Shown: positions 1-64,000 of the stretch, piece after piece
Position numbering within the stretch: the first letter of the stretch is position 1
Layout: each line of letters starts with the position of its first letter
Assembly: GCA_001800285.1 (NCBI GenBank)
Contig: MGVC01000013.1
Coordinates: 79,175 to 143,174 of the forward strand
DNA: 64,000 nucleotides
Origin: Elusimicrobia bacterium RIFOXYA2_FULL_39_19
GTDB lineage: Bacteria > Elusimicrobiota > Endomicrobiia > CG1-02-37-114 > XYA2-FULL-39-19
Direction of reading: 5' to 3'
Made by a program: the position numbers and the translations under genes
The notes under the pieces: model-generated
Seen by the model: the letters and a program-made list of their open reading frames with translations, nothing else
What the model was told of the DNA's origin: nothing
Databases searched by the model: none

Positions 1-1074
1 GAGAATTAGGAATATATTTATCGGCAAATGCAGGTTCATATCAAATATTGACTGAAAAACAATAACAATAGATGGTAGTAATAAATAGTTTATTTTATGT
101 ATTTCTTTAAAATAAAGGGTATAAAGCCAAAGAACTAATAGCAATCCAGGTATGCCAAATTCTGCGGCAATCTGCAAAAACTCATTGTGTGCAAAATTTG
201 TGGTTTTTGAATATCTTAATGTCTCCGTTTCTACAGGAAAGTTGTATTTTGGAAATATTTTTCCATAGTTGCCTAATCCTACGCCTAAAAAAGGATGGTC
301 TGCGGTCATTTTTACTGCTGATTTCCACAAATCCATTCTATAATAAGCCAAAGAGTCGCTGGTTTTCCCATATTTGATAATTAATTTGTCAGTATTAATA
401 GACAATACGGTTAATAATACAATTGAAAGCCCAACGGCACCTTTTAATTTAAACCTTTTGTAAATTAAATAAAATAATATCGGTATAAATACTATTATTA
501 CACTTCTTGATCTGCCAAAGGATATACCAGTCAAACTTAGAAATAATGATGTGAGTATTAATATTTTATTTACTTTATTAAGTTCATTTTCATGATTTAT
601 TGCATAGGAAGCTAAAAAAACGAATACTGCCGCAAGATAACCATTTACAAAATTTGGATTATTTGGCAATAGACCAAACGGGGTTTCTCCTGTATATACT
701 TGAAATAGTATGGCAAATACCTGAACAATTGAAATAATGGCTAACGTTGCAACTACTTTGGCTTTATTCAGAACGTTTATTGTTAATATAAAAACAAGAA
801 CATATACAATAATCTGCATGGTGCTTTTTAATGTTAAATATATACATGATGATGTGAAAATATTTAATATAGTCAACAAAAACATTAGTAAAAGAGGCAA
901 AACAAGATCTTTTGAAAACATAATTAATTTATTTTTACTTAATAATATCAAACCAATAATACTAATGACCACAATTGCGAGAATACTGAATTGAAAGGTC
1001 AGTTTGCCCCCACCTAGCAGGGATAAGATCACAAGAATTAATGGAATTGCATAATCAGTTAATCTTTTTTGCAT
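1..1074 (-). CDS. Partial Wzy_C/O-antigen-ligase-like polytopic membrane protein, paralog of the next gene. The 3' end lies beyond the window start; start codon at 1074 or 1086.
   Basis: Hand translation of the minus strand from 1074 down to 1 gives an uninterrupted frame: MQKRLTDYAIPLILVILSLLGGGKLTFQ...DHPFLGVGLGNYGKIFPKYN...FAHNEFLQIAAEFGIPGLLLVLWLY... It carries the Wzy_C signature H-N-x-x-L-x-x-x-x-E-x-G-x-x-G, and the aligned segment resembles ETPLFGTGIGTFELVYPKFK...AHSYYLQFASEAGIIGV in the 467-aa neighbour. It is absent from the ORF track because no stop codon falls inside the window. Confidence 0.5.
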   Translation of the reverse strand, partial: MQKRLTDYAIPLILVILSLLGGGKLTFQFSILAIVVISIIGLILLSKNKLIMFSKDLVLPLLLMFLLTILNIFTSSCIYLTLKSTMQIIVYVLVFILTINVLNKAKVVATLAIISIVQVFAILFQVYTGETPFGLLPNNPNFVNGYLAAVFVFLASYAINHENELNKVNKILILTSLFLSLTGISFGRSRSVIIVFIPILFYLIYKRFKLKGAVGLSIVLLTVLSINTDKLIIKYGKTSDSLAYYRMDLWKSAVKMTADHPFLGVGLGNYGKIFPKYNFPVETETLRYSKTTNFAHNEFLQIAAEFGIPGLLLVLWLYTLYFKEIHKINYLLLPSIVIVFQSIFDMNLHLPINIFLIL

Positions 1075-2458
1075 AATAGTATTCATGATATGGATTGTAT
1101 TTTTTAGTATTTTCAGATTCAATCAGTGCTTCATTCAAATATGAAATATATTTTGTTTTAGCAAATTTATTCATATTTATTTTCATCAGGTATTTATAAG
1201 ATAACCAGAAATTAGGCTTCATTATTTTTGTTTGTATAAAATACTTTTCCGCAGAAATAATATCTCCTGATTGATAACTAGCCTCACCTAAATTATAAAC
1301 TTTTGTTGAATTATAGATAGTTAAAACACCGTTAACATAAACACAAATAAGGAATACTATTATTATACGTATAAATAAAACATTATTTCGGGTCAAATTA
1401 GAGTTATTATTTGATTCAGATATATTTTTTATGATAATGGCTACTATAAACCAAAACAGTATGCCGTTTGCCGGTATATAAAGGCTGTAATCTATAGCGT
1501 TTTGAAGCAAAATAGCTAAAAATGCTATTTTTAAGCTTTTTTCTTTTATTTTAGTGAACAAATAAACTACAAAAGAAAGAAAAATTGATACCCCAATTAT
1601 TCCGGCTTCGCTGGCAAACTGCAAATAATAACTGTGGGCAAATATGGAATGTAACGAGCCCGTTTTGAATTTTGGGTATACTAACTCAAAAGTTCCAATT
1701 CCAGTGCCAAATAACGGGGTTTCCTTGATTATTTCTATGCTTGATTTCCACCAAAGCAGTCTGTTTGCAACATCAGGTTCCATTAACTTAAAAATAAGCA
1801 AGATAGCTATTATTACCATTGATCCAATAATTCCTTTCCATCTATATCTGGTAATTGCTACTGCTACCAGGATAGCAATCATAGAGGATATGGATTTAGT
1901 AAGAATCAATGCAAAAAAGGCAAATACTATTAAAATAGTTATAAGATTCTTTTGGATTAGCGGCCGGTCTTTTTGTACATAATAAAGTAGTGGAATAGCT
2001 AACAACAAATAACCTGCAAAAATATTTGGATTTATTAAAGTTACATCAGGCATTGCTTCATGAGCTATAAAAACCTGGTAATATGCCATAAATACCAACA
2101 GAGTTACTATTAAAACAAAATAGCTTAATATTTTATATAAATATTCTTGGGGTATTAAAAGTACAGCGATAAAAATGATGAGGTAATTCAACCAGTTATG
2201 AAGCTCGACTTCAGAATTGAATGGAATGTGTGATAAATAAGTACTTAACAGAATCAGGGAGAATAGGGTAAGTGGTATTATTAGAGGCTTTTTGAAAAGA
2301 TTTTTAGGGTGTTGCGATATTATTAAAAGTATTATTAAAACTGCTGAAATTAAGTGGACAATAGTTTTTGCCCAAATATCCCAGGACCCGTCAAGTAAGG
2401 GAGATATAAATAAAATTATTCCTAGAAGTGATGAACCAATAAGGGTGGGTATTTTCAC
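1055..2458 (-). CDS. O-antigen ligase family (Wzy_C) membrane protein with a C-terminal TPR-like tail. Candidate WaaL-type ligase or pilin O-oligosaccharyltransferase (PglL/TfpO-like).
   Basis: 467 aa with many predicted TM helices. The periplasmic loop carries the motif AHSYYLQFASEAGIIGVSIF. The C-terminal ~100 aa is hydrophilic and TPR-like (YQSGDIISAEKYF...YYYAKK). It lies 12 bp downstream of pilQ on the same strand. Confidence 0.55.
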   Translation of the reverse strand: MKIPTLIGSSLLGIILFISPLLDGSWDIWAKTIVHLISAVLIILLIISQHPKNLFKKPLIIPLTLFSLILLSTYLSHIPFNSEVELHNWLNYLIIFIAVLLIPQEYLYKILSYFVLIVTLLVFMAYYQVFIAHEAMPDVTLINPNIFAGYLLLAIPLLYYVQKDRPLIQKNLITILIVFAFFALILTKSISSMIAILVAVAITRYRWKGIIGSMVIIAILLIFKLMEPDVANRLLWWKSSIEIIKETPLFGTGIGTFELVYPKFKTGSLHSIFAHSYYLQFASEAGIIGVSIFLSFVVYLFTKIKEKSLKIAFLAILLQNAIDYSLYIPANGILFWFIVAIIIKNISESNNNSNLTRNNVLFIRIIIVFLICVYVNGVLTIYNSTKVYNLGEASYQSGDIISAEKYFIQTKIMKPNFWLSYKYLMKINMNKFAKTKYISYLNEALIESENTKKYNPYHEYYYAKKIN

Positions 2459-2470
2459 TCTAAAATCTAC

Positions 2471-4459
2471 TTAATCAGGTAATATTTTGGGTGTTATAAA
2501 TACTAAAAGTTCAGTTCTCTGTTTGTTATTAGATTTATATTTAAATATATACCCAAGGATGGGTAAGTCTCCAAGTATCGGAATTTTAGATATACTTTCT
2601 GAATCATTTTCTGTAATTAAACCACCTATTACCAGAGTATCGTCGTCTTTTACCATAACTGTAACATTTGTTTCACGGCTTCTTATTGGCGGCAATTGTC
2701 CAGCAGGTGCTGCTAATGGAACCCTAACTGAAGGAGCAACCTTTAAGGTTACCCATCCTTCCGGGCTGATAGTCGGAGTTACTGTTAATGAAACGCCTGC
2801 ATCTAAAAAGTCCCAAGATTCCTGAGAAGTACCGGTAGCATTGACTGAAGTCTTCTTGTAAGGAACTTTTTCGCCGGACATTATACTGGCTTCTTTATTA
2901 TTCAAGGTTGTAACCCTGGGATTTGACAATACTTTTGCTCTGCCTTCAGAAATTAAGGCTCCCAATCTGGCGTTAAAAGCTTCCCTGTTTGTTACATATC
3001 CAAAATTAAAAGTCCCCCCCGATGTTGGCACGGGAATTATTGATGCAGCTTCCATAACCTGCACTTTTCCTGAAGCAGATATACCATCCTGGGTTGCATT
3101 AAGAGTTTTTCCTATGGTTTGTGTTTGAGCTCCTGTAGCTGCTCCTGTACCGGCTTCCGAGTTTAACTTTTGAAGACTCCAGTTTACACCTAATTCGTTT
3201 AAATCATTTAAACTGACATCCACTATTCTTGCTTCTATCATAACCTGTTGTGGTTTAACATCAAGTTCTTCTAATAATTTTTCTACAGTTAAAAGGCCTT
3301 CTGGGCTTGCTGTTACTACAAGAGAATTAGTTCTTTGATCAGTTGTTATATTGCCTTTTATTTCACGCGCAGAAAGTACTGAGCTTATTTGTCCTTGAAT
3401 TGTGCCTGCTTCAGCATAATTCAAGGGATAAATTTTTGTGAATGTTATATCTTTCTGACGTTCTTCTTTTAAAGCTGAAGGAGTTATAACTCTGATAATG
3501 TTTGAACCAACAGTAGTTGAAGTTAAACTTTTCAATGCAAGAATTGTATTAAAGGCCTGATCAAAAGGAACATCTCTTAAAGAGATTGTTACATTACCTA
3601 TTACATCAGGACCATAAATTATGTTTATTCCGCTTCTTATAGACATAACTTGAAGCACATCTTTTATGTCAGCATCCTGGTATTCCAAAGTAACCAGTGT
3701 TTTTGGTAAGGATAATTCTTTTTTTTGTGTATTTATTGATGATTTCGAAGCAGATTCTGTAGTTTTTGAGGTTTTTGATTTTTTTGCTTGTTTTTGTGAT
3801 GGTTTAGTAACAGCACTTACTTTTTTTGTGGTTATTGATTTTTCAGGCCCTGGGTTGGTTGCTACAATAGCGTTTTGTTTTTCCTTTACAGGTTGTTCTG
3901 AATCGTTAGTTTGGACAGGTTCTGGCTCCGTATTTTTTTGTTCAGAATCAGATTGTGCCACGGGTGTTATAGTATTATTTTCTGTCGGTGGTGGCGGTAT
4001 AGCAGCTGCTATTTCAGTGATATTTGATTGAGTAGTTAATTCATTTGTTTTTTTGTCTACAAGTGAAATATTAATAATATTGTTTGATTGATTTGTTTCA
4101 TAATCTACCATTTTAATTAAATCAATAACTATTCTTGCTATTTTCTTGGGTTCATTCTGAAATTGGCCGCTTCTTATACGTTTTATAACATCGCTATTTA
4201 CTAAAAGCTCTTTTTGTTTAATGTTATGCTCTGTATTAATGAGTTCAGCAACTAATCTTGGTGGATTTGCAATTTTAAAAACATTGTATTTTACCGCACC
4301 AGATGTAATTATTTGAATAGTGTTTTTATCTACTTTTACGTCATTGAGGATTAGAAAATCGTTAACAACCTGTGCAAAAGATATGCTTATCATTGTTATC
4401 AATGAAATAAATGTAAAAATTCTTTTGCCGTAACATTGTAATTGTTTTTTATTATTCAT
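2471..4459 (-). CDS. pilQ: Type IV pilus secretin PilQ, with an N-terminal AMIN-like domain and a long S/T/P/K-rich linker.
   Basis: 662 aa. The secretin C-terminal domain is recognisable (...IPILGDLPILGYIFKYKSNNKQRTELLVFITPKIL). There is an N-terminal signal/TM segment and a low-complexity linker, AAAIPPPPTENNTITPVAQSD...KSKTSKTTESASKSS. The gene sits downstream of pilMNOP. Confidence 0.85.
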   Translation of the reverse strand: MNNKKQLQCYGKRIFTFISLITMISISFAQVVNDFLILNDVKVDKNTIQIITSGAVKYNVFKIANPPRLVAELINTEHNIKQKELLVNSDVIKRIRSGQFQNEPKKIARIVIDLIKMVDYETNQSNNIINISLVDKKTNELTTQSNITEIAAAIPPPPTENNTITPVAQSDSEQKNTEPEPVQTNDSEQPVKEKQNAIVATNPGPEKSITTKKVSAVTKPSQKQAKKSKTSKTTESASKSSINTQKKELSLPKTLVTLEYQDADIKDVLQVMSIRSGINIIYGPDVIGNVTISLRDVPFDQAFNTILALKSLTSTTVGSNIIRVITPSALKEERQKDITFTKIYPLNYAEAGTIQGQISSVLSAREIKGNITTDQRTNSLVVTASPEGLLTVEKLLEELDVKPQQVMIEARIVDVSLNDLNELGVNWSLQKLNSEAGTGAATGAQTQTIGKTLNATQDGISASGKVQVMEAASIIPVPTSGGTFNFGYVTNREAFNARLGALISEGRAKVLSNPRVTTLNNKEASIMSGEKVPYKKTSVNATGTSQESWDFLDAGVSLTVTPTISPEGWVTLKVAPSVRVPLAAPAGQLPPIRSRETNVTVMVKDDDTLVIGGLITENDSESISKIPILGDLPILGYIFKYKSNNKQRTELLVFITPKILPD

Positions 4460-4486
4460 TTTGAAATGTAAACCCTCCTGTTGAGT

Positions 4487-4957
4487 CTATTCGCTTTCAG
4501 ATATTTTATAAGTTTTGCTGAAATTATCATCTGATGTAATTATTACCGTTTTTGTTTCAACATTTCCAGAAAAACCCTTAATAACACGATTTCTGTTATC
4601 AAATAATTTTCCGTTTTTCAATATGTAACTACCAAAGGGACCTGATAGAAGGGCCATTCTAAAGTTTTTGTCAATAACTATTCCTTTTAACGACAAAGAA
4701 CTTAAATTAGGCTTTTCACCTTCACCCGATGATTGCAGTAAAGGAGAAATAACTCTTTTTTCAGTTAATGGAATAAAGGGGTCCCTGTAAGCTTCCCCTC
4801 CATATCTATAAATCTCTTCTGCTTTTTTCTCTGGCATCACCAAAGGAGCGGTTTTCCTATTTTGATCTTCAGAAATAGTATATTTTTGTTTTTTACCACA
4901 TGCAGAAAAAAACAAGGACATACAAATTAAAAAAATAAACAATCTAAAAAATATCAC
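4487..4957 (-). CDS. pilP: Pilus assembly lipoprotein PilP.
   Basis: 156 aa with a signal peptide and lipobox (LFFSAC). Its position between pilO and pilQ matches the canonical order. Confidence 0.55.
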   Translation of the reverse strand: MIFFRLFIFLICMSLFFSACGKKQKYTISEDQNRKTAPLVMPEKKAEEIYRYGGEAYRDPFIPLTEKRVISPLLQSSGEGEKPNLSSLSLKGIVIDKNFRMALLSGPFGSYILKNGKLFDNRNRVIKGFSGNVETKTVIITSDDNFSKTYKISESE

Positions 4958-4959
4958 TT

Positions 4960-5511
4960 CTATTTTCCACCTTTTGTTATAAAAGCTATAAGGGTTATTG
5001 ACCCAGATATCGTTTTTGATTTATCTTGACCAGCTTGTGAAGTGATCTGAAGGTCTTTGGTAGAAAGCAATCTTTTTTCCTGGCCAATTTCTGCTAAAAA
5101 ATGCCCAAGAGTATGAAAATTTGCTATGTATTGAATTCCAAATGGTATTTCGTCATATTCAGAGGATACAGTTGTTACGGTAGGCCTAGGCTGGAAATTT
5201 TGAATTTTTATACCAAATTTTTCTGAATCTTTTGTTATTCGCCTGATTAAATCAGGTAAATCTTTTGTTTTGGGTAATCTTTCCTGCAATTCTTTTATTT
5301 CCATTTCTAATATTTGAGACTTAACTTTAAACTCTTCAAGCTGAAGAGATTCACGTTTTGCCTGTTCGAGCATTTCTATAGTTTCTTTTATTTTTGATGT
5401 TTTTGTTTTTATACCTTTGTTAACCGGATTTAATAAAAAATTAAAGTATACGAATATAAAAGCTACTAGACCAATACCTATAAAAATGTATATCTGTTGT
5501 TCTTTTTTCAT
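4960..5511 (-). CDS. pilO: Pilus assembly protein PilO.
   Basis: 183 aa with a single N-terminal TM helix, a coiled coil and a periplasmic domain. Its start overlaps pilN by 4 bp (ATGA). Confidence 0.6.
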   Translation of the reverse strand: MKKEQQIYIFIGIGLVAFIFVYFNFLLNPVNKGIKTKTSKIKETIEMLEQAKRESLQLEEFKVKSQILEMEIKELQERLPKTKDLPDLIRRITKDSEKFGIKIQNFQPRPTVTTVSSEYDEIPFGIQYIANFHTLGHFLAEIGQEKRLLSTKDLQITSQAGQDKSKTISGSITLIAFITKGGK

Positions 5512-6068
5512 GGTTGTAATGCCTTATAGCTGAATGTCATAGTAAAAGAGAATGTATCAATTCCTTTTGAACCAGGTGCAGTTGCTATGCCACTAATTTC
5601 GATATTTCCAAATTTAGGTACACTTTGCAGGTTTGTTATAAAATCAGCTATAGCCAGAGTATCGTAAGAAATGCATGAAATATTTACAAAAAATCCATCA
5701 GGACTGGTAGTGGTATTCATGCTGTTTAACCAGATAGGTGGGGGTAGTATTGACATAAATTCTTCCATGAATTTTGGATATACTAGCCGTCCTTTCATTA
5801 AATTCTCAATAGTACTTTTTCTTGCTTCCAATTGAGCAGTAATGCCTTTTAAACGATTTACTTCATCAACAACTGTTTTATATTTATTTAATTCCTGTTG
5901 GGCTGTATTTAACTCTGATGTTAATGATTTTTCTATGCCGATTCGATAAAATAGAAAAACTATACAAAGAGATACAAAAATACCAATTCCGAGTCCAACA
6001 AGTATTATTACTCTTTGTTTTGCTGCTTTTTCTAAAGCTTCTTGTGGTACTAGATTTATTTTTATCAT
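5508..6068 (-). CDS. pilN: Pilus assembly protein PilN.
   Basis: 186 aa with an N-terminal TM helix after a short cytoplasmic segment, then a coiled coil. It overlaps pilM by 4 bp. Confidence 0.6.
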   Translation of the reverse strand: MIKINLVPQEALEKAAKQRVIILVGLGIGIFVSLCIVFLFYRIGIEKSLTSELNTAQQELNKYKTVVDEVNRLKGITAQLEARKSTIENLMKGRLVYPKFMEEFMSILPPPIWLNSMNTTTSPDGFFVNISCISYDTLAIADFITNLQSVPKFGNIEISGIATAPGSKGIDTFSFTMTFSYKALQP

Positions 6069-7186
6069 TTTTCTTTTGTGTTTCTTGTAGCTAAACCTAC
6101 AGCTATAGCATACTCGGACGGATTATCTATTTTAATCGAATGAATATCAATTTTTTTGAAAGGGTCAAATATTTCGCTTTGAATTTTCAGTTCCTGCGTG
6201 AAGTACTTTTCAATATTTTTCATACCGGCACCACCGCCTGTTAACAATACGCGGTTAAGAACCTGTTGTTCTCCCCTTTGCGAATAGAAAAAGTCAATTG
6301 ATCTATGAATTTCCCCTAAAAGGTCGTGTGCGACTGGTGTTAGTACGTTTGATACCTGCAATGCATCTTTATTATCATCTTTTAAAGCATTTTCTTTATC
6401 TTCTATAGATACCAGCAGACCATGCTTCTTTTTCATTTCTTCTGCCTGTTTATAATCAGCTTGAAAGTTTTTCTGTAATGCCTTTGTGAATGTGCTTCCA
6501 CCTATGAAAATGTCCCTTACAACACGTGATATTCCATTTTCAATAATTGTGACATTTGTTACATTTGCTCCAATATTTACAATTATTGTCATTTCTTGAA
6601 TATCAGGTTCTTTGTTTATTTCATAACAAGATTCTAAAGCAAAAGCATCAACATCAATAATTGCCGGCACTAATCCTGTTTCCTGAAGAATATCTATTTT
6701 TTGCTGAACGATGTCTTTTTTTGCAGCGACCAGCACTGTTTCAGTCTTTTTCTGTCCTTCTTCGGTTACTTCTCCAATAATATAAAAACCCAAATTTACT
6801 TCTTTTATATCAAATGGAATATATGGTTCTGCTTCAAATTGAATACTTTTTGAAAGGTCTTCTTTGCTTATTTTAGGAAATTTAACATAACGAACGACAA
6901 CAGAACTGCCAGAAACAGATATGGAGGCACTTTTTGCAGTGATTTTTTCTTGCTTTATTGAATCTTTCAATAAGGAGATTAAAATAGATTTCTTCTCGAT
7001 GGGATTGACGTCTTGGGATACTACTTCCGCAGGTATTGGTATTGTTTTTGCTTTAACTAAAGTCCATTTAAGGCCGCTACCTTTTAATTGAACCATTTTA
7101 ATTGAAAAAGAACCTATATCAATGGCAATCAAATCTTTTGAGCCAAGTAGCGAAGAAAAATCAATGTTGAATTTCATATTGAACAT
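6065..7186 (-). CDS. pilM: Pilus assembly ATPase-like protein PilM (actin/FtsA fold).
   Basis: 373 aa. The motifs IAIDIGSFSIKMVQL and LLTGGGAGMKNIEKYF are typical of PilM/FtsA-like proteins. Confidence 0.75.
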   Translation of the reverse strand: MFNMKFNIDFSSLLGSKDLIAIDIGSFSIKMVQLKGSGLKWTLVKAKTIPIPAEVVSQDVNPIEKKSILISLLKDSIKQEKITAKSASISVSGSSVVVRYVKFPKISKEDLSKSIQFEAEPYIPFDIKEVNLGFYIIGEVTEEGQKKTETVLVAAKKDIVQQKIDILQETGLVPAIIDVDAFALESCYEINKEPDIQEMTIIVNIGANVTNVTIIENGISRVVRDIFIGGSTFTKALQKNFQADYKQAEEMKKKHGLLVSIEDKENALKDDNKDALQVSNVLTPVAHDLLGEIHRSIDFFYSQRGEQQVLNRVLLTGGGAGMKNIEKYFTQELKIQSEIFDPFKKIDIHSIKIDNPSEYAIAVGLATRNTKEK

Positions 7187-7237
7187 ATTTTATAAAAAAT
7201 GCACGTTTTTGTCAATGTTTTAATAATTATAATTATA

Positions 7238-8014
7238 TTATAACAAATAACACAAGAATACAGTTAAAAATGAGCCAAGAGATAGAAAAGGACCAAAAGG
7301 AATATAATCATTCCACTTTTTTGTTTTCATAATATATATCAGAACAATCGATGTCATTGTAGCGGATAAGGAACCAAGAAAAAGCGTTAAAATAACTCCC
7401 TTTACTCCAAGAAATGCACCTATACCGCTCATTAGTTTTGTATCACCTAGGCCCATAGCTTCTTTTTTAAAAATAATTTTACCTACAAAGCTTATTAATA
7501 TTAATAACAAAAAACCAAAAACTGCACCTAATACTGAATTAGATATTTGAACCATTATACTATCTTCAAAAGTTTTATTAAAAATAGAAAATAATATACC
7601 CAAAGGAATAAGGGATATTGAAAAAAAATCAGGAATAATAAAATAATAATAATCAATTACTGAAATTACTATTAAAATATAAACAAAAACTGAAATGAAC
7701 AGAAATTCTGTGATAGTATTAGATTTAATAAATATTAATAAAAACGAAAACGCTGTAAATATCTCTATGAGCGGGTATTGTAATGATATTTTAGTGCCGC
7801 AATAACCGCATTTTCCTTTTAATAAAATATAACTTATTACCGGGATGTTGTGAAACCATTTGATTGTATTTTTACAGGAAGGACAGGTTGATCCCGGTTT
7901 TATAATTGAAAGATTTTTAGGTATTCTGAAGATTAAAACATTCGCAAAACTACCCAAACATAAACCTAAAATGAAAACAAATAATAAAAGAAATAAATGA
8001 TTATTAAATATCAT
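7238..8014 (-). CDS. pilD: Prepilin peptidase / N-methyltransferase PilD (A24 family).
   Basis: 258 aa polytopic membrane protein. An N-terminal tetracysteine zinc motif is present (CPSCKNTIKW...CGYCGTKI). It lies immediately downstream of the pilin gene. Confidence 0.8.
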   Translation of the reverse strand: MIFNNHLFLLLFVFILGLCLGSFANVLIFRIPKNLSIIKPGSTCPSCKNTIKWFHNIPVISYILLKGKCGYCGTKISLQYPLIEIFTAFSFLLIFIKSNTITEFLFISVFVYILIVISVIDYYYFIIPDFFSISLIPLGILFSIFNKTFEDSIMVQISNSVLGAVFGFLLLILISFVGKIIFKKEAMGLGDTKLMSGIGAFLGVKGVILTLFLGSLSATMTSIVLIYIMKTKKWNDYIPFGPFLSLGSFLTVFLCYLL

Positions 8015-8032
8015 AGATTTTTAGTCTTTATC

Positions 8033-8062
8033 TTAAAAAAAAGGGAGATATTGCTATCTCCC
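8033..8062 (-). terminator. Rho-independent terminator/attenuator immediately downstream of pilA.
   Basis: On the minus strand the sequence reads GGGAGATA-GCAA-TATCTCCC followed by a run of 8 T. It lies about 30 nt after the pilA stop and before pilD. Confidence 0.5.
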
Positions 8063-8093
8063 TTTTCTGTATTCTTTTTCTGATAACAGGCAA

Positions 8094-8555
8094 TTAGAAT
8101 GAACTCCAAGCAGCAGAGTTTACTCCACCACTGTTGTTATCATCTGTGTGAAAACTGCAGTTGACGCAGATATCGCCCCAGTTACCTTCGGTGCTGATAT
8201 TTTCATAGCACCATCCGGAAGTATCTGAAGGTGTTAATGCATCTGGTGAATCCGCCCCATCAGCAGTTACTGCTGATGTTGTGTCCTGGTGTGAGCCCGG
8301 AAGCACGCAATCAGGAACTTTCTTTATGTACTTTGGTACAATTGATGCCAAAGTATCATAAGGATACTTACCGTCATTGTCACTGTAATAAATGTTGAGC
8401 GTTGAACGAAGGGTACCTAAGTTCCCTTTTGTTCTTCCTTCTTTTGCCTTGTTGACAAACTGAGGAATACGCGGAGCAATAACGGCTGCAAGGATACCCA
8501 GGATAACGATAACTACCATCAACTCAATAAGGGTAAAACCTTTTGATTTTCTCAT
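8094..8555 (-). CDS. pilA: Type IVa major pilin PilA.
   Basis: The class III signal sequence is MRKSKG|FTLIELMVVIVILGILAAV, with G-1, F+1 and E+5. A Ser/Thr/Asp-rich C-terminal region with 4 Cys ends in ...AAWSSF. A strong RBS (GGAGGTG) precedes the start. Confidence 0.85.
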   Translation of the reverse strand: MRKSKGFTLIELMVVIVILGILAAVIAPRIPQFVNKAKEGRTKGNLGTLRSTLNIYYSDNDGKYPYDTLASIVPKYIKKVPDCVLPGSHQDTTSAVTADGADSPDALTPSDTSGWCYENISTEGNWGDICVNCSFHTDDNNSGGVNSAAWSSF

Positions 8556-8660
8556 GTGTTTTCACCTCCTATCCAGGTATATAATTGGGATTATATATAT
8601 AAAGCCCCAAACCTAGTACTATTATTATACTACCAATATGTTAAAAAATCAATGCTTTTC

Positions 8661-9887
8661 TTAACCTTTGCTCATTTGGTTTGTCAATTCAAACATCGGA
8701 AGGAACAGGGCCAGTACCATTGATCCGATGACCCCTCCCATAAATACTATGATTAACGGCTCAATCATGCTGGTCATGCCCTTAACAGCATCATCTACTT
8801 CTCTGTCATAAAAAGATGATATTTTAGTTAACATGATATCTAAGGTTCCCGTTTCTTCTCCAACTGAAATCATTTGTATAACCATTGGCGGAAAAATATT
8901 GCTTCTTTTTAAAGGTTCAGTAATTCTTTCCCCTTCACGAATTGATTCCCTGGCACTAAGGATTGCATTCTCAATTACCATATTACCGCTTGTTTTAGCT
9001 ACTGTTTCGAGTGCTTGTAATATAGGAACGCCTGATTTTACAAGTGTACCTAAAGTGCTTGTAAATTTAGCTATACTCATTTTCTTAATCATAAGACCGA
9101 ATACAGGTATTTTTAATTTAAATTCATCTACTTTCAATCTGAATTTAGGAAAACGTTTTATTGCTTGCTTAAAGCCTATGAATCCCAAAATTGGAAGAAT
9201 AATTAATGCAATTATGTTATTCTGCAAAAAAGCACTAAGGGCAAGCATGATTCTGGTAGGTAAAGGCAGTTTTACGCCAATTTCTGAAAATATAGCAGAA
9301 AACCTTGGAATAACACCTATCAACATAAATGCTGACGCTCCGACAGCAATAAATGCTACAACCGTGGGATACATCATGGCGCCCTTAATCTTTCCTTTTA
9401 ATTCTTCAGACGATTCAAGATATCCTGAAAGCCTGTCTAAAATAATATCTAAAATACCTCCGATTTCACCGGCTTTTACCATTGAAATATAAAGTTCGCT
9501 AAAGGCTAGAGGATGTTTTTTCATTGCATCAGCAATAGAAATACCGGATTCTATGTCTTCGCGGATTTTTGAAATAACCTTCTTAAAATTAACATTTTCA
9601 GCCTGTTCTTCGAGAATACTTAATCCTTGAACTATAGGCACTCCTGAAGTTACAAGTGTTGACAACTGTCTTGAAAATAAAGTTAATTCTTTTGAAGGAA
9701 TGCTTTTTCCGAAAGGGAGCATATTCATTAAAGCATCAAAACCGCCGGCTTTTTTTTCGTTTATTTCAAGAACCACAAAGCGCTGAGCACGCAATTTATC
9801 CATTGCAACACGTAAATCTGGTGATTCCATGGTTCCTGTAGAGATATTTCCGGAAGGTGCTTTTATTTTATAACTGAATTGTGCCAT
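8661..9887 (-). CDS. pilC: Type IV pilus inner-membrane platform protein PilC (GspF family).
   Basis: 408 aa. It shows the duplicated GspF-type architecture with three TM segments. Confidence 0.85.
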   Translation of the reverse strand: MAQFSYKIKAPSGNISTGTMESPDLRVAMDKLRAQRFVVLEINEKKAGGFDALMNMLPFGKSIPSKELTLFSRQLSTLVTSGVPIVQGLSILEEQAENVNFKKVISKIREDIESGISIADAMKKHPLAFSELYISMVKAGEIGGILDIILDRLSGYLESSEELKGKIKGAMMYPTVVAFIAVGASAFMLIGVIPRFSAIFSEIGVKLPLPTRIMLALSAFLQNNIIALIILPILGFIGFKQAIKRFPKFRLKVDEFKLKIPVFGLMIKKMSIAKFTSTLGTLVKSGVPILQALETVAKTSGNMVIENAILSARESIREGERITEPLKRSNIFPPMVIQMISVGEETGTLDIMLTKISSFYDREVDDAVKGMTSMIEPLIIVFMGGVIGSMVLALFLPMFELTNQMSKG

Positions 9888-9904
9888 ATTTAAAGCCTCT
9901 TAGT

Positions 9905-10999
9905 TTAATATTTTGGAACTGAAGTATTTTCTTTTTGAATTAATCTCTTTAAATCTTCCATGTCTGAAGTATGCATTAATGCTTCCTGATAGGTAATTTG
10001 TCTTTTCAAATATAAATTTGCCAAGCACATATTCATTGTCTGCATACCGAATTTTCCACCGGTTTGCATAGCTAATGCAATTTGTTCTGTTTTTAAATCT
10101 CTAATCAAATTTCTGATTCCCGGGGTAACTATTAAAACTTCACAGCCTAAGCACCTGCCGGTTCCGGAAGCATGAGGTATTAATATTTGAGAAAAAACAG
10201 CCTGCAACGTAAAAGATAGCTGTGAACGAACCTGGGCCTGTTGATGCGGAGGAAACACATCTACCATACGGTTTATTGAAGATGCTGCGTCAGTTGTATG
10301 TAATGTTGCGAAAACGAGGTGGCCTGTTTCTGCAATAGTTATTGCTGCCTGAATAGTTTCAAGATCACGCATTTCGCCTACAAGTATTATGTCAGGATCC
10401 TGCCTTAAAACGTATTTTAATGCCAATGGAAATGAATTTGTGTCTGTTCCCACTTCTCTCTGATTTACTACTGATTTTTTGTGTAAATGAATATATTCGA
10501 TTGGGTCTTCAATTGTCAGAATATGTGATTGGTTGTGTTCGTTAAGAAAATCTATCATTGAAGCAAGAGTTGTGGATTTACCGCTTCCGGTGGGTCCAGT
10601 TACTAAAATAAGTCCTTTAGGAATTTTCATTACTTCATAAGCTATGGGAGGAAGCCCTAATTCTTCAAAGTTAGGTATTTTATTTGATATTGAACGGAAA
10701 GCAGCACCGATAGATCCTCTCTGTCTGTATACATTCATCCTGACTCTTCCAACACCTTTAATACCAAAGGATAAATCCAATTCATTGTTTGCTTCGAATT
10801 TTTCTTTTTGAGTATCAGTTAAAAGCGAATAAATCAACCGCTGACTTATGTCGGAGGTCATTTTTTCATACTGAGTAGGTATTAATTCGCCGTCTACACG
10901 TAACATAGGCGGCAATCCTGTTGTAATATGTAAATCGCTGGCATTTTTTTCTACCATTAGCAGGAGCAAATCTTGCATATTTACTATTCCGCTGGACAT
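9905..10999 (-). CDS. pilT: Twitching-motility retraction ATPase PilT.
   Basis: 364 aa. Walker A motif GPTGSGKSTT is present. The size and motifs match PilT/PilU rather than PilB. Confidence 0.85.
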   Translation of the reverse strand: MSSGIVNMQDLLLLMVEKNASDLHITTGLPPMLRVDGELIPTQYEKMTSDISQRLIYSLLTDTQKEKFEANNELDLSFGIKGVGRVRMNVYRQRGSIGAAFRSISNKIPNFEELGLPPIAYEVMKIPKGLILVTGPTGSGKSTTLASMIDFLNEHNQSHILTIEDPIEYIHLHKKSVVNQREVGTDTNSFPLALKYVLRQDPDIILVGEMRDLETIQAAITIAETGHLVFATLHTTDAASSINRMVDVFPPHQQAQVRSQLSFTLQAVFSQILIPHASGTGRCLGCEVLIVTPGIRNLIRDLKTEQIALAMQTGGKFGMQTMNMCLANLYLKRQITYQEALMHTSDMEDLKRLIQKENTSVPKY

Positions 11000-11015
11000 T
11001 TGTTTCTCCTAATTT

Positions 11016-12770
11016 TTAAATTGATTCAACATCGGTATCACCAGTAGTCACTCTCATGACCTCTTCTACTGTAGTGGTCCCGCCTATTAACTTTCTTAAA
11101 GCGCTTTCTCTCAAAGTCAACATACCTTTTCTTCGGGCCATCTGTTTTATTTTATGTGTTGGTTCTTTATTTAGAAGAAGGTCTCTTAATTCATCGCACA
11201 TTTCAAGAATTTCGTAAGCGCCAATTCTGCCCTTGTATCCCTTTGAGCAATGTTCACATCCTTTACCCCTGTATAAAACTACATTTTGTTTGTTCCCCAC
11301 CTGATCCGGTTTAACTCCCAGAGGAATTAAATGTTCTAATGGGACTTCATATGGTTCCTTACAGTATTTACATATGGTTCTAAGCAATCTTTGTGCAATA
11401 ACCATTATTATTGTCGATGAACTTAAAAACGGTTCCACCCCCATATTTGATAAACGGGTTACGGTGCTTGCAGCATCATTTGTATGCAACGTAGCAAAAA
11501 CTAAGTGACCGGTAAGTGCGGCATTAATAGCTATTTCAGCAGTCTCTTTATCACGAATTTCACCTACAAGTATAATATTTGGGTCCTGTCTTAAAAAAGA
11601 ACGCAATCCGGCCGCGAATGTAAGGCCTATTTCTGACCTTACGTGAACCTGGTTGATTCCTTCTATCACAAATTCAACAGGGTCTTCGATAGTTGATATG
11701 TTTATGTCTGGATGATTTAGTGTAGTTAATGCCGAATAAAGAGTGGTTGATTTACCGCTGCCAGTAGGGCCTGTTACAAGATTTATACCAAATGGCATTT
11801 GAATGTTTTTTTCAAATATCGCTAGTGTTTCGGGTTCCAGTCCCAATTTATGCAGGTCTACGCACAAAGAACTTGTGTCCAAAATACGCATGACTACTTT
11901 TTCTCCGAAGGCCATGGGAAGAATGGATACACGGAAAGAAACTTCCTTGTTGAGTAATTTAATTTTTATTCTTCCATCCTGCGGTAAACGATGTTCCGCT
12001 ATATCCATTTTTGCCATGATTTTGATTCTTGATATAAGCGCATTTTGAAATTTCTTTGGCGGCGGTTGCTGTTCATGCAATACACCGTCAACCCTAAAAC
12101 GCACTCTTAATGTTTTCTCATATGGTTCTATATGGATGTCGCTGGCTTTTTGTTTTACAGCGCTTGTTAAAATAAAATTTACTATTTTTACTACCGGGGC
12201 TTCTTCAGACTGGAGTTCCAGGGATAAAGAATCCTGATCTTCTTCTTTTTCTTTAACTACTTCAATATCAACATTTTCAATTGCTTGTTCAATATCTTTC
12301 AGAACTGTATCAAACGATGATTTCGTAGTATAATACTTTTCAATAGTTTCTTTTATTTCTTTTTCCGAAGATATTACTACGCTGATATCGTAACCCGTCA
12401 TAACTTTTAAATCATCTATTGCAAATATATTAAACGGATCACACATTGCTATGGTTAAAGTTTTACCTTTTTTCTCGATAGGTATTAAAGTCTGGTGTCT
12501 GATAATGCTTTCAGGTACTGCCTTCAAAACTTCTTCTGGTATTTCGCCGAATTCCTGTAATGATATAAACTGCATGCCTGCTTGTTTTCCAAGAAAAGTC
12601 AAAAGAACTTCTTCAGTTACATAATTTAATTGCATTAGTATATGGCCTAATTTGCCTCCAGATTGTTTTTGAATCTCAAGGGCTTCCTTAAGCTGTTCCG
12701 GGGTTAATATACCCAGATTAACAAGCATTTCGCCAAGTTTCTTTAGTGGTATTACTTCTTTTGTAGACAT
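11016..12770 (-). CDS. pilB: Type IV pilus extension ATPase PilB.
   Basis: 584 aa with an N-terminal GSPII_E_N domain and Walker A motif GPTGSGKSTT. A C-terminal tetracysteine motif is present (CKYCKE...CEHCSKG). Its start overlaps the coaD 3' end by 19 bp. Confidence 0.85.
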   Translation of the reverse strand: MSTKEVIPLKKLGEMLVNLGILTPEQLKEALEIQKQSGGKLGHILMQLNYVTEEVLLTFLGKQAGMQFISLQEFGEIPEEVLKAVPESIIRHQTLIPIEKKGKTLTIAMCDPFNIFAIDDLKVMTGYDISVVISSEKEIKETIEKYYTTKSSFDTVLKDIEQAIENVDIEVVKEKEEDQDSLSLELQSEEAPVVKIVNFILTSAVKQKASDIHIEPYEKTLRVRFRVDGVLHEQQPPPKKFQNALISRIKIMAKMDIAEHRLPQDGRIKIKLLNKEVSFRVSILPMAFGEKVVMRILDTSSLCVDLHKLGLEPETLAIFEKNIQMPFGINLVTGPTGSGKSTTLYSALTTLNHPDINISTIEDPVEFVIEGINQVHVRSEIGLTFAAGLRSFLRQDPNIILVGEIRDKETAEIAINAALTGHLVFATLHTNDAASTVTRLSNMGVEPFLSSSTIIMVIAQRLLRTICKYCKEPYEVPLEHLIPLGVKPDQVGNKQNVVLYRGKGCEHCSKGYKGRIGAYEILEMCDELRDLLLNKEPTHKIKQMARRKGMLTLRESALRKLIGGTTTVEEVMRVTTGDTDVESI

Positions 12771-13252
12771 TTTTGTTTTGGATACTTTTCCTTTATTTTT
12801 TTAAACACTGGCTTAGGCACCATGTCTTCTACATTTCCGCCTAAGCTGGCAATTTCTCTTATTAGGCTTGAAGATAAATAAGTATATTTCTCATCCGGTA
12901 TAAAGAAGACCGTTTCAATATCCTTACTAAACTTACGATTCATTAAAGCCAGCTGAAACTCATATTCAAAATCACTTACCGCTCTTAAACCTCTTATAAC
13001 AATACTCGCTTTTTTTGATTTTACATAATCTACTAAAAGGCCCGAAAAAATGTCTACCTTAACATTTGGGAGATGTTTTATACTTTCTTCAAGCATTTTT
13101 TTTCTTTCTTCAACTGTAAAAGTGGGTTTCTTATTGTGGTTGTCTGTAATTGAGATGATTATTTTGCTGAATATTTTACTGCTTCGAAATACTATTTCGG
13201 TATGTCCATTAGTTGGCGGATCAAAACTTCCTGGATATACTGCAATCTTCAT
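12752..13252 (-). CDS. coaD: Phosphopantetheine adenylyltransferase.
   Basis: MKIAVYPGSFDPPTNGHTEIV is the canonical CoaD N-terminus. Confidence 0.85.
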   Translation of the reverse strand: MKIAVYPGSFDPPTNGHTEIVFRSSKIFSKIIISITDNHNKKPTFTVEERKKMLEESIKHLPNVKVDIFSGLLVDYVKSKKASIVIRGLRAVSDFEYEFQLALMNRKFSKDIETVFFIPDEKYTYLSSSLIREIASLGGNVEDMVPKPVFKKIKEKYPKQKCLQKK

Positions 13253-13290
13253 GCCATATATATATAAATTATTTTAATAATTGTCAAACT

Positions 13291-15381
13291 TTACCCTATC
13301 TGGAAAAGCTTAAATTTCCCGGCAAACCTCTGTAATAACTCATGCTTTAATAAGACATTTTCCTGAGTATTTAATTTTGGATCTGAAAGGATGACCTCTT
13401 CTGCTACTTTTTTTGTATTTGCTATAGTATCGATATCTCTGACAATATTACCTATTTTCAGTTCTGATAATCCGTGCTGGGACGTACCAAAAAATTCACC
13501 AGGACCTCTTAATTCAAGGTCAAATTCAGCTATTTTAAATCCGTCATTGGTAGAAAGCATGATATCTATGCGTTTTTTTGAATCTTCAGTTTTCAGGTTA
13601 CCTATAAGAATGCAATAAGATTCCAAATCTTTGCTTCTACCTACTCTGCCACGCAGCTGGTGTAATGTTGCTAACCCGAATCTTTCTGCATGTTCAATTG
13701 CAATCACTGTTGCATTAGGAATATCAATACCTACTTCAATTACAGTAGTAGTTGTCAAAATATCATATTTTTTCTGTTTAAAATCTGACATTATCTGTTC
13801 TTTTTCTTTGCCCGGCATCTGTCCGTGCAAAAGGCCTACCTTGAATTCTGCAAAAACTTCCTGGGCCAGGTGTTTTGCTTGGGTAACAGCTGATTTTAAT
13901 TCTACTTTGTCTGATTCCTCAACCAAAGGAAAAACGATGTATGCCTGATGGCCTTTTTTTACTTCGTTTTTTATAAATTCATAAGCCTTTATTTCATCTG
14001 TAAATATGGTTTTTACCGGTTTTCTTCCCGGAGGCATTTCATTTATCACGGATATATCCATGTCTCCGTAAAGAGTTAGAGCCAATGAACGCGGAATTGG
14101 TGTTGCTGTCATTATAAGTACATCAACATTTCCCTTTTCAATGAGTTTTTTTCTTTGATATACACCAAACTTATGCTGTTCGTCAATAACAGCAAACACA
14201 AGATTTTTAAATTTTACCTTACTTTCTATCAATGCATGAGTTCCTATTAACAAATCTATTTTCCCTTCTTCAACCTGCTTCAAAATAGTTTTTTTCTTTA
14301 GCGATGGTGTGGATGATGTTAATAATTCAAATTTAATGTTTAAACCTTCCAAGTATTGTTTTATCGTCGAATAATGCTGTTCCGCTAGAATCTCTGTAGG
14401 AGCCATGAAAACAGCTTGAAAGTTGTTTTCCAAAGCCAGTAACAGGGCACTTAATGCTACTACAGTTTTTCCCGAACCTACGTCACCTATCAACAACCTG
14501 TTCATTGGCAGTTTTGACTGAAGATTTGCAAAGATTTCATTAATTACTTTTTTCTGAGCCTGAGTGAACTCAAAAACCAGTTTGTTTTTGAATGGTGTTA
14601 AATAATGCTTTAAAAGTTTATAGGTATGTTCTTTTTCTTTTTCTGTGCGATGAAGTTTGGATATTTGCACAGCTGTTTCAAAAAGAAGGAATTCATCAAA
14701 AACAAGTTTTGTTTCAGATTTTTCCAAAATAGCATAATCTGCAGGAAAATGAATATTGGCCACAGCTGAACTGGCATCAATAAGACCATATTGTTCACGA
14801 TATTTTTTTGGTATGAATTCTGAAAATTGATTAGCGTACTCCTTAACTGCATTAAACATTATTGATCTTAAAAACTTGCTGGATAGGCCTTCTGTAAGAT
14901 CGTAAATTGGTACTATGCGGTTTGTATGAATGGTTACAACATTCGGATTAGTTATTACTTCATATTCATCGGTTCTTAACTGTTTAGTGTTTCCAAAATA
15001 TTCCACTTTTCCGTTAATAATAATATTTCGGGTAGGTTGAAAATCTTTTTTCAAGGTAGCAAAAGCATCATATCTGAAACTTGGTTTTCTGTAAAAAGTG
15101 GCATAAATGATACCGGTACTATCCGATATGGCAGCTTTAAAAACCCATAAATAGGGGTTTATTTTCACTATATCAGTAAGTTCAACCTTACCTGATATAG
15201 TGGCTGTTTGGCCATTTTTAAGGTTTGAAATTCTGGCATATGTTCTTCTGTCATCATATTCTCTGGGGTAATAGGTTAAAAGTTCTCCGATAGAATTTAT
15301 TCCTATTCTTGAGAGAATTTTTGCCCTATTGGGACCTACACCTTTAAGATATTTGACTGATTTCTCGAATAATACGTTCAT
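13291..15381 (-). CDS. recG: ATP-dependent DNA helicase RecG.
   Basis: 696 aa. Helicase motifs GDVGSGKT and DEQHKFG are present, with an N-terminal wedge domain. Confidence 0.85.
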   Translation of the reverse strand: MNVLFEKSVKYLKGVGPNRAKILSRIGINSIGELLTYYPREYDDRRTYARISNLKNGQTATISGKVELTDIVKINPYLWVFKAAISDSTGIIYATFYRKPSFRYDAFATLKKDFQPTRNIIINGKVEYFGNTKQLRTDEYEVITNPNVVTIHTNRIVPIYDLTEGLSSKFLRSIMFNAVKEYANQFSEFIPKKYREQYGLIDASSAVANIHFPADYAILEKSETKLVFDEFLLFETAVQISKLHRTEKEKEHTYKLLKHYLTPFKNKLVFEFTQAQKKVINEIFANLQSKLPMNRLLIGDVGSGKTVVALSALLLALENNFQAVFMAPTEILAEQHYSTIKQYLEGLNIKFELLTSSTPSLKKKTILKQVEEGKIDLLIGTHALIESKVKFKNLVFAVIDEQHKFGVYQRKKLIEKGNVDVLIMTATPIPRSLALTLYGDMDISVINEMPPGRKPVKTIFTDEIKAYEFIKNEVKKGHQAYIVFPLVEESDKVELKSAVTQAKHLAQEVFAEFKVGLLHGQMPGKEKEQIMSDFKQKKYDILTTTTVIEVGIDIPNATVIAIEHAERFGLATLHQLRGRVGRSKDLESYCILIGNLKTEDSKKRIDIMLSTNDGFKIAEFDLELRGPGEFFGTSQHGLSELKIGNIVRDIDTIANTKKVAEEVILSDPKLNTQENVLLKHELLQRFAGKFKLFQIG

Positions 15382-15415
15382 TATTTATTTGTAATTAGAA
15401 AAAACGGTCAATTGT

Positions 15416-15444
15416 TTGCATTTTTTGATATTTGTTTGTATAAT
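15416..15444 (+). promoter_or_regulatory. Sigma-70-type promoter, TTGCAT-N17-TATAAT, upstream of rpmB.
   Basis: Read directly from the sequence. It is followed by an RBS (GGGAGG) and the rpmB ATG at 15479. Confidence 0.4.
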
Positions 15445-15478
15445 TAGAACTCATAAAATAAAAAATCCGGGAGGATTT

Positions 15479-15670
15479 ATGTCATATAAATGTGTTGTCT
15501 GCAGTAAAGGCCCAAGAGCAGGAAAGAGTATCAGTCATTCAAAAAGAGCCACAAACAGATTATTCAGGCCCAATTTACAGAAATTAAGAATAAAGTTTAA
15601 AGGTGTAGTGCAGAAATCATATGTTTGTACAAGATGCCTGAGATCAAACAAAGTAGAAAAAGCACTGTAA
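15479..15670 (+). CDS. rpmB: 50S ribosomal protein L28.
   Basis: MSYKCVVCSKGPRAGKSISHSKRATNRLFRPNLQKLRIK... is L28-like. The ORF-track entry 15416..15670 begins at an upstream TTG; the true start is the ATG at 15479 after the RBS. Confidence 0.8.
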   Translation: MSYKCVVCSKGPRAGKSISHSKRATNRLFRPNLQKLRIKFKGVVQKSYVCTRCLRSNKVEKAL

Positions 15671-15671
15671 T

Positions 15672-17387
15672 TTATATAATCTGCAACTGATGAAGCCTTC
15701 TGTAAAGGCCCTCTTTTTTAAAAAGCTCTTCATGAGTTCCTGTATCAATAATATTACCGTTTTCTAAAACAATTATTTTATCTGCTTTCTTTATTGTGGC
15801 CAATCTGTGTGCAATAATGAGTGTGGTTCTTCCTTCCATTAAAGTTTCCAGTGCCTGCTGAACCATCTGTTCAGATTCTGCATCGAGATTACTTGTAGCT
15901 TCATCTAAAAGCAATATTTTTGGATTTCTTACAATTGCCCTGGCAATTGCTATTCGCTGTTTCTCACCTCCGCTTAAAAGCACACCTCTTTCACCAACTA
16001 ATGTATCATAACCTTTTGTTGTTTTTGTTATAAAACCATGTGCCTGTGCAAGTTTAGCTGCATTTTCTATTTCTTCCTGCGTTGCATCAGCATTTCCGTA
16101 AGCAATGTTATAGCGTATGGTTTCATTAAACAGTATGGTTTCTTGAGTAACAATAGCCATTTGTGACCTGACTGATTTTAGGGTTGCTTCCTTAGTATTA
16201 AAACCATCTATTTGAATAATTCCACCTGTTGGATCATAAAATCTCAATAACAAATTTATTATTGTAGACTTGCCTGATCCAGACGGGCCCACAATAGCCA
16301 ATGCCTGCCCCGACTTTACTTCAAAATTGATTTTCTTTAATACCGGGTGATCTTTGTCATAATTAAAACTTACATCAACAAATCTTATTTTATCTTTAAG
16401 CTGAGGCATATCCTTTGCATCAGGTACTTCAGTTATCTCTGGTGGATGATTTAAAAATTCAAAAATTCTCTCGCTGGCAGACATGGCCTGCTGTATTTGA
16501 GGATTAAGGTTGGCAAAATTTTTTATCGGCTGATAAACTGAAAATGCTGCTGCAAAAAATGCAAAGAATGACCCTGGTGACCATACTCCGGATATAACAT
16601 CTTTACCTGCAAAAAACAATACTATACCTACGGAAAATGCGCCCATAAATTCCATAAGCGGTGAGGATAAGGCTTCAATTTTAGTAAACCTCATTACCAG
16701 AGTATATAAAGACCAGTTTATTTTCTTAAACCTCTCTATCTCTGTTTTTTCACGATTAAATGCTTTTGTAATATTTATTGCCATTATTGATTCCTGCAAA
16801 TTAGTATAAACTTCTGCCATTTGTTTCTGACCTTCTTTTGATAAAAGCCTCAGCCTTCTGGTAAAATTCACAATCGGTATTGATACAAAGGGCAGTACAA
16901 TGAATGTTATAAGCGCAAACTTCCAGTTCAGGTAAAACAATATTCCTATTAATACGATTACAGTTAACCCATCGCAAACAATAGTGGCTGGTGCTCTGTT
17001 TAAGGCAAACTGCAGAGCCGTGATGTCATTAGTTAAACGGGACATGATCTTTCCCGTAGTACCTTCAGAATAAAACCTGGTAGAAAGACACTGCAGTTTT
17101 TCATAGGTTTCGTTTCTTATAGAAAGTGTCATTCTCTGGGCAATGTATGACATGAAGTATGTTTTTGCATAGTTAAAAAGCCCTAGTAGAAAATAAGCCA
17201 GCGGAATTGCAAAAACTATAAGGTATAGTGAATGAACATCTTTTGCAATAAAGACCTTATCTATCATTGGTTTTAGCAAGTAACGTATAACACCCGTAAG
17301 GCCAGACACAATAAGCATGCAAAAAAGCGCTACTGCAAACCGGGCTTTGTAATGTTTGAAATACTCATACAATTGTTTAAAAATCAT
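15672..17387 (-). CDS. msbA: ABC transporter permease/ATPase, MsbA-like lipid A exporter.
   Basis: 571 aa with fused TMD and NBD. Walker A is GPSGSGKST and the ABC signature is LSGGEKQR. It is adjacent to lpxB. Confidence 0.7.
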   Translation of the reverse strand: MIFKQLYEYFKHYKARFAVALFCMLIVSGLTGVIRYLLKPMIDKVFIAKDVHSLYLIVFAIPLAYFLLGLFNYAKTYFMSYIAQRMTLSIRNETYEKLQCLSTRFYSEGTTGKIMSRLTNDITALQFALNRAPATIVCDGLTVIVLIGILFYLNWKFALITFIVLPFVSIPIVNFTRRLRLLSKEGQKQMAEVYTNLQESIMAINITKAFNREKTEIERFKKINWSLYTLVMRFTKIEALSSPLMEFMGAFSVGIVLFFAGKDVISGVWSPGSFFAFFAAAFSVYQPIKNFANLNPQIQQAMSASERIFEFLNHPPEITEVPDAKDMPQLKDKIRFVDVSFNYDKDHPVLKKINFEVKSGQALAIVGPSGSGKSTIINLLLRFYDPTGGIIQIDGFNTKEATLKSVRSQMAIVTQETILFNETIRYNIAYGNADATQEEIENAAKLAQAHGFITKTTKGYDTLVGERGVLLSGGEKQRIAIARAIVRNPKILLLDEATSNLDAESEQMVQQALETLMEGRTTLIIAHRLATIKKADKIIVLENGNIIDTGTHEELFKKEGLYRRLHQLQII

Positions 17388-18484
17388 TTAGTTTTCTCCA
17401 TAATTAATCGCGCGGTGCGTTCATAGCACCCCGGGTTTCCCAGGATGTTCCTGATATGCCTGAATTCGGACTTCATATCTTCAAGTTTTGAAATATTTGC
17501 TAGATAATCAAGTGTTTTTCCAGCTATTAATTCCGGATCTGCTTTATCCTGGATATATTCAGGTATAATTTCTCTTCCGGCTAAAAGATTGGTAATAGTC
17601 ACATTTTTAACATTTATCATTATTTTTATAATTATATAGGTAAGCCAGGGCAAGTGATACATAACAATCATTGGAATTTCCAGCAAGGTATTTTCCAAAG
17701 CTACTGTACCGCTTGTTGTTATTGCCATATCTATTTTTTTTCTGGTCTCATTATTCTCATCAAACACTACTTTAATATCACTATGCTGTTTATAGCAGTC
17801 TTCCAGAGATTTCATGCCAAATATTTTAAATTCAATATTTGGATATTTGATTCTTATGCGTTCTGCTGTTTTATTCATTATTGGTAAGTTCCAGTTTATT
17901 ACTTGTTTTCTGGAACCAGGGAAAAGACCGATAGTAAAAGATCCTGTTTCAGGGCTTCTAACCGGTTTCTTTTCAACTTTTGCAATAGAATCAAGGACAG
18001 GATTGCCCACAAATGTTACCGGTACACCTGCTTTATCATAGATTTCTTTTTCAAATGGAAAGATTACAAACATATGATTTACTGCATTTTTAAGTCTATA
18101 TACTCTTTTGGGTCTTGTAGCCCATACTTGCGGGCTTATGAAGTAATAAACAGGTATATTTAAGCTTTTCGCGGCTTCTGCCAGATTGATGTTAAATCCA
18201 TAAAAATCTACAGTAATAACAGCTTTAATGTTGTTTGTTTTAAGGTATGGAATAATGCGGTTCTTTATCAGATATTTAAGGGCAATGCTATGTTTTATCG
18301 GTTCCCATAAACCGTGTAGATTCAAATCGACAATATTATAAATAAAGGAATCGCTTGCTAGACGCAAGTGTTTACCTCCAATGGAAGATATTTTTAGGTT
18401 CTTGTTGAGTTTTTTAAGTTCCAGGGCAAGTTTAGAGGCGTGAAAATCGCCGGAAGGGTCCCCAGCTGATATTAAAATGTCCAT
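17384..18484 (-). CDS. lpxB: Lipid-A-disaccharide synthase.
   Basis: 366 aa. The N-terminus MDILISAGDPSGDFHASKL is typical of LpxB. Confidence 0.8.
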   Translation of the reverse strand: MDILISAGDPSGDFHASKLALELKKLNKNLKISSIGGKHLRLASDSFIYNIVDLNLHGLWEPIKHSIALKYLIKNRIIPYLKTNNIKAVITVDFYGFNINLAEAAKSLNIPVYYFISPQVWATRPKRVYRLKNAVNHMFVIFPFEKEIYDKAGVPVTFVGNPVLDSIAKVEKKPVRSPETGSFTIGLFPGSRKQVINWNLPIMNKTAERIRIKYPNIEFKIFGMKSLEDCYKQHSDIKVVFDENNETRKKIDMAITTSGTVALENTLLEIPMIVMYHLPWLTYIIIKIMINVKNVTITNLLAGREIIPEYIQDKADPELIAGKTLDYLANISKLEDMKSEFRHIRNILGNPGCYERTARLIMEKTK

Positions 18485-18489
18485 ATTCC

Positions 18490-19428
18490 TTAGGTATGCA
18501 GGTGTATTTTGTTCAATACTTCAAGAGCTAATACTAAGGCATCTTTACCATATTCGCCGGTAACAAGTGGTTTCTTATCTTCCCTGACACACTCGATAAA
18601 GTGTTCCAGTTCTTTTTTCAACGGTTCAATCCGTTCAACTTTTGGGCTGGTTATTTCAATATCTTTCAATGATTCCACCTGCGGTTTCTTTTTTGTATAA
18701 ATCCTGAACCGCTGGGTCGGATAATCAACAGAAATATATGCGGTAGACTGGAATATGCGTAATTTTCTGTATTTGCCCATAGTAACACGGCTGGCTGTGA
18801 GATCCGCAACGCATCCATTATGAAATCTAAGCCTGATTTTGGCAATATCTTCATGTTTTGAAAATATTCTGGTTCCGTAAGCTTCAACATCCTTTACTTT
18901 ACTGCCTACAAGAAACGGCACAATGTCCAGATCATGAATCATGAGATCCAGTACTACGCCCACGTCGGATACTCTGGGATCATACGGCCCTAATCTGTCA
19001 GTTTCTATGAATTTTGGCTGATCAATATATTTCTGAAGGGCTAAAATAGCTCCATTAAATCTTTCTATGTGTCCTATCTGAAGCACGGTACCTTGTTTTT
19101 GCGCCAGGTGTATTAGCTCTTCAGCATGTTCAACAGATGTTGTGAATGGTTTTTCAATAAGGCAGTGTTTACCTGCCATAATAACTTCTTTGCCTATTTC
19201 ATAATGCATTGAAGTAGGTACGACAATACTTACAGCATCTGCATTTTTTATGGCTTCCTTGTAATCAGAGAAAGCATTTGTCTTAAATTGGGAAGCAATT
19301 TTTTCAAGCCGTTTTGGGTTTACATCTACTACACCTGTAAGGTTAACTCCGGGCATGGTGGAATAGTTTCTGGCATGATGCTGACCCAGATTTCCTATCC
19401 CTATCACGCATACATTAATTGGTTTCAT
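18490..19428 (-). CDS. Gfo/Idh/MocA-family NAD(P) oxidoreductase embedded in the lpx cluster (GnnA-like?).
   Basis: 312 aa. N-terminal Rossmann motif MKPINVCVIGIGNLGQHH is present. Its position between the LpxI-like gene and lpxB is the basis for the GnnA suggestion. Confidence 0.7.
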   Translation of the reverse strand: MKPINVCVIGIGNLGQHHARNYSTMPGVNLTGVVDVNPKRLEKIASQFKTNAFSDYKEAIKNADAVSIVVPTSMHYEIGKEVIMAGKHCLIEKPFTTSVEHAEELIHLAQKQGTVLQIGHIERFNGAILALQKYIDQPKFIETDRLGPYDPRVSDVGVVLDLMIHDLDIVPFLVGSKVKDVEAYGTRIFSKHEDIAKIRLRFHNGCVADLTASRVTMGKYRKLRIFQSTAYISVDYPTQRFRIYTKKKPQVESLKDIEITSPKVERIEPLKKELEHFIECVREDKKPLVTGEYGKDALVLALEVLNKIHLHT

Positions 19429-19431
19429 TGT

Positions 19432-20262
19432 CTATTTCTCCCAAGATACGCCAACTATGGATATTCTATGCTTATCTGCCATTTTTAATACTCTTTCTTT
19501 TTCAATAATACAGGTTTTACCCGATTCAACAGCTATAGCGGATGCTTTGATGTGTTTCATGACTTTAATGGTTCTGGGCCCTATTACAGGTAGGTCAAAA
19601 CGCAAATCCTGATGCAGTTTTGCTACTTTTATTATTACATTGCCAGTTCCGGAAAGTTTACCGGACCTTAGAATACAGTAATCTGTGCCTTCCAAAGCTT
19701 CTACCGCTACAACACATTTATTTTTTACCACTATTGTCTGGCCTATATCAAAACGGGACAAATCTTTTACAAGAGAAAAACCAAAACTGATATCTTCTTG
19801 GTGTTTTGGCTCAGGCTTTATTGAATTTAGTATTCCCTCGCTGGCAAGATGACCTTCCAAGAGCGGCAGAATAGGCATTAATTCTAATCCCTGATTTTTA
19901 AAAACATTACCTATAGCTCCAAGAATGGAATCCGCCCTTTTATCTTTAATGGAATCAAACATCTGTTTTGTTATTTCATCCATTTTTATGGAATTATCAA
20001 AAAGCCTCTGATGGCTTACTAATCCGGCCATGAGTACCTTATTCACATTAACAGATTTGAAATACTCCATTGCAAAACCCAACGTACCCAGCGGAAACAA
20101 TTTAAAATCAACTGAATACTTTTTGATATCTTTATTGGTTTCACCCTTAAAACCAGCGGCATAGATATCTGTTTTGGGTGCGTACTTTTTTATATTTTCC
20201 ACTATTAGTACAGGAAATTTTCCTCTGCCGGAAATTATGCCTATTCTTGTAGGTAAGTCCAT
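19432..20262 (-). CDS. lpxI: DUF1009-family protein, putative UDP-2,3-diacylglucosamine hydrolase LpxI.
   Basis: 276 aa. It lies between lpxA and lpxB, as lpxI does in Caulobacter. No LpxH-like gene is seen in the cluster. Confidence 0.5.
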   Translation of the reverse strand: MDLPTRIGIISGRGKFPVLIVENIKKYAPKTDIYAAGFKGETNKDIKKYSVDFKLFPLGTLGFAMEYFKSVNVNKVLMAGLVSHQRLFDNSIKMDEITKQMFDSIKDKRADSILGAIGNVFKNQGLELMPILPLLEGHLASEGILNSIKPEPKHQEDISFGFSLVKDLSRFDIGQTIVVKNKCVVAVEALEGTDYCILRSGKLSGTGNVIIKVAKLHQDLRFDLPVIGPRTIKVMKHIKASAIAVESGKTCIIEKERVLKMADKHRISIVGVSWEK

Positions 20263-20264
20263 GG

Positions 20265-21050
20265 TTATTTTGTTAAAGCAGTGTGACAGATGCCTCTTTT
20301 TGACGATTTTATAAAATTAATTAGGTGTGTTACTTCTGCACCCATTTTTTCTTCTTCATTCATTTTTTCTATTGCTTTTAAAGCTTCCGTAAATATTGTT
20401 TTAGATTCAAACAGCATCCAATATGCTTTTTTAAGATTTCTTATAGCCACCGGGCTAATACCGTTTCTTTTTAACCCTACTCTGTTTAAACCATATAGTA
20501 CAGCCCTGTCACCATTTGCTAGCATGTACGGCAGAATATCCTGCGTTATCATACAACCGCCGCCTATCATTGAAAGCCTACCTATGCGAACATACTGATG
20601 CGCGGCTGCCAGGGCTCCTAAAATAGCTCCTGTCTCAACCATGACATGGCCCCCTAGAGACGCACAATTCGCCATGTAAATATTATCTTCAAGAACAGAA
20701 TCATGGCCTACATGTGAATATGCCATAAGAAAGCAATTATTACCCATACCTGTAACTTCGTTAATTGATCCCCTATGAATGGTAACAAACTCACGTATGT
20801 TATTGTTATTGCCAATAACTACTTTATTGTCTCCACCCTTGAATTTCATATCCTGTGCATCATTGCCTATAGCTGCGTGGTTTGATATTTTGTTGTTTTC
20901 ACCAATTTCACTGTATTGAATAAATGTATAAGGGCCTACAGAGCAATTTTTACCAATTGTTACATTTTTTCCTATGATTGCATAAGGGCCTATTTCTACT
21001 GAAGGGTCCAGCTTTGCTGTTTTGTCAATTATTGCCGTATTGTGTATCAT
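20265..21050 (-). CDS. lpxA: UDP-GlcNAc O-acyltransferase.
   Basis: 261 aa with left-handed beta-helix hexapeptide repeats (IGPYAIIGKNVTIGKNCSVGPY...). Confidence 0.8.
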   Translation of the reverse strand: MIHNTAIIDKTAKLDPSVEIGPYAIIGKNVTIGKNCSVGPYTFIQYSEIGENNKISNHAAIGNDAQDMKFKGGDNKVVIGNNNNIREFVTIHRGSINEVTGMGNNCFLMAYSHVGHDSVLEDNIYMANCASLGGHVMVETGAILGALAAAHQYVRIGRLSMIGGGCMITQDILPYMLANGDRAVLYGLNRVGLKRNGISPVAIRNLKKAYWMLFESKTIFTEALKAIEKMNEEEKMGAEVTHLINFIKSSKRGICHTALTK

Positions 21051-21067
21051 ATTATCTCCAAAAAATA

Positions 21068-21526
21068 TTATTGGGCTTGTTTATCAACAACAATAAACAT
21101 AAACTCAGTCTCAGTAATCAGCTCTCCATTTATGAATGCCTCTCCCCGGACTGTTCCTGATCTACCGCGGGCCCTGAGAACTTCAATTTTTAATTCTATT
21201 GTGTTTGGTGGAAATGCGGGCTTGCGGAATTTTGTTTTATCTATGGTCATAAAGTAAGCTAGTTTATCCGATAAATCCGTCCTTGAAAGGAACAATACGC
21301 AGGCGGTCTGTGCTAATGCTTCTACAATTAATACTCCCGGCATTATAGGGTTTCCAGGAAAATGACCTTTTAAAAAATCTTCATTTCCTGTCAGGATTTT
21401 TTTTCCAATGGCTGATTTCCCAGCTTCGGTAACTGTTACCTTATCAATCATCAGAAAAGGCTCTCTGTGCGGAATGAACTTTTTGATTTCATCTACATTC
21501 AACTCGCGATTTATGATGTTTTCCAT
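21068..21526 (-). CDS. fabZ: 3-hydroxyacyl-ACP dehydratase FabZ.
   Basis: 152 aa hotdog-fold protein. The motif HFPGNPIMPGVLIVEALAQ is canonical for FabZ. Confidence 0.8.
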   Translation of the reverse strand: MENIINRELNVDEIKKFIPHREPFLMIDKVTVTEAGKSAIGKKILTGNEDFLKGHFPGNPIMPGVLIVEALAQTACVLFLSRTDLSDKLAYFMTIDKTKFRKPAFPPNTIELKIEVLRARGRSGTVRGEAFINGELITETEFMFIVVDKQAQ

Positions 21527-21527
21527 T

Positions 21528-22391
21528 CTACATACCTCTTTGTTTAGATTTAATTTGGTCTTTTATCAAATTTACAAAATTAATATTGTGTTTATGCCCT
21601 GAACAACTAGCTTTTATATGTGCCTTTAACGGTTTACCCAGCAAATAAAAATCACCGATGATATCAAGTAATTTATGCCGTACGAATTCGTTATTATATC
21701 TTAATTTTTGAGGATTGTGAATTTTATCAAGACCTATGATTATTGCATTATCTAAATTTCCGCCTTTTGCAAGGCCTTTTTTTGCAAGTGCTTCTATTTC
21801 AAAATCGAAACAAAAAGTTCTTGCTTTTGATATTTCGTTGATAAATATTTCAGAAGTTATTTTAAGTTCAATTTGTTGAGTGCCTACTAGCGGATGGTTG
21901 TAAATAATTGTGTAATCAACAACAAATTCATCACTTGGTGTTGCTGTTATTTCGACTTTTACTTTATCGTCGGAAATGTATTCAATAGGCTCAGTAATCC
22001 TTATATATTCCTTTGGAGCATCTAATTCTACAATCCCGGCACCTAAAAGATAATCAACAAATGGTTTTGCGCTTCCATCGAAAACCGGAGGTTCATTATT
22101 GTTTAGCAAAACCTGCATATTGTCAATACCTAACCCGCTAAATGATGCCAACAAGTGCTCTACAGTATAAACCATAGGGATTTCATTTATGCCTATAGTT
22201 GTTCCTCTTAATATATCCTGAACATTTTCTGCTAATGCGGGTATGACAGGACTGTCTTTTAAATCCGTCCGTATAAATTTAATTCCGTAGTTTATTGGTG
22301 CCGGCCTTAATGTCATTTTAGTTTTATTGCCTGTATGCAAGCCGATTCCTTTGATTGTGATTTCTTTTTTTATGGTTTTTTGCTTATCCAT
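21528..22391 (-). CDS. lpxC: UDP-3-O-acyl-GlcNAc deacetylase.
   Basis: 287 aa. The motif KQKTIKKEITIKGIGLHTGNK is an LpxC N-terminal signature. Confidence 0.85.
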   Translation of the reverse strand: MDKQKTIKKEITIKGIGLHTGNKTKMTLRPAPINYGIKFIRTDLKDSPVIPALAENVQDILRGTTIGINEIPMVYTVEHLLASFSGLGIDNMQVLLNNNEPPVFDGSAKPFVDYLLGAGIVELDAPKEYIRITEPIEYISDDKVKVEITATPSDEFVVDYTIIYNHPLVGTQQIELKITSEIFINEISKARTFCFDFEIEALAKKGLAKGGNLDNAIIIGLDKIHNPQKLRYNNEFVRHKLLDIIGDFYLLGKPLKAHIKASCSGHKHNINFVNLIKDQIKSKQRGM

Positions 22392-22396
22392 AAATA

Positions 22397-23212
22397 TTAT
22401 TTACCTCTAAGTCTTTCTAATACTTTATCGGTTAGATCTGTTCCACCAGTACCATAAAGTATGTTTGATTTTTCTATTACTATGGAAATATCTTCTTCTT
22501 TGGCTAGTTCTTCTATGATTTTGTAAAGTTCTCCTATTAAAGCCATTGTCCTGTTTTTTTCATAATCCTTTAAAGCCTTATCTGATTTCTTTTTCAAAGA
22601 TGTGTTTTCTTGTTGTTTTTTTAATACAGCATCTTTTATTAGTGCTATTTCTGTTTCCTTTTCGCTTATTCTTCTTTGAATATCTTCAATATTCGGTACA
22701 TTTTCCTGACTTTGTATTGATGAAGGGGGTGGCGGAGGTGGTGGCAAATAAGTTGTTGCCGGCGGGGGCGGTGTTGTTAGAGGCATATCGTTAATAGCTA
22801 CAGTTGTTTCGTTAGTTAGTGTTTGTGATGATACCTGAACAGGAACATTTTCAGTAAATGTCGTAGTTGAGTTTTCTAATAACTGGCGCTGTTTCTGCTG
22901 TTCCATATAAACAACCCTGTTTTTTGCAGCAATCAACTCCTGTTTTAATTGTTTTAGCTGTGTTTCAGATTCCGTAGCTGACGATTTTAATATTTCTATA
23001 TCGGTGGCTAATTTTTCAAACTCAAGTTTTTTATCGTTTTTGAGTTTTTCATAATCCTGTTTTGCTGTTTTTACTGGAGGGTAGTATTCGAAAAGCTTAT
23101 TCATGTCTACATAACCCATAGACATACCTCCTATACCCTGAAGCGGAATTTCAATTGCGTTAACCCCTGAAACAAAAACTGTAAACATTATCAAAAACAG
23201 AATATTTCTCAT
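22397..23212 (-). CDS. skp: Skp/OmpH-like periplasmic chaperone with a central polyproline insert.
   Basis: 271 aa with a signal peptide and coiled-coil-rich sequence. It sits immediately downstream of bamA. It is unusually long and contains PPPPATTYLPPPPPPPS. Confidence 0.5.
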   Translation of the reverse strand: MRNILFLIMFTVFVSGVNAIEIPLQGIGGMSMGYVDMNKLFEYYPPVKTAKQDYEKLKNDKKLEFEKLATDIEILKSSATESETQLKQLKQELIAAKNRVVYMEQQKQRQLLENSTTTFTENVPVQVSSQTLTNETTVAINDMPLTTPPPPATTYLPPPPPPPSSIQSQENVPNIEDIQRRISEKETEIALIKDAVLKKQQENTSLKKKSDKALKDYEKNRTMALIGELYKIIEELAKEEDISIVIEKSNILYGTGGTDLTDKVLERLRGK

Positions 23213-23249
23213 TCTATTCTCCGTTATAAAAACTATGTTTATATTATTT

Positions 23250-25532
23250 TTAGAATATCTGTCCTATTGAAAAATAAAATTCCGGAGGATTTCTGCCGTT
23301 TTTAACCTGCACGGGCCAGCCCCAGTCCAATCTGATTGGAAATACGGGAGTTGTAAACCTGATACCAAAACCCCAGCCGGATTTCATATAATTATCCCAT
23401 CCGGCATTTGTTCTCCACTGTTCAGTCTCACCAATGATAAATTTTACGTCTCTGTAACTTGCCCAGGCACCTCCAACATCATAGAAAAAAGCGCCCTGAA
23501 GAATAGTTCTTCTGTTTTCCTGGACTATAGGAAATTTATATTCGAAGTTTGTAACAATCATCACTTCGCCGCCGTTTGGTGGCCCTAGTTCATTGTAGGA
23601 ATAACCTCTTATTGAATCCGGGCCGCCTGAGAAGAATTTATAATTTGACTGCAGGTTATAATCGCGCAGAGCCTCTACATATCCTACAACAGCATTTGCT
23701 GAAAACACAAACTTCCAAAATGTTGGAATAAACCAGCTTGATCTGACAACCGGTTTTAAAAAGTGTACATCACCTTTAAAATCACAACCAGCTAACTGTA
23801 GAGACAAGGAATTCTTGCTTCCTCTAGAAGGATCAAAGATATTATCTCTTGAATCATAAATCAGCTGACCTGTAAAACTTGATGTTAATTCTAATACAGG
23901 TGAAATATATGTATTATTTGTTGTTGGATCTACTTGAACGTCATAAATTTGTTGTTTATCATATCCGTATATAAATTGTAATGAAAGATAATCAGTAATT
24001 CTTGGCCCCACCCTTATTTCACTGCCTTGTTTATGGCTTGAATATGCAAAATTATTGTTTATATATTCCTGCCTTGTAAGATCATATAAACTCAAACCTA
24101 AACTTATTTTTTTTCCTAAAAACCACGGCTCTGTCCATCCGATTTCATAATTTTTTCTTCTGTCACCAAATTCCCAAAGTAAATTCAAGCGTTGTGCTCT
24201 GCCAAACAAATTCATATGATTTACTTGTAAAGTACCTACCAACTTATCAACGCTTGAATATCCTGCACCTGCCTGGAGCATGCCTGGTTTCCCTTCTGTA
24301 ATACCTAATACCAGGTCCGCTGTATCTCCGGTATTTGATGGCTGAATATCTACTTTTGCTTCATCAATAAATCCCAAATTATATATTTTTTCTACTGACC
24401 TACGTAACTTCACTCCGCTAAAAGGATCACCTTCCTTTAGCAGGACTTCACGCCTTATTACATATTCCTTTGTAGTTATTAATCCATCGATATATATTTT
24501 ACCTAAATAAATAAGGTTGTTTTCCGTGATATTAAAATTTACATCTATTAAACCTTGTTCCGGATACTTGGTATATTTCGGAACGATTTCTGCTCTTAAA
24601 TATCCCTTATCGCTATAAAGTTCTGCCAAAAGCGATTGAGTAAGCTCTATATTTTCCTTTTTGTAAATCTGTTTAGATTTTAAAATTATATCCTTTCTTA
24701 ATTCTTTTTCAGTATAAATTGAGTGTCCGGAAAATGTAATGTTAGCTATTTTATACTTTGGGCCTTCAATTACATTTATATTTATAGTAGCCTTTGTTCT
24801 TTCTTCATTAAATGTGATTGTAGGAGAGGATACTTCGACACTCTCAAATCCGTTGTTTTTATAGAAATTCTCAATTTTTACAAGGTCTTCATTTAAAACT
24901 TTTGAAAGATACTTTTTCTTTCTCTTTGTCTCCATCAACTTTACAATTTTTTTAGGTTTATATTTTCTTGTCCCGGATATTTCAATTTTCTCTACTGTTA
25001 CTTTTCTTCCTTCAGTTACAAAAAAAGTTAATGTTGCTTGATTTTTTGTTTTATCCATTGATAATTCATGTACAATTTTAGTGTCTGCATAACCGGCATC
25101 ACCATATTTATCAAGTATTTTCATTATATCAGGTTCTATCTGTGATTTGTCGAGGTATTCTTTTTCCTTTACTGCAATTTCTTCTTTTAGCATTCCTTTG
25201 CCAAATTTTTTATTGCCTTTGAAATCTATTTTTTTGACATATATTTTTTCTAATATTGCAAAAGTAACTACGTATGTATTCGTGTCCACTTCTACAGTAA
25301 CATCATCAAAATATCCTAAAGCTAAAACATTATTTAGGTCAGTTTTTAGGTTTTCCGAAGAATAATATTCACCGGCTTTTGTTTTAATGGCTTTACGGAT
25401 TACCTTTTCTTTTATGTTTAAATTTCCTTTAATGTCAATTCGTGATACTTTTGATAATTCTGCAATCGACATTGTGTTTAATGTAAATAATAATATTGTT
25501 GCAATAAGGCATTTTTTTCTAAACATTTTCAT
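23250..25532 (-). CDS. bamA: Outer membrane protein assembly factor BamA (Omp85).
   Basis: About 760 aa with POTRA repeats and a C-terminal 16-strand barrel ending ...FYFSIGQIF. The start is probably MKMFRKK at 25532 rather than the upstream M at 25586. Confidence 0.8.
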   Translation of the reverse strand: MKMFRKKCLIATILLFTLNTMSIAELSKVSRIDIKGNLNIKEKVIRKAIKTKAGEYYSSENLKTDLNNVLALGYFDDVTVEVDTNTYVVTFAILEKIYVKKIDFKGNKKFGKGMLKEEIAVKEKEYLDKSQIEPDIMKILDKYGDAGYADTKIVHELSMDKTKNQATLTFFVTEGRKVTVEKIEISGTRKYKPKKIVKLMETKRKKKYLSKVLNEDLVKIENFYKNNGFESVEVSSPTITFNEERTKATININVIEGPKYKIANITFSGHSIYTEKELRKDIILKSKQIYKKENIELTQSLLAELYSDKGYLRAEIVPKYTKYPEQGLIDVNFNITENNLIYLGKIYIDGLITTKEYVIRREVLLKEGDPFSGVKLRRSVEKIYNLGFIDEAKVDIQPSNTGDTADLVLGITEGKPGMLQAGAGYSSVDKLVGTLQVNHMNLFGRAQRLNLLWEFGDRRKNYEIGWTEPWFLGKKISLGLSLYDLTRQEYINNNFAYSSHKQGSEIRVGPRITDYLSLQFIYGYDKQQIYDVQVDPTTNNTYISPVLELTSSFTGQLIYDSRDNIFDPSRGSKNSLSLQLAGCDFKGDVHFLKPVVRSSWFIPTFWKFVFSANAVVGYVEALRDYNLQSNYKFFSGGPDSIRGYSYNELGPPNGGEVMIVTNFEYKFPIVQENRRTILQGAFFYDVGGAWASYRDVKFIIGETEQWRTNAGWDNYMKSGWGFGIRFTTPVFPIRLDWGWPVQVKNGRNPPEFYFSIGQIF

Positions 25533-28500
25533 TTTTCCTTTTCTCCAGTTTCTTTCTTTTGTTCTTTTGACCAGCCAAAACGCCATTGTGGCTCTATGCG
25601 TATTTGGTATTCACCGTCTTTAAACCATGAACTTTGATTTGGTTCAAACCCGTATATTCCTCTGACAAATATATTTCCTTTCCATCTATAAGCAAGTTCG
25701 AATTCGTGTTTTAGGTCTAATTTTTTTTGTTTTTCACCTAAAGTTAAGGCATATCCTAGAAGCAAATCTCCTGTTAAATATTTTTCTAGCGTGTATTTTG
25801 TTCCTGAAAATATATCTACCATCGTAGGGTTATCTGTAGGACTTGTGTCTGTATCAGTTGTTGATGTAGGTACAGTTGTTACTCTCATAGTATCTGCTAT
25901 TCCGCTTTTTTGTAGTAATTTTCTTGCCAGAGGTGACGCAAGAGAAGCATCAAATAACCTTACCAGCTGTTTTCTGAGAACCATATTTTGTTCGCTTGGG
26001 GTCATATTTTCTGTTATCCCGTATGTAGCTGAAACGAGTTTTTCAGAAGTCATATCGGGTCTGTCTCTGGACGTAAATTGAGGCGCAATTTGGCCTATAG
26101 GGCTTCTTGGAATTATCATTTCTACTTTTCCTACTTCTTTAGCCGTAGAACCTGATTCGATGCCTGATGAAAACAAGCCTGTAGTCTCAGTGCGTGCCTG
26201 CAAGTAACATTCATTATTTATAACCTCAAATAAAGCCTCTTTTATTTCAAAAACTTTATCTATGTAACTTATGTTTCCTCTTCTTGATTCTATGTTGCCG
26301 TTTACAGTTATATCAGGATAATTACCCGCAAGATTTAATTTTCCTCCGATATTAACACTCATTAAATCACTATCGTACCAGGTATTTTCTCCGGCCCTCA
26401 AATCCATGTTCCACTTTAAACTTCTTATTGAGCTGGTAAAAATACTTCCCTTTGGAGCATTTTTGGGAGGCGGGTACGAAAAATGGGTATTATCAAGCTC
26501 GATATATCCGAGCATTTTTACGTCATTTTTTTTTCCTATTATTTGCAAGTCTATTTTTGGCTCACCAAAAGAATAGTTTTTTATTACTGTTTCGAGACCT
26601 GTTGATTTAAACAATGGATTTGTAGGAATTGGTAGTTCTTTTATGAATACTTTTATGCCTTTTTTATCAGGAGTTATTATTTTCAAGTTATACTCATCAA
26701 TATTAAAAAGCTCACCTAAGAGCATATAACCTTCAATTTCTATTTTCCCATCACCTACTTTTGCCGAACATTTTTTAATATCCAGTTTATTGTCAGAAAA
26801 TGTTATGCCTACATTTAATTTCTGCATTTTATCAAAATAATTTGATGACTGTATTTCTCCTTCTGATATTATCAGATATCCTCCGTAAGAAGGTCTGTCC
26901 GAGGGGCCTGATATCTGTAATTTTGCGTCAATTTTACCGCTAGCTGTTTTTATTTCTTCAGACATTGATTTCAATATGGAAAGGTCGCCTTTTTCAATGT
27001 CAAAAGATAATGAGATATCCTTATTATTCAGTGGGTATTTTTGTTCATCAATTGTTATTGGTACACTGCCTTTACAAGAAAGGGCCAATTGTTCTTTTCC
27101 TGTAGCATTATCTATCTTCACAAGTCTTGAATTAGGTATTTCAAGAATAAAATTATTGTAAGTAAACTGAATATTTGCATTTGTAAAAGGTATTGAATAA
27201 AATTCGCCCGCAGAAACATTCAATGAACCGGTTATATAAGGCTTTTCAATATGTCCTTTATAAATTACCGTAAAATCCGTATACCCATTTAAAGGCAGCT
27301 GCAAATCAATTATGCTTGAAATAAAATCAAGGCTTATATTTGTGCCTTCGGCTGACAGGTTTGAATTTGTTTTTGTAAAATTACCGTTTAGTTTAAAATC
27401 AGCATTATTAGAGCCTTTTGTATATCTGTAATTTATATTTGAAAATATTATTTTATCCGAATCAGAAAAATCAATCTTACCGGAGAGAACACTATCCTGA
27501 TCTTTTAAAGGCATAAATTCTATTTCTTTTTTAGAATTCTTGTTATTGAACTGCACTTTTAGGTTTGTGTTTTTTATGTTTTGCTGATTTATCCAGAGAT
27601 TATCTATGTTTATGAGAGATGTAATAAATATGTTGTCGTTATTCGTATTTATTTCACCGGATAGATTAATGTTACCAAATATATTTAGTGGTTTTATATT
27701 AAAATTTTTTGTGCTCAAACCTGCTTTATATTTTACGGAATTGTTTCCAAAATCAATTACACTATCTTTGGTTATAGATATTTTTTGGTCATCTGATTCA
27801 ATATCAAAGCGTATGATTTTTGCTTGATTCATCTCATTATTAAATTCAGTAATGATACTTAACCCAGTCCAATGTTTGGGAAGGATTTCAGCGTCATAAA
27901 TTAACCCTGCTGAATTTAAAGATATTGTAGTTATCGGAGCTTTTAGGCTTCCTGTTATTTCAAACATAGAATCTATTTTTCCTTCGAGTGGAAGACTGAA
28001 ATTGATAAGATTTGTTAATATTTTATTAAATGAAAGCATATCCATGGAATTGAAGGAAACAGTTGAATTTATTTCTGGATTTTCCGTTATTTTAATTATA
28101 TTCATATTAAATAAACCTTTTTCTTTTGTGTCTGTTTTAATATCTCCGGATATTTTTAGTGAATCCGAAGCAAATTGGCCTTTACCATTTAATTTAAGTT
28201 TCATTTTTTTTAAGGTAATATTATCCGAATTACCATAAAAGTATATTTCAGGCTTTTTTAATGTCCCCACTATTTTTGCATTGCAATTCATATTTCCTGT
28301 AAGTTCTGATACGTTCAATCTGCTTAGGTCGTAATTTTCTATAGCAATATTTCCGCTCAGTTCCTGGTTTTTCGTATTACAAATCATGTTTAATTCTGCA
28401 GATTTATTTATTTTTAAGTCGCTTATTGTAATCATGTCCTTTACATAGACAATACTGCCGGCTATTTTATCTGTGTAATATTTATTAATAATAACATTTT

Positions 28501-30061
28501 CACCGGACAAATTCCCAGTAAAGGAAAAATCTGTCATATTTATCTTACCAAGCATGCTAATACGTCCGGTAAGAGGTATTTTTTCAAAAACATAGTTATT
28601 GAGTTTCATGGTTATATTAAAATCGTTAAAGATGTTTTTTTTTAAACCTGAGTAAAAAGATAATTCTACTACAGGTATTATTTTATTTGCTTCAAATAAC
28701 CGGCAATTTGCAAGGGTTAACTGGTCATTATTTACATTAAAACTTCCTGTAAATTTGCTTAATCCGCTTATATCAAAATTTCCGGAAAACCTGGAAACAT
28801 TATTAAAACTGTTCTGTGTTGCATTTATTGACAGTTTATACTTTTCATTGTTGTGAAGGACATTCCCGGATACTTTTAACATTTTGTCTTTGAAGGTCAA
28901 ATCTATTTTTGTTTGTTTTATTGATAACGTTTTGTTTTCATTACTCATTTCTTCTGAATTAATCCTTGCTGTTATGACAGGTCTTTTAAATGATCCCGTT
29001 ACATAACATTCCACATCAGCCTTTCCGGACATTGATTCAATAAAGTCCTTTATTACTATATTTGTCGCTGTTGCCCTTAAGTTAAACTCGTCGCTTCTTA
29101 TGTTTCCATTCATGTTAAGTCTTGAGTCATCTTTAGATAAGGTCAAATCTTTTAATTCAAATGTATTACTTGAGAAAACAATGTCTACAGATCCGTTATA
29201 ATTTTTGTTTTTATATTTCACTGATAACGGGTTTAGTATTGCTTTAAAATCCGGTTTTGTGAAAATTCTGTCTATGTAAAACACGCCATTACCTGTTAAA
29301 GATAGACTTTCATTTGATTTTGTATCTATTTTAATAACACCGCTTAAAGTATTGCCCGCAGGATAATCTCCGTGCAAATCAAATATTATATTTGTATTGT
29401 TTATGGTTTTTTTTGCTTTTGTAAATAAGATTTTTTTTTCAAGTGTTAGCGGAAACCCGTTTGAATCAATTTTTAAACGCCATTTTTTTTCAGAGTTATC
29501 AGCTACAAGTTTTATTTTTGCAGCCCCTATGTCCTTTATTTCAATATCTGAATCCAATGAATTCATTTTATCTGAAAGATTTATTCTTCCGAAGCTGCTG
29601 TATATAACCTTATTTAATTTAACGATGTTTATGGTTGCATTTTTCCAGTTAAATCTGAAATCAGTATTGTCATTGTTTGTTGCAGATATACCTATAGGAA
29701 TATTGTTCGTATTATCTATAGTTATATTGGGTTCATAAAGATAGATATTTGATAATGCTTTTTGAGTGTTTTTTGATTTTAAAAGTCTGAAGGGATTAAA
29801 GTATAAATACAATTTTGCAGCATTTAAACTTGAATTGCCTTGAATCAAAGAAATATTTTTTAAGACTATTGAAGGCGGAAAGGACATATATATTGAATCT
29901 GCCTTAAAAATAATATTTTTTTCCGCAAAGTACAGAGTGGCGTATTTACCTGCTATTCCCGGTAAATATAAAAAAAACAAGTAAAATCCAGAAATTATTA
30001 CCATTGCTGCGATTGATAATAATATTAATAACCTTTTTTTCATTAAAAGTGACCCGCACAA
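25529..30061 (-). CDS. tamB: TamB/AsmA-like giant inner-membrane-anchored periplasmic protein.
   Basis: 1510 aa with an N-terminal TM anchor and a long repetitive beta-rich body. Its stop abuts the bamA start. Confidence 0.55.
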   Translation of the reverse strand: MCGSLLMKKRLLILLSIAAMVIISGFYLFFLYLPGIAGKYATLYFAEKNIIFKADSIYMSFPPSIVLKNISLIQGNSSLNAAKLYLYFNPFRLLKSKNTQKALSNIYLYEPNITIDNTNNIPIGISATNNDNTDFRFNWKNATINIVKLNKVIYSSFGRINLSDKMNSLDSDIEIKDIGAAKIKLVADNSEKKWRLKIDSNGFPLTLEKKILFTKAKKTINNTNIIFDLHGDYPAGNTLSGVIKIDTKSNESLSLTGNGVFYIDRIFTKPDFKAILNPLSVKYKNKNYNGSVDIVFSSNTFELKDLTLSKDDSRLNMNGNIRSDEFNLRATATNIVIKDFIESMSGKADVECYVTGSFKRPVITARINSEEMSNENKTLSIKQTKIDLTFKDKMLKVSGNVLHNNEKYKLSINATQNSFNNVSRFSGNFDISGLSKFTGSFNVNNDQLTLANCRLFEANKIIPVVELSFYSGLKKNIFNDFNITMKLNNYVFEKIPLTGRISMLGKINMTDFSFTGNLSGENVIINKYYTDKIAGSIVYVKDMITISDLKINKSAELNMICNTKNQELSGNIAIENYDLSRLNVSELTGNMNCNAKIVGTLKKPEIYFYGNSDNITLKKMKLKLNGKGQFASDSLKISGDIKTDTKEKGLFNMNIIKITENPEINSTVSFNSMDMLSFNKILTNLINFSLPLEGKIDSMFEITGSLKAPITTISLNSAGLIYDAEILPKHWTGLSIITEFNNEMNQAKIIRFDIESDDQKISITKDSVIDFGNNSVKYKAGLSTKNFNIKPLNIFGNINLSGEINTNNDNIFITSLINIDNLWINQQNIKNTNLKVQFNNKNSKKEIEFMPLKDQDSVLSGKIDFSDSDKIIFSNINYRYTKGSNNADFKLNGNFTKTNSNLSAEGTNISLDFISSIIDLQLPLNGYTDFTVIYKGHIEKPYITGSLNVSAGEFYSIPFTNANIQFTYNNFILEIPNSRLVKIDNATGKEQLALSCKGSVPITIDEQKYPLNNKDISLSFDIEKGDLSILKSMSEEIKTASGKIDAKLQISGPSDRPSYGGYLIISEGEIQSSNYFDKMQKLNVGITFSDNKLDIKKCSAKVGDGKIEIEGYMLLGELFNIDEYNLKIITPDKKGIKVFIKELPIPTNPLFKSTGLETVIKNYSFGEPKIDLQIIGKKNDVKMLGYIELDNTHFSYPPPKNAPKGSIFTSSIRSLKWNMDLRAGENTWYDSDLMSVNIGGKLNLAGNYPDITVNGNIESRRGNISYIDKVFEIKEALFEVINNECYLQARTETTGLFSSGIESGSTAKEVGKVEMIIPRSPIGQIAPQFTSRDRPDMTSEKLVSATYGITENMTPSEQNMVLRKQLVRLFDASLASPLARKLLQKSGIADTMRVTTVPTSTTDTDTSPTDNPTMVDIFSGTKYTLEKYLTGDLLLGYALTLGEKQKKLDLKHEFELAYRWKGNIFVRGIYGFEPNQSSWFKDGEYQIRIEPQWRFGWSKEQKKETGEKEK

Positions 30062-30065
30062 TGAG

Positions 30066-32570
30066 TTATATGTTTTTTATAACCGGGTATTCGGAAACAG
30101 TAAAAAATACTTTCTTTTTTCCTTCGTCATAATCAGCATATATGTTTGTTAGCTTCTCTCTTTTACCGCCAACAATATTTTTTGAAAGAATTTCTTCCGC
30201 TATGGAATCTTCCATGCATCTCTGGATGGTTCGTTGTAACGGCCTGGCCCCATAATTGGCATCAAACCCGGTTTCTAAAAGAAAATCTTTTACTGCATCT
30301 GATATTTCTATGGCAAAACCTTGTTCTTTTAAGCGGATCCTGACTTTATTTAGTAGCAAATCTAATATTTTCCTCATATCAATTTTACTCAAAGGATGAA
30401 AGACTATCATATCATCAATCCTGTTTAAGAATTCCGGATTGAAGGTCTTTCTAACCTCATCCATTATAGTTCCTTTTATGTTCTGATAATCTTTTCCTAC
30501 GTCTTCCTGGACTAAAAATCCGAGTGATTTTCCTTTTGAAATCAATCTGGCCCCGACATTTGAAGTCATGATAATTATTGTATTTTTGAAGTTAACTTTA
30601 TGACCCAGGCTATCTGTCAAATTACCTTCTTCTAGTATTTGAAGCAGTAGGTTAAAAACTTCCACATGCGCTTTTTCTATTTCGTCAAGAAGTACTACGG
30701 AATATGGTTTGCGCCTCACTTTTTCGGTAAGCTGGCCGCCTTCTTCATAGCCCACATATCCGGGTGGGGCACCTACCAATCGTGACACTGAAAACTTTTC
30801 CATATATTCTGACATATCTACTCTTATAAGCGCTGTTTCGTCACCGAACAAAAATTCAGCCAGTGTGCGTGCAAGCTCTGTTTTTCCTACACCTGTGGGC
30901 CCTAAAAATATAAAGCTGCCTATAGGTTTTTTTGGGTCTTTTAAACCGGTTCTTGACCTGCGGATAGCCTGCGATATGGAATGAATAGCTTCGTCCTGGC
31001 CGATAACACGACAGTGAAGTTCATCTTCCATTTTTACCAGTCTTTCCTGTTCTTTTTCCGTTATTTTATTTATAGGTATGTTAGTCCATTTTGAAACTAT
31101 AAATGCTACGTCTTCTTCAGAAACACTTGGAAATACTAAATCCCTTTTTTCCCGCCACTTCTTTTTCATATCTTCAATGAAGCGTTTCATTTCTCTTTCT
31201 TTATCGCGTAAGCGTGCTGCTTTTTCATATTCCTGTTTTGAAATAGAAGATTCTTTATCTTTTACAATAACATCCAGCTCATCTTCTTTTTCCTTTATTT
31301 CCGGAGATGACTGTGAAACCTGCAGACGGGTTCTTGAACCGGCCTCATCAATAATATCAATTGCTTTGTCAGGAAGAAACCTATCGGAAATAAACCTGTC
31401 AGAAAGCACAGCTGCCGCCACAAGCGCCTCGTCTGAATATTTAACTTTATGGTGCATTTCATATTTCTCTTTTAGACCTTTTAATATAGCTATAGTAGAT
31501 TCAATGCTTGGCGGTTCAACCAGAATGGGCTGAAATCTTCTTTCCAAGGCTGCATCATGTTCAATGTGCTTCTTGAATTCATCCAGGGTTGTTGCTCCGA
31601 TACACTGTAATTCTCCTCGGGCTAAAGCCGGCTTTAGCATATTTGAAGCGTCTATAGCTCCTTCAGCAGCACCTGCGCCTATGACCGTATGCAATTCATC
31701 AATAAATAGTATAATTGAGTTTTTAGAACGGCGTATTTCATCCGTTATGTTTTTAAGCCTTTGTTCAAACTCACCTCTATATTTAGTTCCGGCTACTACG
31801 GAGGAAAGGTCAAGCATAATCACTCTTTTCCCTAAAAGTATTTCCGGCACTTCACCTTTTGCTATTAGCTGCGCCAATCCTTCAACAATGGCGGTTTTAC
31901 CCACTCCGGGATCACCGATTAGTACCGGATTGTTTTTTGTTCTTCTGGAAAGAATTTGTGTCAGGCGTTCTATTTCATTGTCTCTGCCTATTACCGGATC
32001 CAAGTTATTTTCTTTTGCCATGGTAGTTAAATCTTTTGAAAATTCGTCAAGCGCAGGTGTTTTTGTTTTTGCTTTTGATGCAGACTTGTGCTGACCATGA
32101 TGACCTGATGGTTTACTTGATTCTCCTAACAATCCTATAACTTCTTCTTTTACATCATCAATTTTAACATTCAAGTTTTCTAACACCCGGGCAGCTATAC
32201 CTTCTTCTTCCTTGAGCAAGCCTAATAGCAGATGTTCAGTACCTACATAATAATGACCCATGGTTCCTGCTTCGTCTACGGCAAGTTCCAGGACTTTCTT
32301 TGCCCTGGGACTAAAAGGAATTTCACCCAGAAGCATTATATTGTCGCCGGTACCCACAACTTTTTCTACTTCATTTCTTAATTTTCTTAAATCAACGCCA
32401 AGATTTGATAATACTTGCGCAGCCACACCTTCACCTAAGGCCACCAAACCAAGAAGTATGTGTTCTGTGCCTACATAATCATGGTTAAGCCTTTTAGCTT
32501 CTTCCTGTGCGATTAAGATTACTTTTTGGGCTCTTTCGGTAAATCTGTTCATAAAACTCTTCTCCTGCAA
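30066..32570 (-). CDS. clpC: ATP-dependent Clp protease ATP-binding subunit ClpC.
   Basis: 834 aa with a double Clp-N repeat and two AAA modules (GDPGVGKT and GPTGVGKTE). Confidence 0.85.
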   Translation of the reverse strand: MQEKSFMNRFTERAQKVILIAQEEAKRLNHDYVGTEHILLGLVALGEGVAAQVLSNLGVDLRKLRNEVEKVVGTGDNIMLLGEIPFSPRAKKVLELAVDEAGTMGHYYVGTEHLLLGLLKEEEGIAARVLENLNVKIDDVKEEVIGLLGESSKPSGHHGQHKSASKAKTKTPALDEFSKDLTTMAKENNLDPVIGRDNEIERLTQILSRRTKNNPVLIGDPGVGKTAIVEGLAQLIAKGEVPEILLGKRVIMLDLSSVVAGTKYRGEFEQRLKNITDEIRRSKNSIILFIDELHTVIGAGAAEGAIDASNMLKPALARGELQCIGATTLDEFKKHIEHDAALERRFQPILVEPPSIESTIAILKGLKEKYEMHHKVKYSDEALVAAAVLSDRFISDRFLPDKAIDIIDEAGSRTRLQVSQSSPEIKEKEDELDVIVKDKESSISKQEYEKAARLRDKEREMKRFIEDMKKKWREKRDLVFPSVSEEDVAFIVSKWTNIPINKITEKEQERLVKMEDELHCRVIGQDEAIHSISQAIRRSRTGLKDPKKPIGSFIFLGPTGVGKTELARTLAEFLFGDETALIRVDMSEYMEKFSVSRLVGAPPGYVGYEEGGQLTEKVRRKPYSVVLLDEIEKAHVEVFNLLLQILEEGNLTDSLGHKVNFKNTIIIMTSNVGARLISKGKSLGFLVQEDVGKDYQNIKGTIMDEVRKTFNPEFLNRIDDMIVFHPLSKIDMRKILDLLLNKVRIRLKEQGFAIEISDAVKDFLLETGFDANYGARPLQRTIQRCMEDSIAEEILSKNIVGGKREKLTNIYADYDEGKKKVFFTVSEYPVIKNI

Positions 32571-32578
32571 TTTAGACC

Positions 32579-33622
32579 TTAGTGGAATAAACGCTTTCTG
32601 ATTATATCTGCTCTGGCAATGTCTCTCTGTTGAGAGTTCAGTTCGCTGTTTTGGATTTGCTGCAGATGACCCGGCTGAATAATAAATATTAACTGGTCTA
32701 TCTGGTCCTTATCAAAATTGAGTTCAATATTAAGTTCGTTTGCAAGTTTTAAGGAGGTTAAATGCAGTATTGCTTCTTCTGAATCTATGGTTTTTGCATA
32801 AGATAATATACCATAGGCGCGATGAATCCGGTCTTCAATTTTGTGACGGGCTTCTTTTTGCAGAAGCTTTTCGCGCGCTTCCTGCTCATATTTACTTACG
32901 GTGTGTATAACTTTTATAAATGATTCAATAATTTCGTTTTCAGTTTTTCCCAGAGTTACGGAATTCGATATTTGAAATATGTCTCCTAAAGGCTGGCTGC
33001 CTTCGCCGTAAAAACCGCGTACGCTTACATTTACTTTTGTCAGGCCGTTTACCAGCTTGTCAATATTTTCCGTCATTGCAAGGGCCGGTAAATGCAGCAG
33101 GCACGACACTCTTATGCCGGTGCCCACGTTTGTAGGGCAGGCGGTAAGGTAACCAAATCTTTTATGAAATGAAAAATTAAGTTTTGCGTTTAGTTCATCA
33201 TCAATCTTTGATAACGTTTCCCATGATTTTTTTAGTGACAGCTCGGGAGTTATTATCTGAAGCCTGTAATGATCTTCTTCGTTTATCATTATGCTTACTT
33301 CTTCTGTGTTTTTATAGACAAGGCCGGGTTCTCCGTTAGTTTTTACTGCCAGCTCATGTGAAATAAGGTGGCGTTCCATAAGCAGGCGCCTGTCTATTTT
33401 ATCGAAATCATTTAGTCTTAATACCTGGGCATTCCTAAGCTCTGCTACTTCAGGTATTACAGCTACCAGCGTATCAAACACATTTACTTGTGTGCTTTTA
33501 TCCGCTTTTGATGGAAATTGCACTCCGGGAATATTTCTTGCCAGACGTATGCGGGAGGATATTACTATTTCCCCGTGTTCTATCCATGGAATCTTGTGCA
33601 TTGCCAAAGTATTTAGTTTCAT
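32579..33622 (-). CDS. mcsB: Protein arginine kinase McsB.
   Basis: 347 aa phosphagen-kinase-like domain with the active-site motif CPTNVGTGIR. Confidence 0.8.
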   Translation of the reverse strand: MKLNTLAMHKIPWIEHGEIVISSRIRLARNIPGVQFPSKADKSTQVNVFDTLVAVIPEVAELRNAQVLRLNDFDKIDRRLLMERHLISHELAVKTNGEPGLVYKNTEEVSIMINEEDHYRLQIITPELSLKKSWETLSKIDDELNAKLNFSFHKRFGYLTACPTNVGTGIRVSCLLHLPALAMTENIDKLVNGLTKVNVSVRGFYGEGSQPLGDIFQISNSVTLGKTENEIIESFIKVIHTVSKYEQEAREKLLQKEARHKIEDRIHRAYGILSYAKTIDSEEAILHLTSLKLANELNIELNFDKDQIDQLIFIIQPGHLQQIQNSELNSQQRDIARADIIRKRLFH

Positions 33623-34143
33623 GTGTTTTTTATGTCGTTTTTAATTTTCTTCTTAAGTTCTTTAATTTGATCGCGCAAATTTGCCGCCTCTTCATAATTC
33701 TCTTTCTTAAGCATTTCATCAAGTACTCTTTTATATTCAGACAGCTTCTGCCTAAGCAAATCCTGGTCGTCCTGCACTCTTACGTTAGCCAGTGTACGCT
33801 TGCCTGAATATTTTGTTGAACCATGAATCTTTTCAAGCAGAGGAGTTATGTAATAGCCGAAAGTTGTATAACAGTTACTGCATCCGAAACGGCCAGTTTG
33901 CTTAAATTCGGCATAAGTGGTTCCGCAGGATGAACAGGCAGCAGATTTCTTGTCTTTTGGAACCGAAGGTGAACCCAGGTCACTGAGGGTTGATATAAAT
34001 TCTCCCATGGTAAATTCAGGTTTGATATCAACACCTTTTTTTATAGCACACTCTTCACAAAGGTCCATTTTCATTGTTTGATTATTGAAAATACCCTTAA
34101 AGTGTATTATAGCTTCATTTTTATGACATACATCGCAAATCAT
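33619..34143 (-). CDS. mcsA: McsA-like activator of McsB, with zinc fingers and a UvrB/UvrC motif.
   Basis: 174 aa. CxxC pairs are present (CDVC...CEEC; CSSC...CSNC). The C-terminal UvrB/C motif is EEAANLRDQIKELKKK. Confidence 0.6.
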   Translation of the reverse strand: MICDVCHKNEAIIHFKGIFNNQTMKMDLCEECAIKKGVDIKPEFTMGEFISTLSDLGSPSVPKDKKSAACSSCGTTYAEFKQTGRFGCSNCYTTFGYYITPLLEKIHGSTKYSGKRTLANVRVQDDQDLLRQKLSEYKRVLDEMLKKENYEEAANLRDQIKELKKKIKNDIKNT

Positions 34144-34158
34144 AAAACCTCTTCGTAA

Positions 34159-35037
34159 TTAGTAGATAGGAACGCCGGTGGAACGTGTAAGATCCTTAAA
34201 TTCCCTGATTAATTCAATGGTTATTTTTCCGGGTTTTCCGTCACCAATAGTTCTGCCGTCAACTTTAGCTACAGGAATCACCTCAGCCGCTGTTCCGGTA
34301 AGGAAGCATTCATCTGCGGTGTAGATATCATAAACCGTGAAAATTTCTTCCTTCACTAAAAGTTTCATGCGTGTTTTTGCCAGGTCCATTACCGCTTCTC
34401 TGGTAACACCCTGTAAAGCTCCTGCCCAGGTAGGCGGAGTGATTAAGGTGTTATGTTTCAGAATGAAAATATTATCTCCTGTACATTCAGCTACATAACC
34501 GTCTTTATTAAGCATGATTGCTTCTGGAGATCCCATTCTGATAGCCTCAATCTTTGCAAGAATGTTATTTAAATAATTAAGAGACTTGATACAGGGGTTG
34601 ATTGCATTGACCAGATTTCTTCTGGTAGATACGGTAAACAGGTCCAATCCTTTTGTATAAAACTCTTCCGGGTACAGTGCAATTTTGTCCGCAATTACAA
34701 AAACAGTAGGCTTCGGGCATTTTCTCGGGTCCAGGCCGAGATCCCCAACCCCGCGAGTAACAACAAGCCTGATATAAGCATCTTTAAGTTTGTTGGCTCT
34801 GATTGTATTTAGGACAGCTTCTTCCATCTGGCGTTTTGAAAGCCCGATATCAAGCATGATAGCTCTGGCTGAGTGATATAATCTGTCTAAATGTTCTCTT
34901 AATTTGAACACCCTGCCGTTATAGGCTCTGATACCTTCAAACACACCGTCGCCGTATAAAAGTCCATGATCAAAAACAGAGATTTTTGCATCTTCTTTTT
35001 TAACAATATTTCCGTCTAAATAGATAAATTTTGCCAT
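34159..35037 (-). CDS. ilvE: Branched-chain amino acid aminotransferase (class IV).
   Basis: The sequence begins MAKFIYLDGNIVKKEDAKISVFDHGLLYGDGVFEGIR... The longer ORF-track version (to 35154) overlaps lysS by 100 bp and is a start-codon over-extension. Confidence 0.8.
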   Translation of the reverse strand: MAKFIYLDGNIVKKEDAKISVFDHGLLYGDGVFEGIRAYNGRVFKLREHLDRLYHSARAIMLDIGLSKRQMEEAVLNTIRANKLKDAYIRLVVTRGVGDLGLDPRKCPKPTVFVIADKIALYPEEFYTKGLDLFTVSTRRNLVNAINPCIKSLNYLNNILAKIEAIRMGSPEAIMLNKDGYVAECTGDNIFILKHNTLITPPTWAGALQGVTREAVMDLAKTRMKLLVKEEIFTVYDIYTADECFLTGTAAEVIPVAKVDGRTIGDGKPGKITIELIREFKDLTRSTGVPIY

Positions 35038-35054
35038 TTTAATTCTCCTTGTTT

Positions 35055-36557
35055 TTATGAACGTAATAATGGGAAGAGTATAACTTCCCGGATTGATGTT
35101 GAATTTGTAAGCAGTATTGTGAGTCTGTCTATTCCTATTCCCAACCCGCCGCACGGCGGCATGCCGTGTTCCAGAGCAGTTACGAAATCATCATCCATAG
35201 GGTGTATTTCGTCTTTCTGCGTTTGGTTCTGGTTTTGATTTGCAAACCTTTTTCTTTGTTCCTGCGGGTCATTTAACTCCGAATAAGCATTGGCCATTTC
35301 CTCTTTGGCTATATAAAGTTCAAATCTGTCCGCTGTAATATCATCTTTTGCTTTTGCCAGCGGTGAATATGCAAGCGGGTGGTCCGTTACAAATGTCGGG
35401 TTAATTAGTTTTGGCTGAATAAACTGCTCAAACAGATGATCGAATATTTTTTTGTCATTGGTTTCAGTACCGGCATCAAAATGAACCTCTTTTGCAAAGT
35501 CACGTATTCGGTTGTTAGCCACAAGCTCAAGTATGTTTACATTTTTACCGAATGCTTCTGTAAACAGTTCATTCATGCTTGCTATTCTGAATTCCGCAAA
35601 GTTAAGTACCTGACCTTCAAACATTACTTTCTCGTTTAAATCCAAAGCATTAACAATACCTTTTATCAGATTTCTGCAAAGCTCTATCATCCCCGCACAG
35701 TCTGAATAAGCCTGATATATTTCTACCATGGTAAATTCAGGGTTATGCTGCCTGTCTATCCCTTCGTTGCGGAAAGACTTACCAATTTCAAATACTCTTT
35801 CAAGTCCGCCTACCACAAGCATTTTCAGGTATAACTCCGGCGCAATACGCAGAAATAAATCTGTGTTGTACGTGTTGTGAAAAGTCTTAAACGGCCTGGC
35901 CAGTGCTCCGCCGGCAAGCCTTTGAATAATTGGTGTTTCAACTTCCAAAAAAGCATTGTTATTTAGTTGATCACGGATAAGATTTAAAATCCTAGCCCTT
36001 TTAATAAATATTTCTTTTACTTCCTGATTTGAAATCAAATCCAGATATCTCTGCCTGTAACGGGTATCAACATCTTTTAACCCATGCCATTTTTCCGGCA
36101 ATGGCCTTAAAGCTTTTGAAAGTAATGTATAGTTTTTTACATTTACAGTCAGTTCGCCGGTTCTGGTTCTGAATAATTTACCGGTCACTCCGATAAAATC
36201 ACCTATATCTACAGTATCAATGAAGTTTTTATAGGTTTCAGACCCTACATTGTCCATTTTAAAGTAAAGTTGCAGCTTTCCGGTAAAATCCTGAATATGA
36301 CTGAAAGTGGCTTTACCCATATCTCTTCTGGCAATAATCCTGCCGCAGACCTTCACTTCGGTTTCAGTAGATTGTTCTTTTTGCAGGTTTTCATATTCTG
36401 TTTTTAAACTCTGCAGATTGTGGGTATACTCAGATTTTACTGGGTACGGGTTTACTCCAGACGCTTTTACTCTTTCGAGTTTTTCTTTTCTGTTTTCAAC
36501 AATTTTTTCAATCGGCTGTACTGTTTCCTGAGCCTGCTCTTTTTCTTTAGTTTCCAT
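35055..36557 (-). CDS. lysS: Lysyl-tRNA synthetase, class II.
   Basis: 500 aa with an N-terminal OB anticodon-binding domain and a class II catalytic core. Confidence 0.85.
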   Translation of the reverse strand: METKEKEQAQETVQPIEKIVENRKEKLERVKASGVNPYPVKSEYTHNLQSLKTEYENLQKEQSTETEVKVCGRIIARRDMGKATFSHIQDFTGKLQLYFKMDNVGSETYKNFIDTVDIGDFIGVTGKLFRTRTGELTVNVKNYTLLSKALRPLPEKWHGLKDVDTRYRQRYLDLISNQEVKEIFIKRARILNLIRDQLNNNAFLEVETPIIQRLAGGALARPFKTFHNTYNTDLFLRIAPELYLKMLVVGGLERVFEIGKSFRNEGIDRQHNPEFTMVEIYQAYSDCAGMIELCRNLIKGIVNALDLNEKVMFEGQVLNFAEFRIASMNELFTEAFGKNVNILELVANNRIRDFAKEVHFDAGTETNDKKIFDHLFEQFIQPKLINPTFVTDHPLAYSPLAKAKDDITADRFELYIAKEEMANAYSELNDPQEQRKRFANQNQNQTQKDEIHPMDDDFVTALEHGMPPCGGLGIGIDRLTILLTNSTSIREVILFPLLRS

Positions 36558-36559
36558 AA

Positions 36560-36946
36560 TTATCCTATCAGTTCCTTTATTTTATCTCTGAGCATTTTCG
36601 TATTAAATGGTTTTGAAAAAAAATGTTTAACATTTCTTGACATCAAAAACAAGTCTGACATAAGCGGTTTTGCTGTTACAACAACAACGGGAAGATCAAA
36701 AAGCGCGGGTACCAGCTCCATTTTTTTCAGTATGGTGTAACCGTCAACTTCAGGAAGCATTATATCAAGCAGTACAATATCCGGTATTATAACGTCTTTA
36801 CCGGTTTTTTCTATACCAAGAATTTCCAGTGCTTCTCTGCCATTTTCTACCTGAATAATGTTGTATCCTTCTTTTTCAAGGATAAAACGCAGAAGGGTCT
36901 GGACTTCCTTGTCATCTTCAATGATTAGTATTGTTTTATTAATCAT
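36560..36946 (-). CDS. Stand-alone CheY-like receiver protein.
   Basis: 128 aa. It has the EDD acidic pocket, the phospho-acceptor Asp in VLLDIMLPEVDG, and T/K in VVVTAKP. It abuts the lysS start. Confidence 0.75.
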   Translation of the reverse strand: MINKTILIIEDDKEVQTLLRFILEKEGYNIIQVENGREALEILGIEKTGKDVIIPDIVLLDIMLPEVDGYTILKKMELVPALFDLPVVVVTAKPLMSDLFLMSRNVKHFFSKPFNTKMLRDKIKELIG

Positions 36947-36999
36947 AGTAATAAATATTATATATTAATATAAATAATTATAATAATTGTACAATTTTA

Positions 37000-38116
37000 C
37001 TATTTTTCGAGTTTTTTTGCAAGGTAGGCTTCTATAAACAGGTCAATGTCTCCATCCATAACATTCTGGACATTCCCTATTTCTGCGCCCGTGCGGTGGT
37101 CTTTAACTAACTGGTATGGCATGAAAACGTAGGATCTGATCTGACTTCCCCAGGCTATATTGCCTTTTTCGGAGTAGTGTTTCTCTATCTGAGAACGAAG
37201 CTTATCCTGTTCTACTTCATAAAGCTTTGCTTTTAAAATTTTCATAGCAAAGGCTTTGTTTTTATGCTGGGACCGCTCGCTCTGGCTTTGAGTGACTATT
37301 CCCGAAGGCAAGTGTGTAATTCTTACTGCAGAATCTGTTTTTTGAAGATGCTGTCCTCCGTGACCGGAGGCGCGGTAAGTATCTATTCTTAAATCTTCTT
37401 CTTTTATTTCAATTTTTATTTCATCTTCAATTTCAGGAATAACATCGCACGAAGTAAATGATGTATGCCTGCGCTTATTGGCATCAAAGGGTGATATACG
37501 CACCAACCTGTGAACGCCTAATTCACTTTTTAGCAAACCATAAGCATAAGGCCCGCGGACAAAAAATGTTATGCTTTTTATTCCCGCGCCGTCACCGGGA
37601 AGCATATCCGTGGCTTCCAGTTCAAATCCTTTTTTTTCTGCCCATCGCGCATACATTCTGTAAAGCATTTCTGCCCAGTCACAGGCCTCTGTTCCGCCGG
37701 CCCCTGCATGAATGGATACGATGGCATTTAATTTATCCTGCGGCAACGATAATTTTGTTTTTACTTCTAGAAGTGAGATGTCTTTTTTTAGAACGGTTAA
37801 CTTATCAATAAATTCCTGTTCAAAATGCTCATCAAGTTTTTCGCCTTCGGATAACTCAAGAATTGTAATTAAATCTGAGAGCTCTTTTTTGAGGTTGGTG
37901 TATGAGGCTATATCGGACTTCAATAAATCCAATTCCCTCATAATTAGCTGAGCTTCCTGGGTGTTATCCCAGAAATTTGATTTTGCAGAAATTGCCTGAA
38001 GTTCTTTTACTTTTATTTCTTTGTTTTCAACGTCAAAGAAACCTCCTGAAGTCATCAATTTTCTTAGATGAACCGGAAATTTCTTCGTTTAATTCTCTTA
38101 TTGTATAATGTTGCAT
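37000..38116 (-). CDS. prfB: Peptide chain release factor 2, requiring a programmed +1 ribosomal frameshift.
   Basis: The zero-frame start codon is at 38116..38114 and encodes MQHYTIRELNEEISGSSKKIDDFRRFL, followed by UGA. The +1 frame continues DVENKEIK... through the GGQ motif (SGHGGQHLQKT) to the stop at 37000. Confidence 0.8.
38032..38047 (-). promoter_or_regulatory. prfB autoregulatory +1 frameshift site, AGGAGG-TTT-CUU-UGA-C.
   Basis: Read directly on the minus strand. It matches the E. coli RF2 recoding site (internal SD, then CUU UGA C). Confidence 0.7.
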
Positions 38117-38126
38117 ATTCCGTCCG

Positions 38127-39695
38127 TTATTTCGAGATTTTTAAGAGCCATATTTTAACAATTTTAAACAATATTATCAAAACATTTGTCTGGTATAGCA
38201 GATAAAAAAACGATAACAAAACAAAAATATCACCATAAATCGCATAAATTGTTTTTATTTTGTTTGGTGAAATAGAATAAGTTTGAAAGGTTGTTTCAAA
38301 TAATTCTGTTTTATTAATTACTCGCCCGGTTTTATCAATATAGGCTGAAATACCTGTATTTGCACAGCGAATAAGAGGCTTTCTGTTTTCAATAGCCCTG
38401 AAAGTATTAAAAACAAAATGCTGATAGGGAGCTGAAGTTTTCAAATACCAGCCATCATTGGTTATATTGACGATAAATTCATGATTTTCAAATTTACTTA
38501 TTAGGCTTGGGAATATTGCCTCGAAACAAATATTAGCTGAAAAGGCTGTTTTTGGTTCATTAGAAATATTAAAAACCGTCATCTTTTTACCAGCCGTAAA
38601 ATCACCTAGGCTATTTAATGCACTTATGTATTTTGAGAGAACACTTTTTAACGGCACCAATTCCCCGAAAGGTACAAGATGAATTTTATCATACTTATCT
38701 TTTAGTTTACCTTCCTGCGAAATTAAAACTGCCGAGTTATAATATTTTCCATTCTGGTAATCAGGAGAACCAATAAGATGACAGGTTTTTGATTTGCTAA
38801 TAAGGTTTTTAAGCCACAGAGATAGGTGTTCGTTTTCAAGAAGATACCCGGGCACAGATGATTCGGGCCAAACTATTAAATCCGGACTGTCTTTTTTATA
38901 AGCATCTGCAGATAAAACAGAATATTTACAAAGGATTTCCGACACATATTGTTCATCCCATTTTTTATATTGGTCTACATTTCCTTGCAACACTGTTATT
39001 TTTACAGTGTTTTTCTGCGGGGTTTTGCTGATAAAGTATAAGCGGATATCGCCGTAACGCAGGAATACAATTATTAGTAAAGATGAAATAATCATTAATA
39101 AGTAAGTTTCGGAAAGCTTCTTATTTTCAACTATTGATTTTACAACGTATTTTTCCTTTGCTAGAAGTATTGAATAATACAAAGTTATGTTCGCAAATAT
39201 TATGACAAAAGATATACCGTAAACACCTAATATATCCGAAGATTGAATTAACCATAAATTATTCCATTGAGTGTAACCGATAATTCCCCACGGAAATCCT
39301 GTAAATAAACATCCTCTCAGATATTCCAGGACTACCCAAAGACAGGAAACAAGAAAAGCAGTTTTCAAAATGGTATTAGTTTTCGAAAAAGCATTGAAAA
39401 GAAGAGAAAACACTGCAAAGTATAATGCAAGGTACGCAGAAAATATCAACAACGCCGGCAGGCTTACAAGCAAAGGCTCTCCAGCTGTTTTAAAAGTAGG
39501 CAAAATCCAGTAGAGTAATCCGCAAAAAAATACTACTCCTGACAAAAATCCGTAAATAAATGATTTAGTTTTATTTGCATTGCGTGCTGAATACAGAAGA
39601 GGTATAAACGATATCCATGAAAGGAAGGAATAATTGAATTTCGGAAAACTCAAGACAAGCAGGATACCTGTTAAAACCGATAAAACATAGTTCAT
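38127..39695 (-). CDS. lnt: Apolipoprotein N-acyltransferase.
   Basis: 522 aa. N-terminal multi-TM segment plus a C-N hydrolase domain with E (VWPESSVP), K (KIHLVPFGE) and C (ANICFE). Confidence 0.8.
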   Translation of the reverse strand: MNYVLSVLTGILLVLSFPKFNYSFLSWISFIPLLYSARNANKTKSFIYGFLSGVVFFCGLLYWILPTFKTAGEPLLVSLPALLIFSAYLALYFAVFSLLFNAFSKTNTILKTAFLVSCLWVVLEYLRGCLFTGFPWGIIGYTQWNNLWLIQSSDILGVYGISFVIIFANITLYYSILLAKEKYVVKSIVENKKLSETYLLMIISSLLIIVFLRYGDIRLYFISKTPQKNTVKITVLQGNVDQYKKWDEQYVSEILCKYSVLSADAYKKDSPDLIVWPESSVPGYLLENEHLSLWLKNLISKSKTCHLIGSPDYQNGKYYNSAVLISQEGKLKDKYDKIHLVPFGELVPLKSVLSKYISALNSLGDFTAGKKMTVFNISNEPKTAFSANICFEAIFPSLISKFENHEFIVNITNDGWYLKTSAPYQHFVFNTFRAIENRKPLIRCANTGISAYIDKTGRVINKTELFETTFQTYSISPNKIKTIYAIYGDIFVLLSFFYLLYQTNVLIILFKIVKIWLLKISK

Positions 39696-39713
39696 AATAT
39701 GCCGGGAATAAAA

Positions 39714-42341
39714 TTATGACTCATTAATACCGCAACATCTTTTATATTTTTTTCCGCTTCCGCAAATACAAGGGTCATTGCGGCCTATCTTACTTGCTGG
39801 TTCAATTTTTGGTTTTTCTGGCTGCTTCTGTGGTTTCTGCGTATTATTTATGTTCATTTTGGGCACATTCTTTTGCTGTACCGGAGCTCTGCGGACGGTA
39901 TCTGTTAAAGGCTGAATTTTAAACACGTATTCTACTGTACTTTCACGTATGCGGGTCATCATCTGACTGAATATTTTATATGATTCCTTCTGATATTCTA
40001 TTAGAGGATCCTTTTGACCGTAGGCACGCAGGCCTATGCCTTTTTTTACCTGATCAATTTCATACAGGTGTTCTTTCCATGCCACGTCTATCATATGCAG
40101 TAATACCATGCGTTCAAGTTCCCTGATAGTGCCGGCACCAAAATTATCTTCGCGCGTTTTATAAACACTAATTATTTTTTCATGCAATGTTTCCGTTAAA
40201 TATTGCTTGTCAAATTTTAATATCTCCTCTTCCGTAAGGCCTAGAGAAAAATCAAAAACTCTTTTCAGCCATAACTCCAGGCTTTGCCAGTCCCATTCTT
40301 CAGGATGTTTATGTGATGCCCACTGCTCAGCCTTTTCTTCTATAGATTCGTTTATCATATCCTGTATCTGGGTTGAAATATCCTCGCCCTCAAGGATTTC
40401 ATTTCTTAAAGTATAGACAGCCTCTCTCTGCTTGTTCATTACATTGTCATATTCAAGCAGCTGTTTTCTTATATCAAAGTTCATTGCTTCTACTTTTTTC
40501 TGTGCGTTTTCAATGGCTTTAGTAATCCACGGATGTTCAATGTTTTCACCCTCTTTCATACCCAGGCGTTCCATAAGGCCGGACATTCTTTCTCCTCCAA
40601 ATAAACGCATCAATTCATCTTCCAGCGATATGTAAAATCTTGTTGAACCGGGGTCTCCCTGCCTGCCTCCTCGGCCTCTTAGCTGATTGTCAACTCTCCT
40701 GGCATCATGTCTTTCAGTTCCTATTACATGCAACCCGCCTAAATCAACCACCAATTGCTGTTCATTAGAATCCGGAGGTGTTCCGCCTAAAATAATATCT
40801 ACTCCGCGGCCCGCCATATTTGTTGCTACCGTAACAGTACCTTTTTTACCTGCCTGAGATATTATCTGTGCTTCCTGTTCATGAAACTTTGCATTCAATA
40901 CCTGGTGCGGGATTCCTCTCCTGCGCAGCATACCTGAAAGTTTTTCATTTTTTTCAATAGACCTGGTGCCTACCAGTACCGGCTGGCCTTTTTTCCAGGA
41001 TTGTTCTATATCATCAACCAGAGCGCTCCATTTTTCTTTTTCTGTACGGTAAATAACATCAGAATTGTCGATTCTTATATTGGGTTTGTTTGAAGGTATT
41101 GCAATTACGTCAAGTTTATAAATATCCCAAAACTCTGCCGCTTCAGTTGAGGCAGTACCGGTCATGCCGGAAATTTTTCCATACATTCTGAAATAGTTCT
41201 GGAAAGTTACAGTAGCAAGTGTTTGGTTCTCTTCTGCGACACGCATGTTCTCTTTTGCTTCTACTGCCTGATGAAGACCGTCAGACCAACGGCGTCCGGG
41301 CATAAGCCTGCCTGTAAATTCATCAACTATAATTACTTCCCCGTCTTTAATTACATAATCAACATCTCTTTTAAAAAGATTGTGTGCCCTTAAAGCCTGA
41401 TTAACATGGTGCACCCATTCTGACTGGATATCATCATACAGGTTTTCAACGCCAAGCAGTTTTTCGCATTTTGCTACACCCTGCTCTGTAAGCGTGACAC
41501 TATGGGCTTTTTCATCAACTATGAAATCATAGCCTTTTGCCAGATCTATGCCTTTATATTTTGCTTCCATTTCTTCGGATTCAGTTACAAATTTTCCGCG
41601 CAAGTGTGGAATTAATTTGTTTGCCACGGAATACTTTTCCGTTGACTCTTCTGCAGGACCCGATATAATTAGAGGTGTCCTGGCTTCATCTATTAATATT
41701 GAATCTACTTCGTCTATAATTGCGTAATTCAGGGGCTGGAGCACGCGGTCTTCTTTTCTGATAACCATGTTGTCGCGCAAATAATCAAATCCGATTTCGT
41801 TGTTGGTTACATAGGTTATATCACAGCGGTAATTCTGCTGTCTTTCATCATTGGGCATATCATGCTGGACGTAACCTACGGTCAGCCCAAGCATTTCAAA
41901 TACAGGCCCCATCCAGTCTCTGTCACGTTTTGCCAGGTAATCATTTACGGTTACAATATGCACGCCTTTATCTGTTAAAGCGTTTAAATAGGCAGGCAGC
42001 GTTGCCACCAGCGTTTTTCCTTCACCGGTTTTCATTTCAGATATTCTGCCCTGATGAAGCATAAGACCGCCCACAAGCTGAACGTCGTAATGGCGAAGTT
42101 TTATAGCTCTAACAGAAGCTTCCCTTACACAGGCAAAAGCTTCCGGAAGAATGTCATCCATTGTTCTGCCTTCGTTTTTCAGACGGTTTTTAAATTCTGT
42201 TGTTTTGTTTTTGAGCTGTTCATCGGAAAGTTTTTTTGTTTCTTCTTCCAATTCATTAATTTGTTCAACGATTGGATCAACTTTCTTTAAAACTCTCTGG
42301 TTTTTTGTTCCAAAAACTGTTTTTAAAATTAAATTTATCAT
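39714..42341 (-). CDS. secA: Preprotein translocase ATPase SecA.
   Basis: 875 aa. DEAD-like motor motifs are present and the C-terminus has a zinc finger ([14 protein letters not shown]). Confidence 0.9.
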
Positions 42342-42419
42342 GTTTTACTTGATTTAACGGTTATTTTTCAATAAAAGTATCGGATTCCGTCAAACATTTC
42401 TCCTGCCTTGGTATTATAC

Positions 42420-42450
42420 AAAAAAACCTCTGTTCTAACAAATCAGAGGT
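42420..42450 (-). terminator. Rho-independent terminator closing the long RR-gal-LOG operon.
   Basis: On the minus strand, a CCTCTG...CAGAGG hairpin is followed by a run of 7 T. It lies about 50 nt downstream of the LOG gene stop. Confidence 0.45.
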
Positions 42451-42498
42451 TCTGAGTTAATCATAGTTGCTCGTAACAACAGCTAATCAGTATTTATA

Positions 42499-43167
42499 TT
42501 ATCTATGAAATTTACTTTTTTTAATTACTTTTAATGCTTCTTCAGGAGTGTCAACAAGTTTATATATCAACAAATCGTCTTTTGATATACATTCTTCTTC
42601 CAAAACCTTACTTTCCAGCCACTTCACCAGGTCTTTCCAGTAGTCTTTTCCAACGAGTATTACAGGAAAAGGGTCAATACGTTCAGTCTGAACAAGTGTA
42701 ATAGCCTCAAAAAATTCATCAAGTGTTCCGAATCCGCCAGGCAGAACTATAAAAGCTTTTGCATACTTTGCAAACATTACTTTCCTTACAAAAAAATATC
42801 TAAATTCCAGCATTATGTTTATATACGGATTTGGTTTCTGCTCCATGGGCAAAAGTATGTTCAGCCCAACGGATTTTCCGGCTGCTTCCATAGCACCCTT
42901 ATTAGCTGCTTCCATAATTCCAGGGCCGCCGCCAGTAATTACTGCATAGCCGGCCTTTGACAGAAGATATGCTGTTTTCTCGGCTGTTTTATAGTATTTA
43001 TTATCTGTTTTTAATCTGGCAGAACCAAATACACACACAGCTTTACCTAACTTGGTAAGCATTTCAAAACCTTCTACAAATTCTGCCATTATTCTAAATA
43101 TTCTCCAGGTATCTTCTTGAGAAAAATCATCTTTTTCGTAATGGTTAAACCTTCTGAAATAAGGCAT
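42499..43167 (-). CDS. LOG-family protein (cytokinin riboside 5'-monophosphate phosphoribohydrolase-like).
   Basis: 222 aa. The motifs GGGPGIMEAAN and PGGFGTLDE are present. Confidence 0.75.
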   Translation of the reverse strand: MPYFRRFNHYEKDDFSQEDTWRIFRIMAEFVEGFEMLTKLGKAVCVFGSARLKTDNKYYKTAEKTAYLLSKAGYAVITGGGPGIMEAANKGAMEAAGKSVGLNILLPMEQKPNPYINIMLEFRYFFVRKVMFAKYAKAFIVLPGGFGTLDEFFEAITLVQTERIDPFPVILVGKDYWKDLVKWLESKVLEEECISKDDLLIYKLVDTPEEALKVIKKSKFHR

Positions 43168-43179
43168 TATTCCCCCAAT

Positions 43180-44589
43180 TTAAATTACTTTGCCTGCGTG
43201 TTCTGTTGGATATACTTCAAATATTTGCGGCTTCAATTTACGTTTATTGTAATAAAGTTTTTTAATCGCTTTAATGAATTTTGTTCTGGTTCTTTTGGTG
43301 ACAAGATTTATGGTACATCCGCCAAAACCTGCACCGGTTAAACGGGATCCGAAAGCACCGTTGTTTCCAGCTATTTTTACCATTTCATTTAGTTCCGGAC
43401 AGCTGACTTCATAATCCATATCCAAACTTAAATGAGATTGATTCATAAGCTCACCTAATTTTGCCATATCACATTTTTTAAACGCTTTCGTGCTTTCTTC
43501 TACTCTTTTCCATTCAAGTAATACATGTCTGCACCGGGATTTAATCTTATAATATCCGTCATCGGACCGAAACGGCTCTCCGTTTTTGAGTTTAAGGTGT
43601 TTGGCCCGCAACTCTTCTACGGTTAGTTCAAGGCTTTGTGCTATTTCAACTTCAGTACAGGTTTCTTTCTGAAATACTTTATTAATGATTTCTTCAATTT
43701 TATTCGTTATTTTTTCAAATTTCTTAAAACGCAGGTCACCTAATTTTGTTATGGCGTACTGGGTCCCGAATTTTTCTGTTATGTATTTATTTAACATCAA
43801 TACACCAAGCCTGCATTCAAAAACTCTCATATTATAAGATTGCCTTGCGTGACCTGATTTTGGAGCAGATACCATGCTGTTGCAGGCCACAAATATCATT
43901 TCTTCCGGTACAGGGATGGATTCTACTTCCATCGGATAAAAATCTATTTTTAATGCTTTGCCTCTGTTTCCAAGTAAAGAAATGGTCTGATCCATACCTC
44001 CGCCTTGTGTTCCTACATACCATTCTCCGTCAGCAAGTATTTTTGCAAACTCCAGGCCTTTAAATTTTATTCTGTTGATATCTGCAAAAGCTACTGCATT
44101 AGCAACGATTAAAGCAGAAGATGAGCTTACCCCGGAGTTTGACGGCACATTTCCAGAAATCATGGCATTATAGCCTGTGTATTTATTTTTTGGCTTTGAG
44201 TCTACTACAAGCTGAACGGCGGCTTTCAGGTAATTTCCCCAGTCACCCGTAGTGTAGGGGTGTATCGTTTTTTCAATAATAAAATTTCTGTCCTGGAAAT
44301 TTTTTGAATCAACATTTTTATAAATTACTTCATTGTCCTTTCTTGGTGCGGCTATTATCACAATATCTTTGTCAATGGTCATGGGAAATACAGGCATACC
44401 ATTATAATCTGTGTGTTCGCCGATTATGTTTATTCTGCCCGGAGCCCTGTAAATTGAAAACCTTCCCGCTTTTGGATAGACTTTTTTAAACTGCTTTATC
44501 AGCCCTTCATAACGATTGATTGTTTTTTTTAATTCCGGGTAATGCTTTCCGTAAATTTGTTCGATACGCTTTTTCAAATTAATTGTCAT
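43180..44589 (-). CDS. galK: Galactokinase (GHMP family).
   Basis: 469 aa. The signature GRINIIGEHTDYNG is present, together with GHMP motif 2. Confidence 0.8.
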   Translation of the reverse strand: MTINLKKRIEQIYGKHYPELKKTINRYEGLIKQFKKVYPKAGRFSIYRAPGRINIIGEHTDYNGMPVFPMTIDKDIVIIAAPRKDNEVIYKNVDSKNFQDRNFIIEKTIHPYTTGDWGNYLKAAVQLVVDSKPKNKYTGYNAMISGNVPSNSGVSSSSALIVANAVAFADINRIKFKGLEFAKILADGEWYVGTQGGGMDQTISLLGNRGKALKIDFYPMEVESIPVPEEMIFVACNSMVSAPKSGHARQSYNMRVFECRLGVLMLNKYITEKFGTQYAITKLGDLRFKKFEKITNKIEEIINKVFQKETCTEVEIAQSLELTVEELRAKHLKLKNGEPFRSDDGYYKIKSRCRHVLLEWKRVEESTKAFKKCDMAKLGELMNQSHLSLDMDYEVSCPELNEMVKIAGNNGAFGSRLTGAGFGGCTINLVTKRTRTKFIKAIKKLYYNKRKLKPQIFEVYPTEHAGKVI

Positions 44590-44603
44590 AGTAATCCACC
44601 AGT

Positions 44604-45530
44604 TTATTTTTTATATTCGCCTACAAAAAATTCGACAGTTGCTTTCAATCCTTCTTCCAAACTTGAACTGGGCTTAAAACCCAGTTTTTTTATTTTGCTA
44701 TTATCTGCAAGGGAATGTTTAATATCTCCAGGTCTTTCTTTTTCATGGATTATTTTTGACTTGGAACCGGTAAGTTTAATAATTTTTTCTGCCAGTTCAT
44801 TAATAGTGATTTTTGAGCCATAGGCAACATTGTAAACGCTGTCGCCTTTTTCCGACACCAGCACATTTGCCTGAACTACGTCTTTTACATAAACAAAATC
44901 CCTTGTCTGTTCTCCGTCACCATATATTAAAATGTCTTCATTTTTGATTGCTTTTAAAATAAATATTGGCACAGCCGCCGCATACTGGGATTTTGGATTC
45001 TGCCTCGGACCGAACACATTAAAATATCTGCAACACGCACTGGGCACCCCCCACTCTTTCCGGTAAAGGGACAAATAGTATTCACCGTCAAGTTTTGTAA
45101 CAGCATAAGGGCTTTTTGGCTCGGGAAGCATGGTTTCAACTTTCGGCATAACCGGATTATCACCATAAACCGCCGCAGATGAAGACAATACTATTTTCTT
45201 TACAGTTCCTGATTCTTTGGCAGCTTTTATCAGATTTATTGTTCCAATAGCGTTTAGGTTTATGCATTCAACGGGTTCAAAAATGCTTTCAGGTACGCTT
45301 ATCATAGCAGCCAGATGAAATACATAATCCACGCCTTTCATGGCATTTACGCAGGCCTTATAATCCGTTATGCTTTCTTCTATAAACTCTACACCAAACT
45401 TTTCTATGTTTTTTTTAAACCCTGACCTCAGGTTATCCATTACGGCTACTTTTGTATCCGCTTTGTTTGAAAAATGTTCTACAATATGACTCCCGATAAA
45501 TCCAGCACCGCCTGTTACAAGTACTTTCAT
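44604..45530 (-). CDS. galE: NAD-dependent sugar epimerase (UDP-hexose 4-epimerase, GalE-like).
   Basis: 308 aa. MKVLVTGGAGFIGSH Rossmann motif and YxxxK (YAVTK) are present. Confidence 0.7.
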   Translation of the reverse strand: MKVLVTGGAGFIGSHIVEHFSNKADTKVAVMDNLRSGFKKNIEKFGVEFIEESITDYKACVNAMKGVDYVFHLAAMISVPESIFEPVECINLNAIGTINLIKAAKESGTVKKIVLSSSAAVYGDNPVMPKVETMLPEPKSPYAVTKLDGEYYLSLYRKEWGVPSACCRYFNVFGPRQNPKSQYAAAVPIFILKAIKNEDILIYGDGEQTRDFVYVKDVVQANVLVSEKGDSVYNVAYGSKITINELAEKIIKLTGSKSKIIHEKERPGDIKHSLADNSKIKKLGFKPSSSLEEGLKATVEFFVGEYKK

Positions 45531-45546
45531 TGGTATTCTCCCTGTA

Positions 45547-46746
45547 TTATATTTTTTTTAATTCATCTCTTATAAATTTAAACTCTTCCAATGGTGCAGA
45601 GGTATCTTTAATTAAATGACAGTAATCTGCATAAGTAATTCTTTTGAAAGTTGACAAATCCGACGTGCTTCCCCTTCCGGCTGTTTCAACAGAAGCAGGA
45701 ACTATGATAAATTCGTTTTTTTCGCTTTCATTTTTTGCATTATAGGCATTCATATCTTTCGGAAATGTATCTGATTTCCATTTCCATTTTGGAAGCACAA
45801 ACACTCTGGCAATATCGCCTTTTCTTGCAAAGATCAGATAAAACGGCACAAACCGGTCAATTTCTTTCACTTGACGACTGTCGCATAATTCCATAATTTT
45901 ATTCACCAGCAAAGAAACTCTTTTTTTATCATTACCTTCTACCACAAAACCGGTAGCCGGGTATGACGGGTCAAATTCACTGACTCCGGTATTTCCAATA
46001 GCCACAGTTTTAATATTTTCTATAGGAAAGGTGCCGCTGAAAGCCTGCACGTGCCGGTGCTTATCTAATGAACCGGGCCTGTTAAAATACGGCCTGCAGA
46101 AATCAAACATAAAATTCAAATCAATAATATCTTCCATAAACTGCCGGTCCATAGACTGCAAACCGTGTTTTTTATAAGTTACCATAAGGTGGTTTTCTAC
46201 AATTGGCGCATGATTGCCGAATAAATAATAATCTCTCCAGAACCATACCTTTTTGTTTGTGTTAATGAAGGACTGGTAACAAATTGGGCAGCTGTCTACG
46301 TACTCATTTTTGTTGTGTACAACTGTAGAACTTCGTTTTCTTGCGGAATTGCAGTAAATCACAAAGTCTCCGGGTGACAGTACCTTTGACTGCACCTTAG
46401 CTAAGGATTCACCGTCAATCTTTTTTTCAATTATCTGGTGGCGTATAAGGGCGAACATTATATCCTGAAGGCTAAAATTATCTGCAATGATGCGGGTCTT
46501 AAACAAATCATCCTTTGTCCCCATCGCAGGGTTTCCGGCCATTTCAAGCGCAAATTCTAAATTATTTACAATATCGGATTCTTCTATTGTATCTTTCAGA
46601 GTAACAGTCAGCAGGTTATCCAGCGCTTTTGGTGCGCTCAGGTTAAATTCATTGAACTTCACAGATAACTTTTCAGCCAGCTGATAAATTTTAGAACCTG
46701 TCTTTATACCGTGTTTTGAAACAATTTCAATAATTTGTTTATCCAT
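45547..46746 (-). CDS. galT: Putative galactose-1-phosphate uridylyltransferase, family 2 (Gram-positive type).
   Basis: 399 aa. CPICYQ...WFWRDYYLFGNHAPIVENHLMVTYKKH resembles the type 2 GalT motifs CQLC...YAYFNEHSILLNAKH. The Leloir-pathway neighbours (galE-like, galK) support the call. Confidence 0.45.
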   Translation of the reverse strand: MDKQIIEIVSKHGIKTGSKIYQLAEKLSVKFNEFNLSAPKALDNLLTVTLKDTIEESDIVNNLEFALEMAGNPAMGTKDDLFKTRIIADNFSLQDIMFALIRHQIIEKKIDGESLAKVQSKVLSPGDFVIYCNSARKRSSTVVHNKNEYVDSCPICYQSFINTNKKVWFWRDYYLFGNHAPIVENHLMVTYKKHGLQSMDRQFMEDIIDLNFMFDFCRPYFNRPGSLDKHRHVQAFSGTFPIENIKTVAIGNTGVSEFDPSYPATGFVVEGNDKKRVSLLVNKIMELCDSRQVKEIDRFVPFYLIFARKGDIARVFVLPKWKWKSDTFPKDMNAYNAKNESEKNEFIIVPASVETAGRGSTSDLSTFKRITYADYCHLIKDTSAPLEEFKFIRDELKKI

Positions 46747-46750
46747 AGCT

Positions 46751-47125
46751 TTAATTCTGACCTAACAGAGTTTTAATCTTTCCTGTAAGGTCATTTAACT
46801 TAACAGGTTTTATCAGATAATCCGTAGCGGTATTAATAAGCACATTTATACCCACGGTCTGTTCCAGTTTTTCCTGGTCAAAAGCCGTGCAGATAATAAC
46901 CGGCATTTTGGGATACTGTTCTCTTGTTTTTTGCAGGACTACCAGTCCGCTGGCATCCGGGAGTTTAATATCCAGCAGAATTAAATCAGGTTTATTTTTT
47001 GATAAATTGTCTAAAGCATGGGCTACGGTGTTTACTACGGTTGTCTGAAACCCGTACTTCTCAATGGCTGTAGCATAAATTTCACTAAGAGCTTCTTCAT
47101 CTTCTACAATAAGAACCTTTTTCAT
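46751..47125 (-). CDS. Stand-alone CheY-like receiver protein.
   Basis: 124 aa. VEDEE pocket, Asp in ILLDIKLPDASG, T in VIICTAF, K in YLIKP. Confidence 0.75.
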   Translation of the reverse strand: MKKVLIVEDEEALSEIYATAIEKYGFQTTVVNTVAHALDNLSKNKPDLILLDIKLPDASGLVVLQKTREQYPKMPVIICTAFDQEKLEQTVGINVLINTATDYLIKPVKLNDLTGKIKTLLGQN

Positions 47126-47901
47126 CTTAACTCCTTTTTTATAAATATTTTTGTTTTTTCAAGAACCTGTTTTTCCCAGTTATAGGAAGCAAAAGTATGA
47201 TTGGCATCTTTTATTATTGTCATACTACAGTTACTGCCGTTTGATTTCAGCTGATTTACATACTTAAAGGCATGAGTCAAAGGCACCACTGTATCCTGTT
47301 CTCCGTGTATAATTAATGCGGAATTTTTAAAGCCGTCTAAATTGTCAATTTTTTTAAGTTTTTTCAAATCAGTTATAAACCGTTTTCCTATTACCTCTCC
47401 TGCCTGGTCATAGTAATTTTTTAACTTGCCCGGTGTTTTTATTAGCATTACCCTTTTTTGTATTAATTTTTCTTTAAATATTTCATAGGGGTCATAAACC
47501 GGCGCCCATAAAACAAGGGCCTTTATGTTTTTTGCTTTATTGGCGGTATTAAAAGCCACATAACCGCCCATACTAAACCCTTGCAAAGAAACATTTTTTA
47601 CCCCTTTCTGTTTTCTTGTAAAATCTACCGCTTTCAGGGCATCAGAAATCTCATCGGAAAGTGTCATATTGTCAAACGTACCGTTGCTTTCACCGGACCC
47701 GCGAAAATCAAACCGCAGTGACGCAACACCTATAGAAAGCAGTTCATGCGATAACTTTACAAAAAATTGATGGCTTTCTACCTTGTTGCCTGTAAAACCA
47801 TGGCAGGTAACAACAGCCGGAAAACTTTTCTTGTTTTCCGGGTAATGCCACATGCCGTATAGCATGCCATTTTTATTTCTGAAAGCTATCTGTTTTTCCA
47901 T
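47122..47901 (-). CDS. Alpha/beta-fold hydrolase.
   Basis: 259 aa. The nucleophile elbow GFSMGG (GxSxG) is present. Confidence 0.6.
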   Translation of the reverse strand: MEKQIAFRNKNGMLYGMWHYPENKKSFPAVVTCHGFTGNKVESHQFFVKLSHELLSIGVASLRFDFRGSGESNGTFDNMTLSDEISDALKAVDFTRKQKGVKNVSLQGFSMGGYVAFNTANKAKNIKALVLWAPVYDPYEIFKEKLIQKRVMLIKTPGKLKNYYDQAGEVIGKRFITDLKKLKKIDNLDGFKNSALIIHGEQDTVVPLTHAFKYVNQLKSNGSNCSMTIIKDANHTFASYNWEKQVLEKTKIFIKKELR

Positions 47902-47902
47902 T

Positions 47903-48298
47903 TTATACCACTAATAATTTACCGGTACCCGTTGCAACCAAAGAACCTTCCGCGTTTGTTACAGACGCTTCAGTAAAAATAATCTTTTTTGAATCGTCTT
48001 TTATTTTACCAGTGAAGGTAAGTTCTGAGTTTACAAGGGCAGGTTTAATAAATTTTACTGATATTTCAGCTGTAACTGCCGGAATACTTAATTTAAAAGC
48101 CAGATTAGCCATAACTTCATCAATTATCAGCGCAATTATACCACCGTGAACAATATCTTTGAAACCCTGATATTTTTTTGAAGGTGTAAACTTTGCGGTG
48201 AGGGTTTTATTTTGTGTGTCCAGTAGAAAATTTAGATTAAGGCCTTCAGGATTTCTTTCCCCACAGGCAAAACACATATGATCGTCAAGAAGTTCCAT
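47903..48298 (-). CDS. PaaI/4HBT-type hotdog thioesterase.
   Basis: 131 aa. N-terminal HMCFACG motif with a hotdog core (VHGGIIALIIDE). Confidence 0.6.
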   Translation of the reverse strand: MELLDDHMCFACGERNPEGLNLNFLLDTQNKTLTAKFTPSKKYQGFKDIVHGGIIALIIDEVMANLAFKLSIPAVTAEISVKFIKPALVNSELTFTGKIKDDSKKIIFTEASVTNAEGSLVATGTGKLLVV

Positions 48299-48324
48299 TT
48301 TAATTGTAATTATAACAGGAAAGA

Positions 48325-48696
48325 TTATTTGCCTTCAAGGACTTCTTTTACTCTTTTTTTTAATTCAGAAAGATTAAAGGGTTTAATCAACAGGTCTACA
48401 ACCTGAGTGGAATCTATTTCATTCATATCTTTCGGATCCATGTAACCTGTACAGAATATTACAGGGAGCCCGGGATGGGTTTGTTTTAATTCTTTGGAGT
48501 ATGAAAGCCCTGTTTCTTCAGGAAGTTTCATATCAAGGATTGCAAGGTCAATTGTTTTATCCTTAATCATTTCTCTTGCTTCTTTTACACTTGTGGCAGG
48601 AATAATGTTATATCCCTGATTTTTAAGAGCAGTTGAAATGATTTCTCTGAAGCTGTCTAGATTTTCCAGTATTAGTATAGTTTTGTTTGTTGTCAT
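48325..48696 (-). CDS. Stand-alone CheY-like receiver protein with an atypical acidic pocket (ENLD).
   Basis: 123 aa. Asp in AILDMKLPEETG, T in VIFCTGY, K in LLIKP. Confidence 0.7.
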   Translation of the reverse strand: MTTNKTILILENLDSFREIISTALKNQGYNIIPATSVKEAREMIKDKTIDLAILDMKLPEETGLSYSKELKQTHPGLPVIFCTGYMDPKDMNEIDSTQVVDLLIKPFNLSELKKRVKEVLEGK

Positions 48697-48734
48697 ACTG
48701 AAATTCTAACAAATAATAACACTTTTTTCAATAT

Positions 48735-48763
48735 TTGATATACCCGCTAAAAATAAGTATAAT
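48735..48763 (+). promoter_or_regulatory. Near-consensus sigma-70 promoter, TTGATA-N17-TATAAT.
   Basis: Read directly. It lies about 30 nt upstream of the AAGGA RBS and the ATG at 48796. Confidence 0.5.
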
Positions 48764-48795
48764 TTAAGAAATAATTAATATATTTAAGGAAAAAT

Positions 48796-49842
48796 ATGAA
48801 ATACAAAGGCATTTTTAAAACATTTGATAACTCAAAAATCAGAACCTACCCGCTAAACAAAAGAAAAAGCAAGGTCTCCCTGGAATTTGCCGTTGACTGC
48901 AAACATTTAGCTAAACAAAAAATTACCCATCCCAACAAAGACATTGAAAAAATAGCATTAGGAGTAATAAAAGCCCGCAAACAAAACAAACCCGTCATAA
49001 TAATGTCAGGCGCACATCTGGTAAAAAATGGTTTATCACCCATTATTGTTGATTTGATGGAAAAAAGACTGATTACCCTATTTGCTACCAACGTTGCATC
49101 CTCTATTCACAGTTTTGAATTATCTCTCATAGGCCAGTCCAGTGAAAATGTAGCGAAAGGCCTGCCTAAAGGCGAATTCGGTATGGCGTTTGAAACCGGA
49201 ATGTATTTAAACCAGACACTTATTGAAGGGCTGAAAGCAGGTATTGGATTTGGTGAATCCATGGGCCGGCTTTATGGTGACAAAAAATTTAGAAAAAAAG
49301 TTATTGATAATGCTTTAAAAAATGAAAAGAATACCGATAACTACTATAAACCTTACGGCGCTTTCCGTTTTGCGGACAGCTGTATTTTTGCAAAAGCTTT
49401 TGAACTCAAAATCCCTGTTACTGTACACGCTTCTTTAGGCACTGATATAATTGACCAGCACAGAAACTTCAACGGCAGAGCCAAAGGTGAAACCAGCGGA
49501 AAAGACTTTCTCATTTTCGCTAACGAAATCACCAAACTTACCCATGGCGGTGTAATAATAAACATCGGCTCTGCGGTTATGGGCCCGGAAGTACTGCTTA
49601 AAGCGGTATCTATGGCGGCTAATACTGGCAAAGTTCCAAACAAAATAATCACTGCAGATTTTGACTTACGCCCTTTCGGTAATAATGCTGCTGATGAAAA
49701 AAAATATCCCTACTATTTTCGCGACCAGAAAAGCATAGTAAATAGAATACCGGAAAGTTACCACGGTACCGGCTACTACATACAGGGCAACCAGAAAGAA
49801 ACTGTCCCTTCCTTTTATAAGTACATAATCAGTCATTTCTGA
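48796..49842 (+). CDS. Deoxyhypusine-synthase-like (DHS/homospermidine-synthase fold) protein.
   Basis: 348 aa. Several segments align by eye to DHS: [27 protein letters not shown] against [43 protein letters not shown] against [27 protein letters not shown] against MIILGGGVVKH. A partial arginase-like SxDxD pattern (TADFDLRP) was considered and rejected. No search was run. Confidence 0.4.
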   Translation: [348 protein letters not shown]

Positions 49843-49945
49843 CACCCCCTCTGTTATACAATTATTGATTTTTCTACTGATTATTGCTTTAATAGTAGAC
49901 AAGTTTTAAAAAAACACAAAACTATACCAATCTTGAGGAGGAGCA

Positions 49946-51349
49946 ATGGCAAAAGAATATGCATTAAAAGTAAAAAAAATCAAAAAGGTAAACACACCAT
50001 TTAGAAAAATGGTAACACCGGAATTTCCCGTAAAACAGTCTGTAGCTATAATTGAAAAACTAAGAAAATACGAGCCCCGGTCTATGTCAGGCCAGCCGCT
50101 GGCACTGTGGGACCACGCAGACGGCATTAACGTGTTTGATAAATACGGCAATAAATGGCTGGACTGGAGCTCCGGCGTATTGGTAACCAACGCAGGCCAC
50201 TCTAACCCGGAAATAAAAAAAGCCATTATCAAACAGGTAAACAAAGGATTACTGCATAACTATTGTTTCCCGTCAGAACTAAGAGCTATATTAACTGAAA
50301 AAATAGCTAAATTAGCACCTGCACCGCTAAAAAAAGTATTTTTACTTACCACCGGAGCAGAAACCACTGAAGCTGCAGTAAAACTGGCAAGAACCTATGG
50401 GGCAAAAGAAGGCGGATCAGATAAAATAACCATAGTTTCTTTTTCCGGCGCATTTCACGGCAGAACCATGGGTGCCCAGATGATAGGTGGCTCACCGGAT
50501 TTGAAAAAATGGATAGTAAACCTTGACAAAGATATGGTACAGGCACCTTTCCCGTTTTGTTTCCGCTGCCCCTGGGGTAAAGACAAATATAACAACTGTG
50601 ATACAGAGTGTTTCGGCAAGTTTATAAATTTTCTGAAAGAAAAAAACATAGATCCTAAAAAGAATCTGGCGGGTGTAATATCTGAAACGTATCAGGGCGG
50701 CAATGCCATGTTTATGCCGAAAAAATTTGCCCAACTGTTAAGAAGTTTCTGTACTGAAAACAACGCTCTGCTAATATTTGACGAAGTACAGGCGGGATTT
50801 GGCAGAACAGGCAAAATGTTTGGCTTTCAGCACTATGACGTAGTGCCGGACATCACCTGCTGCGGTAAAGGCATATCAAGCTCACTGCCTATATCTGCTG
50901 TAATAGGCCGCGCTGACGTAATGGACATTTATGAACCAAACACCATGACCAGTACCCATACCGGCAACCCAGTATGTGCAGTAGCCGCCATTGCCAGCAT
51001 AGACTACATAGTAAAACACAAACTTACCCAGAACGCTGCAAAAGTAGGCAAATACCTTGAAAAAGAATTAATGAAAATTGCCGCTAAATATCCGTCCATT
51101 ATTGGGCACGTGTCCGGCAAAGGACTGGTTTACAGCTTACATATAGTAAAACCCGGCTCTAAAGAAACTAACGCAGACCTGGCACATGATATAGTAGGCA
51201 AATGTGTAGAAAAAGGATTGATGGTATTTGCACCTGTAGGGACGGGCAGCGCATCTTTTAAAATATCGCCCCCGTTAATTGCCACAGAAGCTTCCATAAA
51301 AGACGGCATACAAGCCGTGGATGAAGCCATTGCTGAATGCCTGGCCTAA
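49946..51349 (+). CDS. PLP-dependent class III aminotransferase (omega-amine:oxo-acid type).
   Basis: 467 aa. The motif DEVQAGFGRTGKMFG contains the PLP lysine, and SFSGAFHGRT is present. An unusual Cys4 insertion (FPFCFRCPWGKDKYNNCDTEC) is also present. A strong RBS (GGAGGAG) precedes the start. Confidence 0.8.
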   Translation: MAKEYALKVKKIKKVNTPFRKMVTPEFPVKQSVAIIEKLRKYEPRSMSGQPLALWDHADGINVFDKYGNKWLDWSSGVLVTNAGHSNPEIKKAIIKQVNKGLLHNYCFPSELRAILTEKIAKLAPAPLKKVFLLTTGAETTEAAVKLARTYGAKEGGSDKITIVSFSGAFHGRTMGAQMIGGSPDLKKWIVNLDKDMVQAPFPFCFRCPWGKDKYNNCDTECFGKFINFLKEKNIDPKKNLAGVISETYQGGNAMFMPKKFAQLLRSFCTENNALLIFDEVQAGFGRTGKMFGFQHYDVVPDITCCGKGISSSLPISAVIGRADVMDIYEPNTMTSTHTGNPVCAVAAIASIDYIVKHKLTQNAAKVGKYLEKELMKIAAKYPSIIGHVSGKGLVYSLHIVKPGSKETNADLAHDIVGKCVEKGLMVFAPVGTGSASFKISPPLIATEASIKDGIQAVDEAIAECLA

Positions 51350-51560
51350 GAATTGAAGCACCCGCCTTCGCAGGCGTGGATTCTAACTTTATTTTCATCG
51401 CAGCAAAAACCCTACGCTGAAATACCCGGAGCGGACTTAATCGCTATACATCCATGCCTTTACCGGGCAGGTATCCAGTATCATTTTATAAAAGGAAGAA
51501 ACTGGATAGACACGGATTTCCGCGAAGGGTGTTAAATACAAAATATAAGTAATAGCAACA

Positions 51561-51594
51561 AAAAAAGCGCCCTTTAAAAGGCGCTTTTTTTTGA
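51561..51594. terminator. Bidirectional rho-independent terminator.
   Basis: The sequence is AAAAAAA-GCGCC-CTTTAAAA-GGCGC-TTTTTTTTT. It sits between the convergent aminotransferase (+) and tkt (-) genes. Confidence 0.7.
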
Positions 51595-51613
51595 TGTATT
51601 ATGCTGTGTTTCT

Positions 51614-53647
51614 TTATTTCTTTTTTGCGGCAACTATTTTTCTGGCTCTTTCCACAAAAAACTCAGCTGTTAAACCAAATATTTTCATCAGTTCCCATGG
51701 CTGGCCGGAATCTCCGAAGGTATCGTTTATGCCTATCATGTCCATTAAAAGAGGCGTTTTGTATTTTTTGTTGCGTGCAATAGCACCCGCTATTATATTG
51801 CCCAATCCGCCTGCCTGATGCTCTTCTGCGGTAACAATAGCACCTGTTTCTTCTGCGGCTTTTAGTATAGCCTTTACATCAAGCGGCTTTACTGTATGAA
51901 CATTAAGGACTCTGGCTTCTATTTTAAACTGTTCCTTTAATATCCAGGCTGCGCGCATAGCTTCAGGCACCATAGGTCCGCAGGCTATTATAGTAAGCTG
52001 TTCTTTCTCTGATTTATATTTTTCTGCCAGTTTAATTTCAAAGGCATCTACAAATTTCTCCGTAACTTTTCTAAAACGGATTACATTGGCCTTGCCGAAA
52101 ACAAACGGGGTGTCTTTTTTGGTGGCTATGGGTGTGGCTTCCCTGGCATACCTGATGCATGACGGGCCTTTTACTATTGCCATGGCATGGGTAGCTTTTT
52201 CTGTTTCAATGGAATCACAAGGAACGGTTAAGGTCATTTTGGGAAGGTACGCCATAAGAGCTATTTCTTCCAGTGCCTGGTGCGTGGCGCCATCCTGCCC
52301 TACGGATATGCCCGCATGGGCTGATGCTATTTTTACGTTAAGGTCGTTATAACAGAGAGTTGTTCTTATCTGGTCCCAGTTTCTGCCGGTTACAAATACA
52401 CCGTAGGAACCAATAAATGCTGTCTTGCCTTCTTTTGCCAGGCCTGCGGCTACTACCGTCATATTCTGTTCTGCAATACCCATGCTGAAAAAACGGTTTT
52501 TTCTTTCGGGATGGTTCTTATAGAAATCATCCATTTTGATTGATGAAGTAATGTCTGACCCGTGGGCTACTACATTTTTATCTTCCCCTATTATTTCCAG
52601 GGCTTTGCCAAAACCGAATCTGGTAGGTTCCATATCCACTTTCATCATTGGATCTGCGTTCCACCAGTAATTCTTTTTAAACTTCGGCAGTTTGGCTTCA
52701 ACTTTTTTATTTACGCCTTTCTGGTAATTTTCTACACTTGCAAAGATGGCATCCAGCCTTTCTTTTGGAAATTTGTCTGCTATGCCTATGCTTTTCAGCG
52801 CGCTTTCTAAAGATTCGTCGCCGCATCTGCCGTGTTTCGGAGGCACACCATGATAACCTGCTACGTTTTCCGCGTAACAAATACCTTTGCCTTTTACCGT
52901 TTCAAATATTATCACGGTGGGCTGGCCTTTGACGGTTTTTGCTTGTTCAAAAGCTTCTACAATTTTTTGCATATCATGGCCGTTAGTTACTATTACATTC
53001 CAGCCAAATGATTTATATTTATCTTCAAGCGGTTCTACGTTCATTACATCTGCTACTTTGCCGTCTATCTGCAGTTTGTTGCGATCAAGGATGCCTACCA
53101 GGTTATCAAGTTTGTAATGAGCTGCAGACATTACTGATTCCCAAATAGAACCTTCCTGCTGTTCGCCGTCACCCATGATGCAGTAAACCCTGTAATCCTG
53201 TTTTTCCAGTTTTGCGTTTATGGCGCTTCCTACGGCAACACCTAAACCCTGGCCCAGGGACCCGCTGGATAATTCAATTCCAGGCAGCTTGAATCTATTG
53301 GGATGGCCTTCAAAACCTGACCATAATCTTCTAAGTTTTGCTGTTTCTTCTATATTGTAATAACCTGCCGCGCCCAATGCCACGTACAATGCCGGAGCTT
53401 TGTGGCCGGTAGACCAGAAAGTTCTGTCTCTGTCTTCCCATATTGGATTTTCCGGATCGTGCTTCATAATTTTAAGGTATAAAGCTGCCGTGATATCCAT
53501 AATGGACATGGTACCGCCGGTGTGACCTGATTTTGCCAGAGTGATACCTATCATGTTCCACGCACGCATTTCTTTTGATTTTTCAATCAGTTCGCTGATT
53601 GAGTAGTCTTTTCTTACTTCACTCGTCTTTGAGTTGATTAATGACAT
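51614..53647 (-). CDS. tkt: Transketolase (single-chain).
   Basis: 677 aa. TPP-binding motifs GHTGGTMS and GDGEQQEG are present, with a C-terminal Tkt domain. Confidence 0.85.
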   Translation of the reverse strand: MSLINSKTSEVRKDYSISELIEKSKEMRAWNMIGITLAKSGHTGGTMSIMDITAALYLKIMKHDPENPIWEDRDRTFWSTGHKAPALYVALGAAGYYNIEETAKLRRLWSGFEGHPNRFKLPGIELSSGSLGQGLGVAVGSAINAKLEKQDYRVYCIMGDGEQQEGSIWESVMSAAHYKLDNLVGILDRNKLQIDGKVADVMNVEPLEDKYKSFGWNVIVTNGHDMQKIVEAFEQAKTVKGQPTVIIFETVKGKGICYAENVAGYHGVPPKHGRCGDESLESALKSIGIADKFPKERLDAIFASVENYQKGVNKKVEAKLPKFKKNYWWNADPMMKVDMEPTRFGFGKALEIIGEDKNVVAHGSDITSSIKMDDFYKNHPERKNRFFSMGIAEQNMTVVAAGLAKEGKTAFIGSYGVFVTGRNWDQIRTTLCYNDLNVKIASAHAGISVGQDGATHQALEEIALMAYLPKMTLTVPCDSIETEKATHAMAIVKGPSCIRYAREATPIATKKDTPFVFGKANVIRFRKVTEKFVDAFEIKLAEKYKSEKEQLTIIACGPMVPEAMRAAWILKEQFKIEARVLNVHTVKPLDVKAILKAAEETGAIVTAEEHQAGGLGNIIAGAIARNKKYKTPLLMDMIGINDTFGDSGQPWELMKIFGLTAEFFVERARKIVAAKKK

Positions 53648-53704
53648 TGACTGTGTTCTCCTATTTAATTTAATGTTTTAAGCAGCCGTTGCGGCCTGCG
53701 TTAT

Positions 53705-54097
53705 TTATGCTTTTTCTATGGATACTTTTGCGCCTGATTTAACTTTTAAAAAATCTTTCGGGTTGCCTAAAAGTTTCCCAACTACGTTTACGGCACTGGC
53801 CGGCCTTATTTCATCACCCGTGCTGGCTGGCGTTTTACCGAAAAAAATGCAGAATGCGTTTCCCGGGGGCCAATAGGCTATATCACCGCAATTTACTACT
53901 TCACAGCCGTTTTCTTCACCTACATGTACTGGAATAGAAAAATAGATTTCTTCCCCCCAGGTGTTTCCTTTGGCATTTATGGCTAAAGCTTCATAAATTG
54001 CCTGCGCAGTTTTTGAATCATTCAATTCTGCAAGCATAGATACTTCACCAGCAGTGATTTTGATTTTGTTTCCAATTGTTATCACAGATTGGACCAA
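53705..54097 (-). CDS. Small conserved hypothetical protein, tentatively cyclophilin-like fold (PF04126-like).
   Basis: 130 aa, beta-rich, with no signal peptide. Motifs GDIAYWPPGNAFCIFFG. The assignment is from memory of Thermotoga-type cyclophilin-like proteins and is weak. Confidence 0.3.
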   Translation of the reverse strand: MVQSVITIGNKIKITAGEVSMLAELNDSKTAQAIYEALAINAKGNTWGEEIYFSIPVHVGEENGCEVVNCGDIAYWPPGNAFCIFFGKTPASTGDEIRPASAVNVVGKLLGNPKDFLKVKSGAKVSIEKA

Positions 54098-54999
54098 GCT
54101 TCTCTAAGCACTCTTTTTGAGTTTGCAATAAGCACTTCAGAGTTTTCACCCGGCAGAGGTTTCACTTCAAAACTTACTATGGGCAGGTTATCTGTTTTTT
54201 TGCCCAGGTAGCCGATATCAAAAAGGCATTTTAAAAATTCCGTAAGTTCTTTTACGCCATTTTCACCGGTAGATATACCAAATCTGGGGTGCTGATCACC
54301 ATAGCCTGTCATAGCTTTATCCTTCATTATACAGTTACCCATGTGGATGTGAACAAGGTAATCTTTTACAGCGGTCAATGACTGCTTTGGTGTTTCGTTA
54401 AGTAACGGCATATGGCTTAAATCTACCATCAGTCCGAAATTTTTGCAGGTTTTTCTTACTTCTTTGGCTATTTTCACAGCTTCATCTGAGGGGCCAATAA
54501 GAGCTTTTTTGTCTATGTCACGGTCAAAAGTTTCAAGCACAAAATTAAGGTTTTTTGTCTGGGCATAATTTGAAAGTTCTACAAGAGATTCTACCAAGGC
54601 TTTTTTGGCTTCTTCTCTTTTTTCAGGGCCCGGGTCTGCTCCGCTAAGGATGGCTACAGCTTTTGCGCCGAGTTCTGAAGCTTCATTTATTCTTTCTTTT
54701 AAAAATTCCACTACTTTCTTTCTTTCTGCCTGGTCCAGGGAATTTACGTTATATTTATTTACAAGCAAAGTGGGCTGGGCTCCGTAAGCCACGGTTAAAT
54801 GGCTCTGCTCCAGCAATTCCTTGGCTTTTTTTCTTACTTCTGCGTCTTTCATCCAGGAAATTTCAATGGCTGAGAAAAAATCATCTTTGCAGATTTTTTC
54901 CAGTGTTTCAAGGATTGGGCCTTCACCCTTCATTGTTTCAGGGTAAATCATGAAGTGGATTATGCCTACTTTCATGTAATCGTGAATTGAATCTTTCAT
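54082..54999 (-). CDS. Sugar-phosphate isomerase/epimerase of the xylose-isomerase-like TIM-barrel family (ketose 3-epimerase / UlaE-like).
   Basis: 305 aa. TIM-barrel-like periodicity, with acidic and His residues in the expected positions (...LETFDRD..., ...VDLSHMP...). Confidence 0.45.
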   Translation of the reverse strand: MKDSIHDYMKVGIIHFMIYPETMKGEGPILETLEKICKDDFFSAIEISWMKDAEVRKKAKELLEQSHLTVAYGAQPTLLVNKYNVNSLDQAERKKVVEFLKERINEASELGAKAVAILSGADPGPEKREEAKKALVESLVELSNYAQTKNLNFVLETFDRDIDKKALIGPSDEAVKIAKEVRKTCKNFGLMVDLSHMPLLNETPKQSLTAVKDYLVHIHMGNCIMKDKAMTGYGDQHPRFGISTGENGVKELTEFLKCLFDIGYLGKKTDNLPIVSFEVKPLPGENSEVLIANSKRVLREAWSNL

Positions 55000-55018
55000 T
55001 TACTTCCTCCTGTTTTGG

Positions 55019-55525
55019 TTATTTTGAGTATGTTAATGCCAGGTTAAACTCTTCATTGCTTACTACTTTTACTTCTGTTCTGCCTGTATCTTCATTAAAA
55101 TAATCTACTGCTCGGTGTAAATACTCTAACGAATGACTGTTTTCTATTTCATCGTTAATTATGGTTACTGCACCTAAAACATAAAACAAAATGCCTTCTG
55201 ACTCAGCTCTGGTTATTCTGCTTCTTTCTGCAGGGTCATATGTACCGCTTTCATTATATCTGTTATAAGCATAAGAACCCATAAGTATGCCTATAAACCA
55301 GCCACCGCCGTGTTCCCGATATAAACACATCTGCTCCAGCGCTCTGGGTGATTTACTGGCGGTTAAAGCTTTGAATTCTTTGATAGTGTATTCTGTACCG
55401 TCAACACTGACGCGGTAAGTTTTAAAAAACTTTGGCGCTATTACATAGGCCTTGTTTGTTTCTGTCTGGGCTATTACTGTAAACATTGAAAGTAAAACGG
55501 TTAAAAGCAGTGATTTCTTTAACAT
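55019..55525 (-). CDS. Secreted hypothetical protein.
   Basis: 168 aa. N-terminal signal peptide MLKKSLLLTVLLSMFTVIAQT. No recognisable motif. Confidence 0.4.
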   Translation of the reverse strand: MLKKSLLLTVLLSMFTVIAQTETNKAYVIAPKFFKTYRVSVDGTEYTIKEFKALTASKSPRALEQMCLYREHGGGWFIGILMGSYAYNRYNESGTYDPAERSRITRAESEGILFYVLGAVTIINDEIENSHSLEYLHRAVDYFNEDTGRTEVKVVSNEEFNLALTYSK

Positions 55526-55526
55526 C

Positions 55527-56699
55527 TTATCCTTCTGTATGAAGTTTTATGTGTTTTTTAAATATCTCATAATGTTCTGCTGAATTATTTTTTAACACTT
55601 CATAACAGCCGTCAAAGTATTTATCTACCGTTAATATTGAACCGTAGGTGACATGCAGTGCCTGCCTTAAATCACCGTTGCCGGTTTTTGAATCCATTAA
55701 ATTGAATATTTCTTCTCCTTTAAGTTTGGAAATATCAGGAATATTTGCAACGTTGGTGGTAAGTTCATAGCTGGCGCGGTCTTTTTCAAACTGTTTCATG
55801 GAAATAGCGTATATTTCCTTGAAAAGGTCCGGATTATGTTTGGCTACAAGGCGTAATTCCTCCAGATAGTAGGTACCGGCAGATTTTAAGTGATAGTTTC
55901 CCTTTGTGTGCTTTGAAAGAATAGGATAAATAGAAAATTTGTCACTTCCTGAGTGCACGCATAAACGGACACCGAAGTCATTTAATATTTTAAGTATTTC
56001 TTTCAGGTAGGTTTCAAACTCATCCAGTTTTTTATCGTTTTTCTTCTGCAGGTAATAATCTATGGCTTTTTCAAAGTACCCGGGAAACCTGGGGGCCAGC
56101 TCATCAACGCGGATATTACGTTTTTTAAGTTCTTCCAGCGCAAAGCTAACTTCATCAAATTTTGTGGTGTATTCGGTTTCATCAAAAGACACTTCTACGC
56201 TGAAATCTGCGCCTTTTTTCAGCTCTTCGGTTAGTTTTATAAGTTTGGTAAGTTGTTCAACCGCTTCCTTAATACTTTTTTTAAGCTCATTTGAAACATC
56301 ATAAGTAAAATGTGTACAACCACCGGCTACCGCCATTTTAATATGCTCTTCTGTTTTCAAATGGTCGCCATCTGCGGACCAGGGAAGCGTAAGATTGGCA
56401 GTATAAGAGGAATAGGTACCCAGGTCAATTACGTTTTCATAGGTGCGGTTGGTTCTCTCCAGTTCTCTGGCAGATTGCTGGGCCAATACTACCTGCACGC
56501 CAAGTTCTTTGGCGGCTTTTGCCTGCATAACATTGCCAAGGCCGTAAGCGCACCGGTACCCGGTACCAAAGACAAAACCTTTTCTGATAACAGACGGGTT
56601 GGTGTTTTTATGGTTTTTGCGCAATTCTACAGCTTCTTCGTGTGTAACAGGAACCTTATTGCTGGTTTTCAAGTTCTTCTCCCAGTAAATTAAAATCAC
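55527..56699 (-). CDS. GatZ/KbaZ/UxaE-family protein (tagatose-6-phosphate 4-epimerase or tagaturonate epimerase-like).
   Basis: 390 aa. The family assignment is from overall similarity recalled from GatZ/UxaE-type proteins (...HSGSDKFSIYPIL...). The start is uncertain because the ORF overlaps the upstream gene by 44 bp. Confidence 0.35.
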   Translation of the reverse strand: MILIYWEKNLKTSNKVPVTHEEAVELRKNHKNTNPSVIRKGFVFGTGYRCAYGLGNVMQAKAAKELGVQVVLAQQSARELERTNRTYENVIDLGTYSSYTANLTLPWSADGDHLKTEEHIKMAVAGGCTHFTYDVSNELKKSIKEAVEQLTKLIKLTEELKKGADFSVEVSFDETEYTTKFDEVSFALEELKKRNIRVDELAPRFPGYFEKAIDYYLQKKNDKKLDEFETYLKEILKILNDFGVRLCVHSGSDKFSIYPILSKHTKGNYHLKSAGTYYLEELRLVAKHNPDLFKEIYAISMKQFEKDRASYELTTNVANIPDISKLKGEEIFNLMDSKTGNGDLRQALHVTYGSILTVDKYFDGCYEVLKNNSAEHYEIFKKHIKLHTEG

Positions 56700-58701
56700 C
56701 TATAAAACCGGTTCTTATGGCATTTTTTTCTGCTTCAGTTGCCGGAAAGGCATCTACCACTTTTGCAAACAAGGTCTGCTGCGCAAACGCATGGCTTGCC
56801 AGTTTATCTGCGGTAATACCTTTTGAACCGTAAGGCTGTTTATAAATGTCAAAGAAAATCAAAACCTGCTTTAGCGCTTCATCTACTTCATATGCCTGGG
56901 CAAATTCTTCTGCAATAATTGAACTGTAAAGCTGTTCAATCATGGTTTTATTTACTTTTTTTTCTACATTTTTTCTGTTAATTTTCATTTCTTTCCAGAG
57001 TTCTATGTTGAGCGCGCAATCCGGGAAGTGGCCCTGGGAGAACATGCCAAGCAAACCTTCAACGTGAGGAAATCTGTTGCCGTACGGAGGCCTCATGGAT
57101 GCCTGCAAGTCGCCGGTTTCCCATTCCTGCACACCCTGTTTTTTCATTATGGGTGATTTTTTAAGGGCTGTCATTATCTTGTGTGACCTTTTGGATATGG
57201 CTTCCGCTATGGTGCAAATGGCCAGGTCCTGCGGAAAAAGTTTGCCTTCGTGGTTTTCATATTCTGCCGGAGTTATTTCTTCCGGAAGTATCAGGCCGGC
57301 CTCTTTGGCAAGTTTTCTTGCTTCAGGGGCATCTAAAGTACCGTTTTTCTTATTATCAATTTTCATTACTTCTTCAGCTTTTGCGGTGTTGCCCTGTTTT
57401 TTATAAACATCGGCAAGTTTCTGTATGGCATACCATCTTAATGCGGCTTCTATACGGCCGCCCATTTTGGTGATAATAGAATGGGTGATTAACAGGCCTT
57501 TCTTGCGGGCTTTGGCGTGGCCTCTTAACTGGCAGAAAAATGAATACAGGCCGTCTGTCATAAAACCGGCTACGGTAACATTGTTATTAGCACCTTCTGC
57601 CATAACCTGTTCCATGGCACTGCCTGAATCCCCTTCGGCTAAATCAAAATTGCCTTTTTTTACCTGTTCTACCATCAATTTATCTACATCCCCGTAAACG
57701 GATTTTGCTGAGCCGTCAACTTTGTAAAATACGTGGGACTGGCCTTTTCTGGCTTTTATTTCTTCCGGGGTTAAGGTATCTTCAAGGAATAAACCGGAAT
57801 CATATTTCATACATTCATCATTGAATTCTTTGTGAAGGGTTAAAATATCGCTTTTAAGTTTTTCCGGCTGATTGTAAGTTCTGGGGTTTACCTGAAAACT
57901 GATTTTGCCTTTTTCTGTAAGTAAAAATACCGCTCTCTGCGCTAAACGGGCTTTATAACCGGCTATTTTTGTGGCACCGCGTACCAGTTCTTCGCGGGAT
58001 AGCTTTCCTTTATTATCAAGGGCAAACTGTCTTTTCATGGCCTGAAGCACATCATCTTCTGCTAAAGCCAAGCGGGCCAGTGTAGGGTTCATCATAACCA
58101 GGTCTGCACCCCAAAGGATACGCGCTTCTATAATGCCTAAACCGTAATCTACACCTACTATCATATTAGCTTTTTCTTTGATTTTTCTAAGGTTGGATTT
58201 TTTGCCGAATTTGGCCCAGAATTTAATCCAGGCTTTTACGGAGGTGGCTTCAATTTCTTTGGATTTTTCTGCCAACAGGCCTTTACCGGCCGAGGCCATA
58301 ATTCTGCCCATACGGGTTTTTTCCTTATTAAGCAGGCCGGACATAACATTTTTATGTTTTGCTTCAAGTTTTTTAAGGAGTTTGTAAAGGTTTCTTACTT
58401 CTGGTTTGAGCACTTTGTCCGGAACGATATTGTTTTTATGCCTTTCTTCGTTTTGCAAGTTAAGAGTAAGTTCGTAAGAGCCATCAAGAGCCATGGTAAC
58501 CCAGATAAGGAAAAGAAATACTTTCTCTTTTTCTTCTTCTGTATAACCGGATATTTCGGAAACTATTGTTTCCTGGATTTCTTTGATTCTTGCAGGAAAA
58601 TCCTTGGGGTTGGTAAAACACGTTACATTGTCAAATGCCTGTGCCTGTGAAAACAAATCACCTTTTGCCTGGTCAACAATTTTTCTTACTTTTGGATCCA
58701 T
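56656..58701 (-). CDS. Long transaldolase-family protein with about 190-aa N-terminal and about 200-aa C-terminal extensions.
   Basis: The core aligns by eye to TalB. IVGVDYGLG...GADLVMMNPTLARLA matches VVADTGD...DATTNPSLILNA. GKISFQVNPRTYNQ matches GRISTEVDARLSYD. VFYKVDGS matches ILIKLAST, the Schiff-base Lys region. ...IITKMGGRIEAALRWY matches ISPFVGRILDWY. Strong RBS AAAGGAGAACG. Confidence 0.5.
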   Translation of the reverse strand: MDPKVRKIVDQAKGDLFSQAQAFDNVTCFTNPKDFPARIKEIQETIVSEISGYTEEEKEKVFLFLIWVTMALDGSYELTLNLQNEERHKNNIVPDKVLKPEVRNLYKLLKKLEAKHKNVMSGLLNKEKTRMGRIMASAGKGLLAEKSKEIEATSVKAWIKFWAKFGKKSNLRKIKEKANMIVGVDYGLGIIEARILWGADLVMMNPTLARLALAEDDVLQAMKRQFALDNKGKLSREELVRGATKIAGYKARLAQRAVFLLTEKGKISFQVNPRTYNQPEKLKSDILTLHKEFNDECMKYDSGLFLEDTLTPEEIKARKGQSHVFYKVDGSAKSVYGDVDKLMVEQVKKGNFDLAEGDSGSAMEQVMAEGANNNVTVAGFMTDGLYSFFCQLRGHAKARKKGLLITHSIITKMGGRIEAALRWYAIQKLADVYKKQGNTAKAEEVMKIDNKKNGTLDAPEARKLAKEAGLILPEEITPAEYENHEGKLFPQDLAICTIAEAISKRSHKIMTALKKSPIMKKQGVQEWETGDLQASMRPPYGNRFPHVEGLLGMFSQGHFPDCALNIELWKEMKINRKNVEKKVNKTMIEQLYSSIIAEEFAQAYEVDEALKQVLIFFDIYKQPYGSKGITADKLASHAFAQQTLFAKVVDAFPATEAEKNAIRTGFIGDFNLLGEELENQQ

Positions 58702-58887
58702 TTACGTTCTCCTTTATTATTAGTTTCAAATTCTCTTACTTTTGCTTCATAGCAACTGCTGATTTTTTTTGGCTATGAAATGGATAATTTTTGTTATTGT
58801 GCTGGAAGGACTAAATACTACTATTTTATTTAATTTTTGTCAAAATGTTTTAATTAATGTGTTAAAAAGCTCGGAAAATGAACTTTT

Positions 58888-59226
58888 TTACAATTTTTTG
58901 CATTTTTCTCTTTTCAAAATTGCCGTTTTTGCTTTAATCCCGCCAGTTCCAGAATACCCGCCTATCTCTCCGTTTGATTTTATTACTCTATGGCAGGGAA
59001 TGACAGGTGCAAAAGGATTTTTTGCCAGAGCAGTTCCCACCGCACGGTATGCCTTAGCCCGGGCAATCTGGCGGGCTATCCATTTATAAGATTTTGTCTG
59101 CCCTTTTGGTATTTTCAGGCATGCCAACCATACCTTTTGCTGAAATTCGGTGTATTTCTTGATTTTTTTTAGTACTACGGAAAGTTCATTCATTGAAAAA
59201 GTACATATATCCGGTAGAATCTTCAA
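58888..59226 (-). CDS. ogt: Methylated-DNA--protein-cysteine methyltransferase (short Ogt, active-site domain only).
   Basis: The active-site motif IPCHRVI is present. Confidence 0.7.
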   Translation of the reverse strand: MKILPDICTFSMNELSVVLKKIKKYTEFQQKVWLACLKIPKGQTKSYKWIARQIARAKAYRAVGTALAKNPFAPVIPCHRVIKSNGEIGGYSGTGGIKAKTAILKREKCKKL

Positions 59227-59734
59227 AAGAATAGATTTTTTTGCGTTGTATAAAATTATTTCTTTTATATTGCTTATAATACTTTTTTACTAATTTCACG
59301 TAATTTGCTGTTTCTTTATAAGGAGGTATGCCGTCATACCGGTTTACGGCGCCTAACCCGGCATTATAAGCGGCAATCGCGTAGTCCAGGTCACCGTTAT
59401 ATACTGCTATAAGTATGGATAAATGCCTGGTGCCTGCGCCGATATTTTCGTGCGGGTCAAAAGCGTTGCGGACCCCCTGCATTTTCAGCACGCCCGGCAT
59501 TAACTGCATAAGGCCTTTTGCCCCTTTGCAGGAAACGCTTTTGTGGTAAAAGTTTGACTCTACCTTTATAAGCGCTTTTACCAGAAACGGGTCAACACGG
59601 TTTCTGTGGCTGTGAAAAAGAATGATATCATCATACTTAGATTCAGAGCTGTTTTTTTTGCTTTTTGCGCAGATATCACTGGCATCACTGATAAAAAGAA
59701 AAAAGGTTAATAGTAAAAGGGCAGTTTTTTTCAT
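59186..59734 (-). CDS. Soluble lytic transglycosylase (SLT-domain) protein.
   Basis: 182 aa with a signal peptide. The SLT catalytic motif ESNFYHKSVSCKGAKGLMQLMP is present. Confidence 0.7.
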   Translation of the reverse strand: MKKTALLLLTFFLFISDASDICAKSKKNSSESKYDDIILFHSHRNRVDPFLVKALIKVESNFYHKSVSCKGAKGLMQLMPGVLKMQGVRNAFDPHENIGAGTRHLSILIAVYNGDLDYAIAAYNAGLGAVNRYDGIPPYKETANYVKLVKKYYKQYKRNNFIQRKKIYSFEDSTGYMYFFNE

Positions 59735-61041
59735 TTTTGTGCCAGGGATCCTTTGAAAGCTTTTTTTCTTACAAGCCGGTGATAGGTTATAGCAAATCTG
59801 TGCGCTTCGTCTCTTATATGCTGGAGCAGTTGTAGCGCAGGATTATCTTTTGTCAGTGCCAGCGGTTCGCTTTTATCGGTAGTAAAAATTAGTTCATCTT
59901 TTTTTGCCAATGAAATAACCGGCAGAGTTTTCAGATTTAGGCTGGTAAGCGTTTTTTTTGCGGTATCCAGATGGCCTTTTCCTCCGTCAATCATTACCAG
60001 GTCAGGCAGCTTGCGGTTTTCTTTGATAAGACGGGAATACCTTCTCTGCACAACTTCCCTCATCATGGCATAATCATCTATAGCGCTGACTGTTTTTATT
60101 TTAAACCTACGATAATTGCTTTTATCAGGAAGCCCGTTATTAAACCTTACTACCGAACCCACCGCCTGCTGGCCTTGAATGTTGGAAATATCTATACATT
60201 CAATTTCTACCGGTACGGTTTTAAGGAAAAGATAATTTTTAAGATTGCTTAACGTACGCGCTGTTTCCATTTTTTGCGCAAGTTCCGGCTCTTTTATTTC
60301 GCGGAACCGTATTCTGTCAAACATGCCTTCAAGTGTTTTTATATTATCCCGCAATTGGGCGGCTTTTTCGTATTGCATTTTTTTACTTAAATCAGCCATT
60401 TCTATTTTAAGCACCGCTATTAACTGCGGGTATTTCCCCTGCAAAAACAGCTGGGCTTTTCTTACATTCTTCATATAATCGGTTTTAGTTATCTTGTTCA
60501 GGCAAGGCGCAGTGCATTTTTTCAGCTGGTAATAAATACAGTTGCCGTACTTGGCATTTTTAGCGGAGTTTTCCAAGATCACGCTTTTGCACGGCCTCAG
60601 GTTAAACGTAAAGGTGAGATATTTAAGCAGTTTTGCAGTATTGCCCAGGTTATGATAGGGGCCGTAACACCTGGCTTTGTACATTTTCCCTTTTCGGGAG
60701 ATTATAAGCTTTGGAAAATCTTCGTTTAATGTAACGCAGATGAACGGGTAGGTTTTATCATCGCGCCACATGATATTATACTTGGGTTTAAACTTTTTTA
60801 TTAGTTTATTTTCAAGCAAAAGCGCGTTTTTTTCTGATTCCGTGATAATGTAATCTACAAGGCGGATATTGGAAACCAGGGCGGCGGTTTTCTGGGAGTC
60901 ATGATGGCGGCCGAAATAAGTGGATACCCGTTTCTGGAGGTCTTTTGCTTTACCAACGTATAAAATCTGGTTGGCATAATCCCGCATAAGGTATACGCCG
61001 GGATTGTGAGGCAGGTTTATAGAAAGTTTCTGCATAATCAA
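59731..61041 (-). CDS. uvrC: UvrC-like excinuclease lacking the C-terminal (HhH)2 domain.
   Basis: 436 aa. GIY-YIG domain (GVYLMRD...ILYVGKAKDLQKRVSTYF), UvrB-interacting motif (YEKAAQLRDNIKTLE) and RNase H-like endonuclease domain are present. The protein ends ...RDEAHRFAITYHRLVRKK..., followed by a stop. Confidence 0.65.
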   Translation of the reverse strand: MIMQKLSINLPHNPGVYLMRDYANQILYVGKAKDLQKRVSTYFGRHHDSQKTAALVSNIRLVDYIITESEKNALLLENKLIKKFKPKYNIMWRDDKTYPFICVTLNEDFPKLIISRKGKMYKARCYGPYHNLGNTAKLLKYLTFTFNLRPCKSVILENSAKNAKYGNCIYYQLKKCTAPCLNKITKTDYMKNVRKAQLFLQGKYPQLIAVLKIEMADLSKKMQYEKAAQLRDNIKTLEGMFDRIRFREIKEPELAQKMETARTLSNLKNYLFLKTVPVEIECIDISNIQGQQAVGSVVRFNNGLPDKSNYRRFKIKTVSAIDDYAMMREVVQRRYSRLIKENRKLPDLVMIDGGKGHLDTAKKTLTSLNLKTLPVISLAKKDELIFTTDKSEPLALTKDNPALQLLQHIRDEAHRFAITYHRLVRKKAFKGSLAQK

Positions 61042-62609
61042 TCATCGCCGAGAAGAGACTGAATTTTCAAAAACTCAAAAACAGGCTTGCGTTCTTCTAT
61101 TTTAAGTATTCTTGATGAAACAAAATATGTTAAGACACCTAATATTATGGCTGATGGAACGGAAATCATTATACTTAGTTTTGGAATAGAAACAACAAGA
61201 TAAATTACCACACCCATTATGGCGCTGGCGGTAGTAACCTTAAAGAAACTTTCCAGTATTTTTGCTCCGCCAATCAAACCTATTCGTTTTCTTAAATAGT
61301 AAAACAAAATTCCCATATTAACATAAGAAGCAACAGAAGTTGCCAGGGCCAGCCCGCCAACGCCAAGAGGCCACATTAAAATTAAGCTTAGTACAACATT
61401 TACAGCTACTGCAATAAGCGCTGATCTTACAGGTATTTTTGTTTCTTTCATAGAGTAAAACACGCTTACAAGAATTTTTACAAATGAATAGGCCAGTAAG
61501 CCCAAGGAAAAAAAGGCCAGTGCTGAATAGGTCATTAAACTGGCTGAGTAACTAAATTTCCCATGTTCAAACAATAAACGTATTATAGGAAGGCCGATAA
61601 CGATAAGGCCTATGGTTGCCGGTATAAGTGTGTACATTACCAGGCATAACGAAAAATTCAGTGTTTTCTTAAGCTGGTTCATGTCATTTTTTGCAAAACT
61701 CTGCGACATTAAAGGCAGGCTTACGGTGGCCATAGCAATACCAAAAAGCGCTAAGGGAAGCTGCATAAGCCTGTTTGAATAATATAAAGCGGTAATTGAG
61801 CCTTCCGCAAGAAATGATGCACAAATGGTATCTACAAATGCGTTTATCTGGTCTGCTGAAAAACTGATAATCGTAGGAATGATGAGCGTAAACACTTCTC
61901 TAAGGCCGGGATGTTTCAGGTTAAGGCTGAACTTTATTTTAAAGCCGTAACGGAAAACATCCAACTGCTGAACCACATACTGCAATAACCCGCCTACTAC
62001 CACACTTATTGCCAATCCTTTAATCTGCGCTACATCCGGGAGCGTGATAAAATAAGTTATCAGAAACACATACCCCACTTCTGCTATGCTTAAAGACGCA
62101 GGAGCTACTGCAGGCAGAAAAAATTTCTTTAAAGAATTCAAAACACCCAGCATTAAAGCAGCCAGACAGGCAAACAGCAGAAACGGAAACATTAAACGCG
62201 TCAGGATTACCGCTATTTCCATCTTTTCAGGAGTATCTGTAAAACCAAATGCAATAAGTTTTGTAATAGGCCCGGCAAAAATCATACCAAGAGCCGTTAT
62301 TACTAAAAGTATAAGGAAAAGGGCTGTAAAAACGTTGTTTAAAAGGTCCTGGGTTTCTTCTTTGGTTTTTGTTTCAAGGTAATTGCTGAAAACAGGTACA
62401 AAAGCGGTAGAAACTGACCCTTCTCCCAGTAATCTACGGAAGAGGTTGGGTATGCGGTAAGCGGCATAAAAGGCATCTGCAAATATGCCTGCACCAAAAA
62501 TCTGCGCTACCAGCATATCACGGATATAGCCGAGAATACGGGATATTCCTGTAGCTATTGATACACTGCCTGCAAATTTTGTTATTTTTTTGTGTTCTGT
62601 TACTGACAT
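61038..62609 (-). CDS. murJ: Lipid II flippase MurJ (MviN).
   Basis: 523 aa with 14 predicted TM segments. The MurJ N-terminal signature is present (...SRILGYIRDMLVAQIFGAG...AFYAAYRIPNLFRRLLGEG). Confidence 0.8.
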   Translation of the reverse strand: MSVTEHKKITKFAGSVSIATGISRILGYIRDMLVAQIFGAGIFADAFYAAYRIPNLFRRLLGEGSVSTAFVPVFSNYLETKTKEETQDLLNNVFTALFLILLVITALGMIFAGPITKLIAFGFTDTPEKMEIAVILTRLMFPFLLFACLAALMLGVLNSLKKFFLPAVAPASLSIAEVGYVFLITYFITLPDVAQIKGLAISVVVGGLLQYVVQQLDVFRYGFKIKFSLNLKHPGLREVFTLIIPTIISFSADQINAFVDTICASFLAEGSITALYYSNRLMQLPLALFGIAMATVSLPLMSQSFAKNDMNQLKKTLNFSLCLVMYTLIPATIGLIVIGLPIIRLLFEHGKFSYSASLMTYSALAFFSLGLLAYSFVKILVSVFYSMKETKIPVRSALIAVAVNVVLSLILMWPLGVGGLALATSVASYVNMGILFYYLRKRIGLIGGAKILESFFKVTTASAIMGVVIYLVVSIPKLSIMISVPSAIILGVLTYFVSSRILKIEERKPVFEFLKIQSLLGDD

Positions 62610-62692
62610 TAGGGTTTTTCCTGTATGTTTTTACGTATTTGGAGTCCGTTAAAACCTAAAATATGGCATGATTTTTATTGCTGTTTTTCGTG

Positions 62693-62721
62693 TTGACTTT
62701 TAATGTTTCATATACTATAAT
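62693..62721 (+). promoter_or_regulatory. Sigma-70 promoter, TTGACT-N17-TATAAT, for rpsT.
   Basis: Read directly. An RBS (GGAGAGGAAG) precedes the ATG at 62761. Confidence 0.5.
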
Positions 62722-62760
62722 ATTTCATCGTAAAAATCAAAAAACGGAGAGGAAGCAGAA

Positions 62761-63039
62761 ATGGCAAAATTAAAAACAGGCAGGCATACGTCGGGTATTA
62801 AAGAATTAAGAAAAAACAAAAGAAGATACAAATTCAACAAAAAGTTCAAAGAAACTGCAAGAGACCTTGCAAAACAGATGAAAAAAGCAGTGAAAACCGC
62901 TAATAAAGAAGAAGCAAAGAAACTTCTTATTGATGCAATCAGCAAATATGACAAAGCCGTAAAACATAATATCTTTCACAAAAATATGGTAAACCACAAA
63001 AAGTCCCAGCTAATGAAACTCATCAACACCCTTAAGTAA
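62761..63039 (+). CDS. rpsT: 30S ribosomal protein S20.
   Basis: 92 aa, basic and helical. MAKLKTGRHTSGIKELRKNKRRYKFNKKFKE... matches the S20 family. Confidence 0.8.
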   Translation: MAKLKTGRHTSGIKELRKNKRRYKFNKKFKETARDLAKQMKKAVKTANKEEAKKLLIDAISKYDKAVKHNIFHKNMVNHKKSQLMKLINTLK

Positions 63040-63067
63040 ACTTCAATTTCAATGAATAATAAAAAAA

Positions 63068-63096
63068 GAACCCAGTATAATATGGGTTCTTTTTTT
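63068..63096. terminator. Bidirectional rho-independent terminator between rpsT (+) and holA (-).
   Basis: The stem GAACCCA...TGGGTTC is flanked by an A-run on one side and a T-run on the other. Confidence 0.55.
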
Positions 63097-63114
63097 ATAT
63101 CCTAACTCACTTTA

Positions 63115-64000
63115 TTAGATCAATTCAGCTATTACTGTTCGCAGGTCAGGGTTTTCAATCTTGCCGGACTTTACCGCCAGCTCTGTTTCCAGCAATACTT
63201 CCATTTTTTTGACTATATCTGCCATTTTAAATTTCTTAACTTTAGGTACAAAATTGCGGTCATAAACCCTGAGTTTTTTCATTATAGTGTCTGTCGGCAC
63301 ATTTTTATTTGCCATATCAATAGCCATTATCATTTTTCTGTACGTTCTGTAAAGCAGACTGTATAAATGGAAGTATTCACTGCCGGAATTAAGCAGGTTA
63401 TCTACCAGCTCCAGTGCTTTACGCTTGTCGTTATTTATTATGACATCGGTAAACTGGTATATGTTTTCCTGTTTAATGAAACCGCTGCACTCAAAAATAT
63501 CCTTGGACTCTACTTTAGGGTTTTCTTTTGTAAATAACAAAAGTTTCTCTACTTCGTTTTTAATGTCAAACAAATTATCGCCAGAAAGCTGGTAAAGGTA
63601 TTCAGCGTCCGGGTAGGCAATGGTTTTATTATTGTTTTTAAATTCGTTTATTATGAAGTTTATGCATTCATTTGGATATAAAGGGCGGAATTCTACTACG
63701 TCTCCGATATTTGATATGGTTTTTATAAGCAGGTTTGAATAAAGCTCATCTCTTCTTAACTTAAGCGGATTTATAAAGATTATATAAGGAGTAAAGTTGC
63801 CTGCGCCCAGAGCAGAAACTATCAGTTTCACTGTGGCAGCTTTTAGTTTATTGGCATCTTTTACAATGGTTACCTTTTCTTCACTGAACAAAGACATAGA
63901 TGCAATGGTGCTCATAAACTCATCTATGTCAAAACCGTTGCCATAAAAAACTGCCCGGTCTGTTTTCTGCGCCAAAGCTTTCTGCAGGTTATTTACAAAC
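63115..64000 (-). CDS. holA: DNA polymerase III delta subunit (HolA-like), 5' end beyond the window.
   Basis: Clamp-loader delta-like sequence. The frame stays open upstream of the track's TTG at 63975 through position 64000. Confidence 0.55.
   Translation of the reverse strand, partial: FVNNLQKALAQKTDRAVFYGNGFDIDEFMSTIASMSLFSEEKVTIVKDANKLKAATVKLIVSALGAGNFTPYIIFINPLKLRRDELYSNLLIKTISNIGDVVEFRPLYPNECINFIINEFKNNNKTIAYPDAEYLYQLSGDNLFDIKNEVEKLLLFTKENPKVESKDIFECSGFIKQENIYQFTDVIINNDKRKALELVDNLLNSGSEYFHLYSLLYRTYRKMIMAIDMANKNVPTDTIMKKLRVYDRNFVPKVKKFKMADIVKKMEVLLETELAVKSGKIENPDLRTVIAELI

Follow-up and report, generated by a model that had tools for sequence, protein, structure and literature searches.

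A lipid A and outer-membrane gene cluster with lpxI and a gnnA-type gene in an uncultured Elusimicrobia bacterium

The locus consists of ten genes on the minus strand (15672-30061) of a 64 kb window, the whole stretch of DNA that was analysed, which lies on a 229 kb scaffold of Elusimicrobia bacterium RIFOXYA2_FULL_39_19, an uncultured groundwater bacterium. Their order is tamB-bamA-skp-lpxC-fabZ-lpxA-lpxI-[Gfo/Idh/MocA]-lpxB-msbA. The features, in the direction of transcription and with the convergent neighbour last, are:

25529..30061, minus strand: tamB-like inner-membrane translocation/assembly protein, 1510 aa, TTG start (NCBIfam TamB 76 bits, E 1e-21)
23250..25586, minus strand: bamA, 778 aa, five POTRA repeats and an Omp85 barrel (TIGR03303 510 bits, cut-off 297; Pfam POTRA x5, Omp85)
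22397..23212, minus strand: skp/OmpH-like periplasmic chaperone, long form, 271 aa (Pfam OmpH 57.8 bits, cut-off 32.4, in two stretches)
21528..22391, minus strand: lpxC, UDP-3-O-acyl-GlcNAc deacetylase, 287 aa (Pfam LpxC 318 bits, full-length profile; TIGR00325 274 bits, cut-off 187)
21068..21526, minus strand: fabZ, 3-hydroxyacyl-ACP dehydratase, 152 aa (NF000582 FabZ 152.8 bits, cut-off 113)
20265..21050, minus strand: lpxA, acyl-ACP:UDP-GlcNAc (or UDP-GlcNAc3N) acyltransferase, 261 aa (NF003657 311 bits, cut-off 226; TIGR01852 295 bits, cut-off 231)
19432..20262, minus strand: lpxI (former DUF1009), predicted UDP-2,3-diacylglucosamine pyrophosphatase, 276 aa (Pfam LpxI_N and LpxI_C)
18490..19428, minus strand: gnnA-type, predicted UDP-GlcNAc 3-dehydrogenase, Gfo/Idh/MocA family, 312 aa (phmmer, Foldseek, NCBIfam, motifs, NJ tree)
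17384..18484, minus strand: lpxB, lipid A disaccharide synthase, 366 aa (Pfam LpxB 247 bits; TIGR00215 214 bits, cut-off 190)
15672..17387, minus strand: msbA-type lipid A/LPS flippase, ABC exporter, 571 aa (best NCBIfam model TIGR02203 MsbA_lipidA, 559.5 bits, just below the cut-off of 602)
15479..15670, plus strand: rpmB, ribosomal protein L28, 63 aa (from its translation; convergent with msbA)

All ten ORFs called in the initial annotation are present on this strand, and the Pfam and NCBIfam assignments agree with those given there. The intergenic distances, from tamB to msbA, are -58, 37, 5, 1, 17, 2, 3, 5 and -4 nt; the initial description of 1-5 bp gaps or overlaps throughout was nearly right, failing at bamA-skp (37 nt) and fabZ-lpxA (17 nt). 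Nine contigs with an oxidoreductase identical to this one have the same gene order, as do two relatives at 73-76% identity; the order is therefore not an assembly artefact. The downstream boundary is formed by rpmB, and a 63-aa Ribosomal_L28 gene occupies the same place in the relatives L090 and L092. Promoter and terminator scans of the cluster were at chance level and are uninformative on operon structure. The ten-gene run forms a single co-directional, tightly packed envelope-biogenesis cluster that is probably co-transcribed.

The first three genes, tamB, bamA and skp, are adjacent and co-directional and make up a TamB/BamA/Skp assembly module, which is widespread (PMC5007114). Precomputed Pfam annotation places TamB and TamB_N domains on the identical tamB gene of another contig (L001). 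As called, bamA begins 58 nt inside tamB, which leaves its true start uncertain. Skp/OmpH proteins encoded at the same position in relatives are 263-313 aa long. The fabZ gene begins 1 nt past the lpxC stop in a different frame, and in L090, a 76% relative, the two are fused and encode one 450-aa LpxC/FabZ protein. At the other end of the cluster msbA overlaps lpxB by 4 nt, and an msbA homologue follows lpxB in many related loci.

The locus had initially been described as non-canonical, with lpxC in the lpxD position. This view is centred on E. coli and does not hold: lpxD-lpxC-fabZ-lpxA-(lpxI)-lpxB, where lpxI follows lpxA and precedes lpxB, is the common order published for many non-proteobacterial phyla (PMC3087551; PMC5007114), and the Elusimicrobia loci L010, L011 and L013 have exactly lpxD-lpxC-fabZ-lpxA-lpxI-lpxB. 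The E. coli-type arrangement bamA-skp-lpxD-fabZ-lpxA-lpxB is not that of the window, where lpxC lies 5 nt after skp, and lpxI and gnnA separate lpxA from lpxB. The locus fits the lpx(D)-C-fabZ-A-I-B type (PMC3087551) and is the standard order minus lpxD.

The protein formerly classed as DUF1009 has the two-domain architecture of LpxI, with LpxI_N at 87.6 bits and LpxI_C at 154.3 bits (Pfam, cut-offs 25). The Caulobacter LpxI structures 4GGM and 4J6E match it over residues 7-273 (phmmer, E 4e-17). The motifs DIGQ, AVEAxEGTD and RxDLPxIG are kept, the last appearing as 'RFDLPVIG' in the window, 'RVDLPTIG' in 4GGM and 'RVALPTIG' in 4J6E. Residue D223 corresponds to the Asp that PDB 4J6E carries as Ala; it is invariant in 25 of 25 LpxI sequences, as are E188, G192, T193, R199, K212 and R221. 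The initial identification of this protein as an LpxI is upheld, since both domains, the catalytic-site Asp and the flanking motifs are retained. The position of the gene between lpxA and lpxB is also that of lpxI: it begins 2 nt after lpxA, and lpxB comes after the inserted gnnA. The NCBIfam LpxI equivalog NF047836 aligns over the full length (99.9 bits, E 1.6e-28) and its cut-off of 400 is not reached; this cut-off is presumably tuned to close, alphaproteobacterial relatives, and gauges closeness rather than a defining property of the LpxI family. The protein is a two-domain orthologue of LpxI, and would be expected to have the corresponding enzyme activity.

The next gene, separated from lpxI by 3 nt and from lpxB by 5 nt, encodes a Gfo/Idh/MocA oxidoreductase (Pfam GFO_IDH_MocA 107.6 bits, together with C-terminal domains) with an N-terminal Rossmann GxGxxG and the motifs EKP and D-x3-H, the latter catalytic. 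These residues (G10/G12/G15, E92-K93-P94 and D161...H165 of DLMIHD) are invariant in 17 Elusimicrobia homologues, 51-76% identical to the window protein, which indicates purifying selection. A phmmer search of the PDB gives GnnA of Acidithiobacillus ferrooxidans (7BVJ) at 8e-59, 38 orders of magnitude ahead of the runner-up (3e-21). Identity to this GnnA is 37% over the full length, with the motifs shared, while the next solved relative reaches 27%. GnnA is also the best structural match, as Foldseek with an AF2 model (pLDDT 88.8) gives 7BVJ at 1e-32 (TM 0.83), nine orders of magnitude ahead of the runner-up (3e-23). An NJ tree, which is rough, with few outgroups and without bootstrap, places this GnnA within a clade of lpxB-linked homologues and paralogues far outside it. 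All three comparisons bear out the initial assignment to the GnnA family, in that the protein groups with the experimentally characterised GnnA and not with unrelated Gfo/Idh/MocA dehydrogenases. Judged by sequence and modelled structure, the oxidoreductase is a GnnA orthologue, closer to GnnA than to other characterised enzymes of its family, and its predicted activity is that of a UDP-GlcNAc 3-dehydrogenase.

Such an enzyme could also serve another glycan, for example by supplying UDP-GlcNAc3NAc or ManNAc3NAcA for O-antigen, capsule or S-layer (as in the WbpB/WlbA and archaeal pathways), while lipid A keeps a normal GlcN backbone. The only strong NCBIfam match is consistent with this: the sole UDP-GlcNAc 3-dehydrogenase model, reached with 292 bits over the full length and below its equivalog cut-off of 450, is archaeal, and its enzyme serves a non-lipid-A pathway. 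Two Wzy_C/O-antigen-ligase-like genes and a glycosyltransferase gene lie ~15-20 kb off, and gnnB is not adjacent to the oxidoreductase gene. However, that gene sits within a few nucleotides of both lpxI and lpxB, the closest characterised protein is a lipid A enzyme, and the 29 PDB matches at E<=1e-10 (phmmer) include no chain under the name WbpB or WlbA. A role confined to another glycan seems unlikely, and comparison with other loci points the same way. Of 80 loci with a GnnA homologue, drawn from about 14 phyla, 57 contain lpxB, and in 42 it lies within 400 nt downstream of gnnA, an adjacency that is hard to square with an O-antigen enzyme. The position inside the lpx genes, which had been taken as unusual, is the normal site for gnnA. 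The lpxI gene is present in 23 of these loci and a DegT gene (gnnB; Pfam DegT 422 bits) in 11, lying directly between gnnA and lpxB in nine. Within the same phylum, Endomicrobium (L009) has DegT-DUF4019-gnnA-lpxB. The order in Geobacter (L037 and L050) is lpxA-gnnA-gnnB-lpxB, and gnnA and gnnB of A. ferrooxidans reportedly also lie between lpxA and lpxB.

No lpxD, lpxH/metallophosphoesterase or DegT gene turned up in the window when virtually all ORFs of at least 100 aa were scanned with Pfam, and tblastn with LpxD and DegT against its six frames gave only a weak hexapeptide cross-match on lpxA. The 10 kb on either side, on the same scaffold, contain no lpxD, lpxH or DegT gene either, for a total coverage of ~85 kb. 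The initial statement that lpxD and lpxH are not in the window and that no DegT gene is adjacent agrees with the Pfam scans for all three and with tblastn for LpxD and DegT. The one metallophosphoesterase gene near the window encodes a YmdB-family protein beside RNase Y, and no LpxH-like gene occurs in the ~85 kb.

The loss of lpxD from the cluster in this sublineage is the only local peculiarity of the locus. In more distant Elusimicrobia lpxD is upstream of lpxC, and this conserved slot is empty in three independent assemblies of the sublineage. Queries with Elusimicrobia LpxD gave no LpxD from the RIFOXYA2 MAG or related Rifle MAGs among the best 120 matches listed. Both observations would fit a genome from which lpxD is truly absent, with another N-acylating enzyme in its place or an unusual lipid A without the 2-N-acyl chain. 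However, an LpxD ~50% identical would not show in this search because the best 120 clusters listed all come from other lineages and are at least 54% identical, and ~85 kb of the genome was covered. In addition, the cluster encodes LpxC, LpxI and LpxB, each of which has a substrate or product that depends on the LpxD step. Outright loss is therefore extremely improbable; the simplest reading is that lpxD has become unlinked from the cluster, and it is expected elsewhere in the genome.

With respect to gnnB, the GnnA-type gene may have been kept in a pathway that is incomplete or partly used, in which a GnnB that is not functional or an LpxA that is not selective would give a GlcN-GlcN backbone or a GlcN3N-GlcN hybrid of the kind known from Campylobacter and Capnocytophaga. 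No gnnB was found in the ~85 kb, hybrid backbones are documented (PMC3342949), and Campylobacter is viable with gnnA/gnnB inactivated (PMC8036547). Against this stand the purifying selection on the catalytic motifs and the conserved tight coupling of gnnA to lpxB, and the partial pathway is decidedly unlikely.

The preferred reading, which is probable as a whole, is that the locus combines an outer-membrane protein assembly module (TamB-BamA-Skp) with the early Raetz pathway, using LpxI and GnnA and leading to GlcN3N lipid A. The GnnA orthologue would oxidise UDP-GlcNAc at C3 with NAD+, and a DegT-type transaminase, GnnB, putatively encoded elsewhere (there is a documented case of unlinked gnnB in M. 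loti), would then make UDP-GlcNAc3N. This sugar is the putative acceptor for LpxA, which would carry out the first acylation, with FabZ predicted to act at the branch point for 3-hydroxyacyl-ACP and LpxC to perform the deacetylation. The lpxD gene, just upstream of lpxC in other Elusimicrobia, would in this sublineage have moved to a place outside the cluster. LpxI would hydrolyse the UDP-diacyl sugar, attacking its beta-phosphate as described for this enzyme (PMC4807358), to give lipid X, after which LpxB would condense the two halves and MsbA would flip the product. The resulting backbone would consist wholly or partly of 2,3-diamino-2,3-dideoxyglucose, with amide-linked 3-acyl chains, and GlcN3N lipid A is thus predicted for RIFOXYA2_FULL_39_19. 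This backbone and the use of LpxI instead of LpxH, as put forward in the initial annotation, are claims on the whole genome, predicted from ~85 kb of it.

Compared with known systems, this is an ordinary lipid A outer-membrane gene cluster. It shares lpxC-fabZ-lpxA-lpxI-lpxB with the cluster described by Opiyo et al. 2010 (PMC3087551), lpxC and fabZ being nearly fused in the window, and differs from it in the absence of lpxD and the presence of gnnA and msbA. In diderm Firmicutes, and also in other phyla, an lpx cluster with lpxI and without lpxH comes after tamB-bamA-skp (Antunes et al. 2016, PMC5007114; Heinz et al. 2015, cited therein), as in the window. However, the Firmicute locus is much larger, with lpxACDIBK, waaA, kds, lpt and ompM, and gnnA is not reported there (PMC5007114). 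LpxI of Caulobacter crescentus (Metzger & Raetz 2010; 4GGM/4J6E) likewise has two domains and the catalytic Asp and is encoded between lpxA and lpxB (PMC3087551), but the window LpxI is distant from it, as seen in the phmmer E value and the NCBIfam equivalog score, and in the window an inserted gnnA separates lpxI from lpxB. Caulobacter, from which the characterised LpxI comes, is also listed among bacteria with GlcN3N lipid A (PMC8036547), so the combination of the two has precedent. The gnnA/gnnB system of A. ferrooxidans (Sweet, Ribeiro & Raetz 2004, cited in PMC5644692 and PMC8036547; 7BVJ/7BVK) has a Gfo/Idh/MocA UDP-GlcNAc 3-dehydrogenase encoded with the lpxA/lpxB genes, as in the window, which differs in having no gnnB after gnnA and in having lpxI upstream. 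A Nitrospirota locus (L057, MAG MFD01299.bin.1.129) and the similar L020, L059, L069 and L076 have the order bamA-skp-lpxD-fabZ-lpxA-lpxI-gnnA-(gnnB)-lpxB-msbA. They share the lpxA-lpxI-gnnA-lpxB-msbA core with the window but, unlike it, keep lpxD and have no lpxC in the cluster, and in L057 gnnB lies beside gnnA (lpxA-lpxI-gnnA-gnnB-lpxB-msbA), whereas the window has none. Since LpxI and a GnnA-type dehydrogenase have already been described and the gene order is common to many bacterial phyla, the cluster offers a useful prediction on the lipid A of this organism rather than a new kind of system.

The envelope cluster lies in AT-rich sequence (window G+C about 29–43%) and consists of ten head-to-tail minus-strand ORFs (15672–30061). 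They encode a TamB-like protein (1510 aa), BamA, a long OmpH/Skp protein, LpxC, FabZ, LpxA, LpxI, a Gfo/Idh/MocA oxidoreductase, LpxB and an MsbA-type ABC exporter, and all ten assignments are backed by Pfam and NCBIfam profiles. Curated equivalog cut-offs are exceeded by BamA, LpxC, FabZ, LpxA and LpxB, and MsbA scores slightly under its own (559 vs 602). Along the direction of transcription, from tamB to msbA, the gaps are -58, 37, 5, 1, 17, 2, 3, 5 and -4 nt. The start of bamA (23250–25586) as called overlaps the TamB-like ORF (25529–30061) by 58 nt; the latter is called with a TTG start, and the true starts are uncertain. A Pfam-A scan of the TamB-like protein returned no family at E ≤ 0.001, although precomputed hits do give TamB and TamB_N. 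TamB, BamA and Skp form a widespread module (Antunes et al. 2016, PMC5007114). A promoter/terminator scan of 15200–30400 was at chance level (62 vs 64.8 and 13 vs 9.2, count vs shuffled expectation), and the window gave no matches when scanned for tRNAs and Rfam families. The cluster is bounded by the following genes:

15479–15670, plus strand, rpmB (ribosomal protein L28, 63 aa), convergent with msbA at the cluster's downstream end
30066–34143, minus strand, clpC-mcsB-mcsA (arginine kinase and UVR-motif activator), directly upstream of tamB

The second of these is best known as a stress module of Firmicutes. The first sits in what appears as a 290-nt 'gap' separating msbA from recG; it is missing from the gene list of the scaffold identical to the window (L001), and is called at the equivalent place in the two closest relatives (L090 and L092).

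The window corresponds to scaffold_26 (229 kb) of a metagenome assembly from Rifle groundwater, and the Gfo/Idh/MocA oxidoreductase (18490–19428) has the same sequence as the NCBI protein 'hypothetical protein A2252_03345 [Elusimicrobia bacterium RIFOXYA2_FULL_39_19]'. A sequence search of the PDB placed 7BVJ/7BVK first over the whole length (8e-59), followed by a Thermotoga dehydrogenase at 3e-21. Both entries bear the title 'UDP-N-acetylglucosamine 3-dehydrogenase GnnA from Acidithiobacillus ferrooxidans'. The same entries came first when an AlphaFold model of the protein (pLDDT 88.8) was compared with the PDB by Foldseek (E 1e-32, TM 0.83; next match 3e-23). Among NCBIfam models, only that for archaeal UDP-GlcNAc 3-dehydrogenase matches strongly, with a full-length alignment of 292 bits that stays under the cut-off of 450; the inositol dehydrogenase model scores 138 bits. 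The GxGxxG, EKP and DLMIHD motifs are unchanged across 17 Elusimicrobia homologues. Identity is 37% to the A. ferrooxidans GnnA vs 27% to 3EZY, and in a rough neighbour-joining tree the former falls within the clade of the window protein and 80 homologues, with co-resident paralogues and 3EZY far outside. Because GnnA is thus closest by sequence, structure and tree, clustering with unrelated Gfo/Idh/MocA dehydrogenases was not seen, and the family membership proposed in the initial annotation stands. The name 'hypothetical protein' can accordingly become GnnA-type UDP-GlcNAc 3-dehydrogenase.

The DUF1009 protein (19432–20262) contains both the LpxI_N and LpxI_C domains, and its residues 7–273 align to the Caulobacter LpxI structures 4GGM and 4J6E (E 4e-17). 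These structures differ by one residue, D to A in 'RVDLPTIG', the D225A change that reportedly impairs catalysis (Metzger et al. 2012). The window protein keeps Asp at that site (D223, 'RFDLPVIG'). When the window and Caulobacter LpxI are aligned with 23 others from related loci, D223 is invariant, as are E188, G192, T193, R199, K212 and R221. The score is far under the NCBI LpxI equivalog cut-off (100 vs 400), so this is a distant family member. No loss of catalytic residues was seen, and its earlier identification as LpxI is, judged from the sequence, right. In the cleavage of UDP-2,3-diacylglucosamine, LpxI attacks the beta-phosphate, and LpxH the alpha-phosphate (PMC4807358).

Profile scans of the ORFs found no LpxD, metallophosphoesterase or DegT aminotransferase encoded in the window, and tblastn with LpxD and DegT queries gave as its sole match a weak hexapeptide cross-hit on lpxA. 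Searches seeded with the window's outermost genes covered ~10 kb past each end and found no lpxD, gnnB or lpxH there. The gene cluster lacking these functions, as first described, was therefore borne out by ORF calls, Pfam and NCBIfam profiles, tblastn and the flanks. The scaffold flanks carry Wzy_C genes, a YmdB-type metallophosphoesterase and an LPS-transport gene outside the cluster:

L088 (scaffold just beyond the window end) 7935–8498, strand not given, lptE, adjoining holA and leuS, about 1–2 kb outside the window

The metallophosphoesterase (258 aa, L088 306–1082) adjoins RNase Y and was rejected as an LpxH. Two aminotransferases in the window were likewise rejected as substitutes for GnnB, neither being of the DegT type or linked to the cluster: that of class IV (34159–35154) is IlvE, and that at 49946–51349 is a generic class III enzyme. 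Whole-database protein searches for LpxD used a profile of four Elusimicrobia sequences (L011, L013, L007 and L010) and, separately, a single protein from the closest species with lpxD (P0230). No RIFOXYA2_FULL_39_19 protein was among the best 120 matches in either search. Since these places were filled at ≥54% identity, by proteins from gut Elusimicrobiaceae or Omnitrophota, this is no evidence of absence.

In related genomes, lpxD lies immediately upstream of lpxC in the Elusimicrobia loci L010, L011 and L013, and likewise in L007 but with insertions. The arrangement is shared by an unrelated organism encountered in following up LpxD candidates (P0336), with the order bamA-skp-lpxD-lpxC/fabZ-lpxA-lpxI. 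In the window and its two closest relatives (73–76% identity), skp is followed directly by lpxC. Because other Elusimicrobia keep lpxD before lpxC and these three do not, the gene has left the cluster in the window's sublineage. The initial annotation placed lpxC in the lpxD position; the locus is better read as the standard lpxD-lpxC-fabZ-lpxA order with its first gene gone. An assembly artefact was rejected as the reason behind the absence of lpxD: independent contigs from ENA, JGI and NCBI share the skp-lpxC junction, as do two related MAGs. The next junction varies even among close relatives. L090 (76% identical) has one 450-aa LpxC/FabZ fusion (L090 6992–8344), and in the window and L092 the two genes are separate, 1 nt apart and in different frames (window junction 21524–21530). 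The NCBI bifunctional LpxC/FabZ model is the best-scoring match for both window proteins, and the difference appears to be a fusion or fission of recent date.

Beyond rpmB, the downstream side continues with recG and coaD and then a type IV pilus locus; past the latter lie two Wzy_C (O-antigen ligase-like) genes, one at 1055–2458 and one just beyond the window. Other features of the window are:

2471–12770, minus strand, complete type IV pilus locus: pilB-like and pilT-like ATPases, pilC, a pilin with an N-methylation motif, prepilin peptidase, pilM/N/O, an unassigned 156-aa ORF and an AMIN-domain secretin
43180–46746, minus strand, galactokinase-family GHMP kinase (469 aa, longer than usual), NAD-dependent sugar epimerase (TviC/GalE-like best match) and DUF4922 protein (399 aa)
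48796–51349, plus strand, GSU2086-family protein (317 bits, over cut-off), then the class III aminotransferase; the window's only long plus-strand block
55019–55525, minus strand, 168-aa ORF with no Pfam or NCBIfam match
56656–58701, minus strand, 681-aa ORF with no Pfam or NCBIfam match

The genes of 43180–46746 may act together in salvaging or activating sugar 1-phosphates for envelope glycans. The last two ORFs flank genes for a UxaE-like protein (tagaturonate epimerase family), a xylose-isomerase-like TIM barrel and transketolase.

A profile of the oxidoreductase, searched against one genome per GTDB species, found at least 598 relatives, of which the best 80 were kept. These come from about 14 phyla and cover Elusimicrobiota, Omnitrophota, Verrucomicrobiota, Nitrospirota, Acidobacteriota, Planctomycetota, Gemmatimonadota, Desulfobacterota, Gamma- and Alphaproteobacteria, Ignavibacteria, KSB1, Binatia and Hydrogenedentes. 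Neighbours were counted by iterated profile searches of six-frame ORFs of the 80 loci. lpxB occurs in 57, and in 42 it follows the gnnA homologue within 400 nt; msbA is frequent after lpxB. lpxI is found in 23, mostly directly upstream of gnnA. A DegT aminotransferase (identity confirmed by PF01041, 422 bits) is present within 10 kb in 11 loci, in nine of them directly between gnnA and lpxB; the remaining 69 have no gnnB within that distance. The Nitrospirota locus L057, for example, has the order lpxA-lpxI-gnnA-gnnB-lpxB-msbA. Within the Elusimicrobiota, the closest sign of a GnnB partner is on a 15-kb contig without the remaining lpx cluster genes:

L009 (Endomicrobium sp. MAG) 4061–6876, strand not given, DegT and gnnA with a DUF4019 gene between them, and lpxB downstream

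The identified and conserved genes suggest a pathway whose enzymes would be encoded by a putative operon together with partner genes (gnnB and lpxD) located elsewhere. GnnA would oxidise C3 of UDP-GlcNAc with NAD+, and GnnB would transaminate the product to UDP-GlcNAc3N. LpxA would then N-acylate position 3, LpxC would remove the 2-N-acetyl group and LpxD would N-acylate position 2. LpxI could release UMP to give a lipid X analogue, which LpxB would join to a second UDP-diacyl sugar. Following later steps not encoded in the cluster, MsbA would flip the product, and TamB, BamA and Skp of the same co-directional cluster would serve outer-membrane protein assembly. The organism is thus predicted to have an LpxI-dependent Raetz pathway, and its lipid A probably has a 2,3-diaminoglucose (GlcN3N) backbone whose acyl chains are amide-linked. 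Chains of this kind are resistant to O-deacylation, and in Campylobacter a link has been made between GnnA/GnnB and weak activation of TLR4 (PMC8036547). As far as the literature was searched, no description of Elusimicrobia lipid A was found, and the locus offers a concrete prediction of lipid A type for this uncultured phylum.

The tight coupling of gnnA and lpxB holds in the window and in most of the best 80 of at least 598 loci. A broader reading, advanced tentatively, would make lipid A of the amide-linked GlcN3N or hybrid kind usual rather than exotic across much of the uncultured diderms, with groundwater Elusimicrobia making it via LpxI and an lpxD outside the ancestral cluster. A bolder version would give the GnnA-type enzyme a role tied to LpxB and needing no GnnB.

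The arrangement of the cluster is not unusual, and it opens no new mechanism or class. To call it 'non-canonical', as the initial annotation did, is overstated, both by the 80-locus survey and by the literature: the 'canonical' gene order seen from E. coli misleads, and that of the window differs little from what is common across many phyla. A cluster ordered lpxD-lpxC-fabZ-lpxA-(lpxI)-lpxB has already been published for many non-proteobacterial phyla (Opiyo et al. 2010, PMC3087551). Loci of Nitrospirota, Acidobacteriota and Desulfobacterota have the order bamA-skp-lpxD-fabZ-lpxA-lpxI-gnnA-lpxB-msbA. Diderm Firmicutes also have lpx clusters with lpxI and without lpxH (Antunes et al. 2016, PMC5007114). 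The characterised LpxI comes from Caulobacter, which is listed among bacteria with GlcN3N lipid A (PMC8036547), so the pairing of LpxI with GnnA is not new.

What the first reader, a model, noticed from the sequence alone, without database searches (positions are those of the whole stretch)
48735..51594. Self-contained plus-strand module: a DHS-like protein plus a class III aminotransferase, with its own consensus promoter and bidirectional terminator
These are the only adjacent plus-strand protein genes in a 35-kb minus-strand stretch. They are driven by a near-perfect TTGATA-N17-TATAAT promoter and closed by a strong GC hairpin with flanking A and T runs. The first protein aligns by eye over several segments with the deoxyhypusine synthase / DHS-like homospermidine synthase fold. 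These are NAD-dependent aminobutyl transferases acting on spermidine or putrescine. The second is an omega-aminotransferase that could interconvert a diamine or polyamine with its aminoaldehyde. The two gene products might therefore form an uncharacterised polyamine-remodelling or aminobutyl-transfer route. A second candidate promoter (TTGATT-N17-TTTAAT, 49865..49893) lies in the 103-bp gap before the aminotransferase. Bacterial DHS-like proteins are mostly of unknown function.
Basis: inference. Interest (0 to 1): 0.65.

Follow-up and report, generated by a model that had tools for sequence, protein, structure and literature searches.

The report
DHS-fold enzyme beside an aminotransferase
The two plus-strand genes are real, but the first is not a polyamine enzyme: it belongs to a large uncharacterised family with a deoxyhypusine-synthase-like fold that elsewhere travels with heptose-type sugar-phosphate enzymes, and its pairing with the aminotransferase is confined to this bacterium's closest relatives.

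Summary
Observation confirmed. Genes A (48796..49842, 348 aa) and B (49946..51349, 467 aa) are the only plus-strand genes in the 64-kb window. An 11/12 sigma-70-like promoter precedes them and a bidirectional hairpin terminator follows.

The polyamine idea is not supported. No class III aminotransferase lies within 8 kb of A homologues in 80 genomes. The conserved partners are instead an RfaE-like PfkB kinase-HAD phosphatase fusion, a GmhA-like SIS isomerase and an AGE epimerase. The domain is also found fused to GmhA-, RfaE-I-, HAD- and RfaE-II-like domains.

B is an intact GABA-aminotransferase-like enzyme. Its orthologues sit by glutamate dehydrogenase, never by A.

Best reading (inferred): A is a dinucleotide-cofactor enzyme acting on a heptose-type phosphosugar, and its adjacency to B is lineage-specific.

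The parts
48735..48763 (+). Sigma-70-like promoter TTGATA-N17-TATAAT in the 99-bp divergent intergenic region
   Evidence: 11 of 12, best in region. One search gives the window-wide frequency: 6 observed against 3.7 expected. The syntenic relative L082 keeps a TATAAT at the equivalent place. Function is not tested.
48786..48790 (+). Ribosome-binding site AAGGA for gene A
   Evidence: Read from the sequence. It ends 5 nt before the ATG at 48796.
48796..49842 (+). Gene A: 348-aa GSU2086-family protein (NF052581) with a DHS / LOR-SDH-type Rossmann-like fold
   Evidence: 316.6 bits against a cut-off of 250; 100% identical to a hypothetical protein of Elusimicrobia bacterium RIFOXYA2_FULL_39_19.
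49843..49945 (+). A-B spacer of 103 nt. It has no terminator, a weak candidate promoter at 49865..49893, and a GAGGAGGAG ribosome-binding site at 49935..49943
   Evidence: In relatives L081-L083 and L085 a Mem_trans permease gene occupies this position.
49946..51349 (+). Gene B: 467-aa class III (GABA-aminotransferase-like) PLP enzyme
   Evidence: The DEVQAGFGRTG and CGKG (PLP-lysine) motifs are read from the translation.
51350..51559 (+). 210-nt 3' untranslated stretch, G+C-richer and moderately structured, absent from the syntenic relative
   Evidence: z -2.77, 0 of 200 shuffles; no Rfam family. Unexplained.
51560..51591 (.). Bidirectional intrinsic-terminator-like hairpin shared with the convergent transketolase gene (51614..53647, minus strand)
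   Evidence: An equivalent hairpin sits in the relative L082.

Best explanation
Shown:
- The two genes form a small co-directional unit, probably co-transcribed.
- Gene A is a member of the large, uncharacterised GSU2086 family (NF052581).
- This family is a third branch of the structural clade that holds deoxyhypusine synthase and the LOR/SDH-type ornithine cyclodeaminase domain of AgrE/ArgZ. It shares with the latter the N-terminal cofactor-binding segment and an A-x-H-D-x-E motif.
- Across phyla the family is operonic with, and repeatedly fused to, a GmhA-like SIS isomerase, an RfaE-domain-I-like PfkB kinase, HAD or ARMT1-type phosphatases, and an RfaE-domain-II-like adenylyltransferase.
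- Gene B is an intact GABA-aminotransferase-like class III PLP enzyme.
- B's orthologues in other phyla sit next to glutamate dehydrogenase and Gfo/Idh/MocA oxidoreductases and never next to A.

Inferred:
- A binds a dinucleotide, either NAD-type as cofactor or the ADP-sugar itself in the NAD pocket.
- A catalyses a redox-neutral conversion of a heptose-type sugar phosphate or ADP-heptose, such as an epimerisation or isomerisation through transient hydride abstraction. This is the mechanistic theme of DHS and of the cyclodeaminase.
- A thereby supplies the one activity not covered by its partners. In the canonical ADP-heptose route that activity is HldD.
- The A-B adjacency is a lineage-specific juxtaposition and not a polyamine pathway.
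For: Family membership.

Fold.

Sequence homology to the cyclodeaminase domain: the diverse family profile A2 gives AgrE 2.6e-7, ArgZ 3.6e-7, 3c2q 8.5e-5 and DHS 0.02-0.11. Of 38 members, 14 give sub-threshold PF21570 hits and 8 give PF01916 hits.

Neighbourhood:
- A PfkB-HAD fusion is present in 49 of 67 loci with enough flank, mostly 9-30 bp downstream of A.
- An AGE epimerase lies 9-25 bp upstream in 31 of 72 loci.
- At least one of the partners PfkB(-HAD), AGE or SIS lies within 5 kb in 44 of 58 loci.
- Individual arrangements seen: GH94-SIS-PfkB-A and A-SIS; PfkB-A-SIS in Solidesulfovibrio carbinolicus pDCAR1, and HAD-A-hypothetical-SIS in a Chloroflexota plasmid; hldE-GSU2086-gmhA in Geobacter (PMC5585712).

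Fusions: 16 of the 20 long family representatives scanned carry SIS, PfkB, HAD or CTP_transf_like domains. All 10 of these that were also scanned against NCBIfam pass NF052581, and two of their RfaE-II domains exceed the equivalog cut-off.

Active-site character: family-wide invariant residues include three His (74, 105, 211), E108, E117, D237, D290, K269 and R309.

Independence of B.

Co-transcription: no terminator or structure in the A-B gap.
Against: - No biochemical data exist for any family member. No publication was found in the library.
- The window itself contains no SIS, PfkB, HAD or AGE partner, so in this genome the link to a heptose-type pathway is by family extrapolation only.
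- In the window's own subfamily the partner kinase and isomerase score below the RfaE-I and GmhA equivalog cut-offs, and no RfaE-II domain is nearby. The sugar may therefore not be a heptose.
- Several contexts look catabolic: GH32, GH94, ABC transporter.
- NAD binding is inferred from fold and from low-confidence motif correspondence, not shown.
- In the Elusimicrobia lineage A, (permease) and B are tightly packed on one strand, so a local functional link cannot be excluded.
- The Geobacter Tn-seq phenotype could be a polar effect on gmhA.
Confidence: 0.6

Rival explanations
1. First reader's model. A is a DHS- or homospermidine-synthase-like NAD-dependent aminobutyl transferase. B interconverts a diamine or polyamine with its aminoaldehyde. 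Together they form a polyamine-remodelling or protein-lysine-modifying route.
For: - The two genes are co-directional and probably co-transcribed.
- Putrescine aminotransferase is among the sub-threshold NCBIfam and PDB matches of B.
Against: - The window protein gives no PF01916 hit.
- The family profile matches the cyclodeaminase domain far better than DHS.
- K312, the only candidate for the catalytic lysine, is not conserved across the family.
- A class III aminotransferase lies near A in 0 of 80 loci, and A lies near B orthologues in 0 of 6 contexts.
- Partners and fusions are sugar-phosphate enzymes.
- B matches putrescine aminotransferase at 221 bits against a cut-off of 612.
Confidence: 0.05
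2. Amino-acid reading. A is a stand-alone LOR/SDH-type cyclodeaminase or deaminase acting on ornithine, lysine or a related diamino acid. B, an ornithine/acetylornithine/GABA-type aminotransferase, works on the same substrate pool. The permease seen in relatives would import the substrate.
For: - There is significant sequence similarity to the AgrE/ArgZ/3c2q cyclodeaminase domain, including the HDxE motif.
- A gives weak hits to TIGR00300 and PF21570.
- B belongs to the GABA/ornithine aminotransferase clade.
- B orthologues sit next to glutamate dehydrogenase.
- A-permease-B is tightly packed in relatives.
Against: - The similarity covers only about 70 residues of the cofactor-binding part.
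- A scores 12 bits against TIGR00300, whose cut-off is 410.8.
- No Pfam family representing the N-terminal LOR/SDH domain was reported for A.
- The family-wide partners and fusions are GmhA-, RfaE- and HAD-type, not amino-acid enzymes.
Confidence: 0.1
3. Lineage-specific amino-sugar route. A oxidises a hydroxyl of a sugar (phosphate) to a carbonyl and B transaminates it. In this role A replaces the Gfo/Idh/MocA oxidoreductase that accompanies B orthologues elsewhere.
For: - A's family context is sugar phosphates.
- B orthologues have a Gfo/Idh/MocA oxidoreductase within 5 kb in 4 of 6 contexts, and glutamate dehydrogenase adjacent in 3 of 6.
- A and B share a transcription unit.
- The surrounding window is rich in sugar genes.
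Against: - The sample of B contexts is small.
- The pairing is absent outside one lineage.
- Sugar aminotransferases are usually of the DegT/DnrJ type rather than class III (general knowledge).
- The relatives of A use their cofactor in redox-neutral cycles that release no carbonyl product (established for DHS and the cyclodeaminase).
Confidence: 0.12

Closest known systems
LOR/SDH-type ornithine cyclodeaminase domain (C-terminal domain of AgrE/Alr4995 and ArgZ/Sll1336; M. maripaludis 3c2q; Pfam PF21570, NCBIfam TIGR00300)
   Same: - Nearest relative by sequence: family profile E 2.6e-7 to 8.5e-5.
- Shared strand-helix-strand cofactor-binding segment and an invariant A-x-H-D-x-E...G motif.
   Different: - The window protein is far below both family thresholds.
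- The similarity is limited to about 70 residues.
- No additional N-terminal LOR/SDH domain was detected.
- The genomic partners are sugar-phosphate enzymes rather than arginine or ornithine enzymes.
- TIGR00300 members are now described as using a nickel-pincer adenine dinucleotide (Desguin 2025, as cited in PMC13524815). Nothing is known about the cofactor of the GSU2086 family.
Deoxyhypusine synthase / DHS-like homospermidine synthase (PF01916)
   Same: - The glycine-rich nucleotide-binding motifs correspond in the same order, at low confidence.
   Different: - 10-14% identity.
- The window protein gives no PF01916 hit.
- hhalign probability is about 1%.
- There is no family-wide lysine equivalent to K329.
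- There is no polyamine, eIF5A or EF-P context.
ADP-L-glycero-D-manno-heptose 6-epimerase HldD (SDR, TIGR02197): functional analogy only
   Same: It would occupy the one step of the ADP-heptose route not represented among A's partners and fusion domains (GmhA, RfaE-I, GmhB/HAD, RfaE-II). HldD also works by transient oxidation with a tightly bound nicotinamide cofactor (established knowledge).
   Different: The fold is unrelated (SDR against DHS-like). No activity has been tested. The phyletic complementarity of the two families has not been examined.
GABA aminotransferase-like class III PLP enzymes (GabT/PuuE; Pyrococcus 7vno; Thermococcales broad-specificity amino-acid racemase 9wrf; isoleucine 2-epimerase)
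   Same: - B matches PF00202 end to end.
- B matches these structures at E 4e-65 to 1e-52.
- The PLP-lysine and DEVQ motifs are present.
   Different: No NCBIfam equivalog threshold is reached; the best is 319 bits against a cut-off of 574. Substrate, and even aminotransferase versus racemase chemistry, is therefore unassigned.

Membership tests
Deoxyhypusine synthase / DHS-like homospermidine synthase (PF01916) | Reaches the Pfam DS profile at gathering score | tested here: not met
   The window protein gives no hit at E up to 1. Of 38 relatives, 8 give sub-threshold hits, best 4.2e-5.
Deoxyhypusine synthase / DHS-like homospermidine synthase (PF01916) | DHS-type Rossmann-like fold | tested here: met
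   [not shown]
Deoxyhypusine synthase / DHS-like homospermidine synthase (PF01916) | Catalytic lysine (human K329) that forms the enzyme-imine intermediate | tested here: inconclusive
   K312 (RDQK) lies in the equivalent C-terminal region and is invariant in the close subfamily. It is not conserved across 103 diverse family members. The residue alignment to DHS is unreliable there. No coordinates were available for a superposition.
Deoxyhypusine synthase / DHS-like homospermidine synthase (PF01916) | NAD-binding residues | tested here: inconclusive
   Collinear motif correspondences are seen only in non-significant alignments: GAHxxKNG to GYTSNLISSG, TNGA to TTAGG, GG to GGG, TAxFD to TAQEFD.
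Deoxyhypusine synthase / DHS-like homospermidine synthase (PF01916) | Conserved genomic association with polyamine or aminotransferase genes | tested here: not met
   A class III aminotransferase lies within +/-8 kb in 0 of 80 loci. The most conserved neighbour clusters that were annotated are PfkB-HAD, AGE, SIS and a HEAT-repeat protein. Not every lesser cluster was annotated.
GSU2086 family (NCBIfam NF052581) | Score at or above the curated cut-off (250 bits) over the whole model | tested here: met
   316.6 bits, model positions 2-300 of 301.
LOR/SDH-type ornithine cyclodeaminase (TIGR00300; PF21570 ArgZ-like_C_2nd) | Reaches the family profiles at threshold | tested here: not met
   TIGR00300: 12 bits against 410.8. 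PF21570: 12.7 bits against 27.
LOR/SDH-type ornithine cyclodeaminase (TIGR00300; PF21570 ArgZ-like_C_2nd) | Shared cofactor-binding segment with the HDxE motif | tested here: met
   The family profile A2 gives AgrE 2.6e-7, ArgZ 3.6e-7 and 3c2q 8.5e-5. The aligned motif is ...AgaIHDfElalvG... against ...AIAVHDIEQNMMG.... The window protein itself has H105-S106-F107-E108.
LOR/SDH-type ornithine cyclodeaminase (TIGR00300; PF21570 ArgZ-like_C_2nd) | Use of a nickel-pincer adenine dinucleotide cofactor / association with larB, larC, larE | not tested
   No lar-type cluster stood out among the conserved neighbours, but lar genes were not searched for specifically.
ADP-heptose-type sugar-phosphate pathway (GmhA / RfaE-I / GmhB / RfaE-II) | Partner genes adjacent to the GSU2086-family gene | tested here: not met
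   This result is for the window: no SIS, PfkB-HAD, AGE or RfaE-II homologue lies in the 64 kb. For the family the feature is met: 49 of 67, 31 of 72 and 44 of 58 loci, fusions, and annotated records.
Class III aminotransferase (PF00202) | Profile match at threshold with intact PLP-binding motifs | tested here: met
   293 bits, model positions 9-403 of 403. DEVQAGFGRTG and the CGKG lysine are read from the translation.
Class III aminotransferase (PF00202) | Assignment to a specific equivalog (GabT, PatA, ArgD, Dat, BioA and others) | tested here: not met
   None of the 25 listed NCBIfam models (of 69 matched) reaches its cut-off. Examples: PRK08117 319 of 574, PRK11522 putrescine aminotransferase 221 of 612.

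The most novel reading that the evidence does not exclude
The GSU2086 family is a new class of hydride-shuttling enzyme in the DHS / LOR-SDH clade. Like its nearest relative, the nickel-pincer-dinucleotide ornithine cyclodeaminase, it would use a nickel-pincer or other modified dinucleotide, held by its three invariant histidines. It would epimerise or isomerise heptose phosphates or ADP-heptose, and so be a non-orthologous replacement of HldD and an unrecognised fifth enzyme of the heptose pathway.
Probability: 0.07. Interest if true: 0.8.

Novelty: new member of a known kind. Interest (0 to 1): 0.45.

Why it matters
Gene A belongs to a large protein family: 2,393 clusters at 50% identity reach E 0.001 or better. 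The family has a name but no function. It is tied by gene order and by repeated domain fusion to the enzymes that make heptose-1-phosphate and ADP-heptose, which are the building blocks of the LPS core and a potent innate-immune agonist.

If the family supplies an unrecognised step there, it would add an enzyme to a pathway thought to be complete. That step could be an epimerase or isomerase built on the deoxyhypusine-synthase/cyclodeaminase scaffold. It would also extend a fold known for amine chemistry to carbohydrate chemistry.

For this window specifically, the practical result is negative. There is no evidence for a new polyamine or aminobutyl-transfer route.

Tried and rejected
- hhalign of the family alignment against human DHS alone and against a DHS alignment gave collinear but non-significant alignments (probability 0.4-1.3%). 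Residue equivalences to K329 and H288 therefore could not be fixed.
- The homologue search seeded with human DHS returned only vertebrate and plant sequences. The DHS profile was thus too shallow, and a home-made DHS HMM against family members stayed non-significant.
- Foldseek against afdb50 was unavailable.
- Model coordinates are not exposed to scripts, so no superposition or pocket analysis was possible.
- Literature searches for GSU2086, bacterial DHS-like proteins, heptose plus DHS, and AgrE structure found no characterisation of the family. The Desguin 2025 paper on the nickel-pincer dinucleotide cyclodeaminase is not held.
- I looked for a remnant of the relatives' Mem_trans gene in the A-B gap. 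Only a 29-nt A+T-rich match (86%, E 3.6e-4) turned up, overlapping the 'second promoter', with no protein-level trace. Unresolved.
- Rfam on the whole window and, permissively, on the locus gave nothing but sub-threshold terminator-like hits.
- The SDR gene 3 kb upstream (44604..45530) was checked as a possible HldD. It is a generic GalE/TviC-like epimerase, scoring 137 bits against a cut-off of 275 for TIGR02197.
Full report
**1. What is in the sequence.**

The stretch holds two plus-strand ORFs: A (48796..49842, 348 aa) and B (49946..51349, 467 aa). All other plus-strand ORFs of at least 110 aa in the window are nested in longer minus-strand ORFs. These are therefore the only plus-strand genes in the whole 64 kb.

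TTGATA-N17-TATAAT at 48735..48763 is the best promoter-like site in the region, at 11 of 12. Matches of this quality are not rare in this A+T-rich DNA: 6 are found in the window against 3.7 +/- 1.9 in Markov simulations. This one sits in the 99-bp divergent spacer, 33 nt before the ATG and ahead of an AAGGA ribosome-binding site. The syntenic relative keeps a TATAAT at the same place.

The hairpin at 51560..51591 folds on both strands (-15.6 and -17.9 kcal/mol) with U runs either side. It is shared with the convergent transketolase gene. Its G+C core is only five pairs.

The 103-nt A-B spacer has no terminator and no significant structure, and B has a strong GAGGAGG ribosome-binding site. Co-transcription is therefore likely but untested.

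The window is from Elusimicrobia bacterium RIFOXYA2_FULL_39_19. There A is deposited as a hypothetical protein and B as '4-aminobutyrate aminotransferase'.

**2. Gene A: fold and family.**

Pfam gives only a chance-level hit to PF21570, ArgZ-like_C_2nd (E 0.1), and nothing to PF01916. NCBIfam places A above the curated cut-off in NF052581, 'GSU2086 family protein' (316.6 against 250 bits).

The Foldseek top 50 consists only of DHS, LOR/SDH, ArgZ and AgrE (E 7e-7 to 3e-4, TM 0.40-0.55).

At sequence level the relationship to DHS is not demonstrable for the window protein. hhalign probability is 0.4-1.3%.

A profile of 104 diverse family members (29-51% identity to A; alignment A2) matches the cyclodeaminase domain significantly:
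- AgrE: E 2.6e-7
- ArgZ: E 3.6e-7
- 3c2q: E 8.5e-5
- DHS: only E 0.02-0.11

The aligned segment is the first strand-helix-strand of the nucleotide-binding domain, ending in a shared A-x-H-D-x-E...G motif. Of the 38 close members, 14 give sub-threshold PF21570 hits and 8 give PF01916 hits. A is thus a homologue of both, nearer to the cyclodeaminase domain, and a member of neither.

**3. Conserved residues.**

Across the diverse family the nearly invariant positions are G72, H74, K77, G79, H105, D106 (Ser in the window protein), E108, G113, E117, G126, F128, G129, G151, G153, H211, G215, G231, D237, F238, G252, G258-S259-A260, P264, E265, K269, N276, D290 and R309.

K312 was my candidate for a DHS-like catalytic lysine. 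It is invariant only within the close subfamily and is not conserved family-wide. The window's subfamily carries an insertion at residues 164-188.

Three invariant histidines plus several carboxylates, K269 and R309 indicate an active enzyme. Without coordinates I could not place them relative to the nucleotide pocket.

**4. Who A travels with.**

I analysed 80 loci from species-representative genomes. They are mostly Planctomycetota and Bacteroidales and about 50% identical to A.

No class III aminotransferase lies within +/-8 kb of A in any of them. Clustering of the neighbours, with Pfam and NCBIfam annotation and counting, gave these results:
- A ~634-aa fusion of a PfkB kinase (best match RfaE domain I, the heptose-7-phosphate kinase) with a HAD phosphatase is present in 49 of 67 loci with enough flank. 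It usually starts 9-30 bp after A.
- An AGE-family epimerase or isomerase ends 9-25 bp before A in 31 of 72 loci.
- A GmhA-like SIS protein is present in 6 loci.
- 44 of 58 loci have at least one of these partners within 5 kb.

Other members show the same core:
- GH94-SIS-PfkB-A and A-SIS.
- PfkB(509 aa)-A-SIS inside a glycan-biosynthesis cluster on Solidesulfovibrio carbinolicus pDCAR1.
- HAD-A-hypothetical-SIS behind a sugar ABC transporter on a Chloroflexota plasmid.
- The founding member GSU2086 lies between hldE and gmhA. Its transposon mutants behave like those of hldE and gmhA, although a polar effect is possible (PMC5585712).

**5. Domain fusions.**

The family is large: 2,393 clusters at 50% identity reach E 0.001 or better, and 532 reach 1e-30 or better.

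Of the 20 over-long representatives scanned:
- 7 carry a cytidylyltransferase-like domain, two of them also with an ARMT1-type phosphatase
- 5 carry a HAD domain
- 3 carry a SIS domain
- 2 carry a PfkB domain; one of these is PfkB-HAD-A, 1021 aa, and is also counted among the HAD carriers
- 3 are tandem A-A
- 1 carries GH38
- 1 carries nothing recognisable

The 10 fusions were also scanned against NCBIfam, and all pass NF052581. Their partner domains are best matched by gmhA, rfaE_dom_I and rfaE_dom_II. Two rfaE_dom_II matches exceed the equivalog cut-off: 203 and 199 against 181.5 bits.

A is thus linked, by two independent kinds of evidence, to each of the four enzymes that turn sedoheptulose-7-phosphate into ADP-heptose.

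Some cautions apply:
- In the window's own subfamily the kinase and isomerase score below the equivalog cut-offs.
- No nucleotidyltransferase is nearby in that subfamily.
- Some contexts (GH32, GH94, ABC transporter) look catabolic, so the sugar need not be a heptose everywhere.
- The window itself has none of these partners.

**6. Gene B.**

B matches PF00202 end to end (3.7e-87) and has the PLP-lysine and DEVQ motifs. It reaches no NCBIfam equivalog cut-off.

Its closest solved relatives are Thermococcales broad-specificity amino-acid racemase (E 4e-65), Pyrococcus and bacterial GABA aminotransferases, and isoleucine 2-epimerase. Orthologues at 55-79% identity occur in Firestonebacteria, Clostridia and others.

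In six of their contexts:
- glutamate dehydrogenase is adjacent in three
- a Gfo/Idh/MocA oxidoreductase lies within 5 kb in four
- a Mem_trans permease is adjacent in one
- an A homologue is present in none

**7. The A-B adjacency.**

The adjacency is found only in the window's sister Elusimicrobia (A 66-67% identical). There the whole neighbourhood is syntenic, and a Mem_trans permease gene starts 2 nt after A, followed by B. This is one evolutionary event and gives no independent support.

Since B-Mem_trans also occurs without A, the simplest reading is that a permease-aminotransferase unit came to lie behind A and the window later lost the permease. The opposite polarity is not excluded.

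**8. Mechanism.**

Shown: fold, family membership, homology to the cyclodeaminase domain, gene-order and fusion links, and the independence of B.

Inferred: both characterised relatives keep a dinucleotide bound. They use it for a transient hydride abstraction and return. In DHS this is oxidation of spermidine followed by reduction of the imine. In the cyclodeaminase it is oxidation of ornithine followed by cyclisation and reduction (established knowledge). The TIGR00300 enzymes are reported to use a nickel-pincer adenine dinucleotide (PMC13524815 citing Desguin 2025).

By analogy I propose that A performs a redox-neutral epimerisation or isomerisation on a heptose-type phosphosugar or on ADP-heptose. 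This is the one canonical step (HldD) not represented among its partners. An alternative is that the NAD pocket binds the ADP-sugar itself.

I put about 0.6 on the overall reading: a GSU2086-family sugar-pathway enzyme, B unrelated, no polyamine route. I put about 0.3 on the specific epimerase/isomerase mechanism.

**9. Rivals.**

- The polyamine / aminobutyl-transfer model: about 0.05.
- A cyclodeaminase-plus-aminotransferase amino-acid route: about 0.10.
- A lineage-specific oxidise-then-transaminate amino-sugar route: about 0.12.

Each is set out with its evidence and refutation test in its own section.

**10. Verdict.**

The locus is a member of a catalogued but uncharacterised family plus an ordinary aminotransferase. 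The interest lies in the family's unexplained place in heptose-type pathways, not in this particular gene pair.

Noticed in passing
window 51350..51559: A 210-nt stretch lies between the stop of the aminotransferase gene and the terminator. It is 43% G+C against 36% for the window and is absent from the syntenic relative. It folds better than shuffles (z -2.77, 0 of 200). It has no repeat elsewhere in the window and no Rfam family. A 60-aa TTG ORF overlaps it. It could be a 3'-UTR element, a small RNA or a decayed gene.
   Followed up: partly
window 49843..49945; L081-L083 about 9046..9969; L085 3557..3862: The sister Elusimicrobia carry a Mem_trans (PF03547) permease gene between A and B, starting 2 nt after A. 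The window has only a 103-nt spacer. This hints at a deletion remnant, but there is no protein-level trace.
   Followed up: partly
window 1..64000: Apart from A and B, every gene-sized ORF in the 64 kb is on the minus strand. This is an extreme strand bias, consistent with one replichore arm. Composition skew was not examined.
   Followed up: no
window 42499..46746 (minus strand): The divergent neighbours include a LOG/TIGR00730 protein, a galactokinase (passes TIGR00131), a GalE/TviC-like NDP-sugar epimerase and a 399-aa DUF4922 protein. In a relative the DUF4922 protein shows a faint GDP-galactose-phosphorylase-like hit. Together they form a Leloir-like sugar-nucleotide set with an unassigned nucleotidyl-transfer step.
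   Followed up: partly
window 51614..58701 (minus strand): The convergent cluster is: transketolase, a cyclophilin-like protein, a xylose-isomerase-like TIM barrel (IolO/psicose-epimerase-like), a 168-aa protein with no family, a UxaE-like epimerase, and a 681-aa protein with no Pfam or NCBIfam match. The cluster is conserved in the sister genomes. Split transketolase genes also sit near the A homologue on S. carbinolicus pDCAR1 (L094).
   Followed up: no
L089, L092 and the P0250 context; L090-L093: Orthologues of the aminotransferase B in Firestonebacteria, Clostridia and other lineages are repeatedly adjacent to glutamate dehydrogenase and close to Gfo/Idh/MocA oxidoreductases. This suggests an uncharacterised oxidoreductase-aminotransferase-GDH module.
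   Followed up: partly
P0362, P0374, P0377 (family representatives): Some GSU2086-family proteins are tandem duplications of the whole domain (about 580-690 aa). DHS is active as an oligomer with active sites at subunit interfaces (general knowledge), so a fused dimer may say something about the quaternary structure.
   Followed up: no

Follow-up and report, generated by a model that had tools for sequence, protein, structure and literature searches.

A very divergent transaldolase-like protein encoded with a short UxaE-type epimerase and an AP_endonuc_2 protein in an Elusimicrobia operon: a tentative route of keto-uronate cleavage

Which sugar could be handled by an operon that joins a long transaldolase-like (Tal-like) gene with those of an epimerase, a xylose-isomerase-like enzyme, two small proteins and a transketolase (Tkt)? 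We asked this question for a window of DNA (the whole stretch analysed, 64 kb) from a groundwater Elusimicrobia bacterium, in which a real six-gene minus-strand operon was confirmed at 51614-58701. Six minus-strand ORFs with overlaps or gaps of at most 60 bp were found where the earlier note had placed them, the junctions being, in gene order, a 17-nt overlap (44 nt if the GTG start is used), a 1-nt gap, a 19-nt gap, a 16-nt overlap and a 57-nt gap. As the gene order is conserved in relatives and the first three families occur together in other phyla too, this arrangement is more than chance. The operon and its signals are the following:

58815-58843, minus strand: promoter-like site (TTGACA at 58843-58838, 17-nt spacer, TAGTAT at 58820-58815; 10 of 12 matches)
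58709-58714, minus strand: ribosome-binding site AAGGAG, read from the sequence, with 7 nt to the ATG of the first gene (58701)
56656-58701, minus strand: Tal-like gene, 681 aa, transaldolase/FSA fold, new very divergent family; first gene of the operon
55527-56699, minus strand: short UxaE-family (tagaturonate/fructuronate epimerase-like) gene (PF16257, E 1.8e-92)
55019-55525, minus strand: 168-aa protein with no assigned family and a signal-peptide-like N-terminus
54082-54999, minus strand: AP_endonuc_2 (xylose-isomerase-like TIM barrel) gene, 305 aa (PF01261, E 3.9e-23)
53705-54097, minus strand: cyclophilin-like protein (TM1367 family), 130 aa (PF04126, E 7.9e-44)
51614-53647, minus strand: transketolase, human/split type, 677 aa (NF004559, 614.9 bits, cutoff 488)
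51560-51591, no strand assigned: bidirectional intrinsic-terminator-like hairpin, AAAAAAAGCGCC-TTTTAAA-GGGCGCTTTTTTT

The strong ribosome-binding site claimed ahead of the first gene was recovered, as was the bidirectional terminator (earlier given as 51561..51594), a GC-rich hairpin of 14 bp with a run of A on one side and a run of T on the other, 22 nt past the Tkt stop. The TTGACA element is also present, one base away from its earlier coordinates (58839..58844). Since such promoter-like sites are equally frequent in shuffled sequence (18 found versus 17.8 expected, no enrichment), a promoter upstream of the 681-aa gene agrees with the sequence but is not established by it. Housekeeping genes surround the operon, GalK-like and GalE-like genes lie 5-8 kb from it, and in the scanned parts of the 64-kb window neither a uronate isomerase nor a pectinase nor any other gene for hexuronate entry was found.

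The description of the first gene as a long Tal is backed by its fold and by a profile bridge, yet curated profiles do not detect it: the 681-aa protein is missed by PF00923 and all NCBIfam models, and searching the PDB by sequence gave zero matches. Standard profile libraries therefore overlook this transaldolase-like family. The protein comprises an N-terminal helical domain (residues ~1-175), a Tal-type barrel (D185, N205, Q270, K327, N374, T376, M413, R416, S535, R537) and a helical C-terminal region of ~240 residues. Its Tal fold, its complete Schiff-base-type active site and its Arg/Ser/Arg anion site are kept in 25 of 26 family members; the catalytic Glu of Tal is replaced by Gln, and Met stands where Tal has Phe178 and FSA has Tyr131. 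The anion site matches the TalB phosphate site and does not tell a carboxylate from a phosphate or a sulfonate. The family is very rare and patchily spread (14 clusters among 5.8 billion proteins; 51 matches among 1.84 billion representatives). It is also found as an unannotated module within giant multi-enzyme proteins, including one from Omnitrophota. In these proteins it is fused with a 2-hydroxyacid dehydrogenase and a PfkB kinase (P0017), or stands beside hexokinase and PGI (P0023), GlpX FBPase, canonical Tal and class II FBA (P0021), PGM (P0019) or GlmS-like domains (P0024).

The conserved core consists of the Tal-like gene, the short UxaE gene overlapping it and one AP_endonuc_2 orthologue, and the three are linked in three phyla. 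The gene order of the operon is repeated in related Elusimicrobia (L001/L023 and L009; the L001 Tal-like protein is 79% identical), and the three families co-occur again in other phyla. Overlaps of 1-23 nt between Tal-like and UxaE genes were observed in the window, L001, L002, L003, L007 and L011, spanning at least two phyla, Elusimicrobia and Actinomycetota. An AP_endonuc_2 orthologue (51-88% identity) comes after the Tal-like gene in six loci (L001, L006, L007, L009, L010 and L011), and in L006 no UxaE gene adjoins the Tal-like gene. Further neighbours are CUT1-type ABC genes upstream in L001, a beta-galactosidase in L002, a LarA-type hydroxyacid epimerase gene adjoining the Tal-like gene in L004 and, downstream in Ca. 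Hakubella (L010/L011), IolB, a second AP_endonuc_2 protein and a sugar ABC permease. None of UxuB, UxuA, KdgK and KdgA is linked to the Tal-like operon.

The second gene had been called GatZ/UxaE-like, and only the UxaE part stands: GatZ/KbaZ identity was rejected for the 390-aa protein, as PF08013 gave no match and PF16257 matched instead. The count of 390 aa starts from the first GTG; in the deposited protein, of 381 aa, the first codon is TTG 56672, preceded by GGGAG; this is likely the true start and leaves the 17-nt overlap with the Tal-like stop. PDB UxaE entries match the protein at 2.6e-60, and it keeps the Glu of QQSxRE and the Asp of DGDH, but it is shorter than the 490-507-aa enzymes by ~70 residues at the N-terminus and by an internal insert. 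Short UxaE proteins were also found alone, in housekeeping-gene settings. The sole natural activity known for the family is tagaturonate/fructuronate epimerisation (PMC11194214; the family description and PDB names agree).

For the 305-aa protein, PF01261 bears out the earlier TIM-barrel epimerase/isomerase call. Its top NCBIfam matches, all far under their cutoffs, are IolO (60.6 bits, 1.5e-16, cutoff 300), psicose 3-epimerase and hydroxypyruvate isomerase (34.7 bits, cutoff 353); in the PDB the best match is D-tagatose 3-epimerase, and TM0416 was matched as well. The protein belongs to a strongly conserved, widespread 304-aa subfamily and is 62-66% identical to proteins of TA06, Atribacterota and Nitrospinota, phyla without the Tal-like gene. 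Three genomic contexts of this subfamily were sampled, showing as neighbours GntR/FCD regulators, 2-hydroxyacid dehydrogenases, DcuC/TRAP acid transporters and a GarL-like aldolase, with dehydrogenases and acid transporters alongside the gene in two of the three. GarL forms tartronate semialdehyde.

Neither small protein is a conserved member of the operon: both are missing from L001. The 168-aa protein matched nothing in Pfam, NCBIfam or PHROG and is lineage-specific, with a homologue in L009 (50% identical ORF, same operon position) and none in L001; its AF2 single-sequence model (pLDDT 41) is unusable, and hydropathy, through the signal-peptide-like N-terminus, is the basis for calling it secreted. 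The cyclophilin-like assignment agrees with PF04126 and with PDB TM1367 (2.3e-30); tblastn gave zero matches to this gene in related Tal-like loci, so that among the loci examined it occurs only in the window's operon.

The Tkt reported in the operon matches NF004559 above cutoff and is wholly canonical, with catalytic and phosphate-binding residues intact (human TKT at 2.6e-91; H37, H77, H110, H258, R318, S345, H416, D424 and R474 all matched). Its linkage to the Tal-like gene is confined to Elusimicrobia; in Ca. Hakubella (L010/L011) and L006 its position is taken by a glyoxylate/hydroxypyruvate-reductase-type 2-hydroxyacid dehydrogenase, the best NCBIfam match being glyoxylate reductase for L011 and L006 (423 and 401 bits, cutoff 455). 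The earlier idea of a rare sugar funnelled into the non-oxidative pentose phosphate pathway is supported only in part. The operon might also serve that pathway in the ordinary way, with the 681-aa protein as a very divergent housekeeping transaldolase that works with Tkt, and the two barrel enzymes as unrelated passengers or as stand-ins for Rpe/Rpi. A Tal-fold enzyme and a canonical Tkt do share one operon, set among housekeeping genes and with synteny kept in three Elusimicrobia, but such extreme rarity and patchiness ill fit a housekeeping enzyme, the catalytic Glu and Phe178 are substituted, and outside Elusimicrobia the gene is never beside Tkt but beside UxaE and AP_endonuc_2; we regard this as quite improbable.

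From the folds, families, conserved catalytic residues and gene linkage we infer all substrates and products, and tentatively propose that the operon may encode a kinase-free C3-C4 cleavage of an anionic-tailed ketose, likeliest D-tagaturonate/D-fructuronate. The short UxaE-type enzyme would convert tagaturonate to fructuronate, yielding the D-threo C3/C4 configuration that Tal-type enzymes require. The 681-aa enzyme would form a Schiff base via K327 and cleave C3-C4 of fructuronate, handing dihydroxyacetone on to an aldose phosphate (with glyceraldehyde-3-P as acceptor, the product would be fructose-6-P) and releasing tartronate semialdehyde, which the AP_endonuc_2 enzyme would turn into hydroxypyruvate. 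In Elusimicrobia, transketolase would use hydroxypyruvate to form xylulose-5-P and CO2, or would merely rebalance sugar phosphates; in other lineages, the dehydrogenase would yield glycerate. If true, this would be an undescribed pathway cleaving an acidic keto-sugar.

Several observations argue for this keto-uronate cleavage: the conserved Tal fold with its Schiff-base and anion sites, the overlap of Tal-like and UxaE genes across loci, the known natural activity of the UxaE family, the best curated AP_endonuc_2 matches acting on keto-uronates (IolO) or hydroxypyruvate, and the acid transporters, dehydrogenases and GarL-like aldolase around that subfamily. Tkt alternates with a dehydrogenase, and both enzyme types can use hydroxypyruvate, a decarboxylating donor within the in vitro range of transketolase. 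The P0017 fusion, the IolB, LarA-type and other acid-sugar neighbours in Ca. Hakubella and L004, and the absence of a kinase, noted earlier for this operon and true of every Tal-like operon, point the same way. Among the substrates listed earlier, partner families and contexts would favour a hexuronate, and ketohexoses and pentuloses less so. Against it weigh the anion site, whose residues do not separate carboxylate from phosphate or sulfonate, the lack of hexuronate entry genes in the scanned parts of the window, the phosphosugar enzymes (hexokinase, PGI, GlpX FBPase, Tal, FBA, PGM) in the giant fusions, the intact phosphate-binding residues of Tkt, the distance of the AP_endonuc_2 protein from the hydroxypyruvate isomerase cutoff, the short UxaE genes standing alone among housekeeping genes, and subfamily contexts numbering three; moreover, we know of no case of hydroxypyruvate as a physiological Tkt donor.

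The AP_endonuc_2 matches also allow another order of steps, as in the Thermotoga inositol pathway: an IolO/LguG-type epimerase would convert 5-keto-L-gluconate to D-tagaturonate, followed by UxaE and Tal-like cleavage of fructuronate, the three-carbon acid being handled without a dedicated isomerase. IolO is the top NCBIfam match, TM0416 is among the PDB matches, the Ca. Hakubella cluster has IolB and a second AP_endonuc_2 protein close by, and IolO/LguG enzymes interconvert 5-keto-L-gluconate and tagaturonate, the UxaE substrate (PMC12632266). However, the IolO score is far below cutoff, L006 has AP_endonuc_2 but no UxaE beside its Tal-like gene, and high identity across phyla free of the Tal-like gene, with acid contexts in two of the three sampled, agrees less well with a rare keto-uronate than with a small metabolite in common use. 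This order appears unlikely, if a little less so than the housekeeping pentose phosphate operon.

Almost as likely as the proposed keto-uronate cleavage, and doubtful in itself, is a route through phosphosugars, close to the ketohexose reading of the earlier note. The short UxaE would be a ketose-phosphate 4-epimerase (e.g., tagatose-6-P to fructose-6-P), AP_endonuc_2 a ketose(-phosphate) 3-epimerase, and the Tal-like enzyme would act, together with Tkt, on fructose-6-P or sedoheptulose-7-P as a transaldolase or an FSA-type aldolase. The glycolytic and GlmS-like partners in P0023, P0021, P0019 and P0024, the match of the Arg/Ser/Arg site to the TalB phosphate site, the canonical Tkt, the D-tagatose 3-epimerase match and the sugar-type neighbours (CUT1-type ABC, beta-galactosidase, GalK-like/GalE-like) all speak for it. 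On the contrary, the operons contain no kinase, the terminal dehydrogenase outside Elusimicrobia has no obvious phosphosugar substrate, P0021 already has a canonical Tal beside the module, so that the two are probably non-redundant, and to our knowledge no natural UxaE-family member acts on sugar phosphates.

If the anion were a sulfonate, the Tal-like enzyme would be an analogue of 6-deoxy-6-sulfofructose transaldolase, its partners processing sulfonated three-carbon products. We consider this very improbable: a sulfoquinovosidase, a sulfoquinovose isomerase, a sulfolactaldehyde reductase/dehydrogenase and a sulfonate exporter were seen in none of the loci examined, and UxaE plays no part in known sulfoglycolysis.

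The sulfo-TAL pathway (Bacillus, Firmicutes; PDB 8bc3) shares the logic proposed here for keto-uronate cleavage, in which a Tal-family enzyme would act on a fructose analogue with a non-phosphate C6 anion, dihydroxyacetone would pass to glyceraldehyde-3-P to give fructose-6-P, and the acidic three-carbon aldehyde would go to a dedicated enzyme, all kinase-free. Its enzyme is a small (~220-aa) canonical Tal in an operon with sulfoquinovose-specific genes, whereas here the Tal-like gene is accompanied by UxaE, AP_endonuc_2 and either Tkt or a hydroxyacid dehydrogenase, and the putative substrate is a carboxylate. Compared with the transaldolase/FSA superfamily (PF00923; E. coli TalB and FsaA; N. 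gonorrhoeae Tal, PDB 3clm), the 681-aa protein is about twice as long, with an added helical domain at its N-terminus, large insertions in its loops and a C-terminal region, and translation of its gene is coupled to that of a UxaE-type gene. As for the giant multi-enzyme proteins known from Omnitrophota ('Archaeovorins', bioRxiv 10.1101/2023.11.21.568195), this ~700-residue module occurs with identical catalytic residues inside proteins of 2000-4400 aa, one of them from that phylum, fused to glycolytic/gluconeogenic domains with no detectable UxaE or AP_endonuc_2 domain; in the operon described here it makes up a protein of its own. The hexuronate/inositol network of Thermotoga maritima uses AP_endonuc_2 and UxaE epimerases on keto-uronates (IolO 5-keto-L-gluconate epimerase, then UxaE), but there fructuronate proceeds via UxuB, UxuA, KdgK and KdgA, which the Tal-like enzyme would replace here; our UxaE is of a truncated subfamily (381-393 versus ~480-507 aa), and our AP_endonuc_2 protein falls far under the IolO cutoff. 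Finally, the glyoxylate/glycerate branch of E. coli (gcl-hyi-glxR) pairs an AP_endonuc_2-fold isomerase, Hyi, of which the 305-aa protein is not an orthologue (34.7 versus 353 bits), with a reductase acting on tartronate semialdehyde/hydroxypyruvate, just as L011 and L006 carry a glyoxylate-reductase-type partner; tartronate semialdehyde would here come from the proposed Tal-type cleavage instead of glyoxylate carboligase or GarL.

A hypothetical protein from the MAG "Elusimicrobia bacterium RIFOXYA2_FULL_39_19" has exactly the sequence of the 681-aa product of the first operon gene (100% identity). Searches with this product gave no Pfam or NCBIfam match at E <= 0.01. The curated PF00923 profile did not match it, and neither phmmer nor the family profile found anything among the PDB sequences. 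An AlphaFold2 model built from 13 homologues was confident (pLDDT 83.8, pTM 0.85), and all of the 15 best Foldseek matches of this model were transaldolases; the predicted fold is a transaldolase (Tal)-type (beta/alpha)8 barrel. The family has 14 clusters among 5.8 billion proteins, and an exhaustive profile search of 1.84 billion representatives returned only 51 relatives, the weaker ones being ~580-725-aa proteins that match PF00923. Direct hhalign of the family was marginal against TalB of E. coli (probability 23%) and failed against fructose-6-phosphate aldolase (FSA), so that a bridge through the ~580-aa family was needed. The extended 681-aa family aligned with the ~580-aa group over the full length (probability 100%, E 1.9e-52), this group itself matches PF00923 and TalB, and one of its members, P0060, aligns directly to TalB across E96, K132 and N154. 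These alignments place the ~580-aa family as the link between the 681-aa family and classical transaldolases.

The ~580-aa "long Tal-like" family comprises P0031, P0035, P0037, P0039, P0046, P0054, P0060 and P0061. It has the N-terminal helical domain and a Gln-for-Glu substitution in common with the 681-aa family and still matches PF00923.

Residue equivalences to TalB were obtained through the chain from the 681-aa family to the ~580-aa group to TalB and are as follows:

D185: TalB D17
N205: TalB N35
Q270: TalB E96
K327: TalB K132 (Schiff base)
N374 and T376: TalB N154 and T156
M413: TalB F178
R416: TalB R181
S535 and R537: TalB S226 and R228

K327 aligns with the lysine of VVFKLPGT in P0060, itself aligned with TalB K132. 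K327 on strand 4 is the predicted Schiff-base lysine and D185 on strand 1 the predicted catalytic aspartate, and the TalB-equivalent set, including both residues, is kept in 25 of 26 family members. At the level of sequence, a predicted Tal/FSA active site of the Schiff-base type, together with its anion pocket, can be regarded as established. From the fold, the bridge and the conserved residue set, we therefore assign the 681-aa protein to the Tal/FSA superfamily, as an enzyme whose new architecture combines a helical N-terminal domain with large insertions and an extended C-terminal region. The earlier note had called it a long transaldolase, and the fold and the hhalign bridge bear this out. 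The one outlier of the family, P0013 (685 aa), carries K327N, R416G, S535W and R537C, so that neither the Schiff-base lysine nor the anion site is left; this member could be a pseudo-enzyme or a paralogue with a different function.

The earlier note had placed six minus-strand ORFs in the operon, and all six were found at the same coordinates, with the following features:

58843-58815, minus strand: promoter-like site, TTGACA, 17 nt, TAGTAT
7 nt ahead of the ATG of the 681-aa gene, minus strand: ribosome-binding site AAGGAG
56656-58701, minus strand: 681-aa Tal-like protein
55527-56699, minus strand: UxaE-like protein
55019-55525, minus strand: 168-aa protein (p168)
54082-54999, minus strand: AP_endonuc_2 protein
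53705-54097, minus strand: cyclophilin-like protein
51614-53647, minus strand: transketolase (Tkt)
51560-51591: terminator, symmetric GC hairpin with A and T runs on its flanks

In gene order, the first two genes overlap by 17 nt, gaps of 1 nt and 19 nt follow, the fourth and fifth genes overlap by 16 nt, and 57 nt separate the last two. Translation of the second gene from its first GTG would lengthen the first overlap to 44 nt; in the deposited UxaE-like protein the start codon is TTG 56672, with GGGAG just before. As promoter-like matches were not enriched over shuffled sequence (18 vs 17.8), only the gene arrangement, the ribosome-binding site and the terminator carry weight. We rejected a riboswitch or other known RNA in the operon leader or 3' region, as no Rfam family reached its gathering score anywhere in the window. 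Permissive RNA scans gave terminator-like noise only, and the leader fold (z = -0.39) showed no unusually stable structure.

We also looked at the surroundings of the operon. On the plus strand (48796-51349), two genes run towards the operon terminator, one for a GSU2086-family protein (NF052581, above cutoff) and the other for a class III aminotransferase. Both hold this place in L001/L023, and in L009 the aminotransferase does so too; these related loci are described below. The ~210 nt from the aminotransferase stop (51349) to the terminator (51560) contain no ORF and no Rfam match. Directly upstream of the promoter region, on the minus strand (58888-59734), lie a 182-aa lytic-transglycosylase-like ORF and a 112-aa ORF with a PCHRV motif, judged by eye to be methylated-DNA-protein-cysteine methyltransferase-like; UvrC-like and MurJ-like genes come next, and L009 likewise has UvrC in this upstream position. 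At a distance of 5-8 kb (43180-46746, minus strand), a small cluster of sugar-nucleotide or galactose type encodes three proteins: a GHMP kinase resembling GalK (469 aa), an NAD epimerase resembling GalE (308 aa) and one with DUF4922 (399 aa). Farther away, a 1510-aa ORF lacking a Pfam match (25529-30061, minus strand) is immediately upstream of a BamA/Omp85 gene (23250-25586).

The 390-aa second product had been called GatZ/UxaE. The UxaE part of this call stood, with a match to PF16257 (E 1.8e-92, 311 bits vs a gathering score of 27.1) and UxaE matches in the PDB at 2.6e-60 to 9e-53, and the GatZ/KbaZ part (PF08013) was rejected, PF16257 being the sole Pfam match at E <= 0.01. Enzymes of the UxaE type epimerise ketoses at C4 by a retro-aldol mechanism. 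Alignments to 6il9 and 9lhw showed that the motifs with the catalytic Glu and Asp, QQSxRE and DGDH, are retained. In UxaE of C. laeviribosi (Cohnella), E126 and D159 were assigned as catalysts (PMC11194214); our mapping to these residues was by counting, with an offset of one. The full-length UxaE architecture (~480-510 aa) was not found, the UxaE-like protein having 381-390 aa and matching PF16257 in two stretches, with ~70 residues missing at the N-terminus and a further segment (chain residues ~207 to 243) absent. Verrucomicrobia, Lentisphaerae, Kiritimatiellia and Elusimicrobia have relatives of 375-400 aa at 47-56% identity, whose scores are set apart by a gap from those of the characterised ~500-aa enzymes; by these sequence criteria the short UxaE proteins are a distinct subfamily. 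In both of the further contexts sampled, the short UxaE gene stands alone among housekeeping genes. These two genes (L013:8001-9158 and L015:8001-9167), 49-50% identical to that of the window and outside sugar operons, have dciA and a lytic transglycosylase gene as neighbours.

Results for the 305-aa product confirmed a xylose-isomerase-like TIM barrel (PF01261, E 3.9e-23, 82.9 bits vs a gathering score of 31.1). The 305-aa protein fell far short of all NCBIfam equivalog cutoffs, including those for IolO (60.6 vs 300 bits), D-psicose 3-epimerase (44.9 vs 300), hydroxypyruvate isomerase (34.7 vs 353) and L-ribulose-5-P 3-epimerase (22 vs 317). A 304-aa AP_endonuc_2 subfamily found in TA06, Atribacterota, Nitrospinota and Elusimicrobia is unusually conserved (62-66% identity); the window gene at 54082-54999 and L016-L020 are members or contexts of it. 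The three contexts sampled, where A is the AP_endonuc_2 gene, have an organic-acid flavour:

Context 1: GntR/FCD-A-sugar ABC
Context 2: FCD-A-2-hydroxyacid dehydrogenase-DcuC
Context 3: A-GarL-like aldolase-2-hydroxyacid dehydrogenase-TRAP

The Tkt and cyclophilin-like calls of the earlier note also held. The 677-aa protein matches NF004559 (614.9 bits vs a cutoff of 488) and keeps all the catalytic and phosphate-binding residues of human TKT (H37, H77, H110, H258, R318, S345, H416, D424, R474). The 130-aa protein matches PF04126 (E 8e-44, 148.8 bits vs 27) and TM1367 (2.3e-30), and its gene was found only in the window's operon among the Tal-like loci compared. As for the 168-aa protein, said to be secreted, hydropathy shows a hydrophobic, signal-peptide-like N-terminus; it had no match in Pfam, NCBIfam or PHROGs, its single-sequence AF2 model reached a pLDDT of 41, and among the loci compared it recurs only in L009.

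Scans of metagenomes and genomes added six loci, three of them duplicating known ones. MAGs with the module include GCA_043799305.1 and Ca. Hakubella NZ_BLRZ01, besides RIFOXYA2_FULL_39_19. With T for the Tal-like gene, U for short UxaE and A for AP_endonuc_2, the loci read:

Window, Elusimicrobia: T-U-p168-A-cyclophilin-Tkt
L001/L023, Elusimicrobiota: ABC-T-U-A-Tkt
L009/L022, Elusimicrobia: T-scaffold gap-p168-A-Tkt
L010/L011, Ca. Hakubella, Actinomycetota: T-U-A-2-hydroxyacid dehydrogenase; downstream, IolB, another AP_endonuc_2 and a sugar ABC permease
L007: T-U-A
L006: T-A-2-hydroxyacid dehydrogenase
L002: T-U-MFS
L003: T-U
L004/L012: T adjoining a LarA-type gene

T and U overlap by 1-23 nt in every locus that has both, and the AP_endonuc_2 partners of the Tal-like genes are orthologous (51-88% identity). 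With the glyoxylate reductase model, whose cutoff is 455 bits, the dehydrogenase partners scored 423 and 401 bits; their scores with the phosphoglycerate dehydrogenase model were much lower. In L009, a run of N (4240-4252) separates the Tal-like gene from the p168 homologue and falls exactly at the site where UxaE would be expected; the absence of UxaE there is therefore not evidence, and this absence, like that of the p168 signal peptide, is probably an assembly artefact. The Tal-like gene is coupled genetically to a UxaE-type gene and a gene for an isomerase or epimerase of xylose-isomerase fold, and the 681-aa family is a very divergent Tal/FSA variant within a conserved operon.

The ~700-residue Tal-like module, with the same catalytic residues, also sits inside proteins of 2000-4400 aa (P0017-P0024), one of which (P0020) is annotated as Omnitrophota. 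Its fusion partners are hexokinase with PGI; GlpX FBPase with canonical Tal and class II FBA; PGM; GlmS-like domains; glutamate-dehydrogenase-type and HEAT domains; and 2-hydroxyacid dehydrogenase with PfkB. Glycolytic domains in such giant proteins have been reported before (bioRxiv 10.1101/2023.11.21.568195; 10.64898/2026.06.07.730766). The Tal-like module in them gave no Pfam match, and the subfamily HMMs detected no concealed UxaE or AP_endonuc_2 domains. For one giant ORF, the reading frame proved open on its contig (L008:10001-18634), with two other giant genes beside it; the three genes of this locus (3599, 2877 and 1431 aa) lie side by side.

The earlier note had the operon feeding a rare sugar into the pentose phosphate pathway. 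This is only partly supported because Tkt is outside the conserved core. None of the operons encodes a kinase, and characterised members of 4 of the 5 partner families (UxaE; IolO/Hyi-like AP_endonuc_2; glyoxylate/hydroxypyruvate reductase; the neighbouring IolB and LarA types) have carboxylate substrates; for these two reasons we prefer a keto-uronate route. Tagaturonate would be epimerised to fructuronate; a Tal-type cleavage between C3 and C4 would transfer dihydroxyacetone onto glyceraldehyde-3-P, much as in the sulfofructose transaldolase reaction; an isomerisation would turn tartronate semialdehyde into hydroxypyruvate; and a transketolase or reductase would use up the latter. This route is tentative and falls short of probable. 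Its most specific clues, the swap of Tkt for a hydroxypyruvate-reductase-type gene at one operon position and the dehydrogenase-PfkB fusion of P0017, are circumstantial. No hexuronate entry gene turned up in those window ORFs that were scanned, and a literature search found no published description of such a cleavage. The main rival is a phosphosugar route, with which the phosphosugar-type fusion partners in the giant proteins, the canonical Tkt and an anion site like the TalB phosphate site agree; we rate it only slightly below the keto-uronate route. Three further alternatives were considered: a variant in which IolO acts first, an ordinary pentose phosphate operon and a sulfosugar route.

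Extended further, the keto-uronate route would amount to an ATP-free "uronate transaldolase" pathway as a new principle of hexuronate catabolism, with the same module as a catalytic unit in Omnitrophota-type giant proteins; we regard this extension as unlikely. Here a previously unrecognised ~700-residue Tal/FSA branch would join the dihydroxyacetone half of D-fructuronate to glyceraldehyde-3-P, giving fructose-6-P directly, and the remaining tartronate semialdehyde would be isomerised to hydroxypyruvate. The latter would serve as a natural decarboxylating Tkt donor (yielding xylulose-5-P and CO2), for that reaction a first physiological role, or be reduced to glycerate. If the keto-uronate reading is true, pectin- or inositol-derived acids would reach fructose-6-P by a kinase-free path, and the classic in vitro hydroxypyruvate-transketolase reaction would have a natural role.

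Through this analysis, a large block of Omnitrophota-type giant multi-enzyme proteins that had lacked annotation receives a fold and a probable chemistry, and two partner subfamilies are singled out, the short UxaE proteins and the 304-aa AP_endonuc_2 proteins. The transaldolase/FSA superfamily is small, well studied and much used in biocatalysis, and a clade whose members are about twice as long as usual and carry an uncommon Gln/Met catalytic set would widen its sequence and mechanistic range. The transaldolase-specific Glu (TalB E96) and Phe178 were not found in the 681-aa family. At the E96 position FSA has Q59, and the 681-aa family likewise has a Gln, the invariant Q270, whereas the position of Phe178 in Tal and Tyr131 in FSA is taken by M413. 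As aligned, the residue set is that of neither a classical Tal (Glu/Phe) nor a classical FSA (Gln/Tyr).
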